DNA of 64,000 bases from contig CBDCSF010000004.1 of NCBI GenBank assembly GCA_965221445.1, positions 5,556-69,555 of the forward strand, written 5' to 3'. The translations under genes and the position numbers were made by a program. Positions 1 to 64,000 of this stretch are shown here, in pieces (within the stretch, counting starts at the first letter, position 1; the number at the start of each line of letters is the position of its first letter). Origin of the DNA: Paracoccaceae bacterium. Lineage in GTDB: Bacteria; Pseudomonadota; Alphaproteobacteria; Rhodobacterales; Rhodobacteraceae. The notes under the pieces are model-generated. The model was not told the DNA's origin and did no database searches. It saw only the letters and a program-made list of their open reading frames with translations.

Positions 1-7
1 CTTTGGA

Positions 8-2044
8 GTGACCAATGCTCATGATCATTCCAACCGGGAAGAGTGGGACGTGACGACAAGTGATCCCACCCTCGTCCAGGAAGCCGGCTTGCCTGGCCAG
101 GCACTTTCCAGTCAGCATGACATTACCGGAAGACGTTATGTTCCGGGCGAGGAAGAAATCGGCATTCGTCATCTTTATCCACTGAATACGGACAGGTTGC
201 CCGATCTTTCAGTTTATTGCCTTACCGGAGAAGCCGGTAAACTTCTGACAAGAATTGTGGACATCATGCAAACGGAAAAAGGTCTGCTCCCGGAGGAATG
301 TCCCGAAATAAATGAAGATGACATACAGAAGCTAACTGCCCTAATTGCAACCGAACACACCGGGCGTTATCGCCAGGCAGCAGATCTCTTCGAGGGATGC
401 CGTGATGAAAGAACATGTAGGACCATTGACTGGTATGCCAATGATCAGGACCTGGGATGGCGCAAGCAGGCTGCCGGTGAATATCCACTGCTGGCTGGTC
501 TGCTGGCAAGGGAACCGGAAACAAGAGAAGCCATTGACTGTGCCCGACCTCTCCTGCCGGCTCTCAGAAAAGTATTTCCCAACCTGACCAAGGGTGGGTT
601 GAAGCGTTTGCGCGGGATTGATCGTCAGGATGTGACACAGACTGCTGTCTGCGGCCTGGAGGCTGCACCCCTGACAGGTCCCGATATTCTGGGGCATCTG
701 CATGATCGTCAATTCATACTGACAGGTGAGTGGGAAATCAGGGAGGCCATCAGGGAATTGACCCAGAGTGACAATCCATCCATTATACCGGCCACAACCG
801 AAGACTGGAATGCCTTCGCCATTCTCTATGCCGGGTTCATACGCCCCATGAAAATTACCATGGATATTGATCCAGGTGAGATAATAAGGGGCAGCAAGGG
901 TCAATGGGGACGTATGCTGAATCAGATTGGTTCGGTGCTGGAACTTAACGAAAGCCAGCCTCTTGATCGTCACCAGGCTGTTATTCTGGTTGCCGACATG
1001 TTGGAAATGTGTAACCAGTTGGCCCGGACAGTTATCCTTCCGGCAATGACTGCTCTGGTTCATCAGCATGTTCCAGCCGGTGGAACCAGCCTGCCCCAGC
1101 ATGACTGGCCGTTCAAACCCGAGCTGGGGAGAAGCAGCTTTCGGATCGCCCGCGATATCCTGATGACCGACAGTGGGAGAAACCCCCTACTCCATTGTTC
1201 CAGGCTCATCAGACGCTGGACACCCAGAATCAACCACCTGAACAATATAATGGCCAACCATGCATCCGCACCGGAAGTCATGGAGGCTGATGATACGCAG
1301 ACCGAAAGGTGGGCCAGTAACCGTGATGTAGCCGAACCGCTGACCGAGGCCTTCATTCTGAATGATGTTACCTTTACTCCCCTCCATACAGCCGGAGATC
1401 TGGCCCGGGAAGGGAAGGACATGAAACATTGTATAGCAACCTATAAACGTTCGCTGGTCAATGGAGATTCTGTCTTCTATCACCTTCAGAAGGGGTCAAG
1501 CAAGGCAACCCTCTGCCTGAAGGCCGAAGATGGAATGCGTTTCAGGCGAAACGGTTTCAATGGCGTAAAGAATGCCCGTCCGGCAAGGGATTTGGAAAAT
1601 ACCGTTACCCGCTTTATCAATGGCCTGAATGGGCAGCAGGTAGCCATTCGCGAGGAGTTTGTCCAATGGCGAGGTTGGACCCGGAAGAATTCCCTGCAAC
1701 AGGATGGAGAAATCCGGCATTTCAACCGGTTCGCCAATTTCTGCAGCTGTCCGCGGGATGCCCTCTTACTGAACAGGATTGATTCCGCATCCGGACTGCC
1801 CCGATTGACCAGGGAGCTATGGGAAGAATGGAGCATGATTGCCAAATGTCATACCCATCCCTTTAAGCTTATTGTCAGCCATCCCGACAATCCTCTGCGG
1901 ATGTTCATGCGAAAAACCATGCCAAAAAGTTTTTATGACGATCTCAGAACCCTCGTCATCCAGAAGACAAATGACCTGACCAATACCGATAGGGGCACCC
2001 TGACGGTTGAACATGACAGGCCACAACAACCGGTAATAAATTGA
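8..2044 (+). CDS. PcfJ-like domain protein (conjugative-element accessory). The frame is open to the left window edge, so the 5' end may lie outside.
   Basis: 678-aa ORF. The C-terminal part carries GKDMKHCIATYKRSLVNGDSVFYHL, which resembles the PcfJ-like signature. There is no in-frame stop between nt 2 and the GTG at 8. Confidence 0.55.
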   Translation: MTNAHDHSNREEWDVTTSDPTLVQEAGLPGQALSSQHDITGRRYVPGEEEIGIRHLYPLNTDRLPDLSVYCLTGEAGKLLTRIVDIMQTEKGLLPEECPEINEDDIQKLTALIATEHTGRYRQAADLFEGCRDERTCRTIDWYANDQDLGWRKQAAGEYPLLAGLLAREPETREAIDCARPLLPALRKVFPNLTKGGLKRLRGIDRQDVTQTAVCGLEAAPLTGPDILGHLHDRQFILTGEWEIREAIRELTQSDNPSIIPATTEDWNAFAILYAGFIRPMKITMDIDPGEIIRGSKGQWGRMLNQIGSVLELNESQPLDRHQAVILVADMLEMCNQLARTVILPAMTALVHQHVPAGGTSLPQHDWPFKPELGRSSFRIARDILMTDSGRNPLLHCSRLIRRWTPRINHLNNIMANHASAPEVMEADDTQTERWASNRDVAEPLTEAFILNDVTFTPLHTAGDLAREGKDMKHCIATYKRSLVNGDSVFYHLQKGSSKATLCLKAEDGMRFRRNGFNGVKNARPARDLENTVTRFINGLNGQQVAIREEFVQWRGWTRKNSLQQDGEIRHFNRFANFCSCPRDALLLNRIDSASGLPRLTRELWEEWSMIAKCHTHPFKLIVSHPDNPLRMFMRKTMPKSFYDDLRTLVIQKTNDLTNTDRGTLTVEHDRPQQPVIN

Positions 2045-2045
2045 G

Positions 2046-2429
2046 GTGAACCCCATGACGGAAAAGACCAATGCCATACAGGGACGCATAGACATCCACA
2101 AGGGTGATCTGGTCTGTTTTATCAAGGGAATCGATTGGCTCGAACTGGACGATCCACCAGTAGCCGAGATGTGGACTGATCGGGAAAACCGGGTCTGGGC
2201 AGGTATGCAGGCTGATGATCTCATCAATGCCGTATTTCTTGTCGATGTACCACTTCGTGATTTCAAATTCATAGAGGTGAATGGTGTAGGCAATGGCTGG
2301 TTGCAAAACCTGTTACCCATGGTGTTCGAGGACGGGTTACACCTTATCCTGAAGGCAAAAAATGACCTGCAAGCGTCCAGTGAAAAGGACGAACCGAAGA
2401 AACAGACACCACAGCCGGGAATTATGTAG
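2046..2429 (+). CDS. hypothetical protein
   Basis: 127-aa ORF starting 2 nt after the upstream stop, same strand. No motif recognised. Confidence 0.35.
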   Translation: MNPMTEKTNAIQGRIDIHKGDLVCFIKGIDWLELDDPPVAEMWTDRENRVWAGMQADDLINAVFLVDVPLRDFKFIEVNGVGNGWLQNLLPMVFEDGLHLILKAKNDLQASSEKDEPKKQTPQPGIM

Positions 2430-2538
2430 GTGACCTTTTCCCGTTCAACCGGTCATGAGCATACACAATTAAAAATTGCATTCTGAAACCGAGGGCCTAC
2501 CCTAACCTGAAACTGTTTTGCCAGGAGAGAATAAGGAT

Positions 2539-3456
2539 ATGGACATGAAACATTGTATAGCAATACTTCTTCTGAACCGTACTCGCTTTGTCCTTCTCAC
2601 TGCTGTTCTCTCCCTTGTCCTGACCGGTTACTCCCATGCCGGTGAGGACAGGGAGTGTGCTCCGGAAACGGCCCTTTTGTGGCTTCGGCTTGGTATAGCC
2701 GTTGGCCAGAACAACGATGCTCCCACCACGGAGGAACTCATGACCCTCCTGGCCAGCATCGAGGAGAAACAATCCCTGGAGAGGTATCACTATGAAGTGG
2801 AGCCGGGCATTTCATCACCAACCGTCCCTACCGACAGGATGCAGGGGGATAAGAATGAAATGCTGGCCAGTATCGCGGATGAGACGTTCTGGATCAGGCT
2901 GGGTAATCCAACTGCCCCACTTGTCTACATGATCATTGACCCGACCTGTCCCTTTTGTAGCCAGGGACTGCAGAAGCTCGCTTCCCACGTAAGTTCGGGT
3001 GACCTGCAGATTCGTATTGTACTGGCACCGTTTCTGCGAGAGGAAGCAACAACCCTTGCCGCCGAACTGATTCTTGCTGATAATCCGGCCGAAGCCATCT
3101 GGCATCATGAAATCATCATGCAGGGTCAGGTGGATCTGGCTGCCCTGGCCAACAATCGACAGATCGTGGATGAGCTGGGGGAAAGAGGTCTCAGGTGGCT
3201 CCATGCCAACCTGGAATGGATGCGAAAAAGGCAACTGAATTCAGTCCCTCTCTATGTCTGGGCTGAAGGAGAGTCTGCAGAGGAGATCAGCTGGCAAATC
3301 CAGTCCGGTGTCCAGGAACCCGGGATGTTTAAGACCACCCTGCCCCCCTTGGTTCCAACCGAAGACAGTTTTGGACTGCCACGTGAGATCCAGTCACCGG
3401 CCAGCCAATCAACTGAATCCTTTCTGACCGGTACACCCCTCCCTCTGGACCCATGA
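2539..3456 (+). CDS. DsbC/TrbB-like periplasmic thiol:disulfide interchange protein
   Basis: ATG at 2539 follows an AGGAGAGAATAAGG RBS. It has an N-terminal signal-like hydrophobic stretch and the thioredoxin-fold active site IDPTCPFCSQG (CxxC). IncI plasmids carry a DsbC-like TrbB. Confidence 0.7.
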   Translation: MDMKHCIAILLLNRTRFVLLTAVLSLVLTGYSHAGEDRECAPETALLWLRLGIAVGQNNDAPTTEELMTLLASIEEKQSLERYHYEVEPGISSPTVPTDRMQGDKNEMLASIADETFWIRLGNPTAPLVYMIIDPTCPFCSQGLQKLASHVSSGDLQIRIVLAPFLREEATTLAAELILADNPAEAIWHHEIIMQGQVDLAALANNRQIVDELGERGLRWLHANLEWMRKRQLNSVPLYVWAEGESAEEISWQIQSGVQEPGMFKTTLPPLVPTEDSFGLPREIQSPASQSTESFLTGTPLPLDP

Positions 3457-3502
3457 GATATCCCCACCTACTCAATAAAATACAGGTCAATTCCGGATAA
3501 CA

Positions 3503-4012
3503 ATGTACAAAAGGGGAACGTCAAACAGGAAAACACGACGGGTTGGAGGCTACCTGTTGAATCGCCTAGGTATAGGGATCGGCAATCCTGCGGGTGCCTT
3601 CCGCAGTATTCGATTTCTCAGTAAAAACCTGTCGCTGATGGATCTTCGGAAACGGCCAGGGCTGAAGGACTCCCTTGGACCGGTTGACAAGACGGAGGGC
3701 CAATCTCTTTTTGAACAGCATATTGAGGAAACCGGTCTGGAGGAACAGGATCTCCGGAGAATCGCCCGTAACTACAAACGGAATGGATTCGTGGTGGGTT
3801 TTGTAGCCAGTGTTACCATCCTTGGCAGTCTCATGGCTGGTCTGGCCGATCAGGGACTACTGTCCTTCAGCCTGGCTGTCGTAACGCCTGTCCTCATTGT
3901 GCTCTGCTTTCAGAACTTCCTCAGGGCAGCTCAGGTCAGGTGTAGACGATACCTGAGCGGATTTGAATATCTGAAAACGCTTCGTGGGAGATATCCTAAC
4001 AGGTCCCGATGA
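3503..4012 (+). CDS. small inner-membrane protein upstream of dotA/traY (IcmV/TraX-like by position only)
   Basis: 169 aa with two C-terminal hydrophobic helices. Its stop overlaps the DotA/TraY start (ATGA at 4009-4012). In Legionella, icmV precedes dotA. Confidence 0.4.
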   Translation: MYKRGTSNRKTRRVGGYLLNRLGIGIGNPAGAFRSIRFLSKNLSLMDLRKRPGLKDSLGPVDKTEGQSLFEQHIEETGLEEQDLRRIARNYKRNGFVVGFVASVTILGSLMAGLADQGLLSFSLAVVTPVLIVLCFQNFLRAAQVRCRRYLSGFEYLKTLRGRYPNRSR

Positions 4013-6378
4013 CACGAATTTTCTCTTTCCTCCTCCTTCTGGGTCTCGGTGGCAGTCTCTTCTGGCCAACCTCCATCGAGGCCCAGACAGGTATCATTGA
4101 TGACGTGATGAATTCCTTTTCCTCGGGAGGAGACAATCTGAGCACTATGCTCCTCAGCCGAATTTTCGGGTGTCAGTTGTTTGACCATCCAACCTGTCGT
4201 GCCGGGCAGGAACCTGCCCTGGTCGGCATGATTCGTATTTTCAATATTCTCTGTATTTCACTCGCCGGTGTTCTCTTCGGCTGGTATGCAGCCACCGGTA
4301 TTACCCAGACAGCCCATGAAGGCAAGGTACTTGGTGCCCGCTATTCATCGTTGTGGGCTCCCGTTCGCTCACTGGTGGGACTGGGCATGCTGATGCCAAT
4401 TGGCGGCTCCTCTGGCTATAACACCATCCAGATGGGTATTGCTGTCTTTGTCAAGGGATCGACCTTCGCTGCCTCCCTTTTGTGGGGACAGGCCGCCGAT
4501 CGTATCATCACCTTTCAGGATACCTACATTCTCCCGGATACAAGTTTTGACGCCTCCGTCATAGAACCCCTGTGGGAAATGGAGGTCTGTGCAGCCATGA
4601 TTTCCCACTTGCTTGAACCGGTGGATAACGGTAGTACCCTTGTCAGGGTCGAACGGGCCGAAAACTGCTATCTGGGGGAAGACGGGGAGGATGTCTGTTA
4701 TGTAACCGTCAAACCCTATGGCAATGTTGCGGTCATCAATGCCAACAATCTGAACCGGACAGATGGGTGTGGGGTGCTGACCCTCCCGGATATTCCAACT
4801 GTTCTGACTGGAGGGGGAAATCCATCCCTCGGTTTGGGACAGGGATTGGACCGGCAGTACAGGGATATTCACCTGAATGCCATCGAGGACGTCGTTGCTG
4901 TCCTCAGACCGCAGGCAGAACATCTGGTGGCCCATGTCCGGAGAGCTCCCGCCAATCAGGATCCAGCGCGGGTTGCTGGTCTGGCTTCTGCCATCAGGGA
5001 GGCGGGAACATCCTACAGTAACACCCTGAATCGTGGGCTCAATCCTCTCCTGGACAGAGCTGGTGCCCTTGGAACCGGGGATGGAACCAATGCCCGTGAC
5101 CGTTTGAGCCTGATTGTGGCCGGTGCGTACAGTTCTGCCTGCCGACATAATTCGGGAGGTCCCTATGGCCAGGAAATATGTCTCGACCGTAACAACCAGG
5201 GGCAGGGGTGGCTCGGTGCAGGTGCATGGTATATGCATATGGCACGATTTGCCGATGACGGCCTGCGGGTCAAGAATTCCCGGCCAACCTTTCAGGCAGC
5301 TGATCTCGGTAATACCAACATCAAGGCTCATGCCGAGGCAAATGATACACCGGTACTTACAAGATTCTGGTCCTTTCTTTTTGGCAGTTACGAACGGTCG
5401 GAACTCATCGAGGAGGCACGTCGGATCAGCCGTGAAATGGACCAATACTGGAAGGCAGCCTGGATCAGTGCCGTCAATACAGGTACCATCATACCCGCAG
5501 AAATGATACGTGGAACCGAAGGGACAGAAATTGGTGCAACCAGACTTCGCGACCGGATGAGCAGATTTATCTGGGAATTCCTGCAACCGGACCCCGATGG
5601 AGACCCCATGATCGGATTGGCTGGACTGGGCAGTATCCTGACTGAAACCGGTGGATATATTATCGGTGGGTCGGCAGTTGGCCAGACTCTGGGTTACCTC
5701 CTGCCAGGAATTGGTGGATCTATTATCGGTGTCGGTAATGTTGTTCAACCCATCGGTTTTGCCATACTCATGGTTGGCCAGACCCTGACCACGATCATGC
5801 CCGTCCTGCCATCCCTGATCTGGGTAGCTGCTGTAACCGGGTATTTCCTGATTATTGCTGAGGCCATCATTTCCGTCAATTTGTGGGCCATAATGCACTT
5901 TCGACTAGAAGGTGAAGGGCTGGCAGGACCCGCTACCCAACAAGGCTATCTACTGGTCATGTCACTCGCACTCACGCCGGTCCTGATGGTCTTTGGCTTT
6001 ATTCTCGGCATGGGAATCTTCAAGATAACAACAACACTGGTCAATATTGGGTTCTATGTCGTGCTTGATGGGGTCATGCAGTCCCAGTCGGTCTTCGTCT
6101 GGGGAACAGGACTTCTCCTTGTCGGAATCCTGATGGTGGTGGTCTATTTCATCCTGGCTGAGAGAAGTTTCTCCCTGACGGCCGAATTGCCGGGTCGCAT
6201 TCTCCGTTGGGTCGGGGGTGATTCGCAATTGCTCGGGGGAGAAGCTGATCGCATCAGAGTGGCTACCGCCGGTGCCGGACATCAGGTCATGTCTCAGGGA
6301 CAGCAGGCTTTTCAGACTATAGGCAGCAAGAGAAGACGGACTTCCTCCCCGTCCAGGTCTGGGTCAGGGGACTCATGA
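4009..6378 (+). CDS. traY: DotA/TraY family type IVB secretion integral membrane protein
   Basis: 789 aa with a signal/TM segment, a large periplasmic domain and multiple C-terminal TM helices. Signature stretch: TQTAHEGKVLGARYSSLWAPVRSLVGLGMLMPIGGSSGYNTIQ. Confidence 0.85.
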   Translation: MTRIFSFLLLLGLGGSLFWPTSIEAQTGIIDDVMNSFSSGGDNLSTMLLSRIFGCQLFDHPTCRAGQEPALVGMIRIFNILCISLAGVLFGWYAATGITQTAHEGKVLGARYSSLWAPVRSLVGLGMLMPIGGSSGYNTIQMGIAVFVKGSTFAASLLWGQAADRIITFQDTYILPDTSFDASVIEPLWEMEVCAAMISHLLEPVDNGSTLVRVERAENCYLGEDGEDVCYVTVKPYGNVAVINANNLNRTDGCGVLTLPDIPTVLTGGGNPSLGLGQGLDRQYRDIHLNAIEDVVAVLRPQAEHLVAHVRRAPANQDPARVAGLASAIREAGTSYSNTLNRGLNPLLDRAGALGTGDGTNARDRLSLIVAGAYSSACRHNSGGPYGQEICLDRNNQGQGWLGAGAWYMHMARFADDGLRVKNSRPTFQAADLGNTNIKAHAEANDTPVLTRFWSFLFGSYERSELIEEARRISREMDQYWKAAWISAVNTGTIIPAEMIRGTEGTEIGATRLRDRMSRFIWEFLQPDPDGDPMIGLAGLGSILTETGGYIIGGSAVGQTLGYLLPGIGGSIIGVGNVVQPIGFAILMVGQTLTTIMPVLPSLIWVAAVTGYFLIIAEAIISVNLWAIMHFRLEGEGLAGPATQQGYLLVMSLALTPVLMVFGFILGMGIFKITTTLVNIGFYVVLDGVMQSQSVFVWGTGLLLVGILMVVVYFILAERSFSLTAELPGRILRWVGGDSQLLGGEADRIRVATAGAGHQVMSQGQQAFQTIGSKRRRTSSPSRSGSGDS

Positions 6379-6977
6379 ATGACCGCTGCAAGAGAATAAT
6401 GGGACGGAGAACCATGATACTGGGTGGTCTGACCTGCGGAGCCACTTCAATGCTGGCTTCACCTGCCCAAAGCTGGGTACCTGAACGTCTGCCCAACCCG
6501 TCGCGACCGGGAAGTCGGCTGGACAATCTCATGCCTGAAACCGAGCCAATCCTCAATCTTTTCAATCCCCACACGAAGGAAAGCTTTCAGGGCAAATTCC
6601 ATCATCAGGATTCCTATATCGTGGATGCCATAAAACATCTGAATTACTTCCTCAGAGACTGGAGGGCGAATATTTCTGTCCCAATCTGTCTGCGTCTCTA
6701 CTGGGCACTGGCCAGAATGACACAGGAGCTGGAGCTTAAAAAACCGCTGGTCATCCTGTCAGGATACAGGACGCCAGAAACCAACAGCAAACTGGAAGGA
6801 GCCGTGCCGAACAGCATGCATCTTTACGGTCGTGCCATAGATCTTCACAGTACCGAGGTGGCCAGCAAGGATATTTTTAAGCTGGTAAACAGTCTTCAGA
6901 TTGGAGGAAGCGGTTGGTATCCAAGGGGTGGGTTTGTGCATATCGACAGTGGGAGAATCCGGCAATGGAGAGAATAA
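6375..6977 (+). CDS. Tat-exported DUF882 / peptidase M15A (YcbK/MepK-like) murein peptidase
   Basis: N-terminal MGRRTMILGG...ASPAQS looks like a twin-arginine signal. Motifs: SGYRTPETNSKLEGAVPNSMHLYGRAIDLH and GGSGWYPRGGFVHIDSG. The start overlaps the dotA stop. Confidence 0.8.
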   Translation: MNDRCKRIMGRRTMILGGLTCGATSMLASPAQSWVPERLPNPSRPGSRLDNLMPETEPILNLFNPHTKESFQGKFHHQDSYIVDAIKHLNYFLRDWRANISVPICLRLYWALARMTQELELKKPLVILSGYRTPETNSKLEGAVPNSMHLYGRAIDLHSTEVASKDIFKLVNSLQIGGSGWYPRGGFVHIDSGRIRQWRE

Positions 6978-7079
6978 GGTAAATTTTGGAGTGGATTGTA
7001 GGGAAAAGAATGTCTTTGTATGGGGAAGGTATTAGAATGCCATTATATGTAGTTATAATAAGGCCAATATCATACTTTA

Positions 7080-7115
7080 CTTGTCTTTTATTATTTTATG
7101 TAGTGTTTGGTAGTT
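7080..7115 (-). promoter_or_regulatory. Conserved box 1 (36 bp, inverted orientation) in the AT-rich region upstream of the topoisomerase gene
   Basis: The reverse complement AACTACCAAACACTACATAAAATAATAAAAGACAAG closely matches 37884-37919. Extra half-sites: TGTAGTT at 7048-7054 and AACTACCAA at 7171-7179. Confidence 0.6.
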
Positions 7116-7210
7116 AAGTGTAGTGTTATGTATTGTTTATGGTTTCATTGCTTGTCTTTTAATGCAAATAAACTACCAATTGAATTAAATATAGGGGGTC
7201 GTGAATTTTC

Positions 7211-9304
7211 ATGAATCAGATGTCATCCACAGTTATCATATGTGAGAAACCCTCGCAAGCCAGAAACCTTAGGGCAGCGCTCGGCAACAGCTTCGGACGG
7301 ATCGTCGCAGCACGGGGCCACCTCCTCACTCTCAAAGAACCACATGAGGCCAACCCCGCCTGGGCAAGATGGTCAACTGATATTCTCTGTCCGGAAAAAC
7401 CATATGGCAAGAAACCGGTAAAGGGAGGCTCATCAGCCCTGAAGGAAATCAGGGAGGCTCTCAAGGGTGCCAAAAAGCTGGTCATCGCCACCGATTGTGA
7501 CCGGGAAGGGCTGGTCATCGGACGCGAGATAGCTGATCATGTAAATTTTCGGGGAACTATATTGCGGGCCATCTTTTCTGCTGAAGACAGGAAGACGCTC
7601 CTCGATGCCTTCAACAATCTGCACCCCATAAGTGAATTCGACGGTCTCTATGCTGCCGGTAAGGCTCGCGAACAGTCGGACCAGATATTCAATCTCACCC
7701 TCACCAGGACGGTTTCTGTCCATCTCGGTGGCAACAGCAAACCAATCGGTATCGGACGGGTGCGAACACCTACCCTGGGAATCGTCTGTCAACGTGAACA
7801 GGAAATAATGAATTTCAACCCTGAACCGTACTTTGTTATTACTGCTCAATGCCACCAGCAGGAAAAAGAGTTTGTCGCCACCTACATGAACAGGAAAGGG
7901 GCACCGAACGAAGGCACCAGGAAAGATGCGCACGAGGATCATGACGAAAATGGGGATGGTCCTGACAGTGAAGACAGTAAAAGCCGCCTCTCTGACAGGA
8001 ACGTGGCCGACGCACTGGCTAGGGGAATAAAAGGTTGGGAAGGACCGGTGAAGGTATCAAGAAAGCCTGTCAGCAGAACACCCCCCAGGCCACACGATCT
8101 CTCCTCCCTGCAGAGTCACATGGGATCCCGTTACAAATGGCCGGCCGAGAAAACCCTCAAGGTGGCCCAGACCCTCTATGCCGATCTGAAACTGATCACC
8201 TATCCCAGGGCCGAATGCCGGTATCTGCCGGAAAGTCAGGTGCCCGATGCAGCTCCTCTACGATCGGCCCTGCTCAAGCTGAAACAACTCGGGCTACCCG
8301 CCAACAACCTTCCTCTCCAACCGGTCATACGACAGGGCAGGGGACGGCAAAACCACTATTCCGATGAAGGGGTCGGCGAATCGTCCCACCATGCCATTCA
8401 GCCCAATGTCAAGATTGTTGATGAGCTGGCAACTCTCTGGAATCGATGCAATTCGGACCAGCAGCTCCTGGCCAAAACCATATTCCTAGCCTTCCTGGAA
8501 CAGACCTCGGAAGATGCCCGACTGGAGGAAACCCGAATCAGCTTAACCGTTCCGGCTCCCCGAACAGGTCTCAATCAGGATGCAGATTTTCTGGCCACGG
8601 GCAGGGTTATCATCAGTGGGGGCTGGATGTCTGTTCAGGCTGATTCGGAAATCAGCAGAAAGTCAAGGGATAATGTGCTCCTTCCCCCGATAAAACAGGG
8701 CTCAATTATTACTATTACTGATTCGAATGTTGCCGACAGGTTCACCAGGCCTCCCGGACGATTCTCCGAAGGGGGCATCATCATGGCCATGAAGAACGCC
8801 TGGAAATACATTCCGGCAACGAACAGCCAAATGACAGATCTCCGTGAACGTCTCAAGGCATCCAGTGGGATCGGTACGCCCACCACCCGTGATCAAATCA
8901 TTGAAAGTCTGGTAGGGCAGGGACAGCTCAAACGAATCAGTGGAAGCTTTCAACCGACCGAGGCGGGCATGGCTCTCTGGATGTCTCTCAACAGGGTTGC
9001 ACCGGAACTGGTCGACCCCGGTCTAACGGCCCTCTGGGAATTCCGGCTTGATGAACTCAACCGTAACCCGGAAGCGGAAAAGGAATGGTGGGCTGAAGTC
9101 GGGGAAATTGCCGCCAGCGCCGAACGGGCCAGAAATGAAATCCTTAAACTGCCGGCCGGTGGCCTCAGAGATGTTTTTGCTTCATCACACGGGAATAACG
9201 GATCTGGGAAAAACCGTTCCTACAAAGGGAAACGAAAGGGAAGATTAACCAGAGGGCAGGGCAGTAAGAGGTCGAAATTCGGAAACGGTTATGGACCCGC
9301 TTGA
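7211..9304 (+). CDS. topB: DNA topoisomerase III (type IA), plasmid-borne
   Basis: Toprim motifs VIICEKPSQARNL and VIATDCDREG. Active-site tyrosine context ITYPRAECRYLP. 697 aa with a basic C-terminal tail. Confidence 0.85.
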   Translation: MNQMSSTVIICEKPSQARNLRAALGNSFGRIVAARGHLLTLKEPHEANPAWARWSTDILCPEKPYGKKPVKGGSSALKEIREALKGAKKLVIATDCDREGLVIGREIADHVNFRGTILRAIFSAEDRKTLLDAFNNLHPISEFDGLYAAGKAREQSDQIFNLTLTRTVSVHLGGNSKPIGIGRVRTPTLGIVCQREQEIMNFNPEPYFVITAQCHQQEKEFVATYMNRKGAPNEGTRKDAHEDHDENGDGPDSEDSKSRLSDRNVADALARGIKGWEGPVKVSRKPVSRTPPRPHDLSSLQSHMGSRYKWPAEKTLKVAQTLYADLKLITYPRAECRYLPESQVPDAAPLRSALLKLKQLGLPANNLPLQPVIRQGRGRQNHYSDEGVGESSHHAIQPNVKIVDELATLWNRCNSDQQLLAKTIFLAFLEQTSEDARLEETRISLTVPAPRTGLNQDADFLATGRVIISGGWMSVQADSEISRKSRDNVLLPPIKQGSIITITDSNVADRFTRPPGRFSEGGIIMAMKNAWKYIPATNSQMTDLRERLKASSGIGTPTTRDQIIESLVGQGQLKRISGSFQPTEAGMALWMSLNRVAPELVDPGLTALWEFRLDELNRNPEAEKEWWAEVGEIAASAERARNEILKLPAGGLRDVFASSHGNNGSGKNRSYKGKRKGRLTRGQGSKRSKFGNGYGPA

Positions 9305-9580
9305 CAAACCAGTATGTGTATGAACACTATTGGGCACTCGCTATTACCGGATACAAAATGAATCCTGTTGTGAATTTGAGGCCATTTCACCTTTTCCGGT
9401 CTGAAAGGGTGTCAGAACCAACCTTGGAGATAAGAAAAATAAATTGGATATTGTCATGAATTGGGAAAGGTTAACAGACTGGATACCTGAATTCCTACAG
9501 GATAATCGATTTAGTTTTGCCCCCCGATTTGGGAGGACTTTTCCATGCATGACACGAGGCAATAACGCCTTTAAAATGAA

Positions 9581-9617
9581 AAACGCTTGGCATACCGACA
9601 AAAGTGTCCAAGCGTTT
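9581..9617. promoter_or_regulatory. Perfect 10-bp inverted repeat (AAACGCTTGG N17 CCAAGCGTTT) just upstream of the rep-like ORF
   Basis: Read directly; it lies 17 nt before the ORF start at 9634. Candidate operator or stem-loop. Confidence 0.4.
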
Positions 9618-9633
9618 CACAATGTAAATGTAA

Positions 9634-10155
9634 ATGACAAAATATCCTAGAAATAAACGCAAGTCAACCCTACGGCGAAAAAAAATTATCGTCCCGGTTT
9701 ACTCCAGCAGGAAAGAGGAAAGAAAGAACCCGCCGACACCGTTAAAATACAAGCAGGTAGTTTGGCAGGAGGATGGGGGAGAAAAATATTGTACCGTCCC
9801 GACCATCTTATTTGATTTTCTCCTGGCCGTTCCGAATACACAAAGTGCTAAAAAATGTAAAAGGAATGGGAATAACGAATCTGTTTTCGTACATATCCAT
9901 ACCGATGGGGGTGTTAGGTATACAGTCACTACCCCAGCCGTATTAACCTATCAGGACATGGATGTCCTAATGTATATTTGCGATGTCTATTTCTGCCAGA
10001 ATAGTGCAAAGTCCTACTATCGAACCCGTACCTATAATGCCAGGTATAATATGGAAGTAACATCCCACATTGCACGGGTGGCACCAGGTATGGTCAAGAC
10101 TTTCCTAAACCGGGAAATCAAGACTGATGACATCCGGTCAGCGTTAATACGGTGA
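9634..10155 (+). CDS. N-terminal part of a replication-initiator-like protein (appears split by a frameshift from the next ORF)
   Basis: 173-aa ORF with a basic N-terminus. It ends at TGA 10153-10155, while the +1 frame is open from 10148 and continues into the 10319 ORF. Confidence 0.4.
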   Translation: MTKYPRNKRKSTLRRKKIIVPVYSSRKEERKNPPTPLKYKQVVWQEDGGEKYCTVPTILFDFLLAVPNTQSAKKCKRNGNNESVFVHIHTDGGVRYTVTTPAVLTYQDMDVLMYICDVYFCQNSAKSYYRTRTYNARYNMEVTSHIARVAPGMVKTFLNREIKTDDIRSALIR

Positions 10156-10318
10156 AAATCAGTGGGAGTACGTCATTGACAACCAGTCCTTTGGTTCCTT
10201 TAAAGGGGCAGAATATACAGATAAAAACTCCACTCGCATTAAATACTTCCGTTTTCAAATCAGTCCCTGGCTGGAAAACATCCAGGTCGCAGGTGGTCTT
10301 GGAAAAAAGGCAGCTCTT

Positions 10319-11221
10319 TTGAATATGCCTGCGGAACTTATCAGGGGTAAAATCTCCCATTCCAAAATGAGAATTTGGGGAATTATAGAAAATCTGGGGT
10401 GGCGGGGCGGGGGTCAAGCCAAAATAACCCTGCCGCGCTTAATGCAAAAATTGGGATGGCAGGGGACCATCCACTCTCTTCGCAAGTTGCTGAAAGAGAT
10501 CATTGACACTTCAGAAGGCAACTTTTTTGGACACGAGTATGAGCTGGTTCGAACAGTGTCTTGCCCAGCCAATCACCGGCCGGACATGCTCCGGGTAAGG
10601 CGTTTAAAAAACCGTTACCAAAGCTCCACCAGAGTGTTTTTTTCCGAGCATTTAGAAAAAGGGGAAGAGTACTGGACACCACATCATAAAACAGTTGAGT
10701 CGTTGCAAGGGATATTCCATGGTATAGATCCCATGATGAATTCCAACTTCATGAAATTTGTTGAGTACAACATACGAAAACAACAGGGTCTCAAAAATCC
10801 AGACAGGGCATTTACAGGATTTATCGAAACTCTTTTACTCAATAACCAGGATGATCTTCCTGAGAAACTGGCCACCTACCTGGATAAAGCAAGGAAATGG
10901 TGGGATACCCTTTCCCATTCTCAAAAGGACCAAATGGCACAGGAGGCCAGGAAACGCCACTCCGAGTTGCTATTCAGCAAGAAAAACCAAACCATAAAAC
11001 AAAAGAAACGGAATTTATTTGTCCTGATTGCGATTGCCTATGCCTATCGTGACATATTAAAGACCAGACAACCAGGTCCAGTTCAGCACAGGGATTCCAT
11101 GCGAATCATGCTGGATGAACTTATTCTATTGCCCACAAGTATCTTACGTGTACAAAAGCGGAAGCAGGTAAAAGAAGGCGACGTGCAGGCCTTTGCCAAC
11201 GCCAGAGACGGTCCTGGCTGA
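10319..11221 (+). CDS. C-terminal part of the replication-initiator-like protein (frame open from 10148; first start codon is TTG 10319)
   Basis: The protein-like translation continues upstream of the TTG (YGENQWEYVIDNQSFGSFKGAEYTDKNSTRIKYFRFQISPWLENIQ...). It is followed by the iteron field. Confidence 0.45.
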   Translation: MNMPAELIRGKISHSKMRIWGIIENLGWRGGGQAKITLPRLMQKLGWQGTIHSLRKLLKEIIDTSEGNFFGHEYELVRTVSCPANHRPDMLRVRRLKNRYQSSTRVFFSEHLEKGEEYWTPHHKTVESLQGIFHGIDPMMNSNFMKFVEYNIRKQQGLKNPDRAFTGFIETLLLNNQDDLPEKLATYLDKARKWWDTLSHSQKDQMAQEARKRHSELLFSKKNQTIKQKKRNLFVLIAIAYAYRDILKTRQPGPVQHRDSMRIMLDELILLPTSILRVQKRKQVKEGDVQAFANARDGPG

Positions 11222-11700
11222 CCAGTAACCTCTGAACATCCCCATAACCGATAACCTGGTGGACAAGCGATTCTCTGCCGGGTTCGGGTGTGTCACATCA
11301 CTCCAAAACTAACTATAAAAGGTCAAACCGGGCATAAATATCGCCCCTTTTTTGGTCCTCAGGATATTATTTTCAACCCGTTTCCAAACCTCTGCCCGTT
11401 TGTATCACATATTGATGACAAACAAACCCATAAATATGTCTAAACCACCAAAGGTTACGCTTTGGGTTCATATGCCTTTTGAAAAGTAAATTTCACAGGT
11501 TTGAAAAATCCTTATCTGATTTAATGTCTTATTTTTTCTTATATAATGGGAGGTTAGGAAATTTTGCTGGAAAATGTAATCATTCTTTTATAGTAACTGA
11601 TTATTAAGGCTAACTCAATTCTCTTTCAGAGTTTTTGGGTTTTCTGATTTTTTCAATTTTTTGGGTTAACCAAAATTAGGATCCTTTTGGGTTGCCTCAC

Positions 11701-11743
11701 TGGGCGTTTGCACCCCAGACCCCGCCATTCTGTAAAATAAAAA
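11701..11743. repeat. Box 2, short copy (43 bp identical to 40632-40674)
   Basis: TGGGCGTTTGCACCCCAGACCCCGCCATTCTGTAAAATAAAAA. It is preceded by three TTTTGGGTT motifs at 11633, 11659 and 11685 (26-bp period). Confidence 0.8.
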
Positions 11744-11936
11744 CGTGCTGCTGGTTCGTTGAAAATTGAGATTTAAATATGGGAGATGATGAAATACCCC
11801 GTGATACTCAACTGGATTTCGTTTATGTGTGGTGAATCTTCCAAATGAGGTCTCGGGACCATTTGTTGCTTTGGCTAATCCAGTGGTGCTTAAAACGGTT
11901 CTATGGGAATAGAGGATTATCGTGTTTCTGGTGACT

Positions 11937-12554
11937 TTCGTCTATCCATAAAAAAGAAAAGATTCAATTCTGCAGGTTTTCAAAACTGATTCGTTGGTCA
12001 AATCAGCACCAAATTGATCAGATTGTGCTTGTTATTAGTCCTTGGTCAAAAAAAATACAACTGGAACTATCGTCTATCCATTGATTTACATTCGTCTATC
12101 CATAATCTTACAGACACACTGACAAACAGGTCTCTCGATTCACTTATCTGGTGAATTCCCGCAATGAATGATTCATGTTAGGACATTCATCTATCCATTA
12201 AGGGACATTTCCCTTTGCAAAAGGAGTCATTCGTCTATCCATAAAAGCAATAACGGGTTAAGGCATTTAAAAAGGCTGAGGAATCATTCGTCTATCCAAT
12301 ATGGTCCAGACTGCAATCCACTCTGTGAGTTTTGTCTATCCATTAAACGACATATGTCTATCCTGATAAACTCGGTATGCCCTGCCAGAAGGGATTTATA
12401 AGCGATTCCTTTACTAATAGGCTAAAGGCAAAAGTCTATTATCCACTGCCGGCATTGGCCTTGGCCGGAGACCAGGCATTGCCTTGTGTATGGAGGTCAG
12501 GAGATGAGTGTATTTTGTTCCCAATCAGGGTGAAGTGACATTCGTCTATCCATA
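11937..12554. repeat. Iteron field of a plasmid origin (oriV-1): 9 direct copies of cATTCGTCTATCCATA
   Basis: Copies start at 11937, 12069, 12091, 12186, 12230, 12287, 12331, 12353 (degenerate) and 12541, all in the same orientation. Several spacings are multiples of 22 bp. A DnaA-box-like TTATCCACT lies at 12439-12447. The 1.5-kb region is non-coding and AT-rich. Confidence 0.8.
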
Positions 12555-12751
12555 ATTTCGACTGTGGGTAAGTTGAACCATAAGGCAATTCCAGATCAGA
12601 AATGATAAATTGTACTTTTTTACTCGCAAAACTGCTGGTATCAATCTGTTGGGAAACACCAATTCAAAGCATCAAATGGTATTGATGTAACTGGTGGTTG
12701 CCTGTAGGATTGGGTACAGAAATATAAATTTTGAAAGATGATCGCACTCAT

Positions 12752-13807
12752 ATGACCCAGGTGACCGTTTCCGACTTTTTGACACGCTGGCCGAATCTGA
12801 AACGTGTAGGTCAGGAATGGCAGGGACCATGTCCCAACTGTGGCGGCCGGGACAGGTTTCATCTCAGGACAAGAGGTGATGGATTTGCTTTATTCGGGTG
12901 TCGGGGGTGTATTGATGAGAAATCCCGGGATCAGAGAAGGGACTCTTTCAGGAGAATAATGACCAGGCTTGAATTTGATAAAATGAAGTATGGGTTTCAG
13001 AATATTGATACCGGATCATCATTCAGGAAAAAATCTGTTTATCCGGATCATCAGGAGCAGGAGGCAATAACCCTGTCATGGTTGGCAACAATCTGGTTGA
13101 AGGGTATAGGGGTCGAAAGCTCACCGGCTGGACGTTATTTAAGTAATCGCAACTGTTTGCCTCCAGCGGCCTGTAAATATAATCGTACTCCAATGGATAT
13201 ACGTTGGTTGTCAGAACGGGATTTTGCAGAGCTGGAACGAACAAGACCAGCAACAGTTATCTGGACATGGCCACGTGCTGCCGGTTGTCTGATGTGTGCC
13301 CTCCGGACAGGTCATGGTCACTTGAAAGCCATTTCCTTTGAAGGCCTAACCGGACATGGCCAACTGCTCCGAAAAAGATGGCGCAAGACTCTGGGAAAAC
13401 GAAAGGGGTCATGGTTTCAACCCTGGAAGGGAAAGAGAGGAACCATCATAGCTGAAGGAGAATGCGACGCCCTGAGTCTTGGCTGGCAATATCCGGGTCA
13501 TACTGTCATTGGAGGTGGGGGAACGGGTCTTCTTAAAAATCGGGACCTGGCAGTCTGGCTGGGACACGGCAAAATGCCGAAACCCCATATCATCATAACG
13601 GATGGCGATGATGCAGCCCGAAAGGCCGGAAGGCAACTCTGGCAGACTCTCTATGAAATGGGCCTGTTTTCCAGGCTTGAATTCTGTCCCGAGGGAGAAG
13701 ATCCAGCCAGTAGCTGGGAACATATCATAGATAAGGCAAGAAATCGGACAGAATCAATGGTTGATGCCTGGCACAGTGTCTATCTGGAGGAACAAGGTAA
13801 TGCTTGA
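12752..13807 (+). CDS. Zinc-finger / Toprim primase-like protein
   Basis: CPNCGGRDRFHL...FGCRGC zinc ribbon. Toprim-like TIIAEGECDALSL and IIITDGDDAARKAG. ATG at 12752. Confidence 0.65.
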   Translation: MTQVTVSDFLTRWPNLKRVGQEWQGPCPNCGGRDRFHLRTRGDGFALFGCRGCIDEKSRDQRRDSFRRIMTRLEFDKMKYGFQNIDTGSSFRKKSVYPDHQEQEAITLSWLATIWLKGIGVESSPAGRYLSNRNCLPPAACKYNRTPMDIRWLSERDFAELERTRPATVIWTWPRAAGCLMCALRTGHGHLKAISFEGLTGHGQLLRKRWRKTLGKRKGSWFQPWKGKRGTIIAEGECDALSLGWQYPGHTVIGGGGTGLLKNRDLAVWLGHGKMPKPHIIITDGDDAARKAGRQLWQTLYEMGLFSRLEFCPEGEDPASSWEHIIDKARNRTESMVDAWHSVYLEEQGNA

Positions 13808-15152
13808 CCAGATCAACATGAACGGACAGCGAAATTGGCAGGAGTTTGATGAGAATAACCTGAAGGTTCTGCAGGAATACAGGGACAGGATCGGGAAAAT
13901 CAGATTTGAAGGCGATACCAGAAAAATGGATTTGATGACCCTTGATCTGATTGATATTACCCTTGATCTGGATGAAACCGGTGGTCATGATAACCCAAGT
14001 ACCCCAGGTGAAGCTGCTGTCAAGCGTTTTTTCGAACAGATTGTCAATCCCTATTTCCTGCATCCGGATCCAGGCATGGCCGAACTTCCAGTTGCAGATC
14101 TGGCCACCAGAATAAGGCAGGAAATGACCAGAATCAGCCGGGAGGACAAGGAGCTGTTGCAAACTGCCAGGTCCTCAAGATATGAAACTGTGGAAGCCTT
14201 TGTTCCCCAGCCCATTGGTGAAATACAACCCGAGATGCCAAAACCCATTCTTAACATATCCGGCTTTTCAGGGAGTGTTCTGGCCGAGGGGGCGGTTTCT
14301 ATCCTGACCGGGGAAGGGGGAGTTGCGAAAAGCATACTGGCCCTTGAGATTGCCACCATCCTGTCCCATTATGGTGGGGTAGAGGCTGGACTGTTGCAAG
14401 GCCTCCTTGAAAGCACCAGCCCGAATCGACCGGGCAATGTTCTCTACCTGACCTATGAGGATGACAAGGGAGTGATCAGCAAGCGATACAGGGATATCAT
14501 TTCCAGAGACTATTCACCACCCATCGCCCTGGCTAGCGAACGTCAGTTCTATGTCATGGAAATGGCAGGTCACCCGCTCTTTGGTCCGGCAGATGGTGGA
14601 ACCTTCAATAGGGTTCAAAAATTACAAGGGTGGGACATGTTAACCAGAGCCCTGGCAATAGCTGATGACTGGCGGTTGCTGATTATTGATCCTGCCCTTT
14701 CAGCCTTTGTCGGCAATGCCAATGATGCACCCCAGGTCAGGGAATTCATTACCCAACTGGGTCTGCTGGCCAGAAAACACCGCATGGGAATACTGGTTAT
14801 TGCTCACACCAACAAGGAAGCCAGACGCAATAACGGCACCACACACGACCTTTTCAGGGCAGGGCAGACTGGAGGGTCCACCCACTGGACCGATGCCGCA
14901 AGGGGCGCTCTTGGTTTTCACCTTGGAGTTCTTGATGATGAAAGACAACTGATTGTAACCAAGGCCAACTGGGGTCCATCACATATAGGGTGCCGGGTTA
15001 CCATCAAAAACCTGAAGGACAGGTTTGGAGGATTCACGGCCCACCCGTCAGGCTGGCAGAACGAAACAGCGTACCAGGCCGAGATAACATCATTGGTATT
15101 GCAGGCAAATGACAAACCGGATAATGACAAGAGGAGAAAGCAGATCAAATGA
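13800..15152 (+). CDS. RepA-like (AAA_25 / RecA-fold) replicative helicase-type ATPase
   Basis: Walker A ILTGEGGVAKSILALEIA and Walker B LLIIDPALSAFVGN. ATG 13800 overlaps the upstream stop (ATGCTTGA). The longer ORF-track start is 13761. Confidence 0.7.
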   Translation: MLDQINMNGQRNWQEFDENNLKVLQEYRDRIGKIRFEGDTRKMDLMTLDLIDITLDLDETGGHDNPSTPGEAAVKRFFEQIVNPYFLHPDPGMAELPVADLATRIRQEMTRISREDKELLQTARSSRYETVEAFVPQPIGEIQPEMPKPILNISGFSGSVLAEGAVSILTGEGGVAKSILALEIATILSHYGGVEAGLLQGLLESTSPNRPGNVLYLTYEDDKGVISKRYRDIISRDYSPPIALASERQFYVMEMAGHPLFGPADGGTFNRVQKLQGWDMLTRALAIADDWRLLIIDPALSAFVGNANDAPQVREFITQLGLLARKHRMGILVIAHTNKEARRNNGTTHDLFRAGQTGGSTHWTDAARGALGFHLGVLDDERQLIVTKANWGPSHIGCRVTIKNLKDRFGGFTAHPSGWQNETAYQAEITSLVLQANDKPDNDKRRKQIK

Positions 15153-16741
15153 CCCAAAACAACTTGGACTGGAGTGACCTCCTCTATAATGCTGCAGACA
15201 GCACAACAATCATACAGGCCTCAGGTCATCTGGTTTATCAGGAATTGTTCGGCAAGGATTGTCCCCAGTCGGAAATACCGAACAGCATTGTTCTTGGGGA
15301 CTGGTTGCAGGATATTATCAGGAGAGAAACCTACATCTGTCCAGTTCTGGCTGGTACACTAGACAGCCAGGCAGCCCACTGGTGCCTGCGGAAGAATGGT
15401 GAAATTGAGGAAATTGCCGCTCGTCGTACTCCGAGATCCAAACCAATGGGAATAACGGAAATTCACGCCAGATGGCGTACCAAATGGGACAACTGGGAAG
15501 AAGACGATATCAAGGATGCCGACGAGGATACTCCAGGTCATCCGGTCATGGCACTTCTGCGCAAATGGTATGACAGATCAAGGGGGCTGGATGAATCGAA
15601 ACTTTATGTCAGCAAGGACCATTTTGTGCAGGGTTTTACTCCCGTTACCTTCGTGGGGCAGGGAGTCTTTCGCCGTAAAAACGAAGTCAGTGTCAGTCTC
15701 AGGGACTCCCTGTTGCCCGTTGCCCGGGTTGACGGGGAAATCATGGCCACCAAGGATCCCTTTTCGCAAAAATGTTTCTATACTCCCATGCCGCCCGTGC
15801 ATCAGAAAAAGCCCTATCGCAATACCCTTTTTGACCTTGAAGAGGAGAGCAGGGTAGAGGTCAAGGCGTCAAATGTCATCCTGGGAACCCTGGCCAACCA
15901 GTCCCTGCAGGCACCAAAGAATGCCCACCTCCGAACGGATATTTACAAGATCGGGGCGTTTTGCTTCCTCTTTCCACATCGTGTGAACATAAGTTTCAGT
16001 GATGCCAAGCGGATCATCATGGGGCATAAAAGCCGAAAACAGCTTCAAAAGGAACGAGTCAACCAGGCCATCAATGTCCTGAAGGGAATACAGTTCCTGG
16101 TTCATCACCAAAATGTTCCCATTTCCGTCCCGCTCATCAGTTATGATGTTGATGTTACCGGAAAGGAACCGATCTATATTCTGGGACGGGGAGAAAGTTT
16201 TCGCAAGAAGGTGGCACCAGGCTATATGGCGCTGGCTCCCCAGTGGACACTTTCAGGTGTCTTCACCCGTAAAATGAATAGCAAGAGTGGAGGAATTGAA
16301 CGTCTGATCAACGGTCTTGAAATGGTCCTGGCCAACAGTCGCTTCAACCGCAAGGGACCCCGCAGACGATTCTCGGAATTTCTGGAACCGGCTGATCGCA
16401 AGGCAACCGGTCCGGGCAAGCCAATGATGCTGACCTGGGAGGAAATGATGTTTACCGCCGGAGAATTTGTCGGGGACAGTGATCTGGAACGGCGACGTGC
16501 CTACCAGAACTGGAACAAGTGGATGCTCAACCTGCAGAAGAATGGATATTTCTGCAAGGATGGCAGGGAAGCCGAAGCCTATGACACAATTGAAATTGTA
16601 AGTAGGATAAGGGCATCGAGATACCAGCAGGCTGGCGCCTGGATCAGAGCTTCGAGCCGGTTTACAGAAGCGGTACGCCTGCAACAGCAGGGCAAGATGG
16701 AAACCATGACAGCAACCGAGTTCCTGAATTCCACACTATAG
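15149..16741 (+). CDS. hypothetical 530-aa protein, third gene of the primase-helicase operon (possible iteron-binding initiator by position)
   Basis: ATGA overlap with the helicase stop. No motif recognised; the function is inferred from the IncQ-like gene order only. Confidence 0.5.
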   Translation: MTQNNLDWSDLLYNAADSTTIIQASGHLVYQELFGKDCPQSEIPNSIVLGDWLQDIIRRETYICPVLAGTLDSQAAHWCLRKNGEIEEIAARRTPRSKPMGITEIHARWRTKWDNWEEDDIKDADEDTPGHPVMALLRKWYDRSRGLDESKLYVSKDHFVQGFTPVTFVGQGVFRRKNEVSVSLRDSLLPVARVDGEIMATKDPFSQKCFYTPMPPVHQKKPYRNTLFDLEEESRVEVKASNVILGTLANQSLQAPKNAHLRTDIYKIGAFCFLFPHRVNISFSDAKRIIMGHKSRKQLQKERVNQAINVLKGIQFLVHHQNVPISVPLISYDVDVTGKEPIYILGRGESFRKKVAPGYMALAPQWTLSGVFTRKMNSKSGGIERLINGLEMVLANSRFNRKGPRRRFSEFLEPADRKATGPGKPMMLTWEEMMFTAGEFVGDSDLERRRAYQNWNKWMLNLQKNGYFCKDGREAEAYDTIEIVSRIRASRYQQAGAWIRASSRFTEAVRLQQQGKMETMTATEFLNSTL

Positions 16742-16827
16742 GCCTGGTGACAAAAACCATCGTTTTGCCCTGTAAATTCAAAACCCTTATATGTGAGGGT
16801 GTGACAAAATGTCCCCGTGGTAATGAT

Positions 16828-17061
16828 ATGAAAAGGAACAGATTCAGAGAGACGGAATTCAGGGAGTTTGTCTCTGATAGCAACGATAGGGTCAGCAATC
16901 CGTTTTTTGACGGAAGAGAAGACTTGTTGGACCAACTGTCCACCCTGAATACCAATACCTTTTCGAAGGCCCTAAGGAAAGACATAAATTCAGGGGAAGG
17001 GTCAATTACCCTGCTACAGGGACCACCAGGGATAGGCAAGACCTCCCTGCGTTTGTTTTAA
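16828..17061 (+). pseudogene. 5' fragment of an AAA/STAND-like ATPase, paralogous to the N-terminus of 45940-47559
   Basis: FFDGREDLLDQL...ITLLQGPPGIGKTSL aligns with FFTGREDILQAI...TQIIQGPPGVGKTSL. The ORF stops 3 codons after Walker A, and all three frames are closed downstream. Confidence 0.6.
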
Positions 17062-17105
17062 AATTCCCCTGCTGTAGGAATTCACTGTAAATAAAGGATA
17101 AAACG

Positions 17106-17858
17106 ATGGTAAAACTACTAGATGGCACTTGTGGGAAAGATGATATAGTAGCCATTCTTGATCAAATACAGGAAAATTGTCCAAATCCAAAGACGACTTC
17201 GAAAAAATTGTGGAAACTCCGTCAAAAAACGAAAATGGACGAGGAAAAATACTCCCCAGAAATATTACTTGAGAGATCGGTTGCTTTGCTGGCCAAAAAT
17301 AAGCATATGAATGATTGGTACAATCAATGTCCAATTGCCTCTGGTATATGTGGAAACAACAAACGCGTGTGTATAGATCTCGTCAGATGGGATCCAAAGA
17401 AACAGAGATTGTGTTTAACAGAATTGAAATGGGGCAGCGATAATCCCAAAAAGGCAGTGCAACAGATTCTCCGTTATGGAGCAATTTATCTTTATTGTCG
17501 ATGCCATAAGGACAAGCTTAATTTTGTTAACAATGAACTGATGTCAGCCACAAAAATAGTACTGCAGGTTGTTGCCCCAGCAAAATATTATACCGATCAT
17601 ACACAACGTGAAGAAGTATGTAATTGCTTAAAACAAGCAAGGGAAAGCATACATCTAATCAATAATGTACCAGAAATGAAGGGCCTTACAATTTCTTTGG
17701 ATGTACTATCCTTACCCGAATGGTTCCACCCATTACCTTTCAGAAATTACATGGAAGTTAAACAAGCTTGTGGCAAAGAATTGACAAAGGATGGAAGAAA
17801 TGTCATCAATGCTTTCAATGAATTAAGCCCTCATGACTTTGACACTTTGAGGTCTTGA
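17106..17858 (+). CDS. PD-(D/E)xK-like (RecB/Cas4-type) nuclease candidate
   Basis: 250 aa in a low-GC segment. Motif order: CIDLV ... LTELKW ... QQILRY (D, ExK, QxxxY). Confidence 0.4.
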   Translation: MVKLLDGTCGKDDIVAILDQIQENCPNPKTTSKKLWKLRQKTKMDEEKYSPEILLERSVALLAKNKHMNDWYNQCPIASGICGNNKRVCIDLVRWDPKKQRLCLTELKWGSDNPKKAVQQILRYGAIYLYCRCHKDKLNFVNNELMSATKIVLQVVAPAKYYTDHTQREEVCNCLKQARESIHLINNVPEMKGLTISLDVLSLPEWFHPLPFRNYMEVKQACGKELTKDGRNVINAFNELSPHDFDTLRS

Positions 17859-17993
17859 ACCCCTGTCCCATGTGGATTGACCATTTGACTAAGGCACTAC
17901 AACCCTCCTTTTTGGGTCTTTTCCACCGACCTCTTCATCTGCCATCCAGAGCTCAGTCTTCTTCCCTTGACCCCCTGGACCAAATTTCAACCG

Positions 17994-18436
17994 TTAGTGA
18001 CATGTGCCACTATTCATCTTCCACCAATTCATGTGTTCTGGTCGCCTTCTAGACACCCATCGCCCTGTAGATGGTTTCAGCCCCCGTGTGGTGGCCGAAG
18101 GCATGACATATCGCCGGCCAGTCTCGGTGTCCCGGATGATCAAACATTCCTGAGATTGGTGATCACTCCATGCAACCCGTCCCATCATCGCCCGTGGATT
18201 GCTGGACGTCTAGAGTTTCTTCAAAAGCTATTCAGTACTTCTCAAGCGGTCAGCTTCATCTTTCCTGGTACGGGCCGGACTGTAGGACACAACCAACCGG
18301 CGATCGTTATGTCGAAAGACACCAGATGACCGGGAAGATGAAGCAATTTGGCTCCCATGATATAATGATCACCTTCTTCTTCAATGGCTGTAAGATTGGC
18401 ATCGGTCATCAGTCCGGCGTCAGCCGCATGAACCGC
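17994..18436 (-). pseudogene. Remnant of a DDE transposase (IS4/IS1634-like C-terminal part), frame-shifted and lacking its 5' end
   Basis: Minus-strand translation gives VHAADAGLMTDANLTAIEEEGDHYIMGAKL, then in another frame RLVVSYSPARTRKDEADRL, with stops in between. The N-terminal part is replaced by the 3' end of the 18443 gene. Confidence 0.5.
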
Positions 18437-18442
18437 TTATAA

Positions 18443-20122
18443 CTAGGGGTGAAAAGTTGAAGTTGGCTGAGGAGTGGCCTCTTGTTTGGGTTCAGGGTCA
18501 TAATCTGTTGCTAGGTCAGGGTTCGGGTCAAAGCCCAGTTCACTTGCCATCTGAGGCAAATCAAGAGCTTTAATTCCTTTAGCACCCCATTTGCCTTTCT
18601 GAGCATCCGTAAACACAGGAGCAATAAAGAGGTGTTCAATATTAGGCGGTCGGGTCAGGCCGTTCTGATCATAAAGGCTGGCCAGAGAGTTTTCAAAATA
18701 GGAACCAGGTTTGGTGAAGGTGTCAAACTTTCCAGCATTCCTCTTGCAACTGGCAACCTTGCACGCAATAGCCTTGGCAAAGGGTTGATCAGCCATGTCG
18801 GCAAAAACATCAACTTCTGGACCATGGACAGTCTGGACATTGTACAATCCACCACAGGCCCGAATCCCAATCTCCTGAAAGCGCTGATCCTCAAAGAATT
18901 CCGCTGCAAGCCGTTCCAGATCAAGACCTTCATGACCAGTTGTCCGATGGAGTAACTGCGTAAACTTGACATTCGGTTTGCCGCTACTCAGACCTTGCTG
19001 GTTCAGCCCAAGCCTTTGGACCAGCAACTGGTGTCTCGTGTCATTGTCGATGATGCGATACCGGGACGGGGTTGTTTCCTCAGGCCCATAACTTTGTATG
19101 CCTTGGATCATTCGGAGATGATGCTCCAGCATGACCAGATTTCGTTCGACAGTCTTTTGCCATTCGTACTTACCGAACTCCTTGATTTTATCAGGCTGGT
19201 TAAAAATTTCCGTTCGAGGTACACCACCTGGTTTACCCGCACATAGTATGTACAAGAGATTTTCAGCCTCAGGGTTGAGTTCGATATAAGACTTGTAATT
19301 GTAGGCTTCTTCGGGATTCAACAAGGGACGAAGCGATTCATGACGCCAGAAATAGAGACGCCAACTTTCAAAATCAGTACAGACTAAATTCGGGTCTCTT
19401 CCCTCATACTTACGATAAGACGTCCAGAGGCCAGGAATTCCACCATAAACGGAATAGAGAGTCAGAAACTGGCGGGCATCCCGAAGCCAGCCTTGATCAC
19501 AGGCCATCTGCAGGAGCGGTGCGGTTGTCAACTGTTGCAGGGTTATGCCAAAAGAAAACCTGTTATAAAGAGGTTCTTTGTCACTACCCAGCAGCCTCAT
19601 CATGTTTTGCTGATGCGATCCCGCTACAACTAAACCACCACCGGTGTAGGGTGTCTGTGTGGAGAGGTTTTCATCCTGAATGAGTTTGATCTTGCTGACA
19701 AGACCATTATAAATTTCAATATTATGGAATTCATCAAGGCACACAACTGCACCTTTTGTAACGAGATGACTGAGCTGGCGGGAAAAAGAATCTATATAAT
19801 GTCCTGGTTTGTTCGCATCATAATCCAACATGAGATCACGAAGACCTTCGGCCTGAATCCTCCTGCCCAACTCTCGGCCCAGATCTTCTGAAGATTGAAG
19901 TGTATCGGGAATTTCCATGTACAGAACGGGTTTCTGTTGATTCTGAGGAATTGATCGAATATTGGAGATGACAGCGCTTAGCAATTCGGTCTTGCCAATC
20001 CGGCGGCGACCAATGAGACGAGTACCAACAGCATGATCTCTTTGCATGCTGGTTTGGAGTTTTCCTATTTCTTCATCACGGCCATAAAACCGCCAGGGAT
20101 TTGAACTGCTTTTGGTCATCAT
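18443..20122 (-). CDS. ATPase (archaeal-type ATPase, PF01637-like) with a C-terminal DUF234-like nuclease-fold domain
   Basis: N-terminus WRFYGRDEEIGKL...LIGRRRIGKTELL (Walker A). Walker B VVCLDEFHNI. C-terminal EVDVFAD...ASCKR resembles DUF234. Confidence 0.65.
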   Translation of the reverse strand: MMTKSSSNPWRFYGRDEEIGKLQTSMQRDHAVGTRLIGRRRIGKTELLSAVISNIRSIPQNQQKPVLYMEIPDTLQSSEDLGRELGRRIQAEGLRDLMLDYDANKPGHYIDSFSRQLSHLVTKGAVVCLDEFHNIEIYNGLVSKIKLIQDENLSTQTPYTGGGLVVAGSHQQNMMRLLGSDKEPLYNRFSFGITLQQLTTAPLLQMACDQGWLRDARQFLTLYSVYGGIPGLWTSYRKYEGRDPNLVCTDFESWRLYFWRHESLRPLLNPEEAYNYKSYIELNPEAENLLYILCAGKPGGVPRTEIFNQPDKIKEFGKYEWQKTVERNLVMLEHHLRMIQGIQSYGPEETTPSRYRIIDNDTRHQLLVQRLGLNQQGLSSGKPNVKFTQLLHRTTGHEGLDLERLAAEFFEDQRFQEIGIRACGGLYNVQTVHGPEVDVFADMADQPFAKAIACKVASCKRNAGKFDTFTKPGSYFENSLASLYDQNGLTRPPNIEHLFIAPVFTDAQKGKWGAKGIKALDLPQMASELGFDPNPDLATDYDPEPKQEATPQPTSTFHP

Positions 20123-20295
20123 CGTTCCTTATCCTAACTTCTATGCATGTGAGTACATGTCAGCACCCTCTCATATAAGGCCTGACATGATCATTCGCAA
20201 GGAAAACAGTGATGAATTGGACTGCTGAGACTGTTATGAAACTTCCATCCTTGAGCTTCAAAATACTCGTGGTAATTTATAGGAATTCCAGAATT

Positions 20296-21114
20296 CTACC
20301 TTACAGCCTTGAGAGGAAAGGTGCCGTTAGTCAACATACTGATGGATCCTGCTATGGTTTCATCCAGTTTGGGACTGCTGAGCTCATAGGAAGGTTTTTT
20401 GCCAGGTTCTCTTTCCACTGCATCACGATACCAGCCATCCTGTCCCAAACCCAGATATACCATTTCCGTATCAGACGGTTGGTATTTGACAATCGGATTA
20501 AAGAGTGCCCTGTTTCGAAACAGTTTTTTACGTTTGGCAGGAGTAAGTTTTACTACCAACGGACAGGGAACATTATCAAAAATAACATCACCTCGAGAAA
20601 TATCATCCATTAAACAGTCGCTGCGAGATACACCAAACCAAAGTTCAAGATAATATCTCATTGTGGCTATTGAAGAAAAACTGGCGACAGGTTCGTAATC
20701 CCCTTGGCATGTTTCGTTTACCAGGAAAGCCCCAACAAACTGTTTACTGCTACCGGGAGGGCGATAATCTGAAAGGTACAGCCACTGTTCCTCGAATGGG
20801 TAATCAAATCCTTCTTGTTGTAATCTTGATCCAAGATGATCTAAATCTTCGAAGTGAAGTCTTTCGCACTCCAGCACCTCTCCCCTGTATTCATCATATG
20901 ATTCCTGCTCCATGTTTGGTTCGAGATAGCGGACCGAAGCCAGGAAAGCCCAGGATTTACCTATAGTAACCAGAAAAGTGTTGAAGGGGTCGTTTTTGTA
21001 CATGACGTGCTCTACTCCTATTGTTAACGCTATATGAATTTGACTTTTCCAATGATTCAATTGGAAGGGATCCATCAAGATTGCATCGAAAACGTTTTCT
21101 GTTGTGAAGGTCAT
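20296..21114 (-). CDS. hypothetical protein, paralog of the C-terminal half of 21442-22440
   Basis: ATG 21114 follows GGGGAGAG plus 7 nt. Shared blocks: LTPAKRKKLFRNRALFNPIVKY / LTTSEHRKLRLQGVFHTPIIKF, and GQDGWYRDA / ADDGWYRQA. Confidence 0.5.
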   Translation of the reverse strand: MTFTTENVFDAILMDPFQLNHWKSQIHIALTIGVEHVMYKNDPFNTFLVTIGKSWAFLASVRYLEPNMEQESYDEYRGEVLECERLHFEDLDHLGSRLQQEGFDYPFEEQWLYLSDYRPPGSSKQFVGAFLVNETCQGDYEPVASFSSIATMRYYLELWFGVSRSDCLMDDISRGDVIFDNVPCPLVVKLTPAKRKKLFRNRALFNPIVKYQPSDTEMVYLGLGQDGWYRDAVEREPGKKPSYELSSPKLDETIAGSISMLTNGTFPLKAVR

Positions 21115-21457
21115 ACCAGTTCTCTCCCCAGATTGGCATGTTGATGGAACGGGCAAACCAGTATTCAGCAAGAGCTCCGGAAGATTTCTCCCAGCCCGGT
21201 AGCATGAAGATCCCATGACATTGGGTGGCAAGTACCATGATATCATGAAGCATGATGATTCTGATATCCAGGGGGGATTTCGTATCAGGTTTATCGGTTG
21301 GTTTGTCCTGCAAGTCATGAGGATTGATTGAGGCGTATCCCAGAGAATCCAGATATGTGACCGCCTTTGCAAAGGCGGGACGGTTACCTGATTTCTTGCC
21401 CCTTATCGGTCCTGAAATATAGAGGGAGGGTGGATGGTTTGTCACGGTTTCAGCCAT
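20957..21457 (-). CDS. DUF4406 (nucleoside 2-deoxyribosyltransferase-like fold) protein
   Basis: LYISGPIRG...NRPAF...INP...GIFMLPGWEKSSGALAEYWFARSINMPIW matches the DUF4406 pattern. The last ~50 codons are low-quality and overlap the next gene. Confidence 0.65.
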   Translation of the reverse strand: MAETVTNHPPSLYISGPIRGKKSGNRPAFAKAVTYLDSLGYASINPHDLQDKPTDKPDTKSPLDIRIIMLHDIMVLATQCHGIFMLPGWEKSSGALAEYWFARSINMPIWGENWYDLHNRKRFRCNLDGSLPIESLEKSNSYSVNNRSRARHVQKRPLQHFSGYYR

Positions 21458-22440
21458 TTTCCGCTGGAATTCCGAAATTTGTACAGGCTGCGAAGAATGG
21501 TTTGACCAGCCCTGGGGGATGTGATGTCGGTGTTCATTCTGGTATGGGCAGATTTGTTGAGACTAAACTGTTCTTCATCATCGCCAGGGTTAGAATGTTT
21601 CCTGGATGGATAATGAAAAACAGGTCTAGCCTGACGATACCAGCCATCATCCGCCAGATGCAGACAAAAAAACGTTTTTTTGGAAGAAGAATAGGGGGGA
21701 TGGGGTACACAAAACTTGATGATTGGAGTATGGAACACCCCCTGCAGTCGTAATTTGCGGTGTTCGGAAGTGGTGAGGGACCAGTGTTTGAATTTATCAT
21801 CTTCGTCAATCCATCGATGCCATTCCAGTCTGAGACGATCCTCCTGTTCAAAGAACCAGATCATGCGTGCCAGAGAGGTAAAAGCCAACATGTCCTGCCT
21901 GCTGTCCCTGGTGACGAGATAACAGTATAACTCCTTCTTTGTTCCACGGGGTGTTGGGGGAGCCCAGTCGGAAATGGAAGACCATAGATTTTCAGTGTCA
22001 TCCGGCATGAGTTTTTTACGTTTGCCATACATTTCCGAAATTTGGGTCATCAAATCATCGGCATTTTCCAGCTGTTTCTCAAATTGAGACCTTTCGAAGT
22101 TCTTAATCAACCTTCTTGTGGATAGGGTGACAGTAACAACCCTGCATTCAACAAAACGGTTACCACCCAGGGGAGTGGTTATTCGCATTCCAGCTCTGAG
22201 ACCACCTGGGAAGTATGGGGTGGTCAAGGCAGGGTTATCTTGCCGGGTTGTTGCAGTAACCCGATCCAACTTATCACGCAGATTATTTTCCATCTCCTGT
22301 AGTGGTTGAAAGAAGGGATTCAATATCAAAACGCCCGAATCATACAGATCCCGCCTCAGGTAGTCCCTTGTTTCCTTGCTTGAGTGTTTCCTCAATTCAG
22401 AACCATTGGCAACATTCGTGTCCAATTCGACACCATACAT
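21442..22440 (-). CDS. hypothetical protein (332 aa), first gene of the minus-strand cassette
   Basis: Long ORF divergent from the T4BSS operon. It overlaps the DUF4406 start by 16 nt. Its C-terminal half is paralogous to 20296-21114. Confidence 0.55.
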   Translation of the reverse strand: MYGVELDTNVANGSELRKHSSKETRDYLRRDLYDSGVLILNPFFQPLQEMENNLRDKLDRVTATTRQDNPALTTPYFPGGLRAGMRITTPLGGNRFVECRVVTVTLSTRRLIKNFERSQFEKQLENADDLMTQISEMYGKRKKLMPDDTENLWSSISDWAPPTPRGTKKELYCYLVTRDSRQDMLAFTSLARMIWFFEQEDRLRLEWHRWIDEDDKFKHWSLTTSEHRKLRLQGVFHTPIIKFCVPHPPYSSSKKTFFCLHLADDGWYRQARPVFHYPSRKHSNPGDDEEQFSLNKSAHTRMNTDITSPRAGQTILRSLYKFRNSSGKWLKP

Positions 22441-22501
22441 GTTTCAACTCTCATAAATGAACTACAAAAAATATCAATAGTAGGTTATTTAATATTAATA
22501 T

Positions 22502-22549
22502 AACTACTAAACACTACATTAACAAATATATGTAGTTTTATTAACTACA
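22502..22549. promoter_or_regulatory. Box 1 copy plus palindrome in the divergent promoter region
   Basis: AACTACTAAACACTACATT at 22502-22520. Palindrome TGTAGTT-TTATT-AACTACA at 22531-22549. Extra AACTACA at 22460-22466. Confidence 0.6.
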
Positions 22550-22669
22550 GGAATCATTATCATGCCAGGGCAGCCAATCTTTTTGTGTATGCTCATCGCT
22601 TTGCTCTTTATACACATCGGCTTCGTTCTTATGATTGCTCAAGGTTTTCACAAATTTGGAGGATCATCC

Positions 22670-23062
22670 GTGACAAAAAAGAGAAGATCATCAATTACTA
22701 CCTTTCTGATAACCGGTCTCTGCCTGATGCTGGTAGCACCACTGGTCCATGCCCAGTCTTCTCAGGATTTCGGTTCCATTGCCGACAATTTACGGGGGCA
22801 GCTTTCCAATTTCGGTCAGCTGGTAGGCGGTGTATCTGCCCTGGCCGGAATTTGCCTGGCCATGATCAGCATGGTGAAGTTCAGAAATTACTCTTCCAAT
22901 CCACAGGATCCAAACAACAAGCTCAGCTCGGTCCTGGCTTATCTGATCGTCGGTGTTGCCCTGATCGGTTTACCGGAACTGCTTGATGTCGGAATAACAT
23001 CCCTGTTCGGCGGGGGATCACCAACCACGACTGATTTTGATGGCAACAATCTCCTGAATTGA
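22670..23062 (+). CDS. small T4BSS inner-membrane protein (IcmD/DotP / TraR-like; a VirB2-like pilin fold is not excluded)
   Basis: GTG 22670 follows GGAGG plus 7 nt (ORF-track start 22562; ATG 22631 also in frame). It has a signal-like segment ending VHAQS and two further hydrophobic helices. It lies immediately upstream of IcmJ-IcmB. Confidence 0.5.
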   Translation: MTKKRRSSITTFLITGLCLMLVAPLVHAQSSQDFGSIADNLRGQLSNFGQLVGGVSALAGICLAMISMVKFRNYSSNPQDPNNKLSSVLAYLIVGVALIGLPELLDVGITSLFGGGSPTTTDFDGNNLLN

Positions 23063-23096
23063 GAGGTCACCATAGACCCAGGGATCCTGACCTTCA

Positions 23097-23900
23097 ATGC
23101 CTCTTCTGTTTCCCCATGATCCTGCCATTGCCAGTCTCGGGGCAGCAGATCACCTATGGCGGGCACAGCCCTATCTTGAGATCTGTCGAATGGTACTGGA
23201 TCGTGATCACCACACCTGCATTGATTGCGGGATCAGGATCCCCGGCTGGATGGAAATACATCATGTGAATCAGGATCACGATGATTTCAGGCGGGAAAAT
23301 CTGACAGCCATCTGCCATTTCTGCCATCTTCTCCATCATCCACTGCAGTTTGGACATTTTGACCATGAACCACCCCTGGTTCTTCTGCGATGGCCGGGTA
23401 TCGAACAGGCAAAACTCCAGAACCTTGCCTGGCTTCTGCTTTATTTCGAACACGGGTATGAATTGAAGGAATATGATGAGGTGAATACCGAAAAAGCCCT
23501 GCTTCATCAGGTTTCCTATCCGGCCATAGAAAATCACATCAAGGAAATTCGCAAGGAATTGGAACTCCGTCAGAACAAGGTCGGAAAATGGGGCGGGGTT
23601 ACGCTGGCCAGTATGCTGGAATATGCCCTTCAGGAAGGGGAACCTGAATCCTGGTCGGAATTGCGTTTTTTCCCTGCCGGGCTGGTGATGCCCAGACGGC
23701 AGTTGGGACTGTTAAGCATGGCAACCCCGGAACTGGTATCCATTCACTTTCTCAATCCCGACAATCCTCTTGAGTCTGCAGGCATTCATGGTAATCCCTT
23801 ATTGCAGGTATTGCATCCCGTCTATCGGGACAGGCGAATACTCGAAAGTGGACAGGAACGATTGTCCCGACATCAAGAAATTTCAGCAGAACCGGCATGA
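23097..23900 (+). CDS. IcmJ/DotN (TraT-like) zinc-binding T4BSS protein with an HNH-like motif
   Basis: CIDCG...EIHHVNQDHDDFRRENLTAICHFCHLLHH. The stop overlaps the icmB start (ATGA). Confidence 0.55.
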   Translation: MPLLFPHDPAIASLGAADHLWRAQPYLEICRMVLDRDHHTCIDCGIRIPGWMEIHHVNQDHDDFRRENLTAICHFCHLLHHPLQFGHFDHEPPLVLLRWPGIEQAKLQNLAWLLLYFEHGYELKEYDEVNTEKALLHQVSYPAIENHIKEIRKELELRQNKVGKWGGVTLASMLEYALQEGEPESWSELRFFPAGLVMPRRQLGLLSMATPELVSIHFLNPDNPLESAGIHGNPLLQVLHPVYRDRRILESGQERLSRHQEISAEPA

Positions 23901-26900
23901 TCAATCGGGTGGTTACATCACTGATTGATACCGTTTTCAAGCGATCGGTAGACCAGCACATTATGGTCAGGGGTGCTGAAAATGAATCAACCCTGTATAC
24001 CAGTGAGGGTGGACTGGTTACCATCATGAGCTGGCATGGAACAACAGCTTCGAGGAGCAATCGTGAACTCTCCAGCCTGATTACAAGGATGAGAGCATCC
24101 CTGGCCAGTCTGATGACAGACTCCGGGCATGCCATCCAGATTACCTTCAGTCGGGATACCCGACAGGCCATGTCCCGTGTCCATCAACTGGTCCGAAGGT
24201 TGCAGAACCAGTGTACTCTCATGGAGCTTGAACTGGAGGTTCTGCTTGAAGAGAGAAAATCATTGCTGACCAGTTCAGCAGAAGGTGAACGGTCACATCT
24301 GATCATATATTCACATCCCTCTGCTATCAGCCGGGCAGAACAGGCTGAATTTACCGACAGTCTGAAGCATGAGAATCAGGGGGAAAACCTCCCCTTGCCA
24401 TCAAGTCAGGTTCCAGGCCAGATTGCCCAAACTCTTTACGATCGGCATGAAACTTTTTGTCAATCGGTACGTCAGGTATTTTGTGATTCCCATCAGGATA
24501 TCCGTCTACTGTCAGCAATGGAACAGGCTACCGTGATTGCGGCCGAACTGGTTCCTGGCATGGGCGGAGACATGGAGTTGTGGACACCACGCCTGCTGGA
24601 GATGGCCGGGAAAAATACCAACCATATCCCCGAGAAAAGGGAAAAGACTTTATTTTACCGTCCTCTTCCTCCCCACCATCTGCCGACTGGTCAAGCCCAG
24701 GTCAGGGGCAGGGATTTGTGTTTTCTTGGTCTGGAACATCTCGGATTACAAATTGCCAGGGATCAGGCAACAACCCATCCTGATGGCTTGTTGATTATTG
24801 ACAATCAGGTCCTGGCCGGGTTTGATCTGGTTCTTGCTCCCCAGCTGGTCCTTCCCTTCAATGAACTTTTGCAACACTGTCTCAATGATGGCAGAGGTTA
24901 TCGGTGGCGCATGAGTTGGCTGATGGAACCAAGGGGGTTTCAGGGGCAGATTCTCAAGAGAACGGTAAGTGAAATCTTCACGTTTCTGTCGCGCCATCAT
25001 AACAGTAGGATACGGGATGCCTTTCGGGACCTGGAAGCCATAGATGGCCAAGACGACACGATTGTCAGAATGCGCATTTGTTTTGCCCTCTGGAGTGAAA
25101 AATCCAATCTTGCCGAGGTCAGAAAACTGGTTTCAAGTCTACGAAGGGCCATTGAAAGATGGGGTGATTGCCGTACCGATATGCTTACCGGTGATCCGAT
25201 TGCCACCACCCTGGCCAGCATGCCCGGGAATGGAATTAATGCTACAGCTCCACCCATGGCCTTGCCCCTGACCCATGCCCTGGCCCTGCTGCCTTTCAAT
25301 CGACCGGTCTCACCCTGGAATGAAGGATCGGTAACACTGCTGACACCGGATGGTCGGCTTTGGCCCTACCAGTCCGCCTCGAATCTGCAGGACAGCTGGT
25401 GTGATCTAATCGTTGGAACACCCGGGAGTGGCAAGTCTGTCCTGCTGAATAGCCTGAATTTCGGGGCCCTTCTTGCTCCCAACCCGTCAGCAGCAGGTTC
25501 GAATCTCTTGCCCCTGGTCAGTATAATCGACATTGGTGCCTCAAGTACAGGACTTGGCGATCTGGTAACCGATGCCCTGCCACCGGAAAAACGATACCAG
25601 GTACAGATGGTCAGGCTGGCCAATACGGCCCGCCAGGCCATAAACATTTTCGATACGGAAATCGGTTGTCGCGAACCGTTGCCCCTGGAACTCGGTTTCC
25701 AGAGCAATTTCCTTCAGATTCTGCTTGCTGACGCCGGTGAGGATTCAGTTCGGTTGTCTGGACTGATCAGGCACCTGGTTCAGGATGCCTACAGAATGTT
25801 TTCCGATGAACATACACCCAAGCCCTATATCAGGGGTACCCACCCCAACCTTGATCAGGCGATAGAAGATCTGGGACTGGCTATTGATCGTGAAACCACC
25901 TGGTGGGAACTGGTTGATCTGTTCAGTGATCAGGATGAGTGGACCTGGGCTGAAGAAGCTCAACGGCAGGCAGTGCCGGTGTTGACTGATCTGCCCGTCA
26001 TACTGCGTACACCTGACATCAGAACAACCTATCGTGAAATGGGAATGGATGGTGGTGAAAAAGCCCTGGCTGCCATGGTTCGTCTCATCAACGAAGCGGT
26101 TACCACCTGGCCGATGCTGGGCCATCCAACACGGTTTGCCATGGGAAATGCCAGGTTGAAAATGGTTGATCTCCAGGATGTGACGGGACGGGGTTCTACC
26201 GAACAGGCACAACGCCGGTCGTCCCTGATGTATCTGCTGGCAAGGCATGTTGTAATGAGGGGATACTATCTTCATCAGGATGATGTTGCCGAGCTCAAAT
26301 TACGCCCCTCGCAAAAGAAACGCCTCATGGAAATCGCGACCATCAACCGCCAGCAGCCCAAAAGACTCTGTTACGACGAATTTCATCGAACGGGAGGATT
26401 GCCAGGAGTGGTGGCCCAGATTGAAACCGATGTGAGGGAAGGGCGCAAGCACAATGTCCAGCTCAGCCTGGCGTCACAACTACTGGGGGATTTTTCCGAA
26501 GCCGTCCGTAGCCTGGCAACCGGGACCTGGATCTGTTCGACGTTCCCCGATACCGAAATTTCCAATGTCCAGCAGATGATGGGGCTGGATGATGTGGAAA
26601 CTGAAATCATCCGTCATCAACTTGGTCCACCCACCCGCAAGGGATCGAATATCTACGTTATCCTTCAGACCAGAAGAGGATCTGTCCGCCAACTGTTGGT
26701 CAACAGGTTACCCCCTTCCGAAATATGGGCCTATTCCACTACTGCCGAGGATATGGCACTCCGCCAGATTCTGGCAGAACGGTTGGGTGGGACATTGGCC
26801 CGCCGGTTGTTGGGGGAAAGATTCCCAGGAGGATCAGCCCGATCGGAAATTACCCGGCGGCAAAACCGTTATATGGACAGTGCCAGTCGGCAGGCGGTTA

Positions 26901-26959
26901 TTCCAGAGCTGGCAGCTGAACTTTTGGAAACCATGCCGCCATTCGAGGAGTTTGACTGA
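23897..26959 (+). CDS. icmB: IcmB/DotO (TraU-like) T4BSS ATPase
   Basis: 1020 aa. Walker A LIVGTPGSGKSVLLNSL and Walker B-like RLCYDEFHRTGG. Size and position are typical of DotO. Confidence 0.85.
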   Translation: MINRVVTSLIDTVFKRSVDQHIMVRGAENESTLYTSEGGLVTIMSWHGTTASRSNRELSSLITRMRASLASLMTDSGHAIQITFSRDTRQAMSRVHQLVRRLQNQCTLMELELEVLLEERKSLLTSSAEGERSHLIIYSHPSAISRAEQAEFTDSLKHENQGENLPLPSSQVPGQIAQTLYDRHETFCQSVRQVFCDSHQDIRLLSAMEQATVIAAELVPGMGGDMELWTPRLLEMAGKNTNHIPEKREKTLFYRPLPPHHLPTGQAQVRGRDLCFLGLEHLGLQIARDQATTHPDGLLIIDNQVLAGFDLVLAPQLVLPFNELLQHCLNDGRGYRWRMSWLMEPRGFQGQILKRTVSEIFTFLSRHHNSRIRDAFRDLEAIDGQDDTIVRMRICFALWSEKSNLAEVRKLVSSLRRAIERWGDCRTDMLTGDPIATTLASMPGNGINATAPPMALPLTHALALLPFNRPVSPWNEGSVTLLTPDGRLWPYQSASNLQDSWCDLIVGTPGSGKSVLLNSLNFGALLAPNPSAAGSNLLPLVSIIDIGASSTGLGDLVTDALPPEKRYQVQMVRLANTARQAINIFDTEIGCREPLPLELGFQSNFLQILLADAGEDSVRLSGLIRHLVQDAYRMFSDEHTPKPYIRGTHPNLDQAIEDLGLAIDRETTWWELVDLFSDQDEWTWAEEAQRQAVPVLTDLPVILRTPDIRTTYREMGMDGGEKALAAMVRLINEAVTTWPMLGHPTRFAMGNARLKMVDLQDVTGRGSTEQAQRRSSLMYLLARHVVMRGYYLHQDDVAELKLRPSQKKRLMEIATINRQQPKRLCYDEFHRTGGLPGVVAQIETDVREGRKHNVQLSLASQLLGDFSEAVRSLATGTWICSTFPDTEISNVQQMMGLDDVETEIIRHQLGPPTRKGSNIYVILQTRRGSVRQLLVNRLPPSEIWAYSTTAEDMALRQILAERLGGTLARRLLGERFPGGSARSEITRRQNRYMDSASRQAVIPELAAELLETMPPFEEFD

Positions 26960-28317
26960 TGACTGGTTACCATCAGCGAGACAGTACACTTGATGCTCTC
27001 CTGTTGGGTGGGATTCTGATTACAGCAGCTGTTTGTCTGTGGTTTCTGTGGCGGGAGTGCATAATCTTTCTTGGTTTTGCCCTTTCCCTGGTTGTGGTCT
27101 TTCCTTTTGCCATGCTGGAGGCCGGATTGGCCTGGCTTGACATAATCATAGTTCCACTTATGCCGGTAGCAGAGGTTTGGCAACTCCTGACCAGGGAACC
27201 GTGGAGTAATTTGCAGGGATATTTTATTCCGGTCATGACCATAGGTGGGCGTTGTCTGGCCATTCTTGTGTTTCCATCACTTGTGCTGGGTTATCTGGGC
27301 AGCAAGCGTCTCAGACCGGATATGGTTTATCGACAACGGCACGATCTGGAATCGGCAATCAGGGAACTCGGCAGTATTTGGAGTTGTGCAAACTGGCTGA
27401 CCAAGGTCAATCCAGCCAGGGAAAGGGAAACAGCTGTCCCGGAAGAACAAATTGGACGAATCCGTCGGAAGCATGGACAATGGAAGGATATGTTCAAGAA
27501 AACCAGGGGGGCATTCCCCTGGAATGATACCTCCCTATCCGGTAGTTGGTTGTTACCGACAACCGAACCTCCCTATCAACCGCCTCTATTTGGAAGGGCA
27601 ATGCGCCCTGAAGAATGGCTTGCCGCCCATGGTTTTGATCGTAATGATGTGGATTTGGTGGTTACTGTTGACATGTTGCTTGCTCGCCAGCTGCAAAGAA
27701 AATGGATTGGTTGGCCGGCACTTCAAGAGCACCGGAAAGCCTTGCTGGCTGTCCTCGTCCTGATTGATCAGGGGCGAACAGACGAGGCCGAAGGAGTGAC
27801 CGACGATCTGATGAACATGATGGCGAAACCAGGTAAAGGTATGGATTTTGCCAGACTTTACAGTGAGCGTAATGACATCAGGTCCCGGGTGCAATCCATT
27901 CTGGCCGAACAGGAGGATATGATTACTGGGCTTGCTGAAGGTCATTTCTGGGCGGAAACCGTCATGGCGGAAGCGTGGATCAGATGTCGGGAAGGAAAAG
28001 GGGTATGGCCTTCGGCCCGATTCCAGTGGATGAAAATCATTGACCGACCATTGTGGTATACGATCTCATCTCTTGGAAGTCATGCCGTCTTTGTAGAATG
28101 TTCCGGTATTCTGGCCCATCATCTAGCAGAACGGCAATTGGAAATGCCTTTGGTGGTACCGAGAGTCAGACGGGCAAGTGAGGCCATAGTCTATGATTAT
28201 CTTGACCAGTCCCCGGAGAGAATCAAGGCCCGTAGCAAACGCGAGCATGTAGCAACACGACTTGTGCCGGGTCAAATCTGGCGAAGCGAAAAAGCAACCG
28301 GCGAGGTAATCCGGTGA
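26959..28317 (+). CDS. DotM/IcmP (TrbA-like) T4BSS coupling-complex membrane protein (tentative)
   Basis: N-terminal TM helices. C-terminal GHFWAETVMAEAW...ARFQWMKIIDRPLWYTISSLG...ECSGILAHHLAE resembles the DotM signature as remembered. TGATG overlap with icmB. Confidence 0.5.
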   Translation: MTGYHQRDSTLDALLLGGILITAAVCLWFLWRECIIFLGFALSLVVVFPFAMLEAGLAWLDIIIVPLMPVAEVWQLLTREPWSNLQGYFIPVMTIGGRCLAILVFPSLVLGYLGSKRLRPDMVYRQRHDLESAIRELGSIWSCANWLTKVNPARERETAVPEEQIGRIRRKHGQWKDMFKKTRGAFPWNDTSLSGSWLLPTTEPPYQPPLFGRAMRPEEWLAAHGFDRNDVDLVVTVDMLLARQLQRKWIGWPALQEHRKALLAVLVLIDQGRTDEAEGVTDDLMNMMAKPGKGMDFARLYSERNDIRSRVQSILAEQEDMITGLAEGHFWAETVMAEAWIRCREGKGVWPSARFQWMKIIDRPLWYTISSLGSHAVFVECSGILAHHLAERQLEMPLVVPRVRRASEAIVYDYLDQSPERIKARSKREHVATRLVPGQIWRSEKATGEVIR

Positions 28318-37957: not shown

Positions 37958-40510
37958 ATGACCGTTACATCATCGGAAGACAAGGCAATTGATCGCCAGG
38001 GGCAATGGCGTTCGGCACGCCCCCTGGCCCGTACAGTTGATATTCTTGCAGGCCCGGCAACAGGTGCTGTTCTTGCAGGCGGTTTTAGTCTGATGATCGT
38101 GGTGCCGGTATTGGCCTTGCCAGCTTGTCTGGTTCTGGGGTGTTATCTCTTCTGGGTAGCGAGCAAACAATACCGCTTGCCGATGAGAGTTCCCAAGAGC
38201 TGGGGTATGGTGGATTACAGTGACAACGTACCGGGAAGCGATAGCAGGTTCAGGCAGGCGGAGGGTCTGCTGTTTCTTGGGAACGATGATTCAGACCGTG
38301 AGTTGTGGATTACCAATTCGGATGCCAGGCGTCATAAATTCGTACTGGGGACAACCGGTTCGGGCAAGACGGAATATTTGCTTGGGAATATTGTACAGCC
38401 CTTGTGCTGGGGATCGGGGTTTCTGTTTATTGATGGGAAGGGAACACCTGAATTCTATTCACGGATCTGGACGTTGGCCAAGAGATTTGGACGGGAGGAC
38501 GATGTTCGTCTTATCAACTTTACCGGGGTATCCGGAGAGGGCAAAGTGGATGCCGATGCACTGGCGGGCAGTATTGGGTCACAGTCAAATACCCTGAATC
38601 CGTTTTCCTCGGGGACATCCGACCAGTTGATAAACATGATTGCGTCACTGATATCGGATTCGGGTGGTGGGGGTGATATGTGGCGGGACCGGGCTGTCAA
38701 CCTGATGTCCACCCTGGTGAGGGCCCTGGTGGAAATGCGGGACCGGGAGGAAATTTTCATGGATGTACAATCCATCAGAGACTATATGCCTCTCGGTGGA
38801 GGTGTTCCTGGTGGAGCCAAACCTGCTGACGGGAACCGAAAGGAGATCCTGATCAGTGACATCACGGAAACCCAGTGGGATTACATTCGGAAAGACAAGT
38901 CCTCGGGAGCTCTTTATCTCCGAACCCTGAAGGGCGAATTCTCAAGTGCCACGACACTTGCCTTCAAGGGTTTTTTCGATTCCCTGCCCGGTTTCAACCT
39001 ACAGGCTCTGTTGGAGGGTAAGGACCAGGGTAACACGACGCTGGAACAGTATGGCTATCTTACGATGCAGCTGACGAAACCCCTGGGAACTATGGCTGAT
39101 GATTACGCCCACATATTCAGGACGTCCCTGGCTGAAGTCTCAATGGAGGATGTGGTATATCGGCGACGTATCCTGGTGGTACTTCTTCCAGCCCTGCAGA
39201 AAGCCCCGACGGAAACCCGCAATCTTGGCAAGATCATTGTCAGTATGGGCAAGGCCATGATGGGTGCCGCATCAGGGTCTAAGGTTACGGGGACCAGGGA
39301 GGAAATCATTGAATCCTCACCCACGCGTTCATCGAGTCCCTTTCTGGCAGTTTTTGATGAGGCTGGCTATTATCTGGTTCAGGGAATGGATGTCATGGCG
39401 GCCCAGGCCAGATCGCTTGGTTTTTCAATCATTGTCGGAGCCCAGGATCTCCAGGCAATGCGTGGTGAACAGAAACAGGTTGCCGACAGTGTGATAGCCA
39501 ACACCTTTTTGACGGCCATCGGTGCCACGGTTGATGCGAATGATTCCCTGGAATTCATCAAGCGCAAGGTGGGGACCCAGAAAATTCTACAGAGTACGGG
39601 AATGGAACGGATTGAAGGTCTGGCTGGAACGTCCTATAAGGAAGGGTCCCTGGGTTTCAACGATGTGGAACGGTTGCAGGTTGACGAGCTTCGCAATCTT
39701 GGGGAGGGTCAATTCTATTTTGTCTTTCGGGACAAGGTCATCAGGGGCCGGAGTTTCTATGTCGGTAATGATTTTCATCACGAGATCACCAAGAACAGCC
39801 TTGTTCCCCTCAGGGGACCACTGGACAATCGGCAGATCCAGAATCAGCCCGGTGAGGAAAGCGACTCTGCAGTAACCGGTGATGACAGTTACTACATTGA
39901 CGAGATGAACGAGGTTTTTTCCGTTATCGCAGCTAAACCATTACCAAAGCATGATGAAAGTGCTTGCCCCCTGACAGGTGAATTGATGGCGACCCTAAAG
40001 GGAACATCATTCCTGTCGCCAGTGGATGGTGGCCCATCCCCGACCTACATGACCCTGATGGAGATTGTCCTGGCCCAGGCTGTTGAAAGGGATCTCCCGG
40101 ACATTCATGATTACAATGAACTGGCACAACTTGAGGACAGTGATTTCGAGCATCATGATGACATTGAATTGGATGGTGAGCTTGATGAGGACAGCACTCC
40201 CTCGCATTTCCACAAGGTACTCAAGGGAATGGGATTACCGAAAAGGGCAGATGAACCACCTGCAACCAGCCCTGAAAATGATACCCCTCAGAAGGAACCG
40301 GACACGATACCCCCCACCCTCAACATCAAGCCTTTTGGATCTCCTGTCCAGCCCACTCAGTCTTCTGCTGTCGCTGAGACTTCGTTCCTCGAGACCGACA
40401 CGGAAAATTCTCCTGAAGATGACACCAATCTGATAGCCACTCCGGATCAACTGGTTGCTGCCCTGGCTACCGATCCCGCTACAAGCGAGAAGGACCTTCA
40501 TGATGTTTAA
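37958..40510 (+). CDS. dotL: DotL/IcmO (TrbC-like) type IV coupling protein
   Basis: Two N-terminal TM helices. Walker A FVLGTTGSGKTEYLLG and Walker B LAVFDEAGYYL. Acidic C-terminal extension. Confidence 0.85.
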   Translation: MTVTSSEDKAIDRQGQWRSARPLARTVDILAGPATGAVLAGGFSLMIVVPVLALPACLVLGCYLFWVASKQYRLPMRVPKSWGMVDYSDNVPGSDSRFRQAEGLLFLGNDDSDRELWITNSDARRHKFVLGTTGSGKTEYLLGNIVQPLCWGSGFLFIDGKGTPEFYSRIWTLAKRFGREDDVRLINFTGVSGEGKVDADALAGSIGSQSNTLNPFSSGTSDQLINMIASLISDSGGGGDMWRDRAVNLMSTLVRALVEMRDREEIFMDVQSIRDYMPLGGGVPGGAKPADGNRKEILISDITETQWDYIRKDKSSGALYLRTLKGEFSSATTLAFKGFFDSLPGFNLQALLEGKDQGNTTLEQYGYLTMQLTKPLGTMADDYAHIFRTSLAEVSMEDVVYRRRILVVLLPALQKAPTETRNLGKIIVSMGKAMMGAASGSKVTGTREEIIESSPTRSSSPFLAVFDEAGYYLVQGMDVMAAQARSLGFSIIVGAQDLQAMRGEQKQVADSVIANTFLTAIGATVDANDSLEFIKRKVGTQKILQSTGMERIEGLAGTSYKEGSLGFNDVERLQVDELRNLGEGQFYFVFRDKVIRGRSFYVGNDFHHEITKNSLVPLRGPLDNRQIQNQPGEESDSAVTGDDSYYIDEMNEVFSVIAAKPLPKHDESACPLTGELMATLKGTSFLSPVDGGPSPTYMTLMEIVLAQAVERDLPDIHDYNELAQLEDSDFEHHDDIELDGELDEDSTPSHFHKVLKGMGLPKRADEPPATSPENDTPQKEPDTIPPTLNIKPFGSPVQPTQSSAVAETSFLETDTENSPEDDTNLIATPDQLVAALATDPATSEKDLHDV

Positions 40511-40552
40511 GCCGGCTGAGTCCTCCCTCCTCCCTTCACTCCCTCTTACCTC

Positions 40553-40674
40553 CAGCAGGACCTGTCGTTCCCGTCTTTCGGAAGACATTCTTACTTGTTT
40601 CCCTTTCCTGTGTCCAGGTTCGGTCAACTTGTGGGCGTTTGCACCCCAGACCCCGCCATTCTGTAAAATAAAAA
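40553..40674. repeat. Box 2, long copy (~122 bp intergenic repeat)
   Basis: Near-identical to 44155-44276. Its last 43 bp are identical to 11701-11743. It lies between the dotL stop and the dotB start. Confidence 0.8.
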
Positions 40675-40739
40675 ATTTCTCCCCCATCCCCCTTATTCTA
40701 TTCTATTTAAACCCTTTTTTACCTCATTGATCTCTCCCT

Positions 40740-41885
40740 ATGAATTCAACAAGCGATTATATTTATCCTCTTCCAGCCAGTCTTGATATACCTTCATTTC
40801 GGGAATTCATGGTTCGTGCCTCCAGGGATTATGGAGCTTCGGACATCTATCTTCAGACGGGAAGGACACTGGGCTGCCGTATTGAGGGTCAGATCCACAA
40901 TTGCTCTTCCCGAACCCTCATGCCCCAGGAAGTTGAAACCGTTCTGGTTGAGACTTACGGAGCTGAAGCCGGTATCAGCCAGGTTCGTTCAGGGCAGGTG
41001 CTTGACTATGCATGGGATTTTAGGTTGGATCGCACCACCCGACTTCGTTTCAGGGTCAATTGTACCGGTGTCTGGAGTGAAAGGGGTATTGATGGTTTTG
41101 ACATGACCTTCAGGGTTCTCCCCAGGGAGACTCCCTCTCTTGCTGATGTTGGTTTGACGGTTGACATCTACGACTGTTGCACACCAGTTTCCGGCATTGT
41201 ACTGGTTGCTGGTGGAACAGGGCAGGGCAAATCAACAACGCTGGCTGCGATTATTGGTCATTATCTCCAGCACTCAAGTGGTCGGGTTATTGATATTCAA
41301 GCTCCCATAGAATACACCTTCAGCGATATAGCCAGAGATATTCCGAGACTCGCTCAATCGGAGGTTCCCCATCATTTGCGGGATTTTGCTGAATCTGTCT
41401 GGGCAGCACTGCGTCGATCACCTGATACGATTTCCATTGGTGAAACGAGGGATCAGGCGACGGTGAAGGCACTCATTGCCGCCTCACTGACAGGTCACCG
41501 TGTCTATACCACACTGCACGCCGGTAACGTCATTGAGAGTTTTCGCCGTCTTGTAGCCATGACCAGCCTGAAGTCGGATCGGGTGGGTGATTTGCCTCTT
41601 GTTCTCCGTTTTCTGATTGCCCAGCGCCTGCTACCCGGAATTTCGGGACAGCGACAGGTGGTCAGGGAATATCTTGAGATCAACGATTTGGTTCGTCAGA
41701 AGTTGTGGGAAGCTGAAACCAGAGACTGGCCGAATGTCGTTGCCCGGATCCTGTCTCAATCATCTACGGGTATAAAGGCCAGATCCTTTCGGCATGACTG
41801 TGATGAGCTGGTAGAAAGGGGCAGGATTACAAGACAGGTGGCCAACAATTTTCTGCACTCGGCCGGCCTTGGAGATCTCTTATGA
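40740..41885 (+). CDS. dotB: DotB (TraJ-like) PilT-family hexameric ATPase
   Basis: Walker A VLVAGGTGQGKSTTLAAI. Asp/His boxes TISIGETRD and TGHRVYTTLHAGN. Confidence 0.85.
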   Translation: MNSTSDYIYPLPASLDIPSFREFMVRASRDYGASDIYLQTGRTLGCRIEGQIHNCSSRTLMPQEVETVLVETYGAEAGISQVRSGQVLDYAWDFRLDRTTRLRFRVNCTGVWSERGIDGFDMTFRVLPRETPSLADVGLTVDIYDCCTPVSGIVLVAGGTGQGKSTTLAAIIGHYLQHSSGRVIDIQAPIEYTFSDIARDIPRLAQSEVPHHLRDFAESVWAALRRSPDTISIGETRDQATVKALIAASLTGHRVYTTLHAGNVIESFRRLVAMTSLKSDRVGDLPLVLRFLIAQRLLPGISGQRQVVREYLEINDLVRQKLWEAETRDWPNVVARILSQSSTGIKARSFRHDCDELVERGRITRQVANNFLHSAGLGDLL

Positions 41886-42727
41886 TATATGGCGAACGCT
41901 GTTTCTGGCGTGAAACATCAAACTATCCGCAGGTGATTATAGTTGATGCAAGAATTCTGCTATTCCTGGGACTTGCTGTATTCAATGTAGGGGTTCTTAC
42001 CTTCCTTCTTCTGCTACTCATGGTAGGTATTTTTCTATTACTGGCCTGGAAATCCATCAGGTTTGAATCAGCACTCAGATTGATCAGACTTTTTTTTCTG
42101 GGCCTGGAACGCCCTGCCACAACCAGACCATTACGTCAACCGGTCAATTATATCCAGTACGGTCCGGATGGCCGCTGGTGTCCCTGGCGACTCCGCAATC
42201 TCCCATATAGGGGCGGAGGAATTCTGGCCCTGGTTTGTGCAGTTGGTCTGGTACTTGCCCCTGAAAAGGGAAACAGCTGGATGTACTGGCAAGGTCTTGC
42301 CCCTTATTATCAAACTGAAGAGGCATCACCAGAAAATCTTCAGCGCCCCCTGCCTGGTGCCACACCTTTTTATTCACCTTCACCGGTTAATCCGGACTGG
42401 TATCAGGGCTGTCTCATGCCTGGCATTAATCAACACTGGTGCCATCCGGTGCTTTTCAAGTCTCCTGATAATCTTGATCCACTGGATAGGCAAAACCATG
42501 GACCAAAGGCAAGGGAGGTATTCTGGCCGACCAGAATGAATAATGGTTTAGATGATACCAAAACCCAACCATCCTGTATCTGGATCGTTTCACCCGGTGA
42601 CACTCTTTCTTTCATTGCCGGTGTAGTCTATGGATACATGACTCTTTGGCCGGAACTCGCTGCAGCCAATGGGATTGAAGAACCCTGGCATATTTATCCT
42701 GACCAATGTATTATCGACCTGAAATAG
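41882..42727 (+). CDS. IcmT/TraK-like membrane protein fused to a C-terminal LysM domain
   Basis: The N-terminus FWRETSNYPQVIIVDARILLFLGL...IRFESALRLIRLFFLG follows the IcmT pattern. The C-terminus WIVSPGDTLSFIAGVVYG...LAAANGI is LysM-like. Confidence 0.6.
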   Translation: MIYGERCFWRETSNYPQVIIVDARILLFLGLAVFNVGVLTFLLLLLMVGIFLLLAWKSIRFESALRLIRLFFLGLERPATTRPLRQPVNYIQYGPDGRWCPWRLRNLPYRGGGILALVCAVGLVLAPEKGNSWMYWQGLAPYYQTEEASPENLQRPLPGATPFYSPSPVNPDWYQGCLMPGINQHWCHPVLFKSPDNLDPLDRQNHGPKAREVFWPTRMNNGLDDTKTQPSCIWIVSPGDTLSFIAGVVYGYMTLWPELAAANGIEEPWHIYPDQCIIDLK

Positions 42728-44121
42728 TCGATCAGGCTTTTTACAATGCCATTGTCAAACTTGTTGGCAAGGCGGTCGAGGAATTGATTACAACCAAACG
42801 CGATATTCCTGATGAGCACCTGCAAACATGGCAGGAAGAGGCCAGCCAGTGGTTCTATAGCGGACTGCAACACACCCCCCGCAACCACCAGTATCGAGAA
42901 TGGTTTATTCACAGATCCGTTTTACAGTTGACCGGTTTTGATGCCCTGGAGGCAGCACTTCTTCATCTGGCGTTTCAGCATCACCCCTCGGCCATGGTAA
43001 CTCCTGAAAGGCTGGTGGCTGACAAGTTGCTGGGTGTCCCACCACAAAAAGGCTGGCAACGATACTGGCAGCAGGAAAGGAAACTTCAGGCAGCTGTCGC
43101 CCAGCTGATTGAGGAACGTGGCTGGAGTGCCGACCCGCAGGATGGTCTCATTTATGAGAAGGATCCCTTTTTTGCCGGCAGAATCATGCGTGATGATGAA
43201 GGTCGTGTTCTGGTTGTGCTTCCCGACAGGGATACCGATATCGCTACCGGCATGATCGGACCCATTGACAGTCGCCATCTCTGTCTTGTCCTGCATGACG
43301 CCAAACAGCATGTTTCCGTTCGGACAGGTGGGATCGTTACCATGGATCCTCATTCCCTGGCGATCAACTGGCATGAAGCAATTTATGACAATGAGCTTGG
43401 CCGGGAACTAGCCGATCTCCGTGAATCAGTATGGAACAATCATGTACTTGATGGCAACCCACTACCTGATACAAAATCATTAAAGAATCCCCCACCAGGT
43501 GATGGACAGTCAAGTCTTACTACGGATCAGCTCAACAATCTTCAATTCCTTATTATGCAACATCGCCTAGGCAAGGAAATTCTGGATTACTCCTGCAAAT
43601 TCCACAGGGAAAGCAGGCATCTTCTCCATTCCTTTCTGACAGAGAGTTCCCTTAAACCAAATGCATATGCTTTTGGGGATTGCAGGTTAAACTACCAGCT
43701 GACCCGTGATCCATCTCGTATCCGGGAAGCTCTTGAGACTCTGAATATCCCGCTGGAGAACCTGAGGAGTCCTCTCAAGGCAGGTGATAAGGGGGAAATC
43801 AACCGTATTGCATTACAGGCCATGTTGGCGGAATTGAAAATCCTGCTGGCTGACGATGATCATGTTGCCCTGAAGGAGGGGGTTGAGCGTTTGCTTAAAC
43901 TTCCCATCGAACTTGGTCCCATTGACATGAAAAAGGCAGCCTCGCTTTTGGATAAATCAACCCTTGTTTCACCTCATGAAATTAACAGGGAACGTCTGGA
44001 AACAGGTGTAACCCATGTCTTGTGGGATAACAAAATCAGTGAGATGAGGGAAAAACTTGGGTCTTTCTATGAGGAACAGGTATTGGCCATGCAAAACAGC
44101 CTGACCACCAGTGACGATTAA
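42706..44121 (+). CDS. hypothetical 471-aa protein, last gene of the dotB operon
   Basis: Long ORF overlapping the upstream gene by 22 nt. No motif recognised and no TM or signal segment. Confidence 0.5.
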   Translation: MYYRPEIVDQAFYNAIVKLVGKAVEELITTKRDIPDEHLQTWQEEASQWFYSGLQHTPRNHQYREWFIHRSVLQLTGFDALEAALLHLAFQHHPSAMVTPERLVADKLLGVPPQKGWQRYWQQERKLQAAVAQLIEERGWSADPQDGLIYEKDPFFAGRIMRDDEGRVLVVLPDRDTDIATGMIGPIDSRHLCLVLHDAKQHVSVRTGGIVTMDPHSLAINWHEAIYDNELGRELADLRESVWNNHVLDGNPLPDTKSLKNPPPGDGQSSLTTDQLNNLQFLIMQHRLGKEILDYSCKFHRESRHLLHSFLTESSLKPNAYAFGDCRLNYQLTRDPSRIREALETLNIPLENLRSPLKAGDKGEINRIALQAMLAELKILLADDDHVALKEGVERLLKLPIELGPIDMKKAASLLDKSTLVSPHEINRERLETGVTHVLWDNKISEMREKLGSFYEEQVLAMQNSLTTSDD

Positions 44122-44154
44122 TTAGGGAATTATAATTAGCACTCTCTTGCCCTT

Positions 44155-44276
44155 CAGCGAGACCTGTCGTTCCCGTCTTTCGGCCGATTCTCCTCTTTGT
44201 TTCCCTACCCTGTGTCCAGGTTCGGTCAACTTGTTGGTGTTTGCACCCCAGGCCCCGCCATTCTGTAAAATAAAAA
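44155..44276. repeat. Box 2, long copy
   Basis: It aligns over its whole length with 40553-40674. It is followed by the inverted repeat TGTGTAT-N6-ATACACA at 44305-44324. Confidence 0.8.
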
Positions 44277-44363
44277 TACTCTCAGACCTCTTTACAATTT
44301 GTCATGTGTATGTCTGTATACACACAATTGAATTGAAATTGTTTGAAAAGGGAAGGGGATTAC

Positions 44364-45413
44364 ATGCCTCTATCATCTTCAGGAACAACACGCCAGAGAA
44401 AATTTTCTACTGCCATCATCAATGGGTGTACCGGTCAGGTCTCGGAATATCTTGCTGAAGGGATCAACCCCAATGACCATCACCCGGAAGGACTAACACC
44501 CCTAGCCCTGTCCTGGCAAAACAATGATTGGTTGTGTGCGGAACTTCTGTTGAATTATGGTGCTCGGATCAACGGAACAATGACTCATGACGGCATGGGG
44601 GATGACAACACCCTTTTACATCTTGTTTGTGCCAAACGCAGTGCTGATCCCGCCTGGATTTCCTTCCTGGGTGAACACAGGGCCAACCCTGATGCTGAAA
44701 ACAGTTTGGGACTGACACCCATGTATTATGCCACCTCCGTGTTCAGTGCGAGGAAGATCGGAGCTCTTGCTGCGATTGGAGCTTCCGGTTCACGTATCTA
44801 TCGCAACCGTCCGGTACTTCATATGGCTGCAATCAAGCATTCTGCCCGACTTGTAACTTCACTCGTGGACGCCGGCACCTCAATTGACTGTAGGGACGAA
44901 GATGGTCGAACGGTATTGCATTATGCCAATCTCTTCCGGTCATACCGTGTTCTTGATGAGGTTTTTGGCCTCGGTGCCAACCCCAATGCACTTGACATCT
45001 GGAGTAACACGCCACTCCATACGATTGTCAGTACTCTTATCCATCACAGTCTGCATCCTGTTTTTCTGGATTCTTTCCTGACGGCCGGGGCCAGACTCAA
45101 TACCCGGAACAGGGATGGGGAAACCATTCTACACAAGCTTCCATGGCAGAAGCCTTCACGGGCAAGAAACTGGCTTGAAAGACTGCTGGCTGCCGGAGTT
45201 AAAGTTAATATTGCGGACAGAAAGGGGGTTACTCCCCTGGAACTTGCTGAGCAACATCAGGACAGAAGTCTGGTCAATATGCTCCTGGCTGCCGGTGCCA
45301 GGAAAGCTGAAATCAAATCACAAGTTGCGTTTCAATATAATAGACAGAATCTTGCCATCTCTCCAATTGAAGACAGGACCGGTCAAACCCATATCGGAAG
45401 GGTAACGATATGA
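44364..45413 (+). CDS. ankyrin-repeat protein (about 8 repeats)
   Basis: Repeated G-x-TPL-H/x-A ... LL..GA.pN blocks (GLTPLALSWQNND, NTLLHLVCAKR, GLTPMYYA, RPVLHMAAIKH, GRTVLHYA, NTPLHTIV, GETILHKL, GVTPLELA). ATG 44364 follows GGAAGGGG. Confidence 0.85.
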   Translation: MPLSSSGTTRQRKFSTAIINGCTGQVSEYLAEGINPNDHHPEGLTPLALSWQNNDWLCAELLLNYGARINGTMTHDGMGDDNTLLHLVCAKRSADPAWISFLGEHRANPDAENSLGLTPMYYATSVFSARKIGALAAIGASGSRIYRNRPVLHMAAIKHSARLVTSLVDAGTSIDCRDEDGRTVLHYANLFRSYRVLDEVFGLGANPNALDIWSNTPLHTIVSTLIHHSLHPVFLDSFLTAGARLNTRNRDGETILHKLPWQKPSRARNWLERLLAAGVKVNIADRKGVTPLELAEQHQDRSLVNMLLAAGARKAEIKSQVAFQYNRQNLAISPIEDRTGQTHIGRVTI

Positions 45414-45826
45414 ATGGTGAATTTGTCGATATACCCTGGATTGGCCCAGATCGACTTTATCTCTATGCTGTACAGGGTAATCTCTTTATGGTTGATATCC
45501 TGCTTAACCATGGGGATGATCCCAATGCCAGAACGTCCAGGGGTGACGCACCCCTTCATGCCAGTTGTCGCAGTTGCCATGAGCCGGTTCTGACCAGGCT
45601 TTTGTCCTGGGGTGGTGATCCCAACATCATGGGGTGCTGGTACGAAACACCCCTTCACATCGCTTCGGAAAAGGGTTGGCAGAGAGGCATCACCCTGTTG
45701 CTGGCTGCCGGTGCCAATGTCAATTGTTCCGACAGGGGAGGGTATTCACCTCTGGCCACAGCTATACGTTTCAAACAGAGGGATACTGCCCGGCAATTGC
45801 TGGAGGCTGGGGCCGAACCACGGTAA
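45410..45826 (+). CDS. ankyrin-repeat protein (about 3-4 repeats)
   Basis: ATGA overlap with the upstream gene. Blocks: GDAPLHASCRSCHEPVLTRLLSWGGDPN, ETPLHIASEKGWQRGITLLLAAGANVN, GYSPLATAIRFK. Confidence 0.8.
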   Translation: MNGEFVDIPWIGPDRLYLYAVQGNLFMVDILLNHGDDPNARTSRGDAPLHASCRSCHEPVLTRLLSWGGDPNIMGCWYETPLHIASEKGWQRGITLLLAAGANVNCSDRGGYSPLATAIRFKQRDTARQLLEAGAEPR

Positions 45827-45939
45827 TCTATTTCAGGAAATGGTAAGCCAATAAATTACGCTAATATTTAAAGTAAGCGGGATATACTGACCAACCCTTC
45901 TTTTGCTTGATAATAGCCATATTTAGGTATAAATCTGAA

Positions 45940-47559
45940 ATGGAACAGCTTTTTGGAATTGCGATTATGACCAAGCCTTACAGATCCGAACTGATGGAAA
46001 GATTCCTGCGAGAGGAGGATAGGAACATAAATCATTTCTTTACAGGTCGTGAGGATATACTACAAGCTATCCAGTCTAAAGCCCTTGCTGTTAATGAACA
46101 GACCCAAGCCAAAATCTCAAGTTCTCCTGCTGCAGGCCTTACCCAGATCATTCAGGGTCCACCGGGAGTGGGAAAAACGAGCCTTCTCGAAAAAATCAGA
46201 CAGGATAGTCTAAAGGTATTGAAGGAAAACAAAAAAGGACACAAGACCATACCGGTTATGATTACGAACCCACGCCGTCTGTCCTATGAAACACTTGGCA
46301 AACGGATAGCGGAAACGATAACTGAACTGTCGCAGGAACTTGGCAGTGTCAAGAATATTGACAAGATAAAAGGATCTCTAAAGGCCGTCTCATCCATAGG
46401 TATACCGGGAATAGTTGAAGTGGATCTTGATGGAACTCGTACCCTTAAGAAAAAAAACCTTGTTCCTGAGGGATACACGATCATTCTGATGATAGATGAA
46501 ATTCAGAATATTCCACCTGACAAGGATTCCGAGGCAGCAATGGTTTTGGAAAGTCTGCATGGCGGCAGCGATGGCTACCCCATACTTCCAGTTGTAGCAG
46601 GACTCTCCAGTAGCAGGGGTATATTAACCCATTACGCCTTTTCCCGTCTTGGAGGATGGGCACTTCACAATGTACCAACGCTTACGGCGAATGAGGTCCG
46701 AGAATCTTTTGAAAAATTTATAGGGTATTTCAATATACGGTCAGATAAGGACACAACCAGAATCTGGTCCGATTTCATGGTTGACTGGTCGGGAGGCTGG
46801 CCCAAGCATCTTCAGAATACAATGGCGGTTCTTGGTAGGTTTATTCATTGTCTGAAGGATCAGGGAAATCTGACAATCGCTGATCCTCATCTAGTCAAGA
46901 AGGCAGCTTTCCAAAAAAAAACTGAATATTACAAAACCAGGTGTGGATTATTTGATTCCATGCCCGTAATTATCGGAGAGATAATGGCTGAAGTGGGATC
47001 AATACCAAAATCTCAGGTTGAAATTGTAAACATTTCCCGGGATATTTATATGAGTTCGAAGTGGAAACCCATAATTGAGGAACTTGATTTTCCCGTTCCA
47101 AATTTCCATTATTTGCTACACAACGGTTTTATCGATAATGCTCCAGAACCATTTGAGGATTGTTATCATTGTCCGATTCCATCCTTGCAATCGTTTATAG
47201 TAGCGACGACAGGATCAGGAATTCATACAGCAGTATATGAGGGTGATGAGGGGAGCATAAGGCCCCTCATACAGAGAGGGCATGATATCAATGGCCAGGA
47301 TGCCTGGGGACGAACACCCCTGCATATTGCCGCCGAGAACAACTGGGATCGGGTGGTAGCTGTCCTTCTTCAGGAGGGTGCAGACCCGGAAATCCGTGAC
47401 CAACAGAACAACCGCCCTCTGGAATTGGCAAGGGAGGATTCTGCATCCCACCTGAAGCTCATGAGGGTGTCTGTTGCCATAAAGGATAATAACCCAACTG
47501 ACACTCAACAATCAAAGCTTACAGAAAACCAGTCGGTTTCATCCCGCCCCAAAATGTAG
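45940..47559 (+). CDS. AAA/STAND-like NTPase with C-terminal ankyrin repeats
   Basis: FFTGREDIL, Walker A IIQGPPGVGKTSLLEKI and Walker B TIILMIDEIQNI. C-terminal GRTPLHIAAENNWDRVVAVLLQEGADPEIRDQQNNRPLELA. Confidence 0.75.
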   Translation: MEQLFGIAIMTKPYRSELMERFLREEDRNINHFFTGREDILQAIQSKALAVNEQTQAKISSSPAAGLTQIIQGPPGVGKTSLLEKIRQDSLKVLKENKKGHKTIPVMITNPRRLSYETLGKRIAETITELSQELGSVKNIDKIKGSLKAVSSIGIPGIVEVDLDGTRTLKKKNLVPEGYTIILMIDEIQNIPPDKDSEAAMVLESLHGGSDGYPILPVVAGLSSSRGILTHYAFSRLGGWALHNVPTLTANEVRESFEKFIGYFNIRSDKDTTRIWSDFMVDWSGGWPKHLQNTMAVLGRFIHCLKDQGNLTIADPHLVKKAAFQKKTEYYKTRCGLFDSMPVIIGEIMAEVGSIPKSQVEIVNISRDIYMSSKWKPIIEELDFPVPNFHYLLHNGFIDNAPEPFEDCYHCPIPSLQSFIVATTGSGIHTAVYEGDEGSIRPLIQRGHDINGQDAWGRTPLHIAAENNWDRVVAVLLQEGADPEIRDQQNNRPLELAREDSASHLKLMRVSVAIKDNNPTDTQQSKLTENQSVSSRPKM

Positions 47560-48315
47560 GCTTTGCCCTGAAGCAGTAAATTTCCTGGATAGCAGGTGCC
47601 AGGGAAATCCGTTCCACTCTTCGTCATCAAGAAGCCGTCCGCCTGATTTAGGACGTGGACCTCCCCATTGCTTGAAGAAAAAGGCAATATTCTCCTCCAT
47701 ACACTGATCCCTGATTTCTGTTGCCCACTCAGGGGCCATTACTCTTGCTTTTGGTCCACTTTCACCACCAACAATTACCCAGGCGATATCAGACAGATCA
47801 ACATCACCAATCGGTCCCAAGAGTGGTTCAAATGAAATAAACAACGCCTCCGAGTTTATTCGTCTGAGATGTTCAATACGCCCCTTGTGTCCCGAATTCT
47901 CAACTGAAACACCAAGCCAAATATGTGATGGTATGGGCTTTTTGTCATATCTACTTTTCAAATAGTTTTGCATAAGCGAACTTCGTTTGGTCAGGATCTG
48001 ATAGATATGCCAGTCGGCTTCTTCCATGATGTCGAAGACCTGGTCTATGAAACACCGATCAACTTTCTTGTGAAACAGATCGCTCATAGAATTCACAAAA
48101 ATCATGTGGGATTTTTTCCAGGATACTGGTATTCCCAGTCGAGAGGGCCAGAGACGCAGGTCAAATCCCTGTTCGTAAGGATGACCCTTGATTCCTCGCC
48201 ACCGTTCGGCAAATCGCTCTGCATAGCAATTATCACACCCGGGGCCTATCCTGGTGCACCCTGTAACTGGATTCCAGGTCGCATCTGTCCATTCGATCCG
48301 TGATTTCTGTGCCAT
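47539..48315 (-). CDS. DUF5131 (phage Gp37/Gp68 family) protein
   Basis: N-terminus KSRIEWTDATWNPVTGCTRIGPGCDNCYAERFAERW is typical of the family. The 3' end overlaps the convergent ATPase-ANK gene by 21 nt. Confidence 0.8.
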   Translation of the reverse strand: MAQKSRIEWTDATWNPVTGCTRIGPGCDNCYAERFAERWRGIKGHPYEQGFDLRLWPSRLGIPVSWKKSHMIFVNSMSDLFHKKVDRCFIDQVFDIMEEADWHIYQILTKRSSLMQNYLKSRYDKKPIPSHIWLGVSVENSGHKGRIEHLRRINSEALFISFEPLLGPIGDVDLSDIAWVIVGGESGPKARVMAPEWATEIRDQCMEENIAFFFKQWGGPRPKSGGRLLDDEEWNGFPWHLLSRKFTASGQSLHFGAG

Positions 48316-48368
48316 TTATAAGTCCCTTTCGCAATTCCGACGGTCAATAAAATGTCCATCAATCCGGG

Positions 48369-48445
48369 ACAGTAAAAGCCTCCTCTCCAGAGAAATTTCA
48401 TGAGCATACACATTTAAATTTTGCAATTTCCCGATGTGTATGAAC
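48369..48445. promoter_or_regulatory. Box 3 copy plus 9-bp inverted repeat upstream of the rep-like gene
   Basis: 48369-48416 matches 50551-50597. CATACACAT (48405-48413) and ATGTGTATG (48434-48442) form an inverted repeat with a 20-bp spacer. Confidence 0.6.
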
Positions 48446-48503
48446 GTAACTTGTGGTGATTTTGTCAGGGAATCATCCAACAAACAAGTTCATTGGAAAG
48501 CAG

Positions 48504-49802
48504 ATGACAGATATAAAGAGCAGTGCCAGGCCCAAAAGCCCAGACCAGGGCAACAGAATAAAAATCCAGCAATCTGCTGTGGTTAAAGAGCGCCATCCGG
48601 AGGAACCCAGGGACCCGGTACGCATTGTTGACAACCTTCCCATGGTCTGGAAGGAGAACCAGTGGTTGACCTCAGAGTGGGTTTATCGGCTCCAGGAGAA
48701 ATGGAACTACATCGAGAGTCACCTTCATCCGGAAATTATCGGATGGACCGGTGTGGCCAACTACGATGAAAGTAAAAAAAAGGGTGATGTCGTCATCATT
48801 GTCAGCCATCCCCTGTTCTGGCAGGATAAACAGGAATTCGATTCTCATGGAGAAGCCAGGAAAGAAACCCGCAGACAGTTTGCCAGGGCATTGGGAATCC
48901 AGGTCGGAAAGTTGATCGTTCTGGGCGGAGGTGGTATCCTGACAAGGGAAAAATGGCAAAGCCGGCTCAGGCCACTGGCGGAATTACCAACCGATGTGGC
49001 GGTCATGCCAAGTCACTGGTGTGAAACCAGGCTGTTTATACCGGTCAAGCGTGGGCGCAAGGCTTTTGTTGAGGATGTGATCATAGTCGATCGTCCTGAT
49101 GTCCAGATAAAGATGGCAGGCAAGCAACTGAACATGAAGGACGCCAAGGTGCTCATGGCTCTTCTCAGGATGATGAAGGATGAACCGGTTGAAGATATGG
49201 TTGAAACTACGCTGCATGAGCTTTGCCGAGCCACAGGTGGCCGGAAACAGGCTTTTGGATCCGGAGCCGTGAAGTCTGTACTGGCCAGCCTGAACCGATT
49301 GGACTGGCTACGCCTTGAGGTAAGGAACAAGGAGGGACGATCAGTCTACAGAGGCAATCTTCTTCTCCATTGCTGGCGTGACGAGGTCACCCTGCGTTTG
49401 AAGATACAGTTCAATCCGTTTCTGATCAGGTTGTTTGAAAATCTCAATTACCTGCAGTGGGACTACATCAGGAATCTGGGTGCCGCCGAACAATGGTTCT
49501 ACATGGCGGTTACCAAGGACAGGCCAGGTCAAACGCAGTATCGTCAGTTGCTTGATGTTTATCCCAAATACACCGGCAATGAAAAATTCCAGCAAAATGC
49601 TTACAGAAAGTGGGTTTCCAAGGTTGCAAAACCATGCCTGAAGAAGTTGGAGGAGGACGGTATCATAACCCACCTCTCCATCACCCGATCATCAAAGGGC
49701 GGTCATGTGACCTCATGGATAGTTGCAGCCCTGGCCGGAATTGAACCGGGTAGTGATATAAGGGAGGGTTTCCTCAGGGTAGAGGAGAAGGGTGTCCTTT
49801 GA
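48504..49802 (+). CDS. plasmid replication initiator-like protein (TrfA/RepA-type winged-helix, tentative)
   Basis: ATG 48504. The central region LNMKDAKVLMALLRMM...TLHELCRATGG...VLASLNRLDWLRLEV resembles iteron-binding initiators. It is followed by tandem 22-bp iterons. Confidence 0.45.
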   Translation: MTDIKSSARPKSPDQGNRIKIQQSAVVKERHPEEPRDPVRIVDNLPMVWKENQWLTSEWVYRLQEKWNYIESHLHPEIIGWTGVANYDESKKKGDVVIIVSHPLFWQDKQEFDSHGEARKETRRQFARALGIQVGKLIVLGGGGILTREKWQSRLRPLAELPTDVAVMPSHWCETRLFIPVKRGRKAFVEDVIIVDRPDVQIKMAGKQLNMKDAKVLMALLRMMKDEPVEDMVETTLHELCRATGGRKQAFGSGAVKSVLASLNRLDWLRLEVRNKEGRSVYRGNLLLHCWRDEVTLRLKIQFNPFLIRLFENLNYLQWDYIRNLGAAEQWFYMAVTKDRPGQTQYRQLLDVYPKYTGNEKFQQNAYRKWVSKVAKPCLKKLEEDGIITHLSITRSSKGGHVTSWIVAALAGIEPGSDIREGFLRVEEKGVL

Positions 49803-50072
49803 CATCAATCCCTTTCGTGGAACACATAACCTTCTTCCTCCACGCAGCACCTGGGGCAGGTTAGTTAACTTAAAGGACATACGGTCGTCCATGAATCAAT
49901 AAGATTCTGACGTTAATTGGCTACAACCATCCTGCCAGGTCTTCCAGGCACACTCACGATCAGGTTAATTCCATCAAGGTAAGGTCTTCCGTATTTTCAG
50001 ACCATGACGATCACAAACATTTTCCCTTTCTTCCTTGTTGTTTGAATACCTCAATTATTTTACTTTGGGACC

Positions 50073-50160
50073 ATGACTAACGGTAACAAACACTATGATT
50101 AACAGTAACGCTGACTATGATTAACGGTAATGTAAACCATGATTAACGGTAACAAATAAA
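50073..50160. repeat. oriV-2 iterons: four tandem 22-bp direct repeats (ATGAYTAACRGTAAY...)
   Basis: Units start at 50073, 50095, 50117 and 50139, exactly 22 bp apart. A related ATGACGATCACAAACA lies at 50004. Downstream are a GC palindrome and an AT-rich stretch (50227-50250). Confidence 0.7.
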
Positions 50161-50202
50161 AATAAAACCAACCCTCTGAAACCCCCATGGTTAAAGTCAA
50201 AA

Positions 50203-50226
50203 AGAACGCTCTCGCGCGCGCGTTCT
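50203..50226 (-). terminator. hairpin AGAACGC-N10-GCGTTCT; on the minus strand it is followed by a T run (possible intrinsic terminator or ori structural element)
   Basis: Read directly. The minus-strand context is AGAACGCGCGCGCGAGAGCGTTCTTTTTG. Confidence 0.3.
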
Positions 50227-50550
50227 AAAATAAATATTAAATAAATATAAAAGAAGGGGCAATCCGGATCGAATTCAGGCAGGGTTTTTAGAACCGTAAG
50301 GACCCAACCCCTTTTTGTCGCTTTGCTCCAAAAACCCGTTGACCCCACCCATTCCCGCGGTGGAAACAGTGCATAAGTTAACCATCAATTTTGCGGCCTT
50401 CGGCCTGTTATGAAAGGAAGAACAGGCGGAATCAAATGGACAATGGGGGATTAAAAGGCTGCCAGGTTCCACAGGATAGCCGTGAGAGTCAAAGAAACCG
50501 GTTGGAGGTATCCGGAAAGGCAGGGAGATTAAAATACCCGTCAGCCTAGA

Positions 50551-50597
50551 ACAGTAAAGCCTCCTCTCCTGAGAAAATTCATGAGCATACACATTTA
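50551..50597. promoter_or_regulatory. Box 3 copy upstream of the 50770 gene
   Basis: ACAGTAAAGCCTCCTCTCCTGAGAAAATTCATGAGCATACACATTTA. It is followed by the palindrome GTATCC-ATG-GGATAC. Confidence 0.6.
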
Positions 50598-50769
50598 GTT
50601 TTTGTATCCATGGGATACGAATCCTAATGATTGTCAGGAGATGTAGTCGATCCAAACTTTTGGAAATAAACGGTCAGATTAAAAAAATGCAAGTCGGTTT
50701 TGACATTTGCACATGCAACCCGAGAGTTAAGGTTAAACGTGTTTAACCATTATGTAAGGAGTAAAAACC

Positions 50770-52152
50770 ATGGTTACATTCAACGAAATGAAGCAGAAGA
50801 GGAAATCCCGATCATTCAACCGGGTTCCGCGAGCTGCTTCAATCATAGCGGAGGTTGTCGGTACTGATGCTGACAATGATCGGGTTACCGTCAAGCTGTC
50901 CCAGGTTGCTGCGGATGCTCTCAAGGTAGAGGATGCAGGCAAGACCTTTGATATCAGTATCAAGAAGGCAGCTTCCGACCGGCAACCCAACCTGTCTGAC
51001 CTTCTGGGCAAGACAGGTGGAAACATCGGTCAGGACATGCGTGTTGAGGCCGGTTCTTTCCTTCGCCTTGACAATGTCACTCTTGACAACAAGACAAATT
51101 GTCTTGAAACCAGTTGGGCCAATCTTGCCGCAGGACCAAGGGCCCTGGCCAATGATCCTGTCAAGCCGGAACTTCTATCGGGTATGGTCAAGACGTCGTA
51201 TAATGATTACAAGACGGCGGATGGCAAGGATACCAGAAGGTGGGCCACCGAAGTCATGTTTACCAGCAAGGCAGTTCAGGTTGCAACCGTGGCCAACCTG
51301 TCCAGTGCTGTCGAAAAGATTCTCGGCGATCAAAATCCTGTCGGTGGTACCCCTCAGGCCCTTGTTCGACTGACCCTGAACGACACCGGAGAGCCCATGC
51401 ATTTCTATGCAAGGAAAAACTGGAACAAGGAGGCGGAGGCACTGGAAACTCCAGATGCTGCCGTCGCCCGTTTCATGCAGGAAAATGATCTGGAAGATCT
51501 GGACATGTCGAATCTGACGGTCGAGGTTGTTCCCATGGTGCGTCTGTTTCCGGGAGGGGAAACCCAGAAGGAAATCAACTGTCGCATGGGGGACAACATG
51601 AAGCTTCCAACATTCAGGGGACCAAGCAGGTACGACATCACCGAGGTTCATGGCGACCAGCGTCGCAAAAATTCGGCAGCTGTTACTTCCCGCAAGGCTG
51701 CATCAGCTAAATCCCTTGAATTGGTCAAGACCATAGCTGCCGAAAGAAATCGCAAGCCTGAATTTGGTGACAAACCCACGCAGGGTCAGGTTGCAGCCTG
51801 GTTACAGGAGAATGGTCTGCAGCTCGGATGGGCGCATGGTGATGTTCTGGTTCGCTTCAGGACTGATCGTGAAACAGGTCAAACCTTTTCCTTTCCCTCA
51901 GCCTGCTCAACCACAACCCGGACCGGCATTCAACTGGATGCCATTACAACACCCTATGCACCGAATCATAACGAGTGGCTGAAGAGTGAGCTCCAGGAAG
52001 CCAGGGATGTCCGCCAGGCTGCCAGGGAGGATACAGTGATTGTGGAAGGCGAACCAGCTTCCTCCGGGCAGGACGATCTTTCCCATGGAGATCTTCAGGA
52101 ATCTCTGGCTGATGAACCTGCTGACACAGCTGCCGGTCCTACTCCTTTCTGA
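50770..52152 (+). CDS. hypothetical 460-aa protein heading the thin-pilus operon
   Basis: Long ORF with an RBS (AAGGAG). No signal peptide. Acidic C-terminal tail ending ...DEPADTAAGPTPF. Confidence 0.55.
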   Translation: MVTFNEMKQKRKSRSFNRVPRAASIIAEVVGTDADNDRVTVKLSQVAADALKVEDAGKTFDISIKKAASDRQPNLSDLLGKTGGNIGQDMRVEAGSFLRLDNVTLDNKTNCLETSWANLAAGPRALANDPVKPELLSGMVKTSYNDYKTADGKDTRRWATEVMFTSKAVQVATVANLSSAVEKILGDQNPVGGTPQALVRLTLNDTGEPMHFYARKNWNKEAEALETPDAAVARFMQENDLEDLDMSNLTVEVVPMVRLFPGGETQKEINCRMGDNMKLPTFRGPSRYDITEVHGDQRRKNSAAVTSRKAASAKSLELVKTIAAERNRKPEFGDKPTQGQVAAWLQENGLQLGWAHGDVLVRFRTDRETGQTFSFPSACSTTTRTGIQLDAITTPYAPNHNEWLKSELQEARDVRQAAREDTVIVEGEPASSGQDDLSHGDLQESLADEPADTAAGPTPF

Positions 52153-52182
52153 TGAAACGGCTAAAGAAAGCATGAAGGGAGT

Positions 52183-53862
52183 ATGATATTGGGATACCGT
52201 GTTTGGTTACTGTGGACGATGCTCCTTGTGTTGGCTGCATGTGGTGGATTGGACGACAGTAAAAGGGATCCCATTGTCAGACAAAAAACGACGGAAATAG
52301 AGGCCCTGGCTGCCGAGCTCGGGGCCTCTCTTCATACCAATGTCAGGGAGGTTGACCGTCCCTGGTATGGATCAGTCTTACCACAACCCGCCAAAGCAAA
52401 GCCGTTTTCCCCGCTGCTTAGCCGACCGGATGCCCTTCATCTGCAGGGTTCAGAAGAGGTCACACTTACCGAATTGGCCAATCTGGTTGAACAATCAACC
52501 CGTCTGCCAGTCCATGTCCGGACAACCTACAGCGATCCGGAAAACAAACCTCTTGACTATATAATCAGGGAACGGTATCCCATGGACTACCGTGGCAGTC
52601 TGGCCCATGTCCTGGACATGATAGCCGCCCGATATGACATTTTCTGGGATTTTGACGGGACGACCATTACTCTTGAACCCATGCAGACCCGAAGTTGGTC
52701 CCTACCCATCCCCGTAGGTGCAACCGAGGTTTCGCAAACCTCTGCCGGTCTTGGTGGTGGTTCAAGTACGGTGACCACATCCACCAGCCATACTCTCGAT
52801 CCCTGGGCCAGTCTTGAAGGACTTCTTCGAACCGACCTGGTATCCCCGGCGGACATCAGGGTCTTTCGGGAAATTGGCCAGTTGGTGGTACTCGGCCGTC
52901 CATCGGATATGGTCCGTATTGACCGGACCCTGGAGGAACAGCTTTACATTTACGCCAACAGAATAGGTCTCGAAATTGCCGTCTACTATGTCAATACAGC
53001 CAATCTGGATCAGTTCAATCTCCAGCTTACGGCTCTTCTAAGACGGAATTCCGGACTTGCCCAGGTTTCAACTACCGGATCGGTTGTTCCACCAGCAGGA
53101 AGTGTCAGGGTATTCGACAATCAGACAGTTCCAGACAACCAGACTGTGGGTGCAGCCAGGGATGCCCTCACTCTGGCCAGGGCAGAAGAGGTAAATGCCC
53201 GGCGACTGGTTGACAATCCCGCTCTCAGAGGAGAAGATCAAACGGAAGCGGAAATTCTGGCAGCCCTGACAACGGCCGAGGCCAATACGGCTGTAGCCGA
53301 AGCCAATCTGAACCGGACCCGGGATTTGGCTGTTCAGGCCTTTACGCCCAATTCATTTATTGATTTCCAGAGTTTGGCCAGCAATGAGGCAGTGGTCGAT
53401 TACCGACAGGGTTCGTCGGTAACCCTTTCGGGAGTAGCCACTCCAATCGTTCTCTCGCGCATTTCCAATTATGTATCCAGTATCAGTACTGATGACGATG
53501 GACGCACCACTCTTGAGACATCAACCATTGACGAAGGTATAAGCATTCATGCCATTCCACGTTTGATTGACCGTAATCAGTTACAGCTGTCACTCACTGT
53601 CATACAGAATGCCCTTGTATCACTTCAGCGTTTTGCTTCCGGTTCTGCAGCCCTCCAGCTACCGACCACCGATCACCGGGCAGTTGCTGCCGATACGGTA
53701 TTAAGACCGGGTGAAACCCTGATTCTCTCCGGATACGAGCAGGATGTAACTACAACCAACAAGGCCAGGGGATTTCTGGGAACCGGCCGGACAGGCAACA
53801 GCATAAAGGTCCGTATGGTTGTTCTGGTACGACCTGCCCTACTTGCCTTGCCGAACAGTTAA
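52183..53862 (+). CDS. pilN: PilN-like lipoprotein secretin of a type IVb (IncI thin) pilus
   Basis: Lipobox LVLAACGG. C-terminal secretin-like LQLPTTDHRAVAADTVLRPGETLILSGYEQD...MVVLVRPALL. 559 aa. Confidence 0.75.
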   Translation: MILGYRVWLLWTMLLVLAACGGLDDSKRDPIVRQKTTEIEALAAELGASLHTNVREVDRPWYGSVLPQPAKAKPFSPLLSRPDALHLQGSEEVTLTELANLVEQSTRLPVHVRTTYSDPENKPLDYIIRERYPMDYRGSLAHVLDMIAARYDIFWDFDGTTITLEPMQTRSWSLPIPVGATEVSQTSAGLGGGSSTVTTSTSHTLDPWASLEGLLRTDLVSPADIRVFREIGQLVVLGRPSDMVRIDRTLEEQLYIYANRIGLEIAVYYVNTANLDQFNLQLTALLRRNSGLAQVSTTGSVVPPAGSVRVFDNQTVPDNQTVGAARDALTLARAEEVNARRLVDNPALRGEDQTEAEILAALTTAEANTAVAEANLNRTRDLAVQAFTPNSFIDFQSLASNEAVVDYRQGSSVTLSGVATPIVLSRISNYVSSISTDDDGRTTLETSTIDEGISIHAIPRLIDRNQLQLSLTVIQNALVSLQRFASGSAALQLPTTDHRAVAADTVLRPGETLILSGYEQDVTTTNKARGFLGTGRTGNSIKVRMVVLVRPALLALPNS

Positions 53863-53872
53863 GGCGGATACG

Positions 53873-55369
53873 ATGTTAACTCGATTGAAATCCATCCTGA
53901 CCATCAGCAGGTTTAGGATCCTTTCGGGAAGAAAGGCAAGTAGGAAATCTGTAAGGTCAGAACGCCTCCCTCATTCAGGGAATGCCAATGCTGATTCAAA
54001 TAACAAATCACCTGAAGGTGAAGAACCCGTAAAATCCACTGCAAACACAAACAGGATTTCTTCACTGCTGGCAAAATTACCCTGGCGAAGGGCTGGCAAA
54101 AGCGCCAGTATCAGACCGGAACCCCTGCCGGAATATCGTTTTTTCCGCTGGAGGGGTGATACCTATCTGGTCGGTTTTGAATGGTCAAGCAAAAAACCGG
54201 GATTCTTCTCACGCTATCCGATGCATCTTTCCTGGAGAGACTCCCATATTGTCTCACCACGTAAACTGAAATATGATTATCACATTCTGATGCCGATGGT
54301 TGCTGGACAGATTGGCATTCAGCCGGATACTCCCGAATGGGCAGGTGCCACCAGGATTCTGTTGAGGGACGAGAATGAGGAACGCGAGGCCCCCCTCTAC
54401 TGGTCGGCGGTCTTTCATGAGGGGAGGCCTGTTTATGACAGGGAATTGTTGACCCGGGATCCGGACTATATCAGATCCTTCATTCAGCAGGAATGCACCA
54501 ATCGGGCCATTGAACAGCTGATTGCCGACGAGAAATTTCTGGCTTCCATCATGCCAGGAAGTGTATCGGTAAGCCCGATTGAACAGTTTGACAAAAAATG
54601 GAAACTACCTGAAGAAGAGCCGCAGTATCTCAATACCAGGTATCAACCTGTAATTATCAGGACCGGCATGGTACTGGCAACGGTTATGGTTCTCCTTGCG
54701 GGCAGCTTTCTCTATCTGCTGAGCGGTTCCGGACGTGATGTCCTGATATCCCTTGGTCTGGCGGAACTGCCGGAACAACCGGAAATGACCTATCCCCATG
54801 TCATTGACTGGCAGGAGTTCACTGTAACCTGCCGACACCTGCAGGAACAATCATGGCCCATATCACCCGGCTGGACCCTGGAGACGATTGGTTGCTCTGC
54901 CCGGGGTATGCAGGATGCACATCATCAGCCCTTTTATGCAAGGCCTGATACCGGTTCAGCTTACCGGAGTTACCGGATTAAGGGAGAGCATCACGAATGG
55001 CTGACATTGCAGGCTGCCAAATTCACCACCCGTAACTGGGAGGGCAATATCGAAATATCACCGGAAGCCATGGTGCTTTCACGTCCCATGGAGGTGAAAC
55101 TCTTGCCCTGGAAGGAAAGGGATTTTGACGTGACCGAATTTGCCGATCATACCAACCGACAGTTTCTGGGAACTGCAACAGCCATTGAGGAGGATGCCGA
55201 CAGGATGGTTATCAGGACGTCCGTTCGTGACCGGAATGTCTTTCCCATTCTGCATGAAATGAAGGATTATACACCCTTTGGTGTCTATACCTTAAACCGG
55301 ACAAAGGGTGAACTGACTCTGACCCTCGGTTCCCCCAATGTCATGCATCTGACGAAACCGGTTTATTGA
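53873..55369 (+). CDS. PilO-like pilus biogenesis protein (by position)
   Basis: ATG 53873. One central TM helix (VIIRTGMVLATVMVLLAGSFLYLL). It lies between the secretin and the PilP-like gene. Confidence 0.45.
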   Translation: MLTRLKSILTISRFRILSGRKASRKSVRSERLPHSGNANADSNNKSPEGEEPVKSTANTNRISSLLAKLPWRRAGKSASIRPEPLPEYRFFRWRGDTYLVGFEWSSKKPGFFSRYPMHLSWRDSHIVSPRKLKYDYHILMPMVAGQIGIQPDTPEWAGATRILLRDENEEREAPLYWSAVFHEGRPVYDRELLTRDPDYIRSFIQQECTNRAIEQLIADEKFLASIMPGSVSVSPIEQFDKKWKLPEEEPQYLNTRYQPVIIRTGMVLATVMVLLAGSFLYLLSGSGRDVLISLGLAELPEQPEMTYPHVIDWQEFTVTCRHLQEQSWPISPGWTLETIGCSARGMQDAHHQPFYARPDTGSAYRSYRIKGEHHEWLTLQAAKFTTRNWEGNIEISPEAMVLSRPMEVKLLPWKERDFDVTEFADHTNRQFLGTATAIEEDADRMVIRTSVRDRNVFPILHEMKDYTPFGVYTLNRTKGELTLTLGSPNVMHLTKPVY

Positions 55370-56334
55370 TGATAGATAAAGCCGGCTATAAATTCGTACC
55401 AACACTTTTCGTTGGTCTTCTTTTCCTCATGGGTATATACCCCGGTCTTACACTTGCCCAGAATGTTCCTCTTTTTGGGTCGTCTCCCACGGAAAAAAAC
55501 GACCGGGACAATGGAAACCTGGCGATCTGTCCCCATGAACTGTTGAGCAAGGCCTATCTTGGCCTGGCCGATGAGTCACCGGCGGTACTTGATATTTATG
55601 CAGTAGAACAGGAAGTTCTGCTTCTTTGTCGGGAGCGACAGGAGCTGCTTTTGACGATTGCCAAGAATGACCAGCTTCTGCGAGAAAAACTTAATATTCA
55701 ACCGGCGGGCAGTTTATCTGTCAGCACCCCTCCTGTTGTTGCCTCGGTTGAACCTGTGGAATGTATTCCGTCGGAACAACAAGTTATGGACAGGATTGAA
55801 ACCGGACAGGGAACCAATTCAGGGGACACAGACGGGGAGAATGTGTCGTCCCTGGAACAATCATCTTCTCAAAATGAAGAAATGGATACATCTGACCCCG
55901 CATCTGTCGATTTATCCGAACAGGAAGGACTGCACCGTTGCCTTCCTCCCTTGCCGTACAGTCTTCATTCCCTCATGCGGGTAGGTTCACACTGGCAAGC
56001 CAGGTTGCGTACGGCTGAAGACAGGACGATTGATGTAAAACTCCGGGATAGCCTTCCTGATGGCAGGATTGTTACCGATATCAGTGGCCGGGGAATCGAA
56101 ATATCGGATTTTTGGGGTAATAGCGAAAGGCTGCCTCTACAGGCAAGACCATCATCAACTTTGGATGAACCCGATGGCAAAGGTACCGACCAGTCCACTC
56201 AACCATCAACTGATCCGGGGATTTCCGACATGACAGCAGAGGGAACAGGTCAGGAAATCGTACCAGACATGATGTCAGGAAATGGAACCAGGGATGTCAT
56301 CCTTCCATCTCAAAACGATGGAAAGGACAGGTAG
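55366..56334 (+). CDS. PilP-like pilus biogenesis protein (by position)
   Basis: Signal/TM at the N-terminus and an acidic linker. The C-terminal beta domain SHWQARLRTAEDRTIDVKLRDSLPDGRIVTDISGRGIEI is reminiscent of PilP. Confidence 0.45.
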   Translation: MMIDKAGYKFVPTLFVGLLFLMGIYPGLTLAQNVPLFGSSPTEKNDRDNGNLAICPHELLSKAYLGLADESPAVLDIYAVEQEVLLLCRERQELLLTIAKNDQLLREKLNIQPAGSLSVSTPPVVASVEPVECIPSEQQVMDRIETGQGTNSGDTDGENVSSLEQSSSQNEEMDTSDPASVDLSEQEGLHRCLPPLPYSLHSLMRVGSHWQARLRTAEDRTIDVKLRDSLPDGRIVTDISGRGIEISDFWGNSERLPLQARPSSTLDEPDGKGTDQSTQPSTDPGISDMTAEGTGQEIVPDMMSGNGTRDVILPSQNDGKDR

Positions 56335-56335
56335 A

Positions 56336-64000: not shown

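Follow-up and report, generated by a model that had tools for sequence, protein, structure and literature searches.

Two probable cargo modules beside the T4BSS operon of a conjugative plasmid: a PDC-S27-type ATPase gene and an orphan operon with a DUF4406 gene

Related systems and layout of the locus

PDC-S27 is listed in PADLOC as a single-gene phage defence candidate that joins an ATPase to a PD-(D/E)xK domain (ATPase_2 plus DUF234). The family is an unvalidated candidate (PMC12988326), and one representative was not among the candidates protecting E. coli B from T4, T5 or T7 (PMC12881386). DUF4406 proteins (PF14359, phrog_355) are encoded in phages and phage-plasmids, where their genes sit among orphan methyltransferase and MazG-like genes. 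PDB sequence and literature searches returned no characterised member, and as far as the literature shows no substrate has been demonstrated. The DUF4406 fold is reported to be related to that of nucleoside 2-deoxyribosyltransferases (NDT). Both families meet at the locus described here, which we also compare with the cargo and defence hotspots of conjugative plasmids and ICEs.

The window, the whole stretch of DNA that was analysed, is 64,000 nucleotides long. The features of the locus are as follows.

22441-22561, no strand: divergent control region between gA and the first ORF of the T4BSS operon
21442-22440, minus strand: gA, ORF of 332 aa, first gene after the divergent promoter
20957-21457, minus strand: gB, ORF of 166 aa, DUF4406 protein
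20296-21003, minus strand: gC, 235 aa, the same as the independent gene call P0021
20123-20295, minus strand: gC-gD spacer of 173 bp, between the gC stop (20296) and the gD start (20122)
18443-20122, minus strand: gD, ORF of 559 aa, ATPase
18478-20242, minus strand: mobile gD block, the union of DNA homology to chromosomal and sister-plasmid copies
17106-17858, plus strand: u250, orphan ORF of 250 aa, convergent with gD

The sequence-only reading had described four minus-strand ORFs with a 173-bp gap, diverging from the T4BSS promoter, and all were found in place. The slot that they occupy lies between a replication module (primase, helicase, 530-aa gene) and the T4BSS operon. The longest ORF of gC spans 20296-21372; translation really begins at the ATG at 21003, preceded by a GGAG ribosome-binding site. 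For gD the second ATG (20119) is the likely start. Because the ORFs overlap, by 16 nt between gA and gB and by 47 nt between gB and gC, these three genes look translationally coupled and part of one operon. The view of the genes as cargo of a T4BSS conjugative element, outside known transfer and replication functions, is supported by our analysis.

gD as a separately moving candidate defence gene

A PADLOC search matched gD over its full length to the PDC-S27 model PDLC04985 (E = 4.1e-39, 132.8 bits; residues 9-528 on profile positions 3-482 of 484) and also to a second model, PDLC04984 (8e-14). The arrangement had not been recognised as a named system; gA, gB and gC gave no PADLOC match, but gD does have a name there. 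The Pfam matches of gD to ATPase_2, AAA_14 and AAA_16 were all below cutoff (ATPase_2, 24.9 vs 33.2 bits). Walker A (GRRRIGKT, G38-T45) and Walker B (DEF, 130-132) are intact and invariant in an alignment of 15 sequences, and the family profile matched the archaeal Walker ATPase structures 2fna (4e-14) and 2qen in a PDB profile search. In the C-terminal tail, E403...D438...S458-x-K460 aligns with the E...D...ExK of Pfam DUF234-positive proteins, with Ser (S458) where (D/E)xK has an acidic residue. gD gave no direct match to Pfam PF03008 (DUF234), and hhalign of the tail alone was weak (E = 0.0024, probability 12%). DUF234 is above cutoff in two homologs that align with 82-84% of gD, P0014 and P0015. 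Since the motif was aligned via such DUF234-positive homologs, with no direct match of gD itself, the assignment of the tail rests on transitive homology. The earlier description of an ATPase with a DUF234-type tail is borne out for the ATPase; for the tail it is plausible by this indirect route. Together the matches predict an AAA+ ATPase of the ATPase_2 type with a DUF234-type, PD-(D/E)xK-like C-terminal domain, and place gD as a putative new member of the known candidate anti-phage family PDC-S27.

DNA comparison delimited the unit in which gD occurs elsewhere. The gene is 90.65% identical over 1733 bp to a chromosomal copy (L001; window 18478-20208, blastn), which stands alone beside an AbiD remnant, and 82.8% identical over 1757 bp to a copy on a sister plasmid (L018; window 18492-20242, blastn). 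Homology ends with the gD coding sequence and 86 bp upstream in the first case, and about 120 bp upstream in the second; the part of the spacer from 20123 to 20208 (or 20242), 86-120 bp, belongs to the mobile gD unit. This gD-proximal part probably carries gD's own promoter, with a candidate TTGCGA-17-TATATG read by eye; a strict consensus scan of the 173-bp spacer returned no promoter and no terminator.

The closest homologs of gD, P0002 (90%) and P0003 (86%), are chromosomal and located between icd and DoxX, and no gA, gB or gC was found within 10 kb of them. In L003 an AbiD fragment adjoins the gD homolog. On the sister plasmid the copy, 80% identical, lies in a different hotspot, after Ank and a 138-aa gene and beside a RES-domain gene, and a 44% homolog adjoins a Type ISP restriction gene and ApeA. 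The neighbours of gD thus differ in every context (icd with DoxX/AbiD; Ank with RES; Type ISP with ApeA; here gC with u250). Because homology is limited to the coding sequence and ~90-120 bp upstream, and because the neighbours differ from one context to the next, gD is an autonomous single-gene module that relocates between chromosomal islets and plasmid hotspots.

These results bear on the proposal of a single novel defence or counter-defence system comprising all four genes, in which a nucleotide-processing enzyme and two adaptor paralogs would be combined with an ATPase-nuclease. The four genes are adjacent and on the same strand, gD is a PADLOC candidate defence gene, and NDT-like folds are known defence effectors, as in retron Eco1. 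However, gD with its upstream DNA is a separate homology block, found solitary in chromosomes and, in the sister plasmid, at a hotspot other than this one; the 173-bp gap sets it apart from the overlapping gA-gB-gC genes, for which PADLOC has no match; and the corresponding slot of the sister plasmid holds gC alone. No locus holding more than one of the four gene families was found, in a comparison that covered very few genomes and a single sister plasmid. The co-conservation that the sequence-only reading had offered as its own check therefore failed, and the single four-gene cassette was rejected. A defence role stands insofar as the gD family is a listed candidate, and falls for the four genes as one system, which we regard as highly improbable. 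The locus is better described as two unrelated cargo modules, as judged from homology and gene order: the gA-gB-gC operon and a self-contained gD.

The gA-gB-gC operon and its control region

In the sister plasmid (L007), the gC ortholog P0023 is the sole gene between the T4BSS operon and a 535-aa gene; gA, gB, gD and u250 are missing from the slot. gC is 41% identical to P0023 over 126 aa (E = 3e-26), compared with 49-88% (mostly 63-88%) for 13 syntenic backbone proteins. By this distribution gC is the ancestral occupant of the slot. The opposite-strand gene u250, whose GC (0.377) is lower than anywhere else in the region, adds a third item of cargo to the same hotspot; it matched no family in Pfam, PADLOC, NCBIfam or PHROG and nothing in the PDB. 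By eye, u250 shows an IDLV...ELK motif resembling PD-(D/E)xK.

gA and gC had been noted to share sequence blocks, and the likeness proved well founded. BLASTP aligned them with 29% identity over 157 aa (E = 7e-7), and their local alignment score is 92, whereas 1000 shuffles averaged 32.7 +/- 5.1 and reached at most 65 (z = 11.6). The common blocks are SDWAPP/SDYRPP, LTxxxxRKL, P-I-I/V-K and DGWYR, with a 36-nt DNA repeat covering the DGWYR codons, and the part of gA paralogous to gC comprises residues about 150-332. The two proteins differ in charge (gA basic, pI 9.4; gC acidic, pI 4.9), and the family conserves a basic patch, AKRKKLFRNR. By this alignment gA and gC are true paralogs, gA being a diverged basic paralog of gC. 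Among 1.84 billion representative proteins their family numbers just four, and gA matched nothing except itself in the large protein database. Profile searches of Pfam, NCBIfam, PHROGs, PADLOC and PDB assigned neither protein to a family, and sequence and profile searches detected no likeness to described plasmid anti-defence, regulator or maintenance families. The AF2 models were unusable (pLDDT 34 for gA and 36 for gC). A frameshifted gC-like remnant was found in a MAG chromosome, adjoining a PDC-M38/AbiL-like pair, with no T4SS nearby. GC here is 0.44-0.46, whereas most of the backbone genes measured have 0.50-0.54. The divergence of gC from its ortholog, the duplication and opposite charge within the family and the low GC speak for an accessory, fast-evolving character, as do the phage and phage-plasmid setting of DUF4406 genes and a control box that recurs in two other backbone control regions.

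The promoter that serves gA-gB-gC is divergent from the T4BSS operon. The control box claimed to be common to the operon and the transfer genes, ATGTAGTGTTTAGTAGTTA, does lie in the divergent intergenic region, at 22501-22519 on the strand of gA, and overlaps a promoter-like site (22525-22497). It recurs at window positions 7098 and 37883. Of these two other backbone sites, one is upstream of the gene for topoisomerase III and one is in the spacer that precedes the gene for the coupling protein. The same region contains a perfect palindrome, GTAGTT-N5-AACTAC (22532-22548). The control region 22441-22561 is homologous to that upstream of P0023 in the sister plasmid, and the flanking region with the promoter is ~77% identical in nucleotides between the plasmids; upstream of P0023 the box is not preserved in its exact form.

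This arrangement raises the possibility that gA and gC serve the plasmid backbone as regulators or maintenance factors. They might, for example, bind the box or the palindrome and govern the promoters of the T4BSS, topoisomerase and coupling-protein genes, with gB a passenger inserted between duplicated regulator genes. In both plasmids gC or its ortholog is divergent from the T4BSS operon; the box, which has two further backbone copies, overlaps the promoter-like site of gA; the palindrome is perfect; gA is basic, and a basic patch is conserved. The proteins themselves fit this role less well: in Pfam at E <= 10 their lone match had an E-value of 2.2, with no HTH, RHH or other DNA-binding family, and gC is acidic. 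Furthermore, gC, at 41% identity, has changed far more rapidly than the backbone and the promoter-containing flank, the exact box is missing upstream of P0023, and the chromosomal gC-like remnant stands beside the PDC-M38/AbiL-like pair away from any T4SS. We consider backbone regulation possible but unlikely.

The call of gB as a DUF4406 protein was confirmed by Pfam (PF14359, E = 1.1e-16, 61.4 bits vs a cutoff of 22; residues 11-109 on profile positions 2-89 of 91), and gB matched phrog_355, annotated as nucleoside 2-deoxyribosyltransferase, at 5e-23. Its N-terminal glycine-rich loop Y13-I-S-G-P17 (YxSGP) and the motif L86-PGWEKSSGALA-E98 align with seven phage and plasmid homologs, with G, S, G-A and E invariant, and gB keeps the family-invariant LPGWEKSxGAxxE, including E98. 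Beyond the domain it carries a C-terminal extension of ~55 aa. Relatives, 32-39% identical, came from 414 phage and 235 plasmid records; most of the plasmid records were of non-mobilizable Klebsiella plasmids. The profile matches mark gB as a DUF4406 enzyme of the phage type, and its signature motif is intact. The PHROG annotation, the fold relationship and the motif point to cleavage or transfer of an N-glycosidic bond on a nucleoside or nucleotide as its predicted activity.

An enzyme of this kind could also make gA-gB-gC a defence or abortive-infection module, in which gB would deplete nucleotides or NAD, as the NDT effectors of retrons do, and gA and gC would be its partners, acting as sensors or in the manner of antitoxins. 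The operon shares a low-GC hotspot with gD and u250, the gC-like remnant adjoins the PDC-M38/AbiL-like system, and NDT-fold effectors exist in known defence systems. The sister plasmid, however, keeps gC alone with no enzyme, DUF4406 is overwhelmingly a phage and phage-plasmid gene, and PADLOC returned no matches; a defence module of these three genes is quite unlikely.

Proposed function and comparison with known systems

We favour, with a probability of roughly 0.7, the reading of the region as a hotspot for cargo on a novel IncI-like conjugative plasmid (T4BSS plus thin pilus) of an uncultured gammaproteobacterium, with two functionally independent units, gD and the gA-gB-gC operon. In the first, the ORC/STAND-like AAA+ NTPase of gD would recognise foreign nucleic acid or an infection cue and then license the C-terminal PD-(D/E)xK-type nuclease (E403, D438, S-x-K460) to cut DNA, shielding host and plasmid together from phages or rival elements. 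For the second we offer a sketch held with low confidence: gA-gB-gC might be switched on along with the transfer functions and might aid establishment of the plasmid in a new host through a counter-defence or nucleotide-pool function, with gB cleaving or exchanging the base of a nucleotide or nucleoside and gA and gC acting as lineage-specific, fast-evolving partners.

A more specific version, which we consider unlikely, is that gA-gB-gC is an undescribed counter-defence or establishment operon, co-regulated with transfer, that destroys or sanitises a nucleotide (an immune signal, a chain terminator or an NAD-related metabolite) in the newly entered cell. Two fast-evolving paralogs of orphan fold, one basic and one acidic, would be turned on along with a DUF4406 enzyme of N-glycosidase fold by the box-controlled promoter region that also serves the T4BSS. 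If true, it would give DUF4406 its first function. Profile and PDB searches and the AF2 models gave no homology or structure for the operon that would indicate counter-defence, and a regulatory role for gA and gC fits the divergent-promoter position equally well. The operon is an orphan that may act in counter-defence or in regulation.

Compared with DUF4406 proteins of phages and phage-plasmids, gB scores above the gathering cutoff, keeps the invariant motif, and is likewise found on a mobile element among accessory genes. It differs in its identity of only 28-39% to any listed relative, in the C-terminal extension, and in its location, with an orphan paralog on either side, on a conjugative T4BSS plasmid.

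gD resembles PDC-S27 in the full-length profile match, in the Walker A/B motifs and a putative C-terminal E/D/K nuclease-type motif, and in its occurrence as a stand-alone gene; the islets in which it is found also carry AbiD, RES, Type ISP and ApeA genes. It differs in that the gD clade is longer (544-588 aa) than classical DUF234 proteins (~435-455 aa) and has S-C-K instead of E-x-K; gD also lacks a direct Pfam DUF234 match, and its ATPase_2 match falls below the gathering cutoff.

Like the cargo and defence hotspots of conjugative plasmids and ICEs, the plasmid described here has two slots whose content differs between the sister plasmids, with low-GC cargo that includes nuclease/ATPase, RES and ankyrin genes. 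Unlike them, one slot also holds a conserved, fast-evolving orphan, gC, driven by a promoter region common with the T4BSS operon.

Two units within the four-gene block

A sequence-only reading of the window had proposed that four minus-strand genes at 18443-22440 form one defence or counter-defence cassette. The four ORFs are present as described. Comparison with the one related plasmid that we found (the sister plasmid) and with chromosomal homologs showed, however, that the block is composite: a self-contained module made of the ATPase gene gD, and a separate operon of three genes, gA-gB-gC.

Genes of the block and the neighbouring ORF
gA, 21442-22440, minus strand: ORF of 332 aa
gB, 20957-21457, minus strand: 166 aa, DUF4406 protein
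gC, 20296-21003, minus strand: 235 aa, ATG at 21003 preceded by GGAG; identical to the independent gene call P0021
gD, 18443-20122, minus strand: 559 aa, ATPase
u250, 17106-17858, plus strand: orphan ORF of 250 aa, convergent with gD

The genes gA and gB overlap by 16 nt and gB and gC by 47 nt; the 173-bp spacer reported ahead of the ATPase gene was measured between gC and gD. A longer gC ORF (358 aa, TTG start at 21372) was dropped because it overlaps gB out of frame and because the independent gene call and the homologs favour the ATG at 21003. Just past the gC stop codon, at 20282-20296, lie two GAATTC hexamers with TG between them (GAATTCTGGAATTC); sited where gC meets the gD unit, the pair may form a short hairpin or bind a protein.

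The sister-plasmid region around P0023, the ortholog of gC (250 aa; 41% identity over 126 aa, E = 3e-26), is fully syntenic with the window. On one side of P0023 are DotG, DotH, DotI, a primase-like gene, DotM, a 1019-aa counterpart of the window's 1020-aa protein, an IcmJ-like gene and a pilin-like gene; on the other are a 535-aa gene, an AAA_25 helicase, a primase, topoisomerase III and an M15 peptidase. Backbone proteins in this region are 49-88% identical, mostly 63-88%. In the sister plasmid the slot that separates the T4BSS operon from the 535-aa gene holds the gC ortholog alone, with gA, gB, gD and u250 missing, and the DNA upstream of gA is homologous to the DNA upstream of P0023. The lone gene of the sister slot and the homologous upstream DNA together identify gC as the ancestral occupant, the other genes being additions or differential losses.

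These comparisons refute a single system of all four genes, since the genes are not co-conserved in the other genomes compared: gD occurs alone elsewhere and the sister slot holds only the gC ortholog. What stands of the earlier proposal is that the genes are cargo and that the ATPase gene is a candidate defence gene. Adjacency on the same strand is thus no evidence of a system, and one sister plasmid with a few chromosomal homologs sufficed to divide the cassette into a catalogued candidate and a lineage-specific operon. The GC contents of the cargo genes are 0.377 (u250), 0.438 (gC), 0.453 (gB), 0.464 (gA) and 0.471 (gD); most backbone genes measured 0.50-0.54, the pilin-like ORF 0.48 and the related loci in MAG chromosomes 0.41-0.43.

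The lowest GC in the region is that of u250, which gave no family match and no useful PDB match; by eye, its stretch CIDLV...LTELKWG resembles a PD-(D/E)xK nuclease motif. Judged by its sequence, u250 may add a third gene, of cargo or defence type, to the same hotspot.

gD is a self-contained ATPase module

The gD protein gives a full-length match to PDC-S27, a PADLOC profile (E = 4.1e-39), and is a further member of this already catalogued candidate family. This single-gene "phage defence candidate", in which an ATPase is joined to a PD-(D/E)xK domain, is still unvalidated (PMC12988326); when one representative was cloned into E. coli B, it did not figure among the candidates protective against T4, T5 or T7 (PMC12881386). 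Walker A (GRRRIGKT) and Walker B (DEF) are intact in gD, and its C-terminal part has the motif E403...D438...S-x-K460. The DUF234-type tail is a transitive assignment: PF03008 scores above cutoff in the homologs P0014 and P0015 (residues 338-437), whose alignments cover 82-84% of gD, gD itself has no direct DUF234 match, and hhalign of the tail alone was weak. A gD-family profile searched against the PDB found the archaeal ATPase structures 2fna and 2qen and, more weakly, TnsC and ORC4; a PDB sequence search with gD gave nothing useful.

The nearest homologs of gD, 90% and 86% identical, are both chromosomal and come from MAGs; they lie downstream of the suf operon and of catalase and isocitrate dehydrogenase genes. 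On the longer of these contigs (L003) the homolog is followed by DoxX, alaS and recA, and an AbiD fragment adjoins the gene. No gA-, gB- or gC-like gene was found near the chromosomal gD homologs. DNA of the window and of the chromosomal locus is 90.65% identical over 1733 bp (18478-20208), which covers the gD coding sequence and 86 bp upstream and ends short of gC.

A further gD homolog, P0031 (80% amino acid identity), is present on the sister plasmid, at another hotspot than that of gD in the window; the order there is coupling protein, DotB, IcmT, a 480-aa gene, an ankyrin gene, a 138-aa gene and then P0031, with a RES-domain gene adjoining. Homology between gD and P0031 DNA is confined to the coding sequence and ~120 bp (window 18492-20242). 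A 44% homolog of gD adjoins a Type ISP restriction gene and an ApeA-like gene. Together these data demonstrate that gD and its upstream stretch are a self-contained module that moves among chromosomal islets and plasmid hotspots.

The site of P0031 is a second variable hotspot, between the ankyrin/138-aa genes and a DUF5131 gene (window 45907-47559, plus strand; sister-plasmid stretch L018, 10001-12962). It holds a 550-aa AAA_22 and ankyrin-repeat protein in the window, versus the gD homolog and a 391-aa RES-domain protein in the sister plasmid.

The domain logic of gD, and the many Abi, RES and restriction genes around its homologs, suggest that the protein would act as an NTP-dependent sensor-nuclease on invading nucleic acid. 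The unvalidated status of PDC-S27 weakens this reading, as does the substituted Ser of the nuclease motif. As a natural case of a PDC-S27-type gene shifting between chromosome islets and two distinct plasmid hotspots, gD offers three contexts for functional tests, and its relocation supports handling it as an autonomous module.

The gA-gB-gC operon and its control region

The paralogy claimed for gA and gC was borne out by BLASTP (29% identity over 157 aa, E = 7e-7), with precisely the blocks that had been quoted. Their local alignment scored 92, versus 32.7 +/- 5.1 in 1000 shuffles, none of which exceeded 65 (z = 11.6), and a 36-nt DNA repeat spans the DGWYR codons. The predicted proteins are basic (gA, pI 9.4) and acidic (gC, pI 4.9). 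The gA protein is far more distant from P0023 (E = 0.007) than gC is.

There were no matches to gA in Pfam, NCBIfam, PHROGs or PADLOC, and neither Pfam at E <= 10 nor a PDB profile search returned anything for gA or gC. A full HMMER search of 1.84 billion representative proteins with a gA and gC profile found four proteins only (gA, gC, P0022 and P0023), and word-indexed searches of a large protein database, with gA alone or with a profile of these four, returned the query proteins only. AlphaFold2 models were unusable (pLDDT 34 for gA from a single sequence, 36 for gC with a 4-sequence alignment).

P0022 belongs to a frameshifted gC-like remnant in MAG chromosomes (L008, 9864-10325; L009, 461-922), with 73.6% nucleotide identity over 458 bp. 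The remnant spans only the C-terminal ~150 aa, that is, the paralogous domain, and is flanked by a RecD2-like helicase gene and by a PDC-M38 A+B pair (AbiL-like ATPase and DUF3226). Upstream we also noticed a 940-aa protein with a ZorB/MotB-like C-terminus.

The DUF4406 identity of gB was confirmed (PF14359, E = 1.1e-16, 61.4 bits against a cutoff of 22), and gB matched phrog_355, "nucleoside 2-deoxyribosyltransferase", at 5e-23. Aligned with seven homologs from phages and plasmids, gB retains the invariant YxSGP and LPGWEKSxGAxxE (E98); a PDB sequence search gave nothing useful. Relatives of gB (28-39% identity) occur in 414 phage and 235 plasmid records, the latter mostly from Klebsiella and typed non-mobilizable in 229 cases. 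Many of these plasmids may be phage-plasmids, as many of those listed are ~50-56 kb and Klebsiella phage phiKO2 has a similar gene. At two inspected loci the DUF4406 neighbours are early or accessory genes, among them orphan DNA methyltransferases, an HNH gene and a dATP/dGTP pyrophosphohydrolase. Our literature search found no paper giving DUF4406 a function.

The spacer between gA and the T4BSS operon (22441-22561, 121 bp) contains a perfect palindrome, GTAGTT-N5-AACTAC, at 22532-22548, and a 19-nt box, ATGTAGTGTTTAGTAGTTA, on the strand of gA, overlapping a promoter-like site.

Copies of the box, ATGTAGTGTTTRGTAGTT(A/C), those at 7098 and 37883 with 1-2 mismatches to the one near gA
7098-7116, plus strand: upstream of the topoisomerase III gene
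22501-22519, minus strand: upstream of gA
37883-37901, minus strand: spacer ahead of the coupling-protein gene (opposite strand)

Because the box recurs at two backbone sites, the "box 1" control region of the sequence-only reading is real. The copies at 7098 and 37883 lie inside a 43-bp inverted repeat (7073-7115 and 37884-37926, 91%). The exact box is not kept upstream of P0023 in the sister plasmid, a promoter and terminator consensus scan gave no enrichment over shuffles, and Rfam gave no RNA family in 16700-22700. The box is probably the operator of a plasmid regulator, and its sharing suggests that gA-gB-gC are co-regulated with backbone functions.

The product of the first T4BSS-operon ORF (22562-23062, plus strand) is a membrane protein resembling pilins, with weak matches to T4SS_pilin and TraQ. 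The start of this ORF is probably called too far upstream, as the sister-plasmid homolog has 131 aa and strong similarity starts at residue 29; the DNA at 22575-22620 is highly conserved between both plasmids, so the real intergenic control region may reach ~22645.

The overlapping genes gA, gB and gC make up an operon of their own, with a slot-resident orphan gene at its core. Rapid divergence, a duplication, GC typical of accessory genes, the box common to backbone control regions and a phage-type enzyme suggest, with low confidence, that the trio might serve establishment or counter-defence and be expressed alongside the transfer genes. A regulatory role for gA and gC is the main rival to this reading; a defence role for the trio is a weaker one. 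The orphan pair with its DUF4406 partner is the sole part of the block with real novelty, modest and speculative as that is. The gA/gC family, with four members, is fixed beside the promoter of the T4BSS in a little-known lineage of IncI-like plasmids.

The conjugative element

The window belongs to a conjugative element (contig of 147,311 bp) equipped with a type IVB secretion system. It encodes DotA/TraY, DotM, DotI, DotH, a DotG/TrbI-like protein, DotB and the coupling protein, together with an IcmJ-like HNH protein, R64-like thin-pilus genes, topoisomerase III, a primase and an AAA_25 helicase. The 1020-aa protein, with faint VirB4/TraC-like matches, is encoded directly upstream of DotM, the position expected of a large T4BSS ATPase. 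A relaxase or oriT, sought to place the cassette relative to the leading region, was not found among the ORFs scanned.

The one relative found, the sister plasmid, comes from a gammaproteobacterial MAG (contig CBDCRD010000003.1, 116,288 bp) and was all that a GTDB genome scan recovered. Looking up the contig of the window itself with the exact gA sequence gave no record. A PLSDB plasmid DNA search gave no match, two JGI metagenome scans (with the gC-family profile and with a 530-aa anchor protein) were empty, and so was an IMG/VR scan with the same anchor.

We also observed a 126-bp intergenic repeat (87% identity) upstream of dotB (40549-40674) and of the ankyrin gene (44151-44276), found at the corresponding sites of the sister plasmid (L018, 4485-4616 and 8210-8331); its final 43 bp reappear at 11701-11743 with 100% identity. 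A separate pair of 76-bp repeats occupies 48348-48423 and 50530-50604.

Two ankyrin-repeat proteins are encoded on this T4BSS plasmid, at 44343-45413 and 45907-47559. Their presence hints that the T4BSS may export proteins besides DNA, and they resemble the translocated effectors of Legionella/Coxiella-type systems.

Follow-up and report, generated by a model that had tools for sequence, protein, structure and literature searches.

An uncharacterised AAA+ NTPase-ankyrin protein beside a conserved ankyrin gene pair on a putative conjugative plasmid

Genes and sequence features of the ankyrin region

The window, a 64,000-nucleotide stretch from a Paracoccaceae bacterium, contains three consecutive plus-strand ORFs whose products all carry ankyrin (ANK) repeats recognized by Pfam. 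They are preceded by two intergenic elements and followed by a convergent DUF5131 gene and a Rep-like gene:

44151..44283, + strand: repeated intergenic box; second copy at 40549-40681, 5' of a DotB-like gene
44299..44328, + strand: promoter-like site TTGTCA-18-CACAAT, enclosing an inverted repeat (44305-44324)
44364..45413, + strand: ANK-A, 349 aa from ATG (ORF; Pfam Ank_2 7e-22 and others)
45410..45826, + strand: ANK-B, 138 aa (ORF; Pfam ANK)
45940..47559, + strand: NTPase-ANK gene, 539 aa, ATG at 45940 (ORF)
47539..48315, - strand: DUF5131 gene (Pfam 310.8 bits, cut-off 28.9)
48453..49802, + strand: Rep-like gene (weak Rep3_N match; homologues P0221-P0225)

A sequence-only reading of this region had picked out the three genes, their ANK repeats and the ATGA stop/start overlap by which ANK-B is translationally coupled to ANK-A, all of which are present in the sequence. 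The third protein, given there as 540 aa, is 539 aa long from the ATG at 45940 and identical to database protein P0001. By count of TPLH-type motifs ANK-A has eight repeats, in line with the earlier estimate, ANK-B has four and the NTPase-ANK fusion two to three. The ATG of ANK-A is preceded by the ribosome binding site GGGAAGGGGA, with an alternative TTG at 44343, and the protein has a non-repeat tail of about 40 aa and no evident signal peptide.

The sequence elements noted earlier on the left-hand side are likewise real. TGTGTAT-N6-ATACACA, the inverted repeat at 44305-44324, occurs once in the window, and the repeated box ("box 2") measures 133 nt, its two copies being 86% identical (repeat search, alignment). 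The 43-nt core of the box, TTTGCACCCCAGRCCCCGCCATTCTGTAAAATAAAAA, is also found at 11701-11743 and upstream of an ANK gene in the related locus L004; the box had no match in Rfam. The promoter-like site with its inverted repeat, 36 nt 5' of the ATG, may be the promoter/operator of the ANK operon, a call that leans on position, since promoter-consensus sites across the region are not above chance (10 found, 7.3 expected).

Plasmid setting and flanking genes

The window encodes DotM_C, DotI/IcmL, DotH/IcmK, TrbI, T4CP, two T2SSE ATPases and a secretin, together with a PilS pilin, primases and topoisomerase IA. The secretion system looks like an IncI-type conjugation apparatus, that is, a Dot/Icm-type T4BSS with a thin pilus. 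The plasmid host is probably a sponge-associated bacterium, judging from the NCBI names of metagenome-assembled genomes (MAGs; Rhodobacteraceae, Paracoccaceae) and the study codes KELL22 and ROBB21. The ankyrin genes lie between the transfer genes and the Rep-like gene, possibly in a cargo slot of an IncI-like conjugative plasmid, which would be bounded by the backbone gene 42706-44121 on the left and the Rep-like gene on the right, a flanking arrangement common to L004 and to L015, a related 126-kb plasmid contig.

The DUF5131 gene is convergent with the NTPase-ANK gene, as had been noted, and overlaps it by 21 nt. Its product belongs to the phage Gp37/Gp68 family, has a radical-SAM-like CX6CX2C motif and matches the PADLOC profiles PDC-M41B and PDC-M30B at ~1e-99, the B components of the candidate DUF5131/TcmP pairs PDC-M41 and PDC-M30. 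In contrast to those pairs, the usual partner (tcmP or the A component) is absent here and the 3' end of the NTPase-ANK gene stands in its place, whereas in a Sulfitobacter plasmid the DUF5131 homologue is followed by tcmP. DUF5131 3' remnants adjoin NTPase-ANK paralogues in loci L001 and L005. We regard DUF5131 as an orphaned backbone or leading-region gene, whose link with the ANK-encoding 3' end reflects past recombination and no demonstrable function.

Conservation of the ankyrin pair and variability of the NTPase gene

Orthologues of ANK-A and ANK-B are found at the same position in L015, with 58% aa identity over 296 aa for ANK-A and 54% for ANK-B, which keeps the 4-nt overlap with the upstream ANK gene. 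These values are comparable to those of the backbone genes (45-61%), and gene order is retained. In L004, ANK-A shows 97% DNA identity within the same backbone (87-97%). On these comparisons, ANK-A and ANK-B are to be counted among the conserved backbone genes of this plasmid family.

Orthology does not extend to the NTPase genes that occupy the slot, which share 23-47% identity. The NTPase module is swapped in L004 (38% aa identity). In L015, Rep and the ANK pair are kept and the NTPase-family gene, 23% identical, frameshifted and without an ANK module, lies on the opposite strand on the far side of the pair. Locus L014 has the order ParA-Rep-NTPase-ANK, with no ANK pair in 8.6 kb. The trio described as an island is therefore not a conserved arrangement: the ANK pair is a backbone module, the NTPase slot is variable and most NTPase homologues are solitary.

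It has nevertheless to be considered that the three genes form one system for defence or plasmid competition, with the NTPase as a nucleotide-gated hub, ANK-A and ANK-B as its adaptors, inhibitors or targets, and the same interaction supplied either by the ANK module of the fusion or by the free-standing ANK proteins. An NTPase-family gene adjoins the ANK pair in the window, L004 and L015 despite rearrangement (divergent and without ANK in L015), ANK is the near-exclusive repeat fused to this NTPase clade, a Rosetta-stone-type hint, and both ANK-A and ANK-B match the ANK-containing candidate-defence profile PDC-M72A of PADLOC. The latter matches are, however, confined to the repeats, and most homologues have no ANK neighbour. 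The conservation of the pair at backbone level beside non-orthologous NTPases, and the arrangement in L014, also argue against a single system, and the family is multi-copy, so that the genes could plausibly have come to adjoin by chance in a cargo hotspot. We consider this reading unlikely.

A large NTPase family with apparently rapid turnover

The family search gave 62 word-indexed matches, about 38 of them along most of the protein, and a profile of the NTPase module matched at least 1,643 representative clusters, 368 at E<=1e-30. On this count the NTPase module defines a large unnamed, uncharacterised family. Among the best 150 of the 1,643 clusters there are 126 full-length cores, 37 of which have a C-terminal ANK module, practically the sole repeat type fused to this clade; the others are mostly bare proteins of ~400-450 aa. 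Paralogues number three to four per genome-sized contig (3.1-3.3 Mb). Most family genes stand alone; they are often present in several copies, mosaic in structure and in many cases truncated, as exemplified by a tandem 3' remnant in L005 and the frameshifted member in L015. Neighbours of the solitary copies include RES, HipA, SocA_Panacea, GT4-conflict, integrases and transposases. One homologue is flanked by SURF1 and thrC in three contigs from MAGs or metagenomes, and another, next to dapB, lies between an acyltransferase gene and a gene with no assigned function; with such conserved housekeeping contexts of several homologues a stable cellular role fits as well as defence.

Two features of the window illustrate this turnover:

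47163..47221, + strand: mosaic breakpoint at the NTPase/ANK junction (blastn, region-wise identities)
16828..17049, + strand: 5' remnant of an NTPase paralogue, 74 codons (tblastn, profile search; ORF 16747-17061)

On the 3' side of the breakpoint, from the ANK module through the tail into DUF5131, DNA identity to the paralogous loci L001 and L004 is 82-87%. On the 5' side no DNA similarity to L004 is seen in the NTPase module, and L001 is matched over only 113 nt, at 69%; aa identity to the two paralogues is 38-40%. The remnant had been taken for a decayed second copy at 16.8 kb, but is a copy of neither the island nor the NTPase-ANK gene. It corresponds to residues 1-74 of a different, P0002-type paralogue (51-53% identity to P0002/P0003/P0005, against 38% to NTPase-ANK of the window) and ends just after Walker A; a continuation was found in no frame, and ANK genes are not alongside.

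Modules and fold of NTPase-ANK

The fusion protein can be divided into three parts:

45940..47211, + strand: NTPase module, aa 1-424 (alignment of 28 homologues, AF2, Foldseek)
47212..47439, + strand: ANK module, aa 425-500, 2-3 repeats (Pfam Ank_2 1.8e-10, Ank 3.1e-10)
47440..47559, + strand: C-terminal end, aa 501-539, with stop codon

The motifs FFTGREDIL, GPPGVGKT and MIDEIQ, on which the NTPase call had been based, are present and conserved or invariant across the 28 aligned homologues. The module contains an hhGRExE-type motif (FFTGRED), Walker A (GPPGVGKTS, K79), Walker B (MIDEIQ, D186/E187), a sensor-1-like strand end (AGLSSS), SRLG with the invariant R236, a GxP-type lid motif (GWPKH), a winged helix and the junction motif CPIPSL. 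The ANK module carries the family-wide motif DAWGRTPLHIAAENNW, with D454, R458, T459, L461, W469 and G480 invariant in the alignment. Beyond the last modelled helix (502-510), residues 515-539 (~25) form a low-confidence polar, S/T-rich tail (pLDDT <50). Mean pairwise identity in the family is 47% for both the NTPase and the ANK module and lowest, 29%, for the tail. No effector domain was found at either end of NTPase-ANK in Pfam searches, the alignment or the AF2 model.

In the AF2 models (pLDDT 83, pTM 0.82) the NTPase is predicted to be a three-domain AAA+ module of P-loop base, lid and winged helix. The best structural neighbours in Foldseek are archaeal ORC2/Cdc6 proteins (1w5s/1w5t, TM 0.50-0.54); others are RuvB, the archaeal ATPase_2 proteins 2qen and 2fna, TnsC, RdrA and the plant NLRs NRC4 and ZAR1 (TMq 0.49-0.50). 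As modelled, the fold resembles archaeal ORC/Cdc6 and plant NLR NB-ARC about equally, and structure comparison cannot separate the two. The module reached no curated Pfam or NCBIfam cut-off, its Pfam matches being sub-threshold, although distant family members pass those of AAA_16, AAA_22 and nSTAND1. We place the family in the ORC/Cdc6-TniB-STAND neighbourhood. The earlier assignment to AAA/STAND-type NTPases thus stands in a general form: the N-terminal part is an AAA+/STAND-type NTPase that includes a winged helix, and ANK repeats come after it, ORC/Cdc6 and NB-ARC being left unseparated. No curated model makes the protein an ordinary replication or transposition ATPase; nor is a transposase associated with it.

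Like NTPase-ANK, ORC/Cdc6 initiators and archaeal ATPase_2 (PF01637) run from AAA+ base to lid to winged helix, and the GRE-type motif near the N-terminus and the box-VII-like SR arginine are shared as well. As differences, sequence identity to them is no more than 12-14% and the Pfam scores stay below threshold; NTPase-ANK has GWPKH in the sensor-2 region and a C-terminal ANK module, and belongs to a multi-copy, mostly solitary family. It is conceivable that NTPase-ANK is a replication or maintenance accessory, an ORC/Cdc6-like DNA-binding AAA+ ATPase working with the Rep-like initiator or a partition system. The structural ranking, the resemblance of the SR(L/F)G arginine and the L.PL...EV motif to box VII of ORC/Cdc6/TniB, and the position beside the Rep-like gene in the window, L004 and L014 are consistent with this. 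Such a role is nonetheless distinctly improbable, given that many chromosomal copies are solitary and without a rep gene, that the L015 plasmid keeps Rep with a frameshifted NTPase beyond the ANK pair, that the lid has GWPKH and not the GDAR-type sensor-2 motif of ORC/Cdc6, and that the Pfam ORC-CDC6-like match is weak and seen in 3 of 21 family members.

A TniB/TnsC-type transposition ATPase is suggested by TniB matches in 14 of the 21 members and by VchTnsC as the best PDB sequence match of the profile (E = 0.0013), but the TniB matches are sub-threshold, as are all such scores. Context effectively rules this identity out, there being no adjoining TniA/TniQ-type transposase in the window or in most loci examined, and we consider it exceedingly improbable. 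The sole DDE transposase among these loci, in L001, is ~7 kb from the NTPase-family gene.

Comparison with NLR/Avs-type immune sensors

STAND NTPases (AAA_16/nSTAND1-type; a class including NLRs, Avs and MalT) have in common with NTPase-ANK the hhGRExE-type motif before the P-loop, Walker A/B, the GxP-type lid motif (GWP), a winged helix after the lid, C-terminal superstructure-forming repeats and an NB-ARC structural likeness (TM ~0.5). NTPase-ANK differs from them in lying under every STAND cut-off, in having no effector or adaptor domain, in its two to three conserved rather than variable ANK repeats, in an ORC/TniB-like SRxG arginine, and in the absence of NACHT and NB-ARC signature motifs. 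Systems of the bNACHT and Avs/AVAST kind likewise combine an NTPase and repeats in the product of one gene on a mobile or variable island, but NTPase-ANK has neither their defining Walker B signature nor their effector modules; PADLOC gave no Avs, NACHT or other defence-NTPase match. The NACHT Walker B signature criterion is D[GAS]hDE (preprint 10.1101/2022.07.19.500537), a pattern absent here.

The sequence-only reading had seen in NTPase-ANK the architecture of an NLR/Avs-type sensor. In a classical abortive-infection sensor of that type a phage protein would be recognised by the repeats, followed by oligomerisation of the STAND module and killing of the cell by a fused effector. Its NTPase, winged helix and C-terminal repeats are indeed there, the likeness to the plant resistosome NB-ARC and the AAA_16 and nSTAND1 matches of distant relatives are in keeping with it, and the best neighbour in the viral library is a phage protein labelled NLR-like. 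Against it stand the absence of an effector domain, of the NACHT signature and of an Avs or bNACHT match in PADLOC; the tripartite architecture is incomplete, since only ~30 residues precede the hhGRExE-type motif. The repeat module is short, as conserved as the ATPase and not hypervariable. A classical sensor of this kind is thus very improbable.

Ankyrin proteins as possible host-interaction factors

ANK proteins are enriched in sponge symbionts and affect phagocytosis. ANK-A, ANK-B and NTPase-ANK could be "eukaryote-like" proteins acting on an animal (sponge) host, e.g. by interference with phagocytosis or innate signalling, after export through the T4BSS of the plasmid or by another route. 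Four ANK-containing ORFs on the plasmid segment, including one inside the transfer cluster (35339-36160), would fit this, as would the backbone-level conservation of the ANK pair in a related T4BSS plasmid contig (L015), the NCBI names of marine MAGs borne by family members, the conservation of the ANK surface in the fusion, which a conserved host target would lead one to expect, and the disordered, polar, S/T-rich tail of the fusion protein. Like the Dot/Icm Ank effectors of Legionella and the ANK proteins of sponge symbionts, ANK-A and ANK-B are pure ANK proteins whose genes neighbour a Dot/Icm-type T4BSS, and among NCBIfam models they match those of Legionella Ank effectors best. However, their scores are 10-20 times under the equivalog cut-offs (63 bits vs. 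450-1400), so that only the repeats are common to both, and the suggestion of a T4BSS effector set is not borne out. Furthermore, signal peptides are not evident, the T4BSS is, with its thin pilus, primases and T4CP, an IncI-type conjugation apparatus rather than a dedicated effector translocator, and the NTPase family consists mostly of solitary chromosomal genes without an ANK module, away from secretion genes. A role in symbiosis is therefore somewhat doubtful.

A proposed two-layer cargo slot

The reading we favour, with a probability of roughly 0.4, is that of a two-layer cargo slot in an IncI-like conjugative plasmid. One layer would be the coupled pure-ankyrin pair ANK-A and ANK-B, part of the plasmid backbone, and the other a variable position filled by a member of the multi-copy AAA+ NTPase family, here with two to three ankyrin repeats. 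NTPase-ANK would be a nucleotide-gated ankyrin adaptor belonging to a fast-turnover conflict or host-interaction repertoire. Nucleotide binding or hydrolysis (K79, D186/E187, R236) may change its conformation or oligomeric state, in the manner of an ATP-gated switch, and the conserved hairpin surface of the ankyrin module (W456/R458/N467-W469) may bind a conserved protein partner. Any output must be in trans, as the protein has no catalytic effector domain, and might consist of partner recruitment or sequestration, or of DNA binding via the winged helix. The population behaviour of the family points to a role in conflict (defence or mobile-element competition) or host interaction rather than in housekeeping.

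Joint function of the proteins is one possible meaning of the NTPase-family gene found beside the ANK pair in three related elements, and a two-layer reading would understate it.

Overall, the genes are real and moderately unusual, and NTPase-ANK is not a classical NLR/Avs immune sensor. This plasmid-borne gene would represent an uncharacterised family in which an ORC/Cdc6- or NLR-like ATPase switch is fused to a short ankyrin module.

The ankyrin island and its flanking sites

The window is an IncI-like conjugative element. Its transfer genes include homologues of DotM, DotI/IcmL, DotH/IcmK and TrbI, a coupling protein and a DotB-like ATPase, and it also encodes two primases, a secretin, a PilS-type pilin, a second T2SSE ATPase and a type IA topoisomerase. 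The transfer genes lie on one side of the ankyrin island and a Rep-like gene on the other, so the island sits between them; its G+C content (44-48%) is slightly lower than that of the transfer genes (50-54%).

Features of the ankyrin island and related features elsewhere in the window (ORF scan; repeats by count of TPLH-type motifs)
44364-45413, +, ANK-A, ankyrin-repeat protein of 349 aa from the ATG, with GGGAAGGGGA upstream of the ATG; about eight repeats
45410-45826, +, ANK-B, ankyrin-repeat protein of 138 aa; about four repeats
ATG at 45940, +, NTPase-ANK fusion of 539 aa, identical to database protein P0001; 2-3 repeats
47539-48315, -, DUF5131 gene, convergent with NTPase-ANK with a 21-nt overlap; Pfam PF07505, 310.8 bits against a cut-off of 28.9
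48453-49802, Rep-like gene, weakly Rep3-like (Pfam)
44151-44283 and 40549-40681, repeated box of 133 nt, with a 43-nt core also at 11701-11743
44305-44324, inverted repeat TGTGTAT-N6-ATACACA, unique, inside a promoter-like TTGTCA-18-CACAAT site
35339-36160, +, fourth ORF with ankyrin repeats, 273 aa, lying inside the T4BSS gene cluster
16828-17049, 5' remnant of an NTPase gene, 74 codons, ending just after Walker A
18443-20122, -, ATPase_2-type protein of 559 aa, matching the PADLOC single-gene defence candidate PDC-S27 over its full length (4e-39)

The sequence-only reading described this region largely correctly. The three consecutive + strand genes, the ATGA shared by the ANK-A stop and ANK-B start, the convergent overlapping DUF5131 gene and, on the left, the inverted repeat and box are all present (ORF scan, Pfam, sequence), and ankyrin repeats are found by Pfam in all three proteins. 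The third protein is indeed an NTPase-ankyrin fusion, of 539 aa and not 540; the NLR/Avs interpretation placed on it is only partly supported, as discussed below.

At three intergenic sites in the window (11701-11743, 40632-40674 and 44234-44276) and at 5612-5643 of L004, a related chromosomal locus, the 43-nt core box TTTGCACCCCAGRCCCCGCCATTCTGTAAAATAAAAA shows 93-100% conservation; it is perhaps promoter-like, promoter and operator assignments at the island being made by position only. An Rfam scan of the whole window gave no match, and the repeated boxes are therefore not known RNAs. A separate 49-nt repeat ending CATACACAWTTRAAWTTTG occurs at 2430-2478, 48375-48423 and 50556-50604 (three matches vs. 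0.12 expected by chance), each copy preceding a + strand gene, with gene starts at 2518, 48453 (the Rep-like gene) and 50770, and a variant with the related ATACACACAATTGAATTGAAATTG is found upstream of ANK-A at 44316-44340. This repeat may serve the plasmid regulon as a common operator or promoter-proximal element. The region upstream of rep shows about 70% identity in an alignment with L015, a plasmid contig described below.

Classification of the NTPase module

The criteria for STAND NTPases, reportedly set out by Leipe et al. in 2004, are an hhGRExE-type motif before the P-loop, Walker A, Walker B with an acidic pair, and a helical lid that bears a GxP motif and leads into a winged-helix domain. 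The alignment of homologues contains the N-terminal and Walker motifs FFxGR(E/K)D (F34, G36 and R37 nearly invariant), GPPGxGKTS and hhhIDEIQ, in which D186 and E187 are invariant, as well as a lid motif GWPKH with invariant P288 and H290 and nearly invariant W287. In the AF2 model the lid helical domain is followed by a winged-helix-like alpha/beta unit, and Foldseek aligns the module full-length to winged-helix-containing NB-ARC and ORC chains. Because ORC/Cdc6 proteins also have a winged helix, lid and winged helix do not discriminate between STAND and ORC/Cdc6. The motifs are mixed: STAND-like FFxGRxD (hhGRExE type) and GWPKH (GxP-type lid) are found together with ORC/TniB-like features, namely the strand end AGLSNS and, in SRxG, the invariant arginine R236, after which comes L.PL...EV, and the lid carries GWPKH in place of an ORC-type sensor-2 arginine motif.

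The NTPase module of the window protein reaches no curated Pfam cut-off, STAND models (AAA_16, NACHT, NB-ARC, nSTAND1-6) included; its matches, all sub-threshold, are to AAA_22 (20-21 bits, cut-off 27), the STAND models AAA_16 (18.3 bits, cut-off 32.6) and NACHT (15.6 bits, cut-off 26.7), ATPase_2 and KAP. Similar weak matches recur among 21 homologues (AAA_22 in 21, AAA_16 in 20, TniB in 14, ATPase_2 in 12, NACHT in 11 and nSTAND1 in six), with ORC-CDC6-like matches in three (best E 0.0017). Distant family members do pass Pfam, as AAA_16 (P0120 and P0146) and AAA_22, and P0146 lies exactly at the nSTAND1 cut-off. NCBIfam contains no family for the NTPase, and PADLOC yields no Avs/bNACHT match, the fusion matching only ANK repeats and a 27-residue P-loop stretch of MkoA. 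The NACHT subclade is marked by the Walker B signature D[GAS]hDE (10.1101/2022.07.19.500537), which is absent from the NTPase (M-I-D-E-I-Q in the window protein, hhhIDEIQ in the family consensus).

The AF2 models are confident (whole protein pLDDT 83.3, pTM 0.82; residues 1-424 pLDDT 82.8). Archaeal ORC2/Cdc6 comes first in the Foldseek search of the PDB with the NTPase module (1w5s/1w5t, TM 0.50-0.54), the top ranks being held by the ORC/Cdc6 structures 1w5s, 1w5t, 2qby, 2v1u and 1fnn (E down to 4e-8, TM 0.41-0.54); other neighbours are RuvB, eukaryotic ORC and Cdc6, and the archaeal ATPase_2 proteins 2fna and 2qen. Plant resistosome NB-ARC domains score similarly to ORC/Cdc6 (NRC4 TMq 0.50, ZAR1 0.49). 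The fold is therefore that of an AAA+ base, lid and winged helix, common to ORC/Cdc6, TniB/TnsC and STAND proteins; as modelled, it does not by itself tell these apart, ORC/Cdc6 and STAND both scoring TM ~0.5. Sequence searches of the PDB, with the protein and with the NTPase-module profile, returned only P-loop-level or marginal matches (guanylate kinase, TnsC with E = 0.0013, Cdc6 with 0.04).

Since no model cut-off is reached, the fold is shared and the motifs are mixed, we regard the NTPase as an unnamed clade of the ORC/Cdc6-TniB-STAND neighbourhood. The classification by HMM and structure that had been proposed for it ends with neither class assigned by a curated model, and its assignment to NACHT, Avs or NB-ARC is unsupported as well. 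For all its TniB-like motifs, the protein is scarcely credible as a transposition ATPase: no TniA/TnsB transposase or TniQ-type targeting protein adjoins the NTPase gene in the window or the loci examined. No curated model makes the protein an ordinary ATPase of replication or transposition, the outcome that would have counted against the sequence-only reading. The structural similarity to ORC/Cdc6 initiators and the nearby Rep-like gene might suggest an accessory role in replication or maintenance, which is improbable.

The ankyrin module and tail of the fusion

About 30 residues precede the GRE motif of NTPase-ANK, a C-terminal tail of about 25 residues has low AF2 confidence, and no additional effector or adaptor domain was detected in the protein by Pfam, PADLOC or NCBIfam. 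The ANK module consists of 2-3 repeats (76 residues) with a mean pairwise identity of 47%, equal to that of the nucleotide-binding domain, and its conserved residues include the non-framework hairpin positions D454, W456, R458 and N467-W469; the tail is the least conserved part of the fusion. An ANK module as well conserved as the ATPase would suit a conserved ligand or an intramolecular contact, and speaks against a diversifying antigen receptor. Of an NLR/Avs-type sensor, to which the sequence-only reading likened the fusion, the NTPase, winged helix and repeats are in place, but an effector domain, an extended variable sensor and an Avs/bNACHT profile match are not, and a classical NLR/Avs sensor with so short and evenly conserved an ANK module and no fused effector is very unlikely.

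Many homologues have the conserved acidic or aromatic C-terminus …DNDFNPSPDF(D/G)M, while …SSRPK(M/I) closes others (alignment A1, columns 600-740). Judging from the alignment, such a short conserved peptide, placed behind a disordered linker at the C-terminus, is a candidate docking or secretion signal.

Size and distribution of the NTPase family

A word-indexed search recovered about 38 homologues along most of NTPase-ANK (30-47% identity), with several family copies per genome-sized contig (four each on contigs of 3.18 and 3.15 Mb, three on one of 3.25 Mb). The few named homologues are Rhodobacteraceae or Paracoccaceae MAG proteins; a sponge origin is our assumption, made from the MAG names and from the study codes KELL22 and ROBB21, and a literature search with sample and assembly accessions gave no hits for it. 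When the NTPase-module profile was compared with 1.84 billion representatives, at least 1,643 clusters, defined at 50% identity, were found at E<=1e-3 and 368 at E<=1e-30. Among the best 150 of the 1,643, 37 of 126 full-length cores have a C-terminal ANK extension, most of the remainder are bare proteins of about 400-450 aa, and a few have N-terminal extensions. No family member was found in GTDB species-representative genomes by either of two scans (profile pattern; back-translated DAWGRTPLHIAAENNW), and in PLSDB plasmids relatives were found for the DUF5131 gene only.

The truncated paralogue at 16.8 kb

The supposed decayed second copy of the island at 16.8 kb is a remnant of no more than the first 74 codons of a different paralogue, 51-53% identical to the database homologues P0002, P0003 and P0005 and 38% to the NTPase-ANK of the window. 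It has no continuation in any frame, no downstream NTPase or ANK sequence and no ANK genes beside it, which rules out a decayed copy of the whole island. An ORF of 250 aa at 17106-17858 (+), without match in Pfam, NCBIfam, PADLOC or PHROGs, has its start 57 nt beyond the remnant's abrupt end and may mark the insertion or deletion that cut it short. The ATPase_2-type gene at 18443-20122 (-) lies in a low-GC (40%) accessory patch adjoining the remnant. It was considered as a possible paralogue of NTPase-ANK and rejected, BLASTP being empty and the protein belonging to PDC-S27/ATPase_2.

Conservation of the gene arrangement

The three-gene arrangement, which the sequence-only reading proposed to look for in other genomes, is not conserved: in our adjacency statistics, which cover a dozen loci, most NTPase homologues are solitary, and the position beside the ANK pair is filled by non-orthologous NTPase genes. 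One solitary homologue is flanked by SURF1 and thrC on three MAG or metagenome contigs, another is just downstream of dapB and an acyltransferase gene, and two bare-module relatives are likewise solitary; other homologues adjoin a RES-domain gene, HipA, SocA_Panacea or GT4-conflict genes, or a transposase.

Locus L004 (244398-261981 of the 3.18-Mb contig ctg341721_355x_c) has flanks with 87-97% DNA identity to the window backbone (blastn). Here the homologue of 42706-44121, the backbone gene left of the island, is frameshifted, as is ANK-A, which a deletion between repeats has joined to the last repeat of ANK-B; DUF5131 and the Rep-like gene are retained. The locus also contains an inserted lipase_3 gene and, downstream, three phage-integrase fragments. 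L004 is a chromosomal decayed copy of the plasmid backbone, and is evidence of plasmid-to-chromosome integration and decay. Its NTPase module is 38% identical to that of the window and its ANK module and tail 77%, with the mosaic breakpoint at 47163-47221, exactly at the CPIPSL domain junction. In two further loci, L001 and L005, paralogues are adjoined by the same 3' block with DUF5131 remnants of ~23-47 codons. L005 additionally carries a tandem 3' remnant of another NTPase-ANK gene (1757-2367), which spans lid, winged helix and ANK and lies some 650 bp upstream of the intact paralogue P0005; the ANK part of this remnant is 84% identical in DNA to window positions 47270-47473.

A search with the Rep-like protein recovered L015, a 126.5-kb plasmid contig with the order coupling protein, DotB-like, IcmT_2-like, 42706-44121 homologue, ANK (374 aa), ANK (131 aa) and Rep. 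Its ANK genes overlap by 4 nt, and their products are 58% and 54% identical to ANK-A and ANK-B, compared with 45-61% for the backbone genes. Both DUF5131 and an NTPase-ANK fusion are missing from L015; its ANK pair is preceded by a divergently oriented NTPase-family gene (5811-7812, -; 23% identical), split by a single frameshift at GDLGR(V), read-through of which restores the family motif RRRYYQRQ...PALVGRVL. Its C-terminal ~260 aa contain neither ANK repeats nor a Pfam domain, which suggests an alternative C-terminal module for the clade. The 8.6-kb contig L014 encodes ParA, Rep (46%), an NTPase-ANK (P0010, 43%) and UmuDC and has no ANK pair. In JGI metagenome contigs the Rep-like profile found one short contig, without context.

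From the comparison of L001, L004, L005, L014 and L015 we conclude that ANK-A/ANK-B are a backbone module of the plasmid family and that the position beside them is a variable slot, repeatedly taken by non-orthologous members of the NTPase family. A single three-component system is unlikely, given the arrangement's lack of conservation.

The DUF5131 gene

The DUF5131 protein has a three-Cys motif (C20-X6-C27-X2-C30). In the Sulfitobacter plasmid NZ_CP139705.1 its homologue is followed by tcmP; in the window tcmP is missing and the 3' end of NTPase-ANK abuts DUF5131, the neighbours including no A component of PDC-M30/PDC-M41 (PADLOC) and no match to a TcmP model. The gene is thus an orphan. A functional partnership with NTPase-ANK was considered and is unsupported, DUF5131 being reduced to remnants of 23-47 codons beside intact paralogues (L001, L005) and absent from L014 and L015. 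On plasmids of cultured Roseobacteraceae, the homologue has tcmP after it and leading-region-type genes around it (SSB, DUF932, RadC, H-NS).

Possible function and significance

All catalytic motifs of NTPase-ANK are intact (K79, D186/E187, R236), and it should therefore bind and hydrolyse nucleotide. An AAA+/STAND fold would imply nucleotide-dependent conformational switching or oligomerisation, with the ANK module as the only recognisable interaction surface. As there is no enzymatic or adaptor domain, output would be in trans, possibly via recruitment or sequestration of a partner or via DNA binding by the winged helix.

We favour, with a probability of roughly 0.4, a conflict or host-interaction switch, because multiple copies, frequent truncation, mosaicism at the domain junction and RES/HipA/SocA neighbours are typical of conflict genes, and also because of the non-orthologous replacement within a conserved backbone. 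A pure symbiosis-effector set, which the Dot/Icm-type system of the plasmid might deliver, is possible but doubtful: against the Dot/Icm effector equivalogs of NCBIfam (AnkY, AnkH, AnkX and others) the ANK proteins reach at best 63.3 bits, with cut-offs of 450-1400.

A more speculative extension, to which we give little credence, is that NTPase-ANK proteins are effector-less bacterial mimics of animal NLR-type switches, which would act with ANK-A/ANK-B as a mobile, plasmid-borne sponge-symbiont module, delivered by the T4BSS to host cells or conjugation recipients and tuning innate immune or phagocytic signalling. If so, the protein engaged by the ATP-gated ankyrin adaptor would be a conserved one of the host, and the arms race behind the family's birth-and-death dynamics and module swapping would be with the host, not with phages.

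NTPase-ANK is a new, uncharacterised form of the AAA+/STAND-plus-repeat theme; the conjugative plasmid that carries it is of symbiont type and has a conserved ankyrin pair next to the gene. The analysis provides a defined family with diagnostic motifs, confident structural models and comparator loci. If the switch reading holds, there would be a large unnamed clade of AAA+/STAND-like switches, of at least 1,643 clusters and with dozens fused to ankyrin repeats, on the boundary between ORC/Cdc6 initiators and STAND immune NTPases. The clade is without the effector domain that defines known NLR/Avs sensors, which raises the question of how an effector-less NTPase-repeat protein would signal. ANK-A and ANK-B, in a Dot/Icm-type conjugative plasmid backbone, are candidates for transferable "eukaryote-like" symbiosis or conflict factors in sponge microbiomes.
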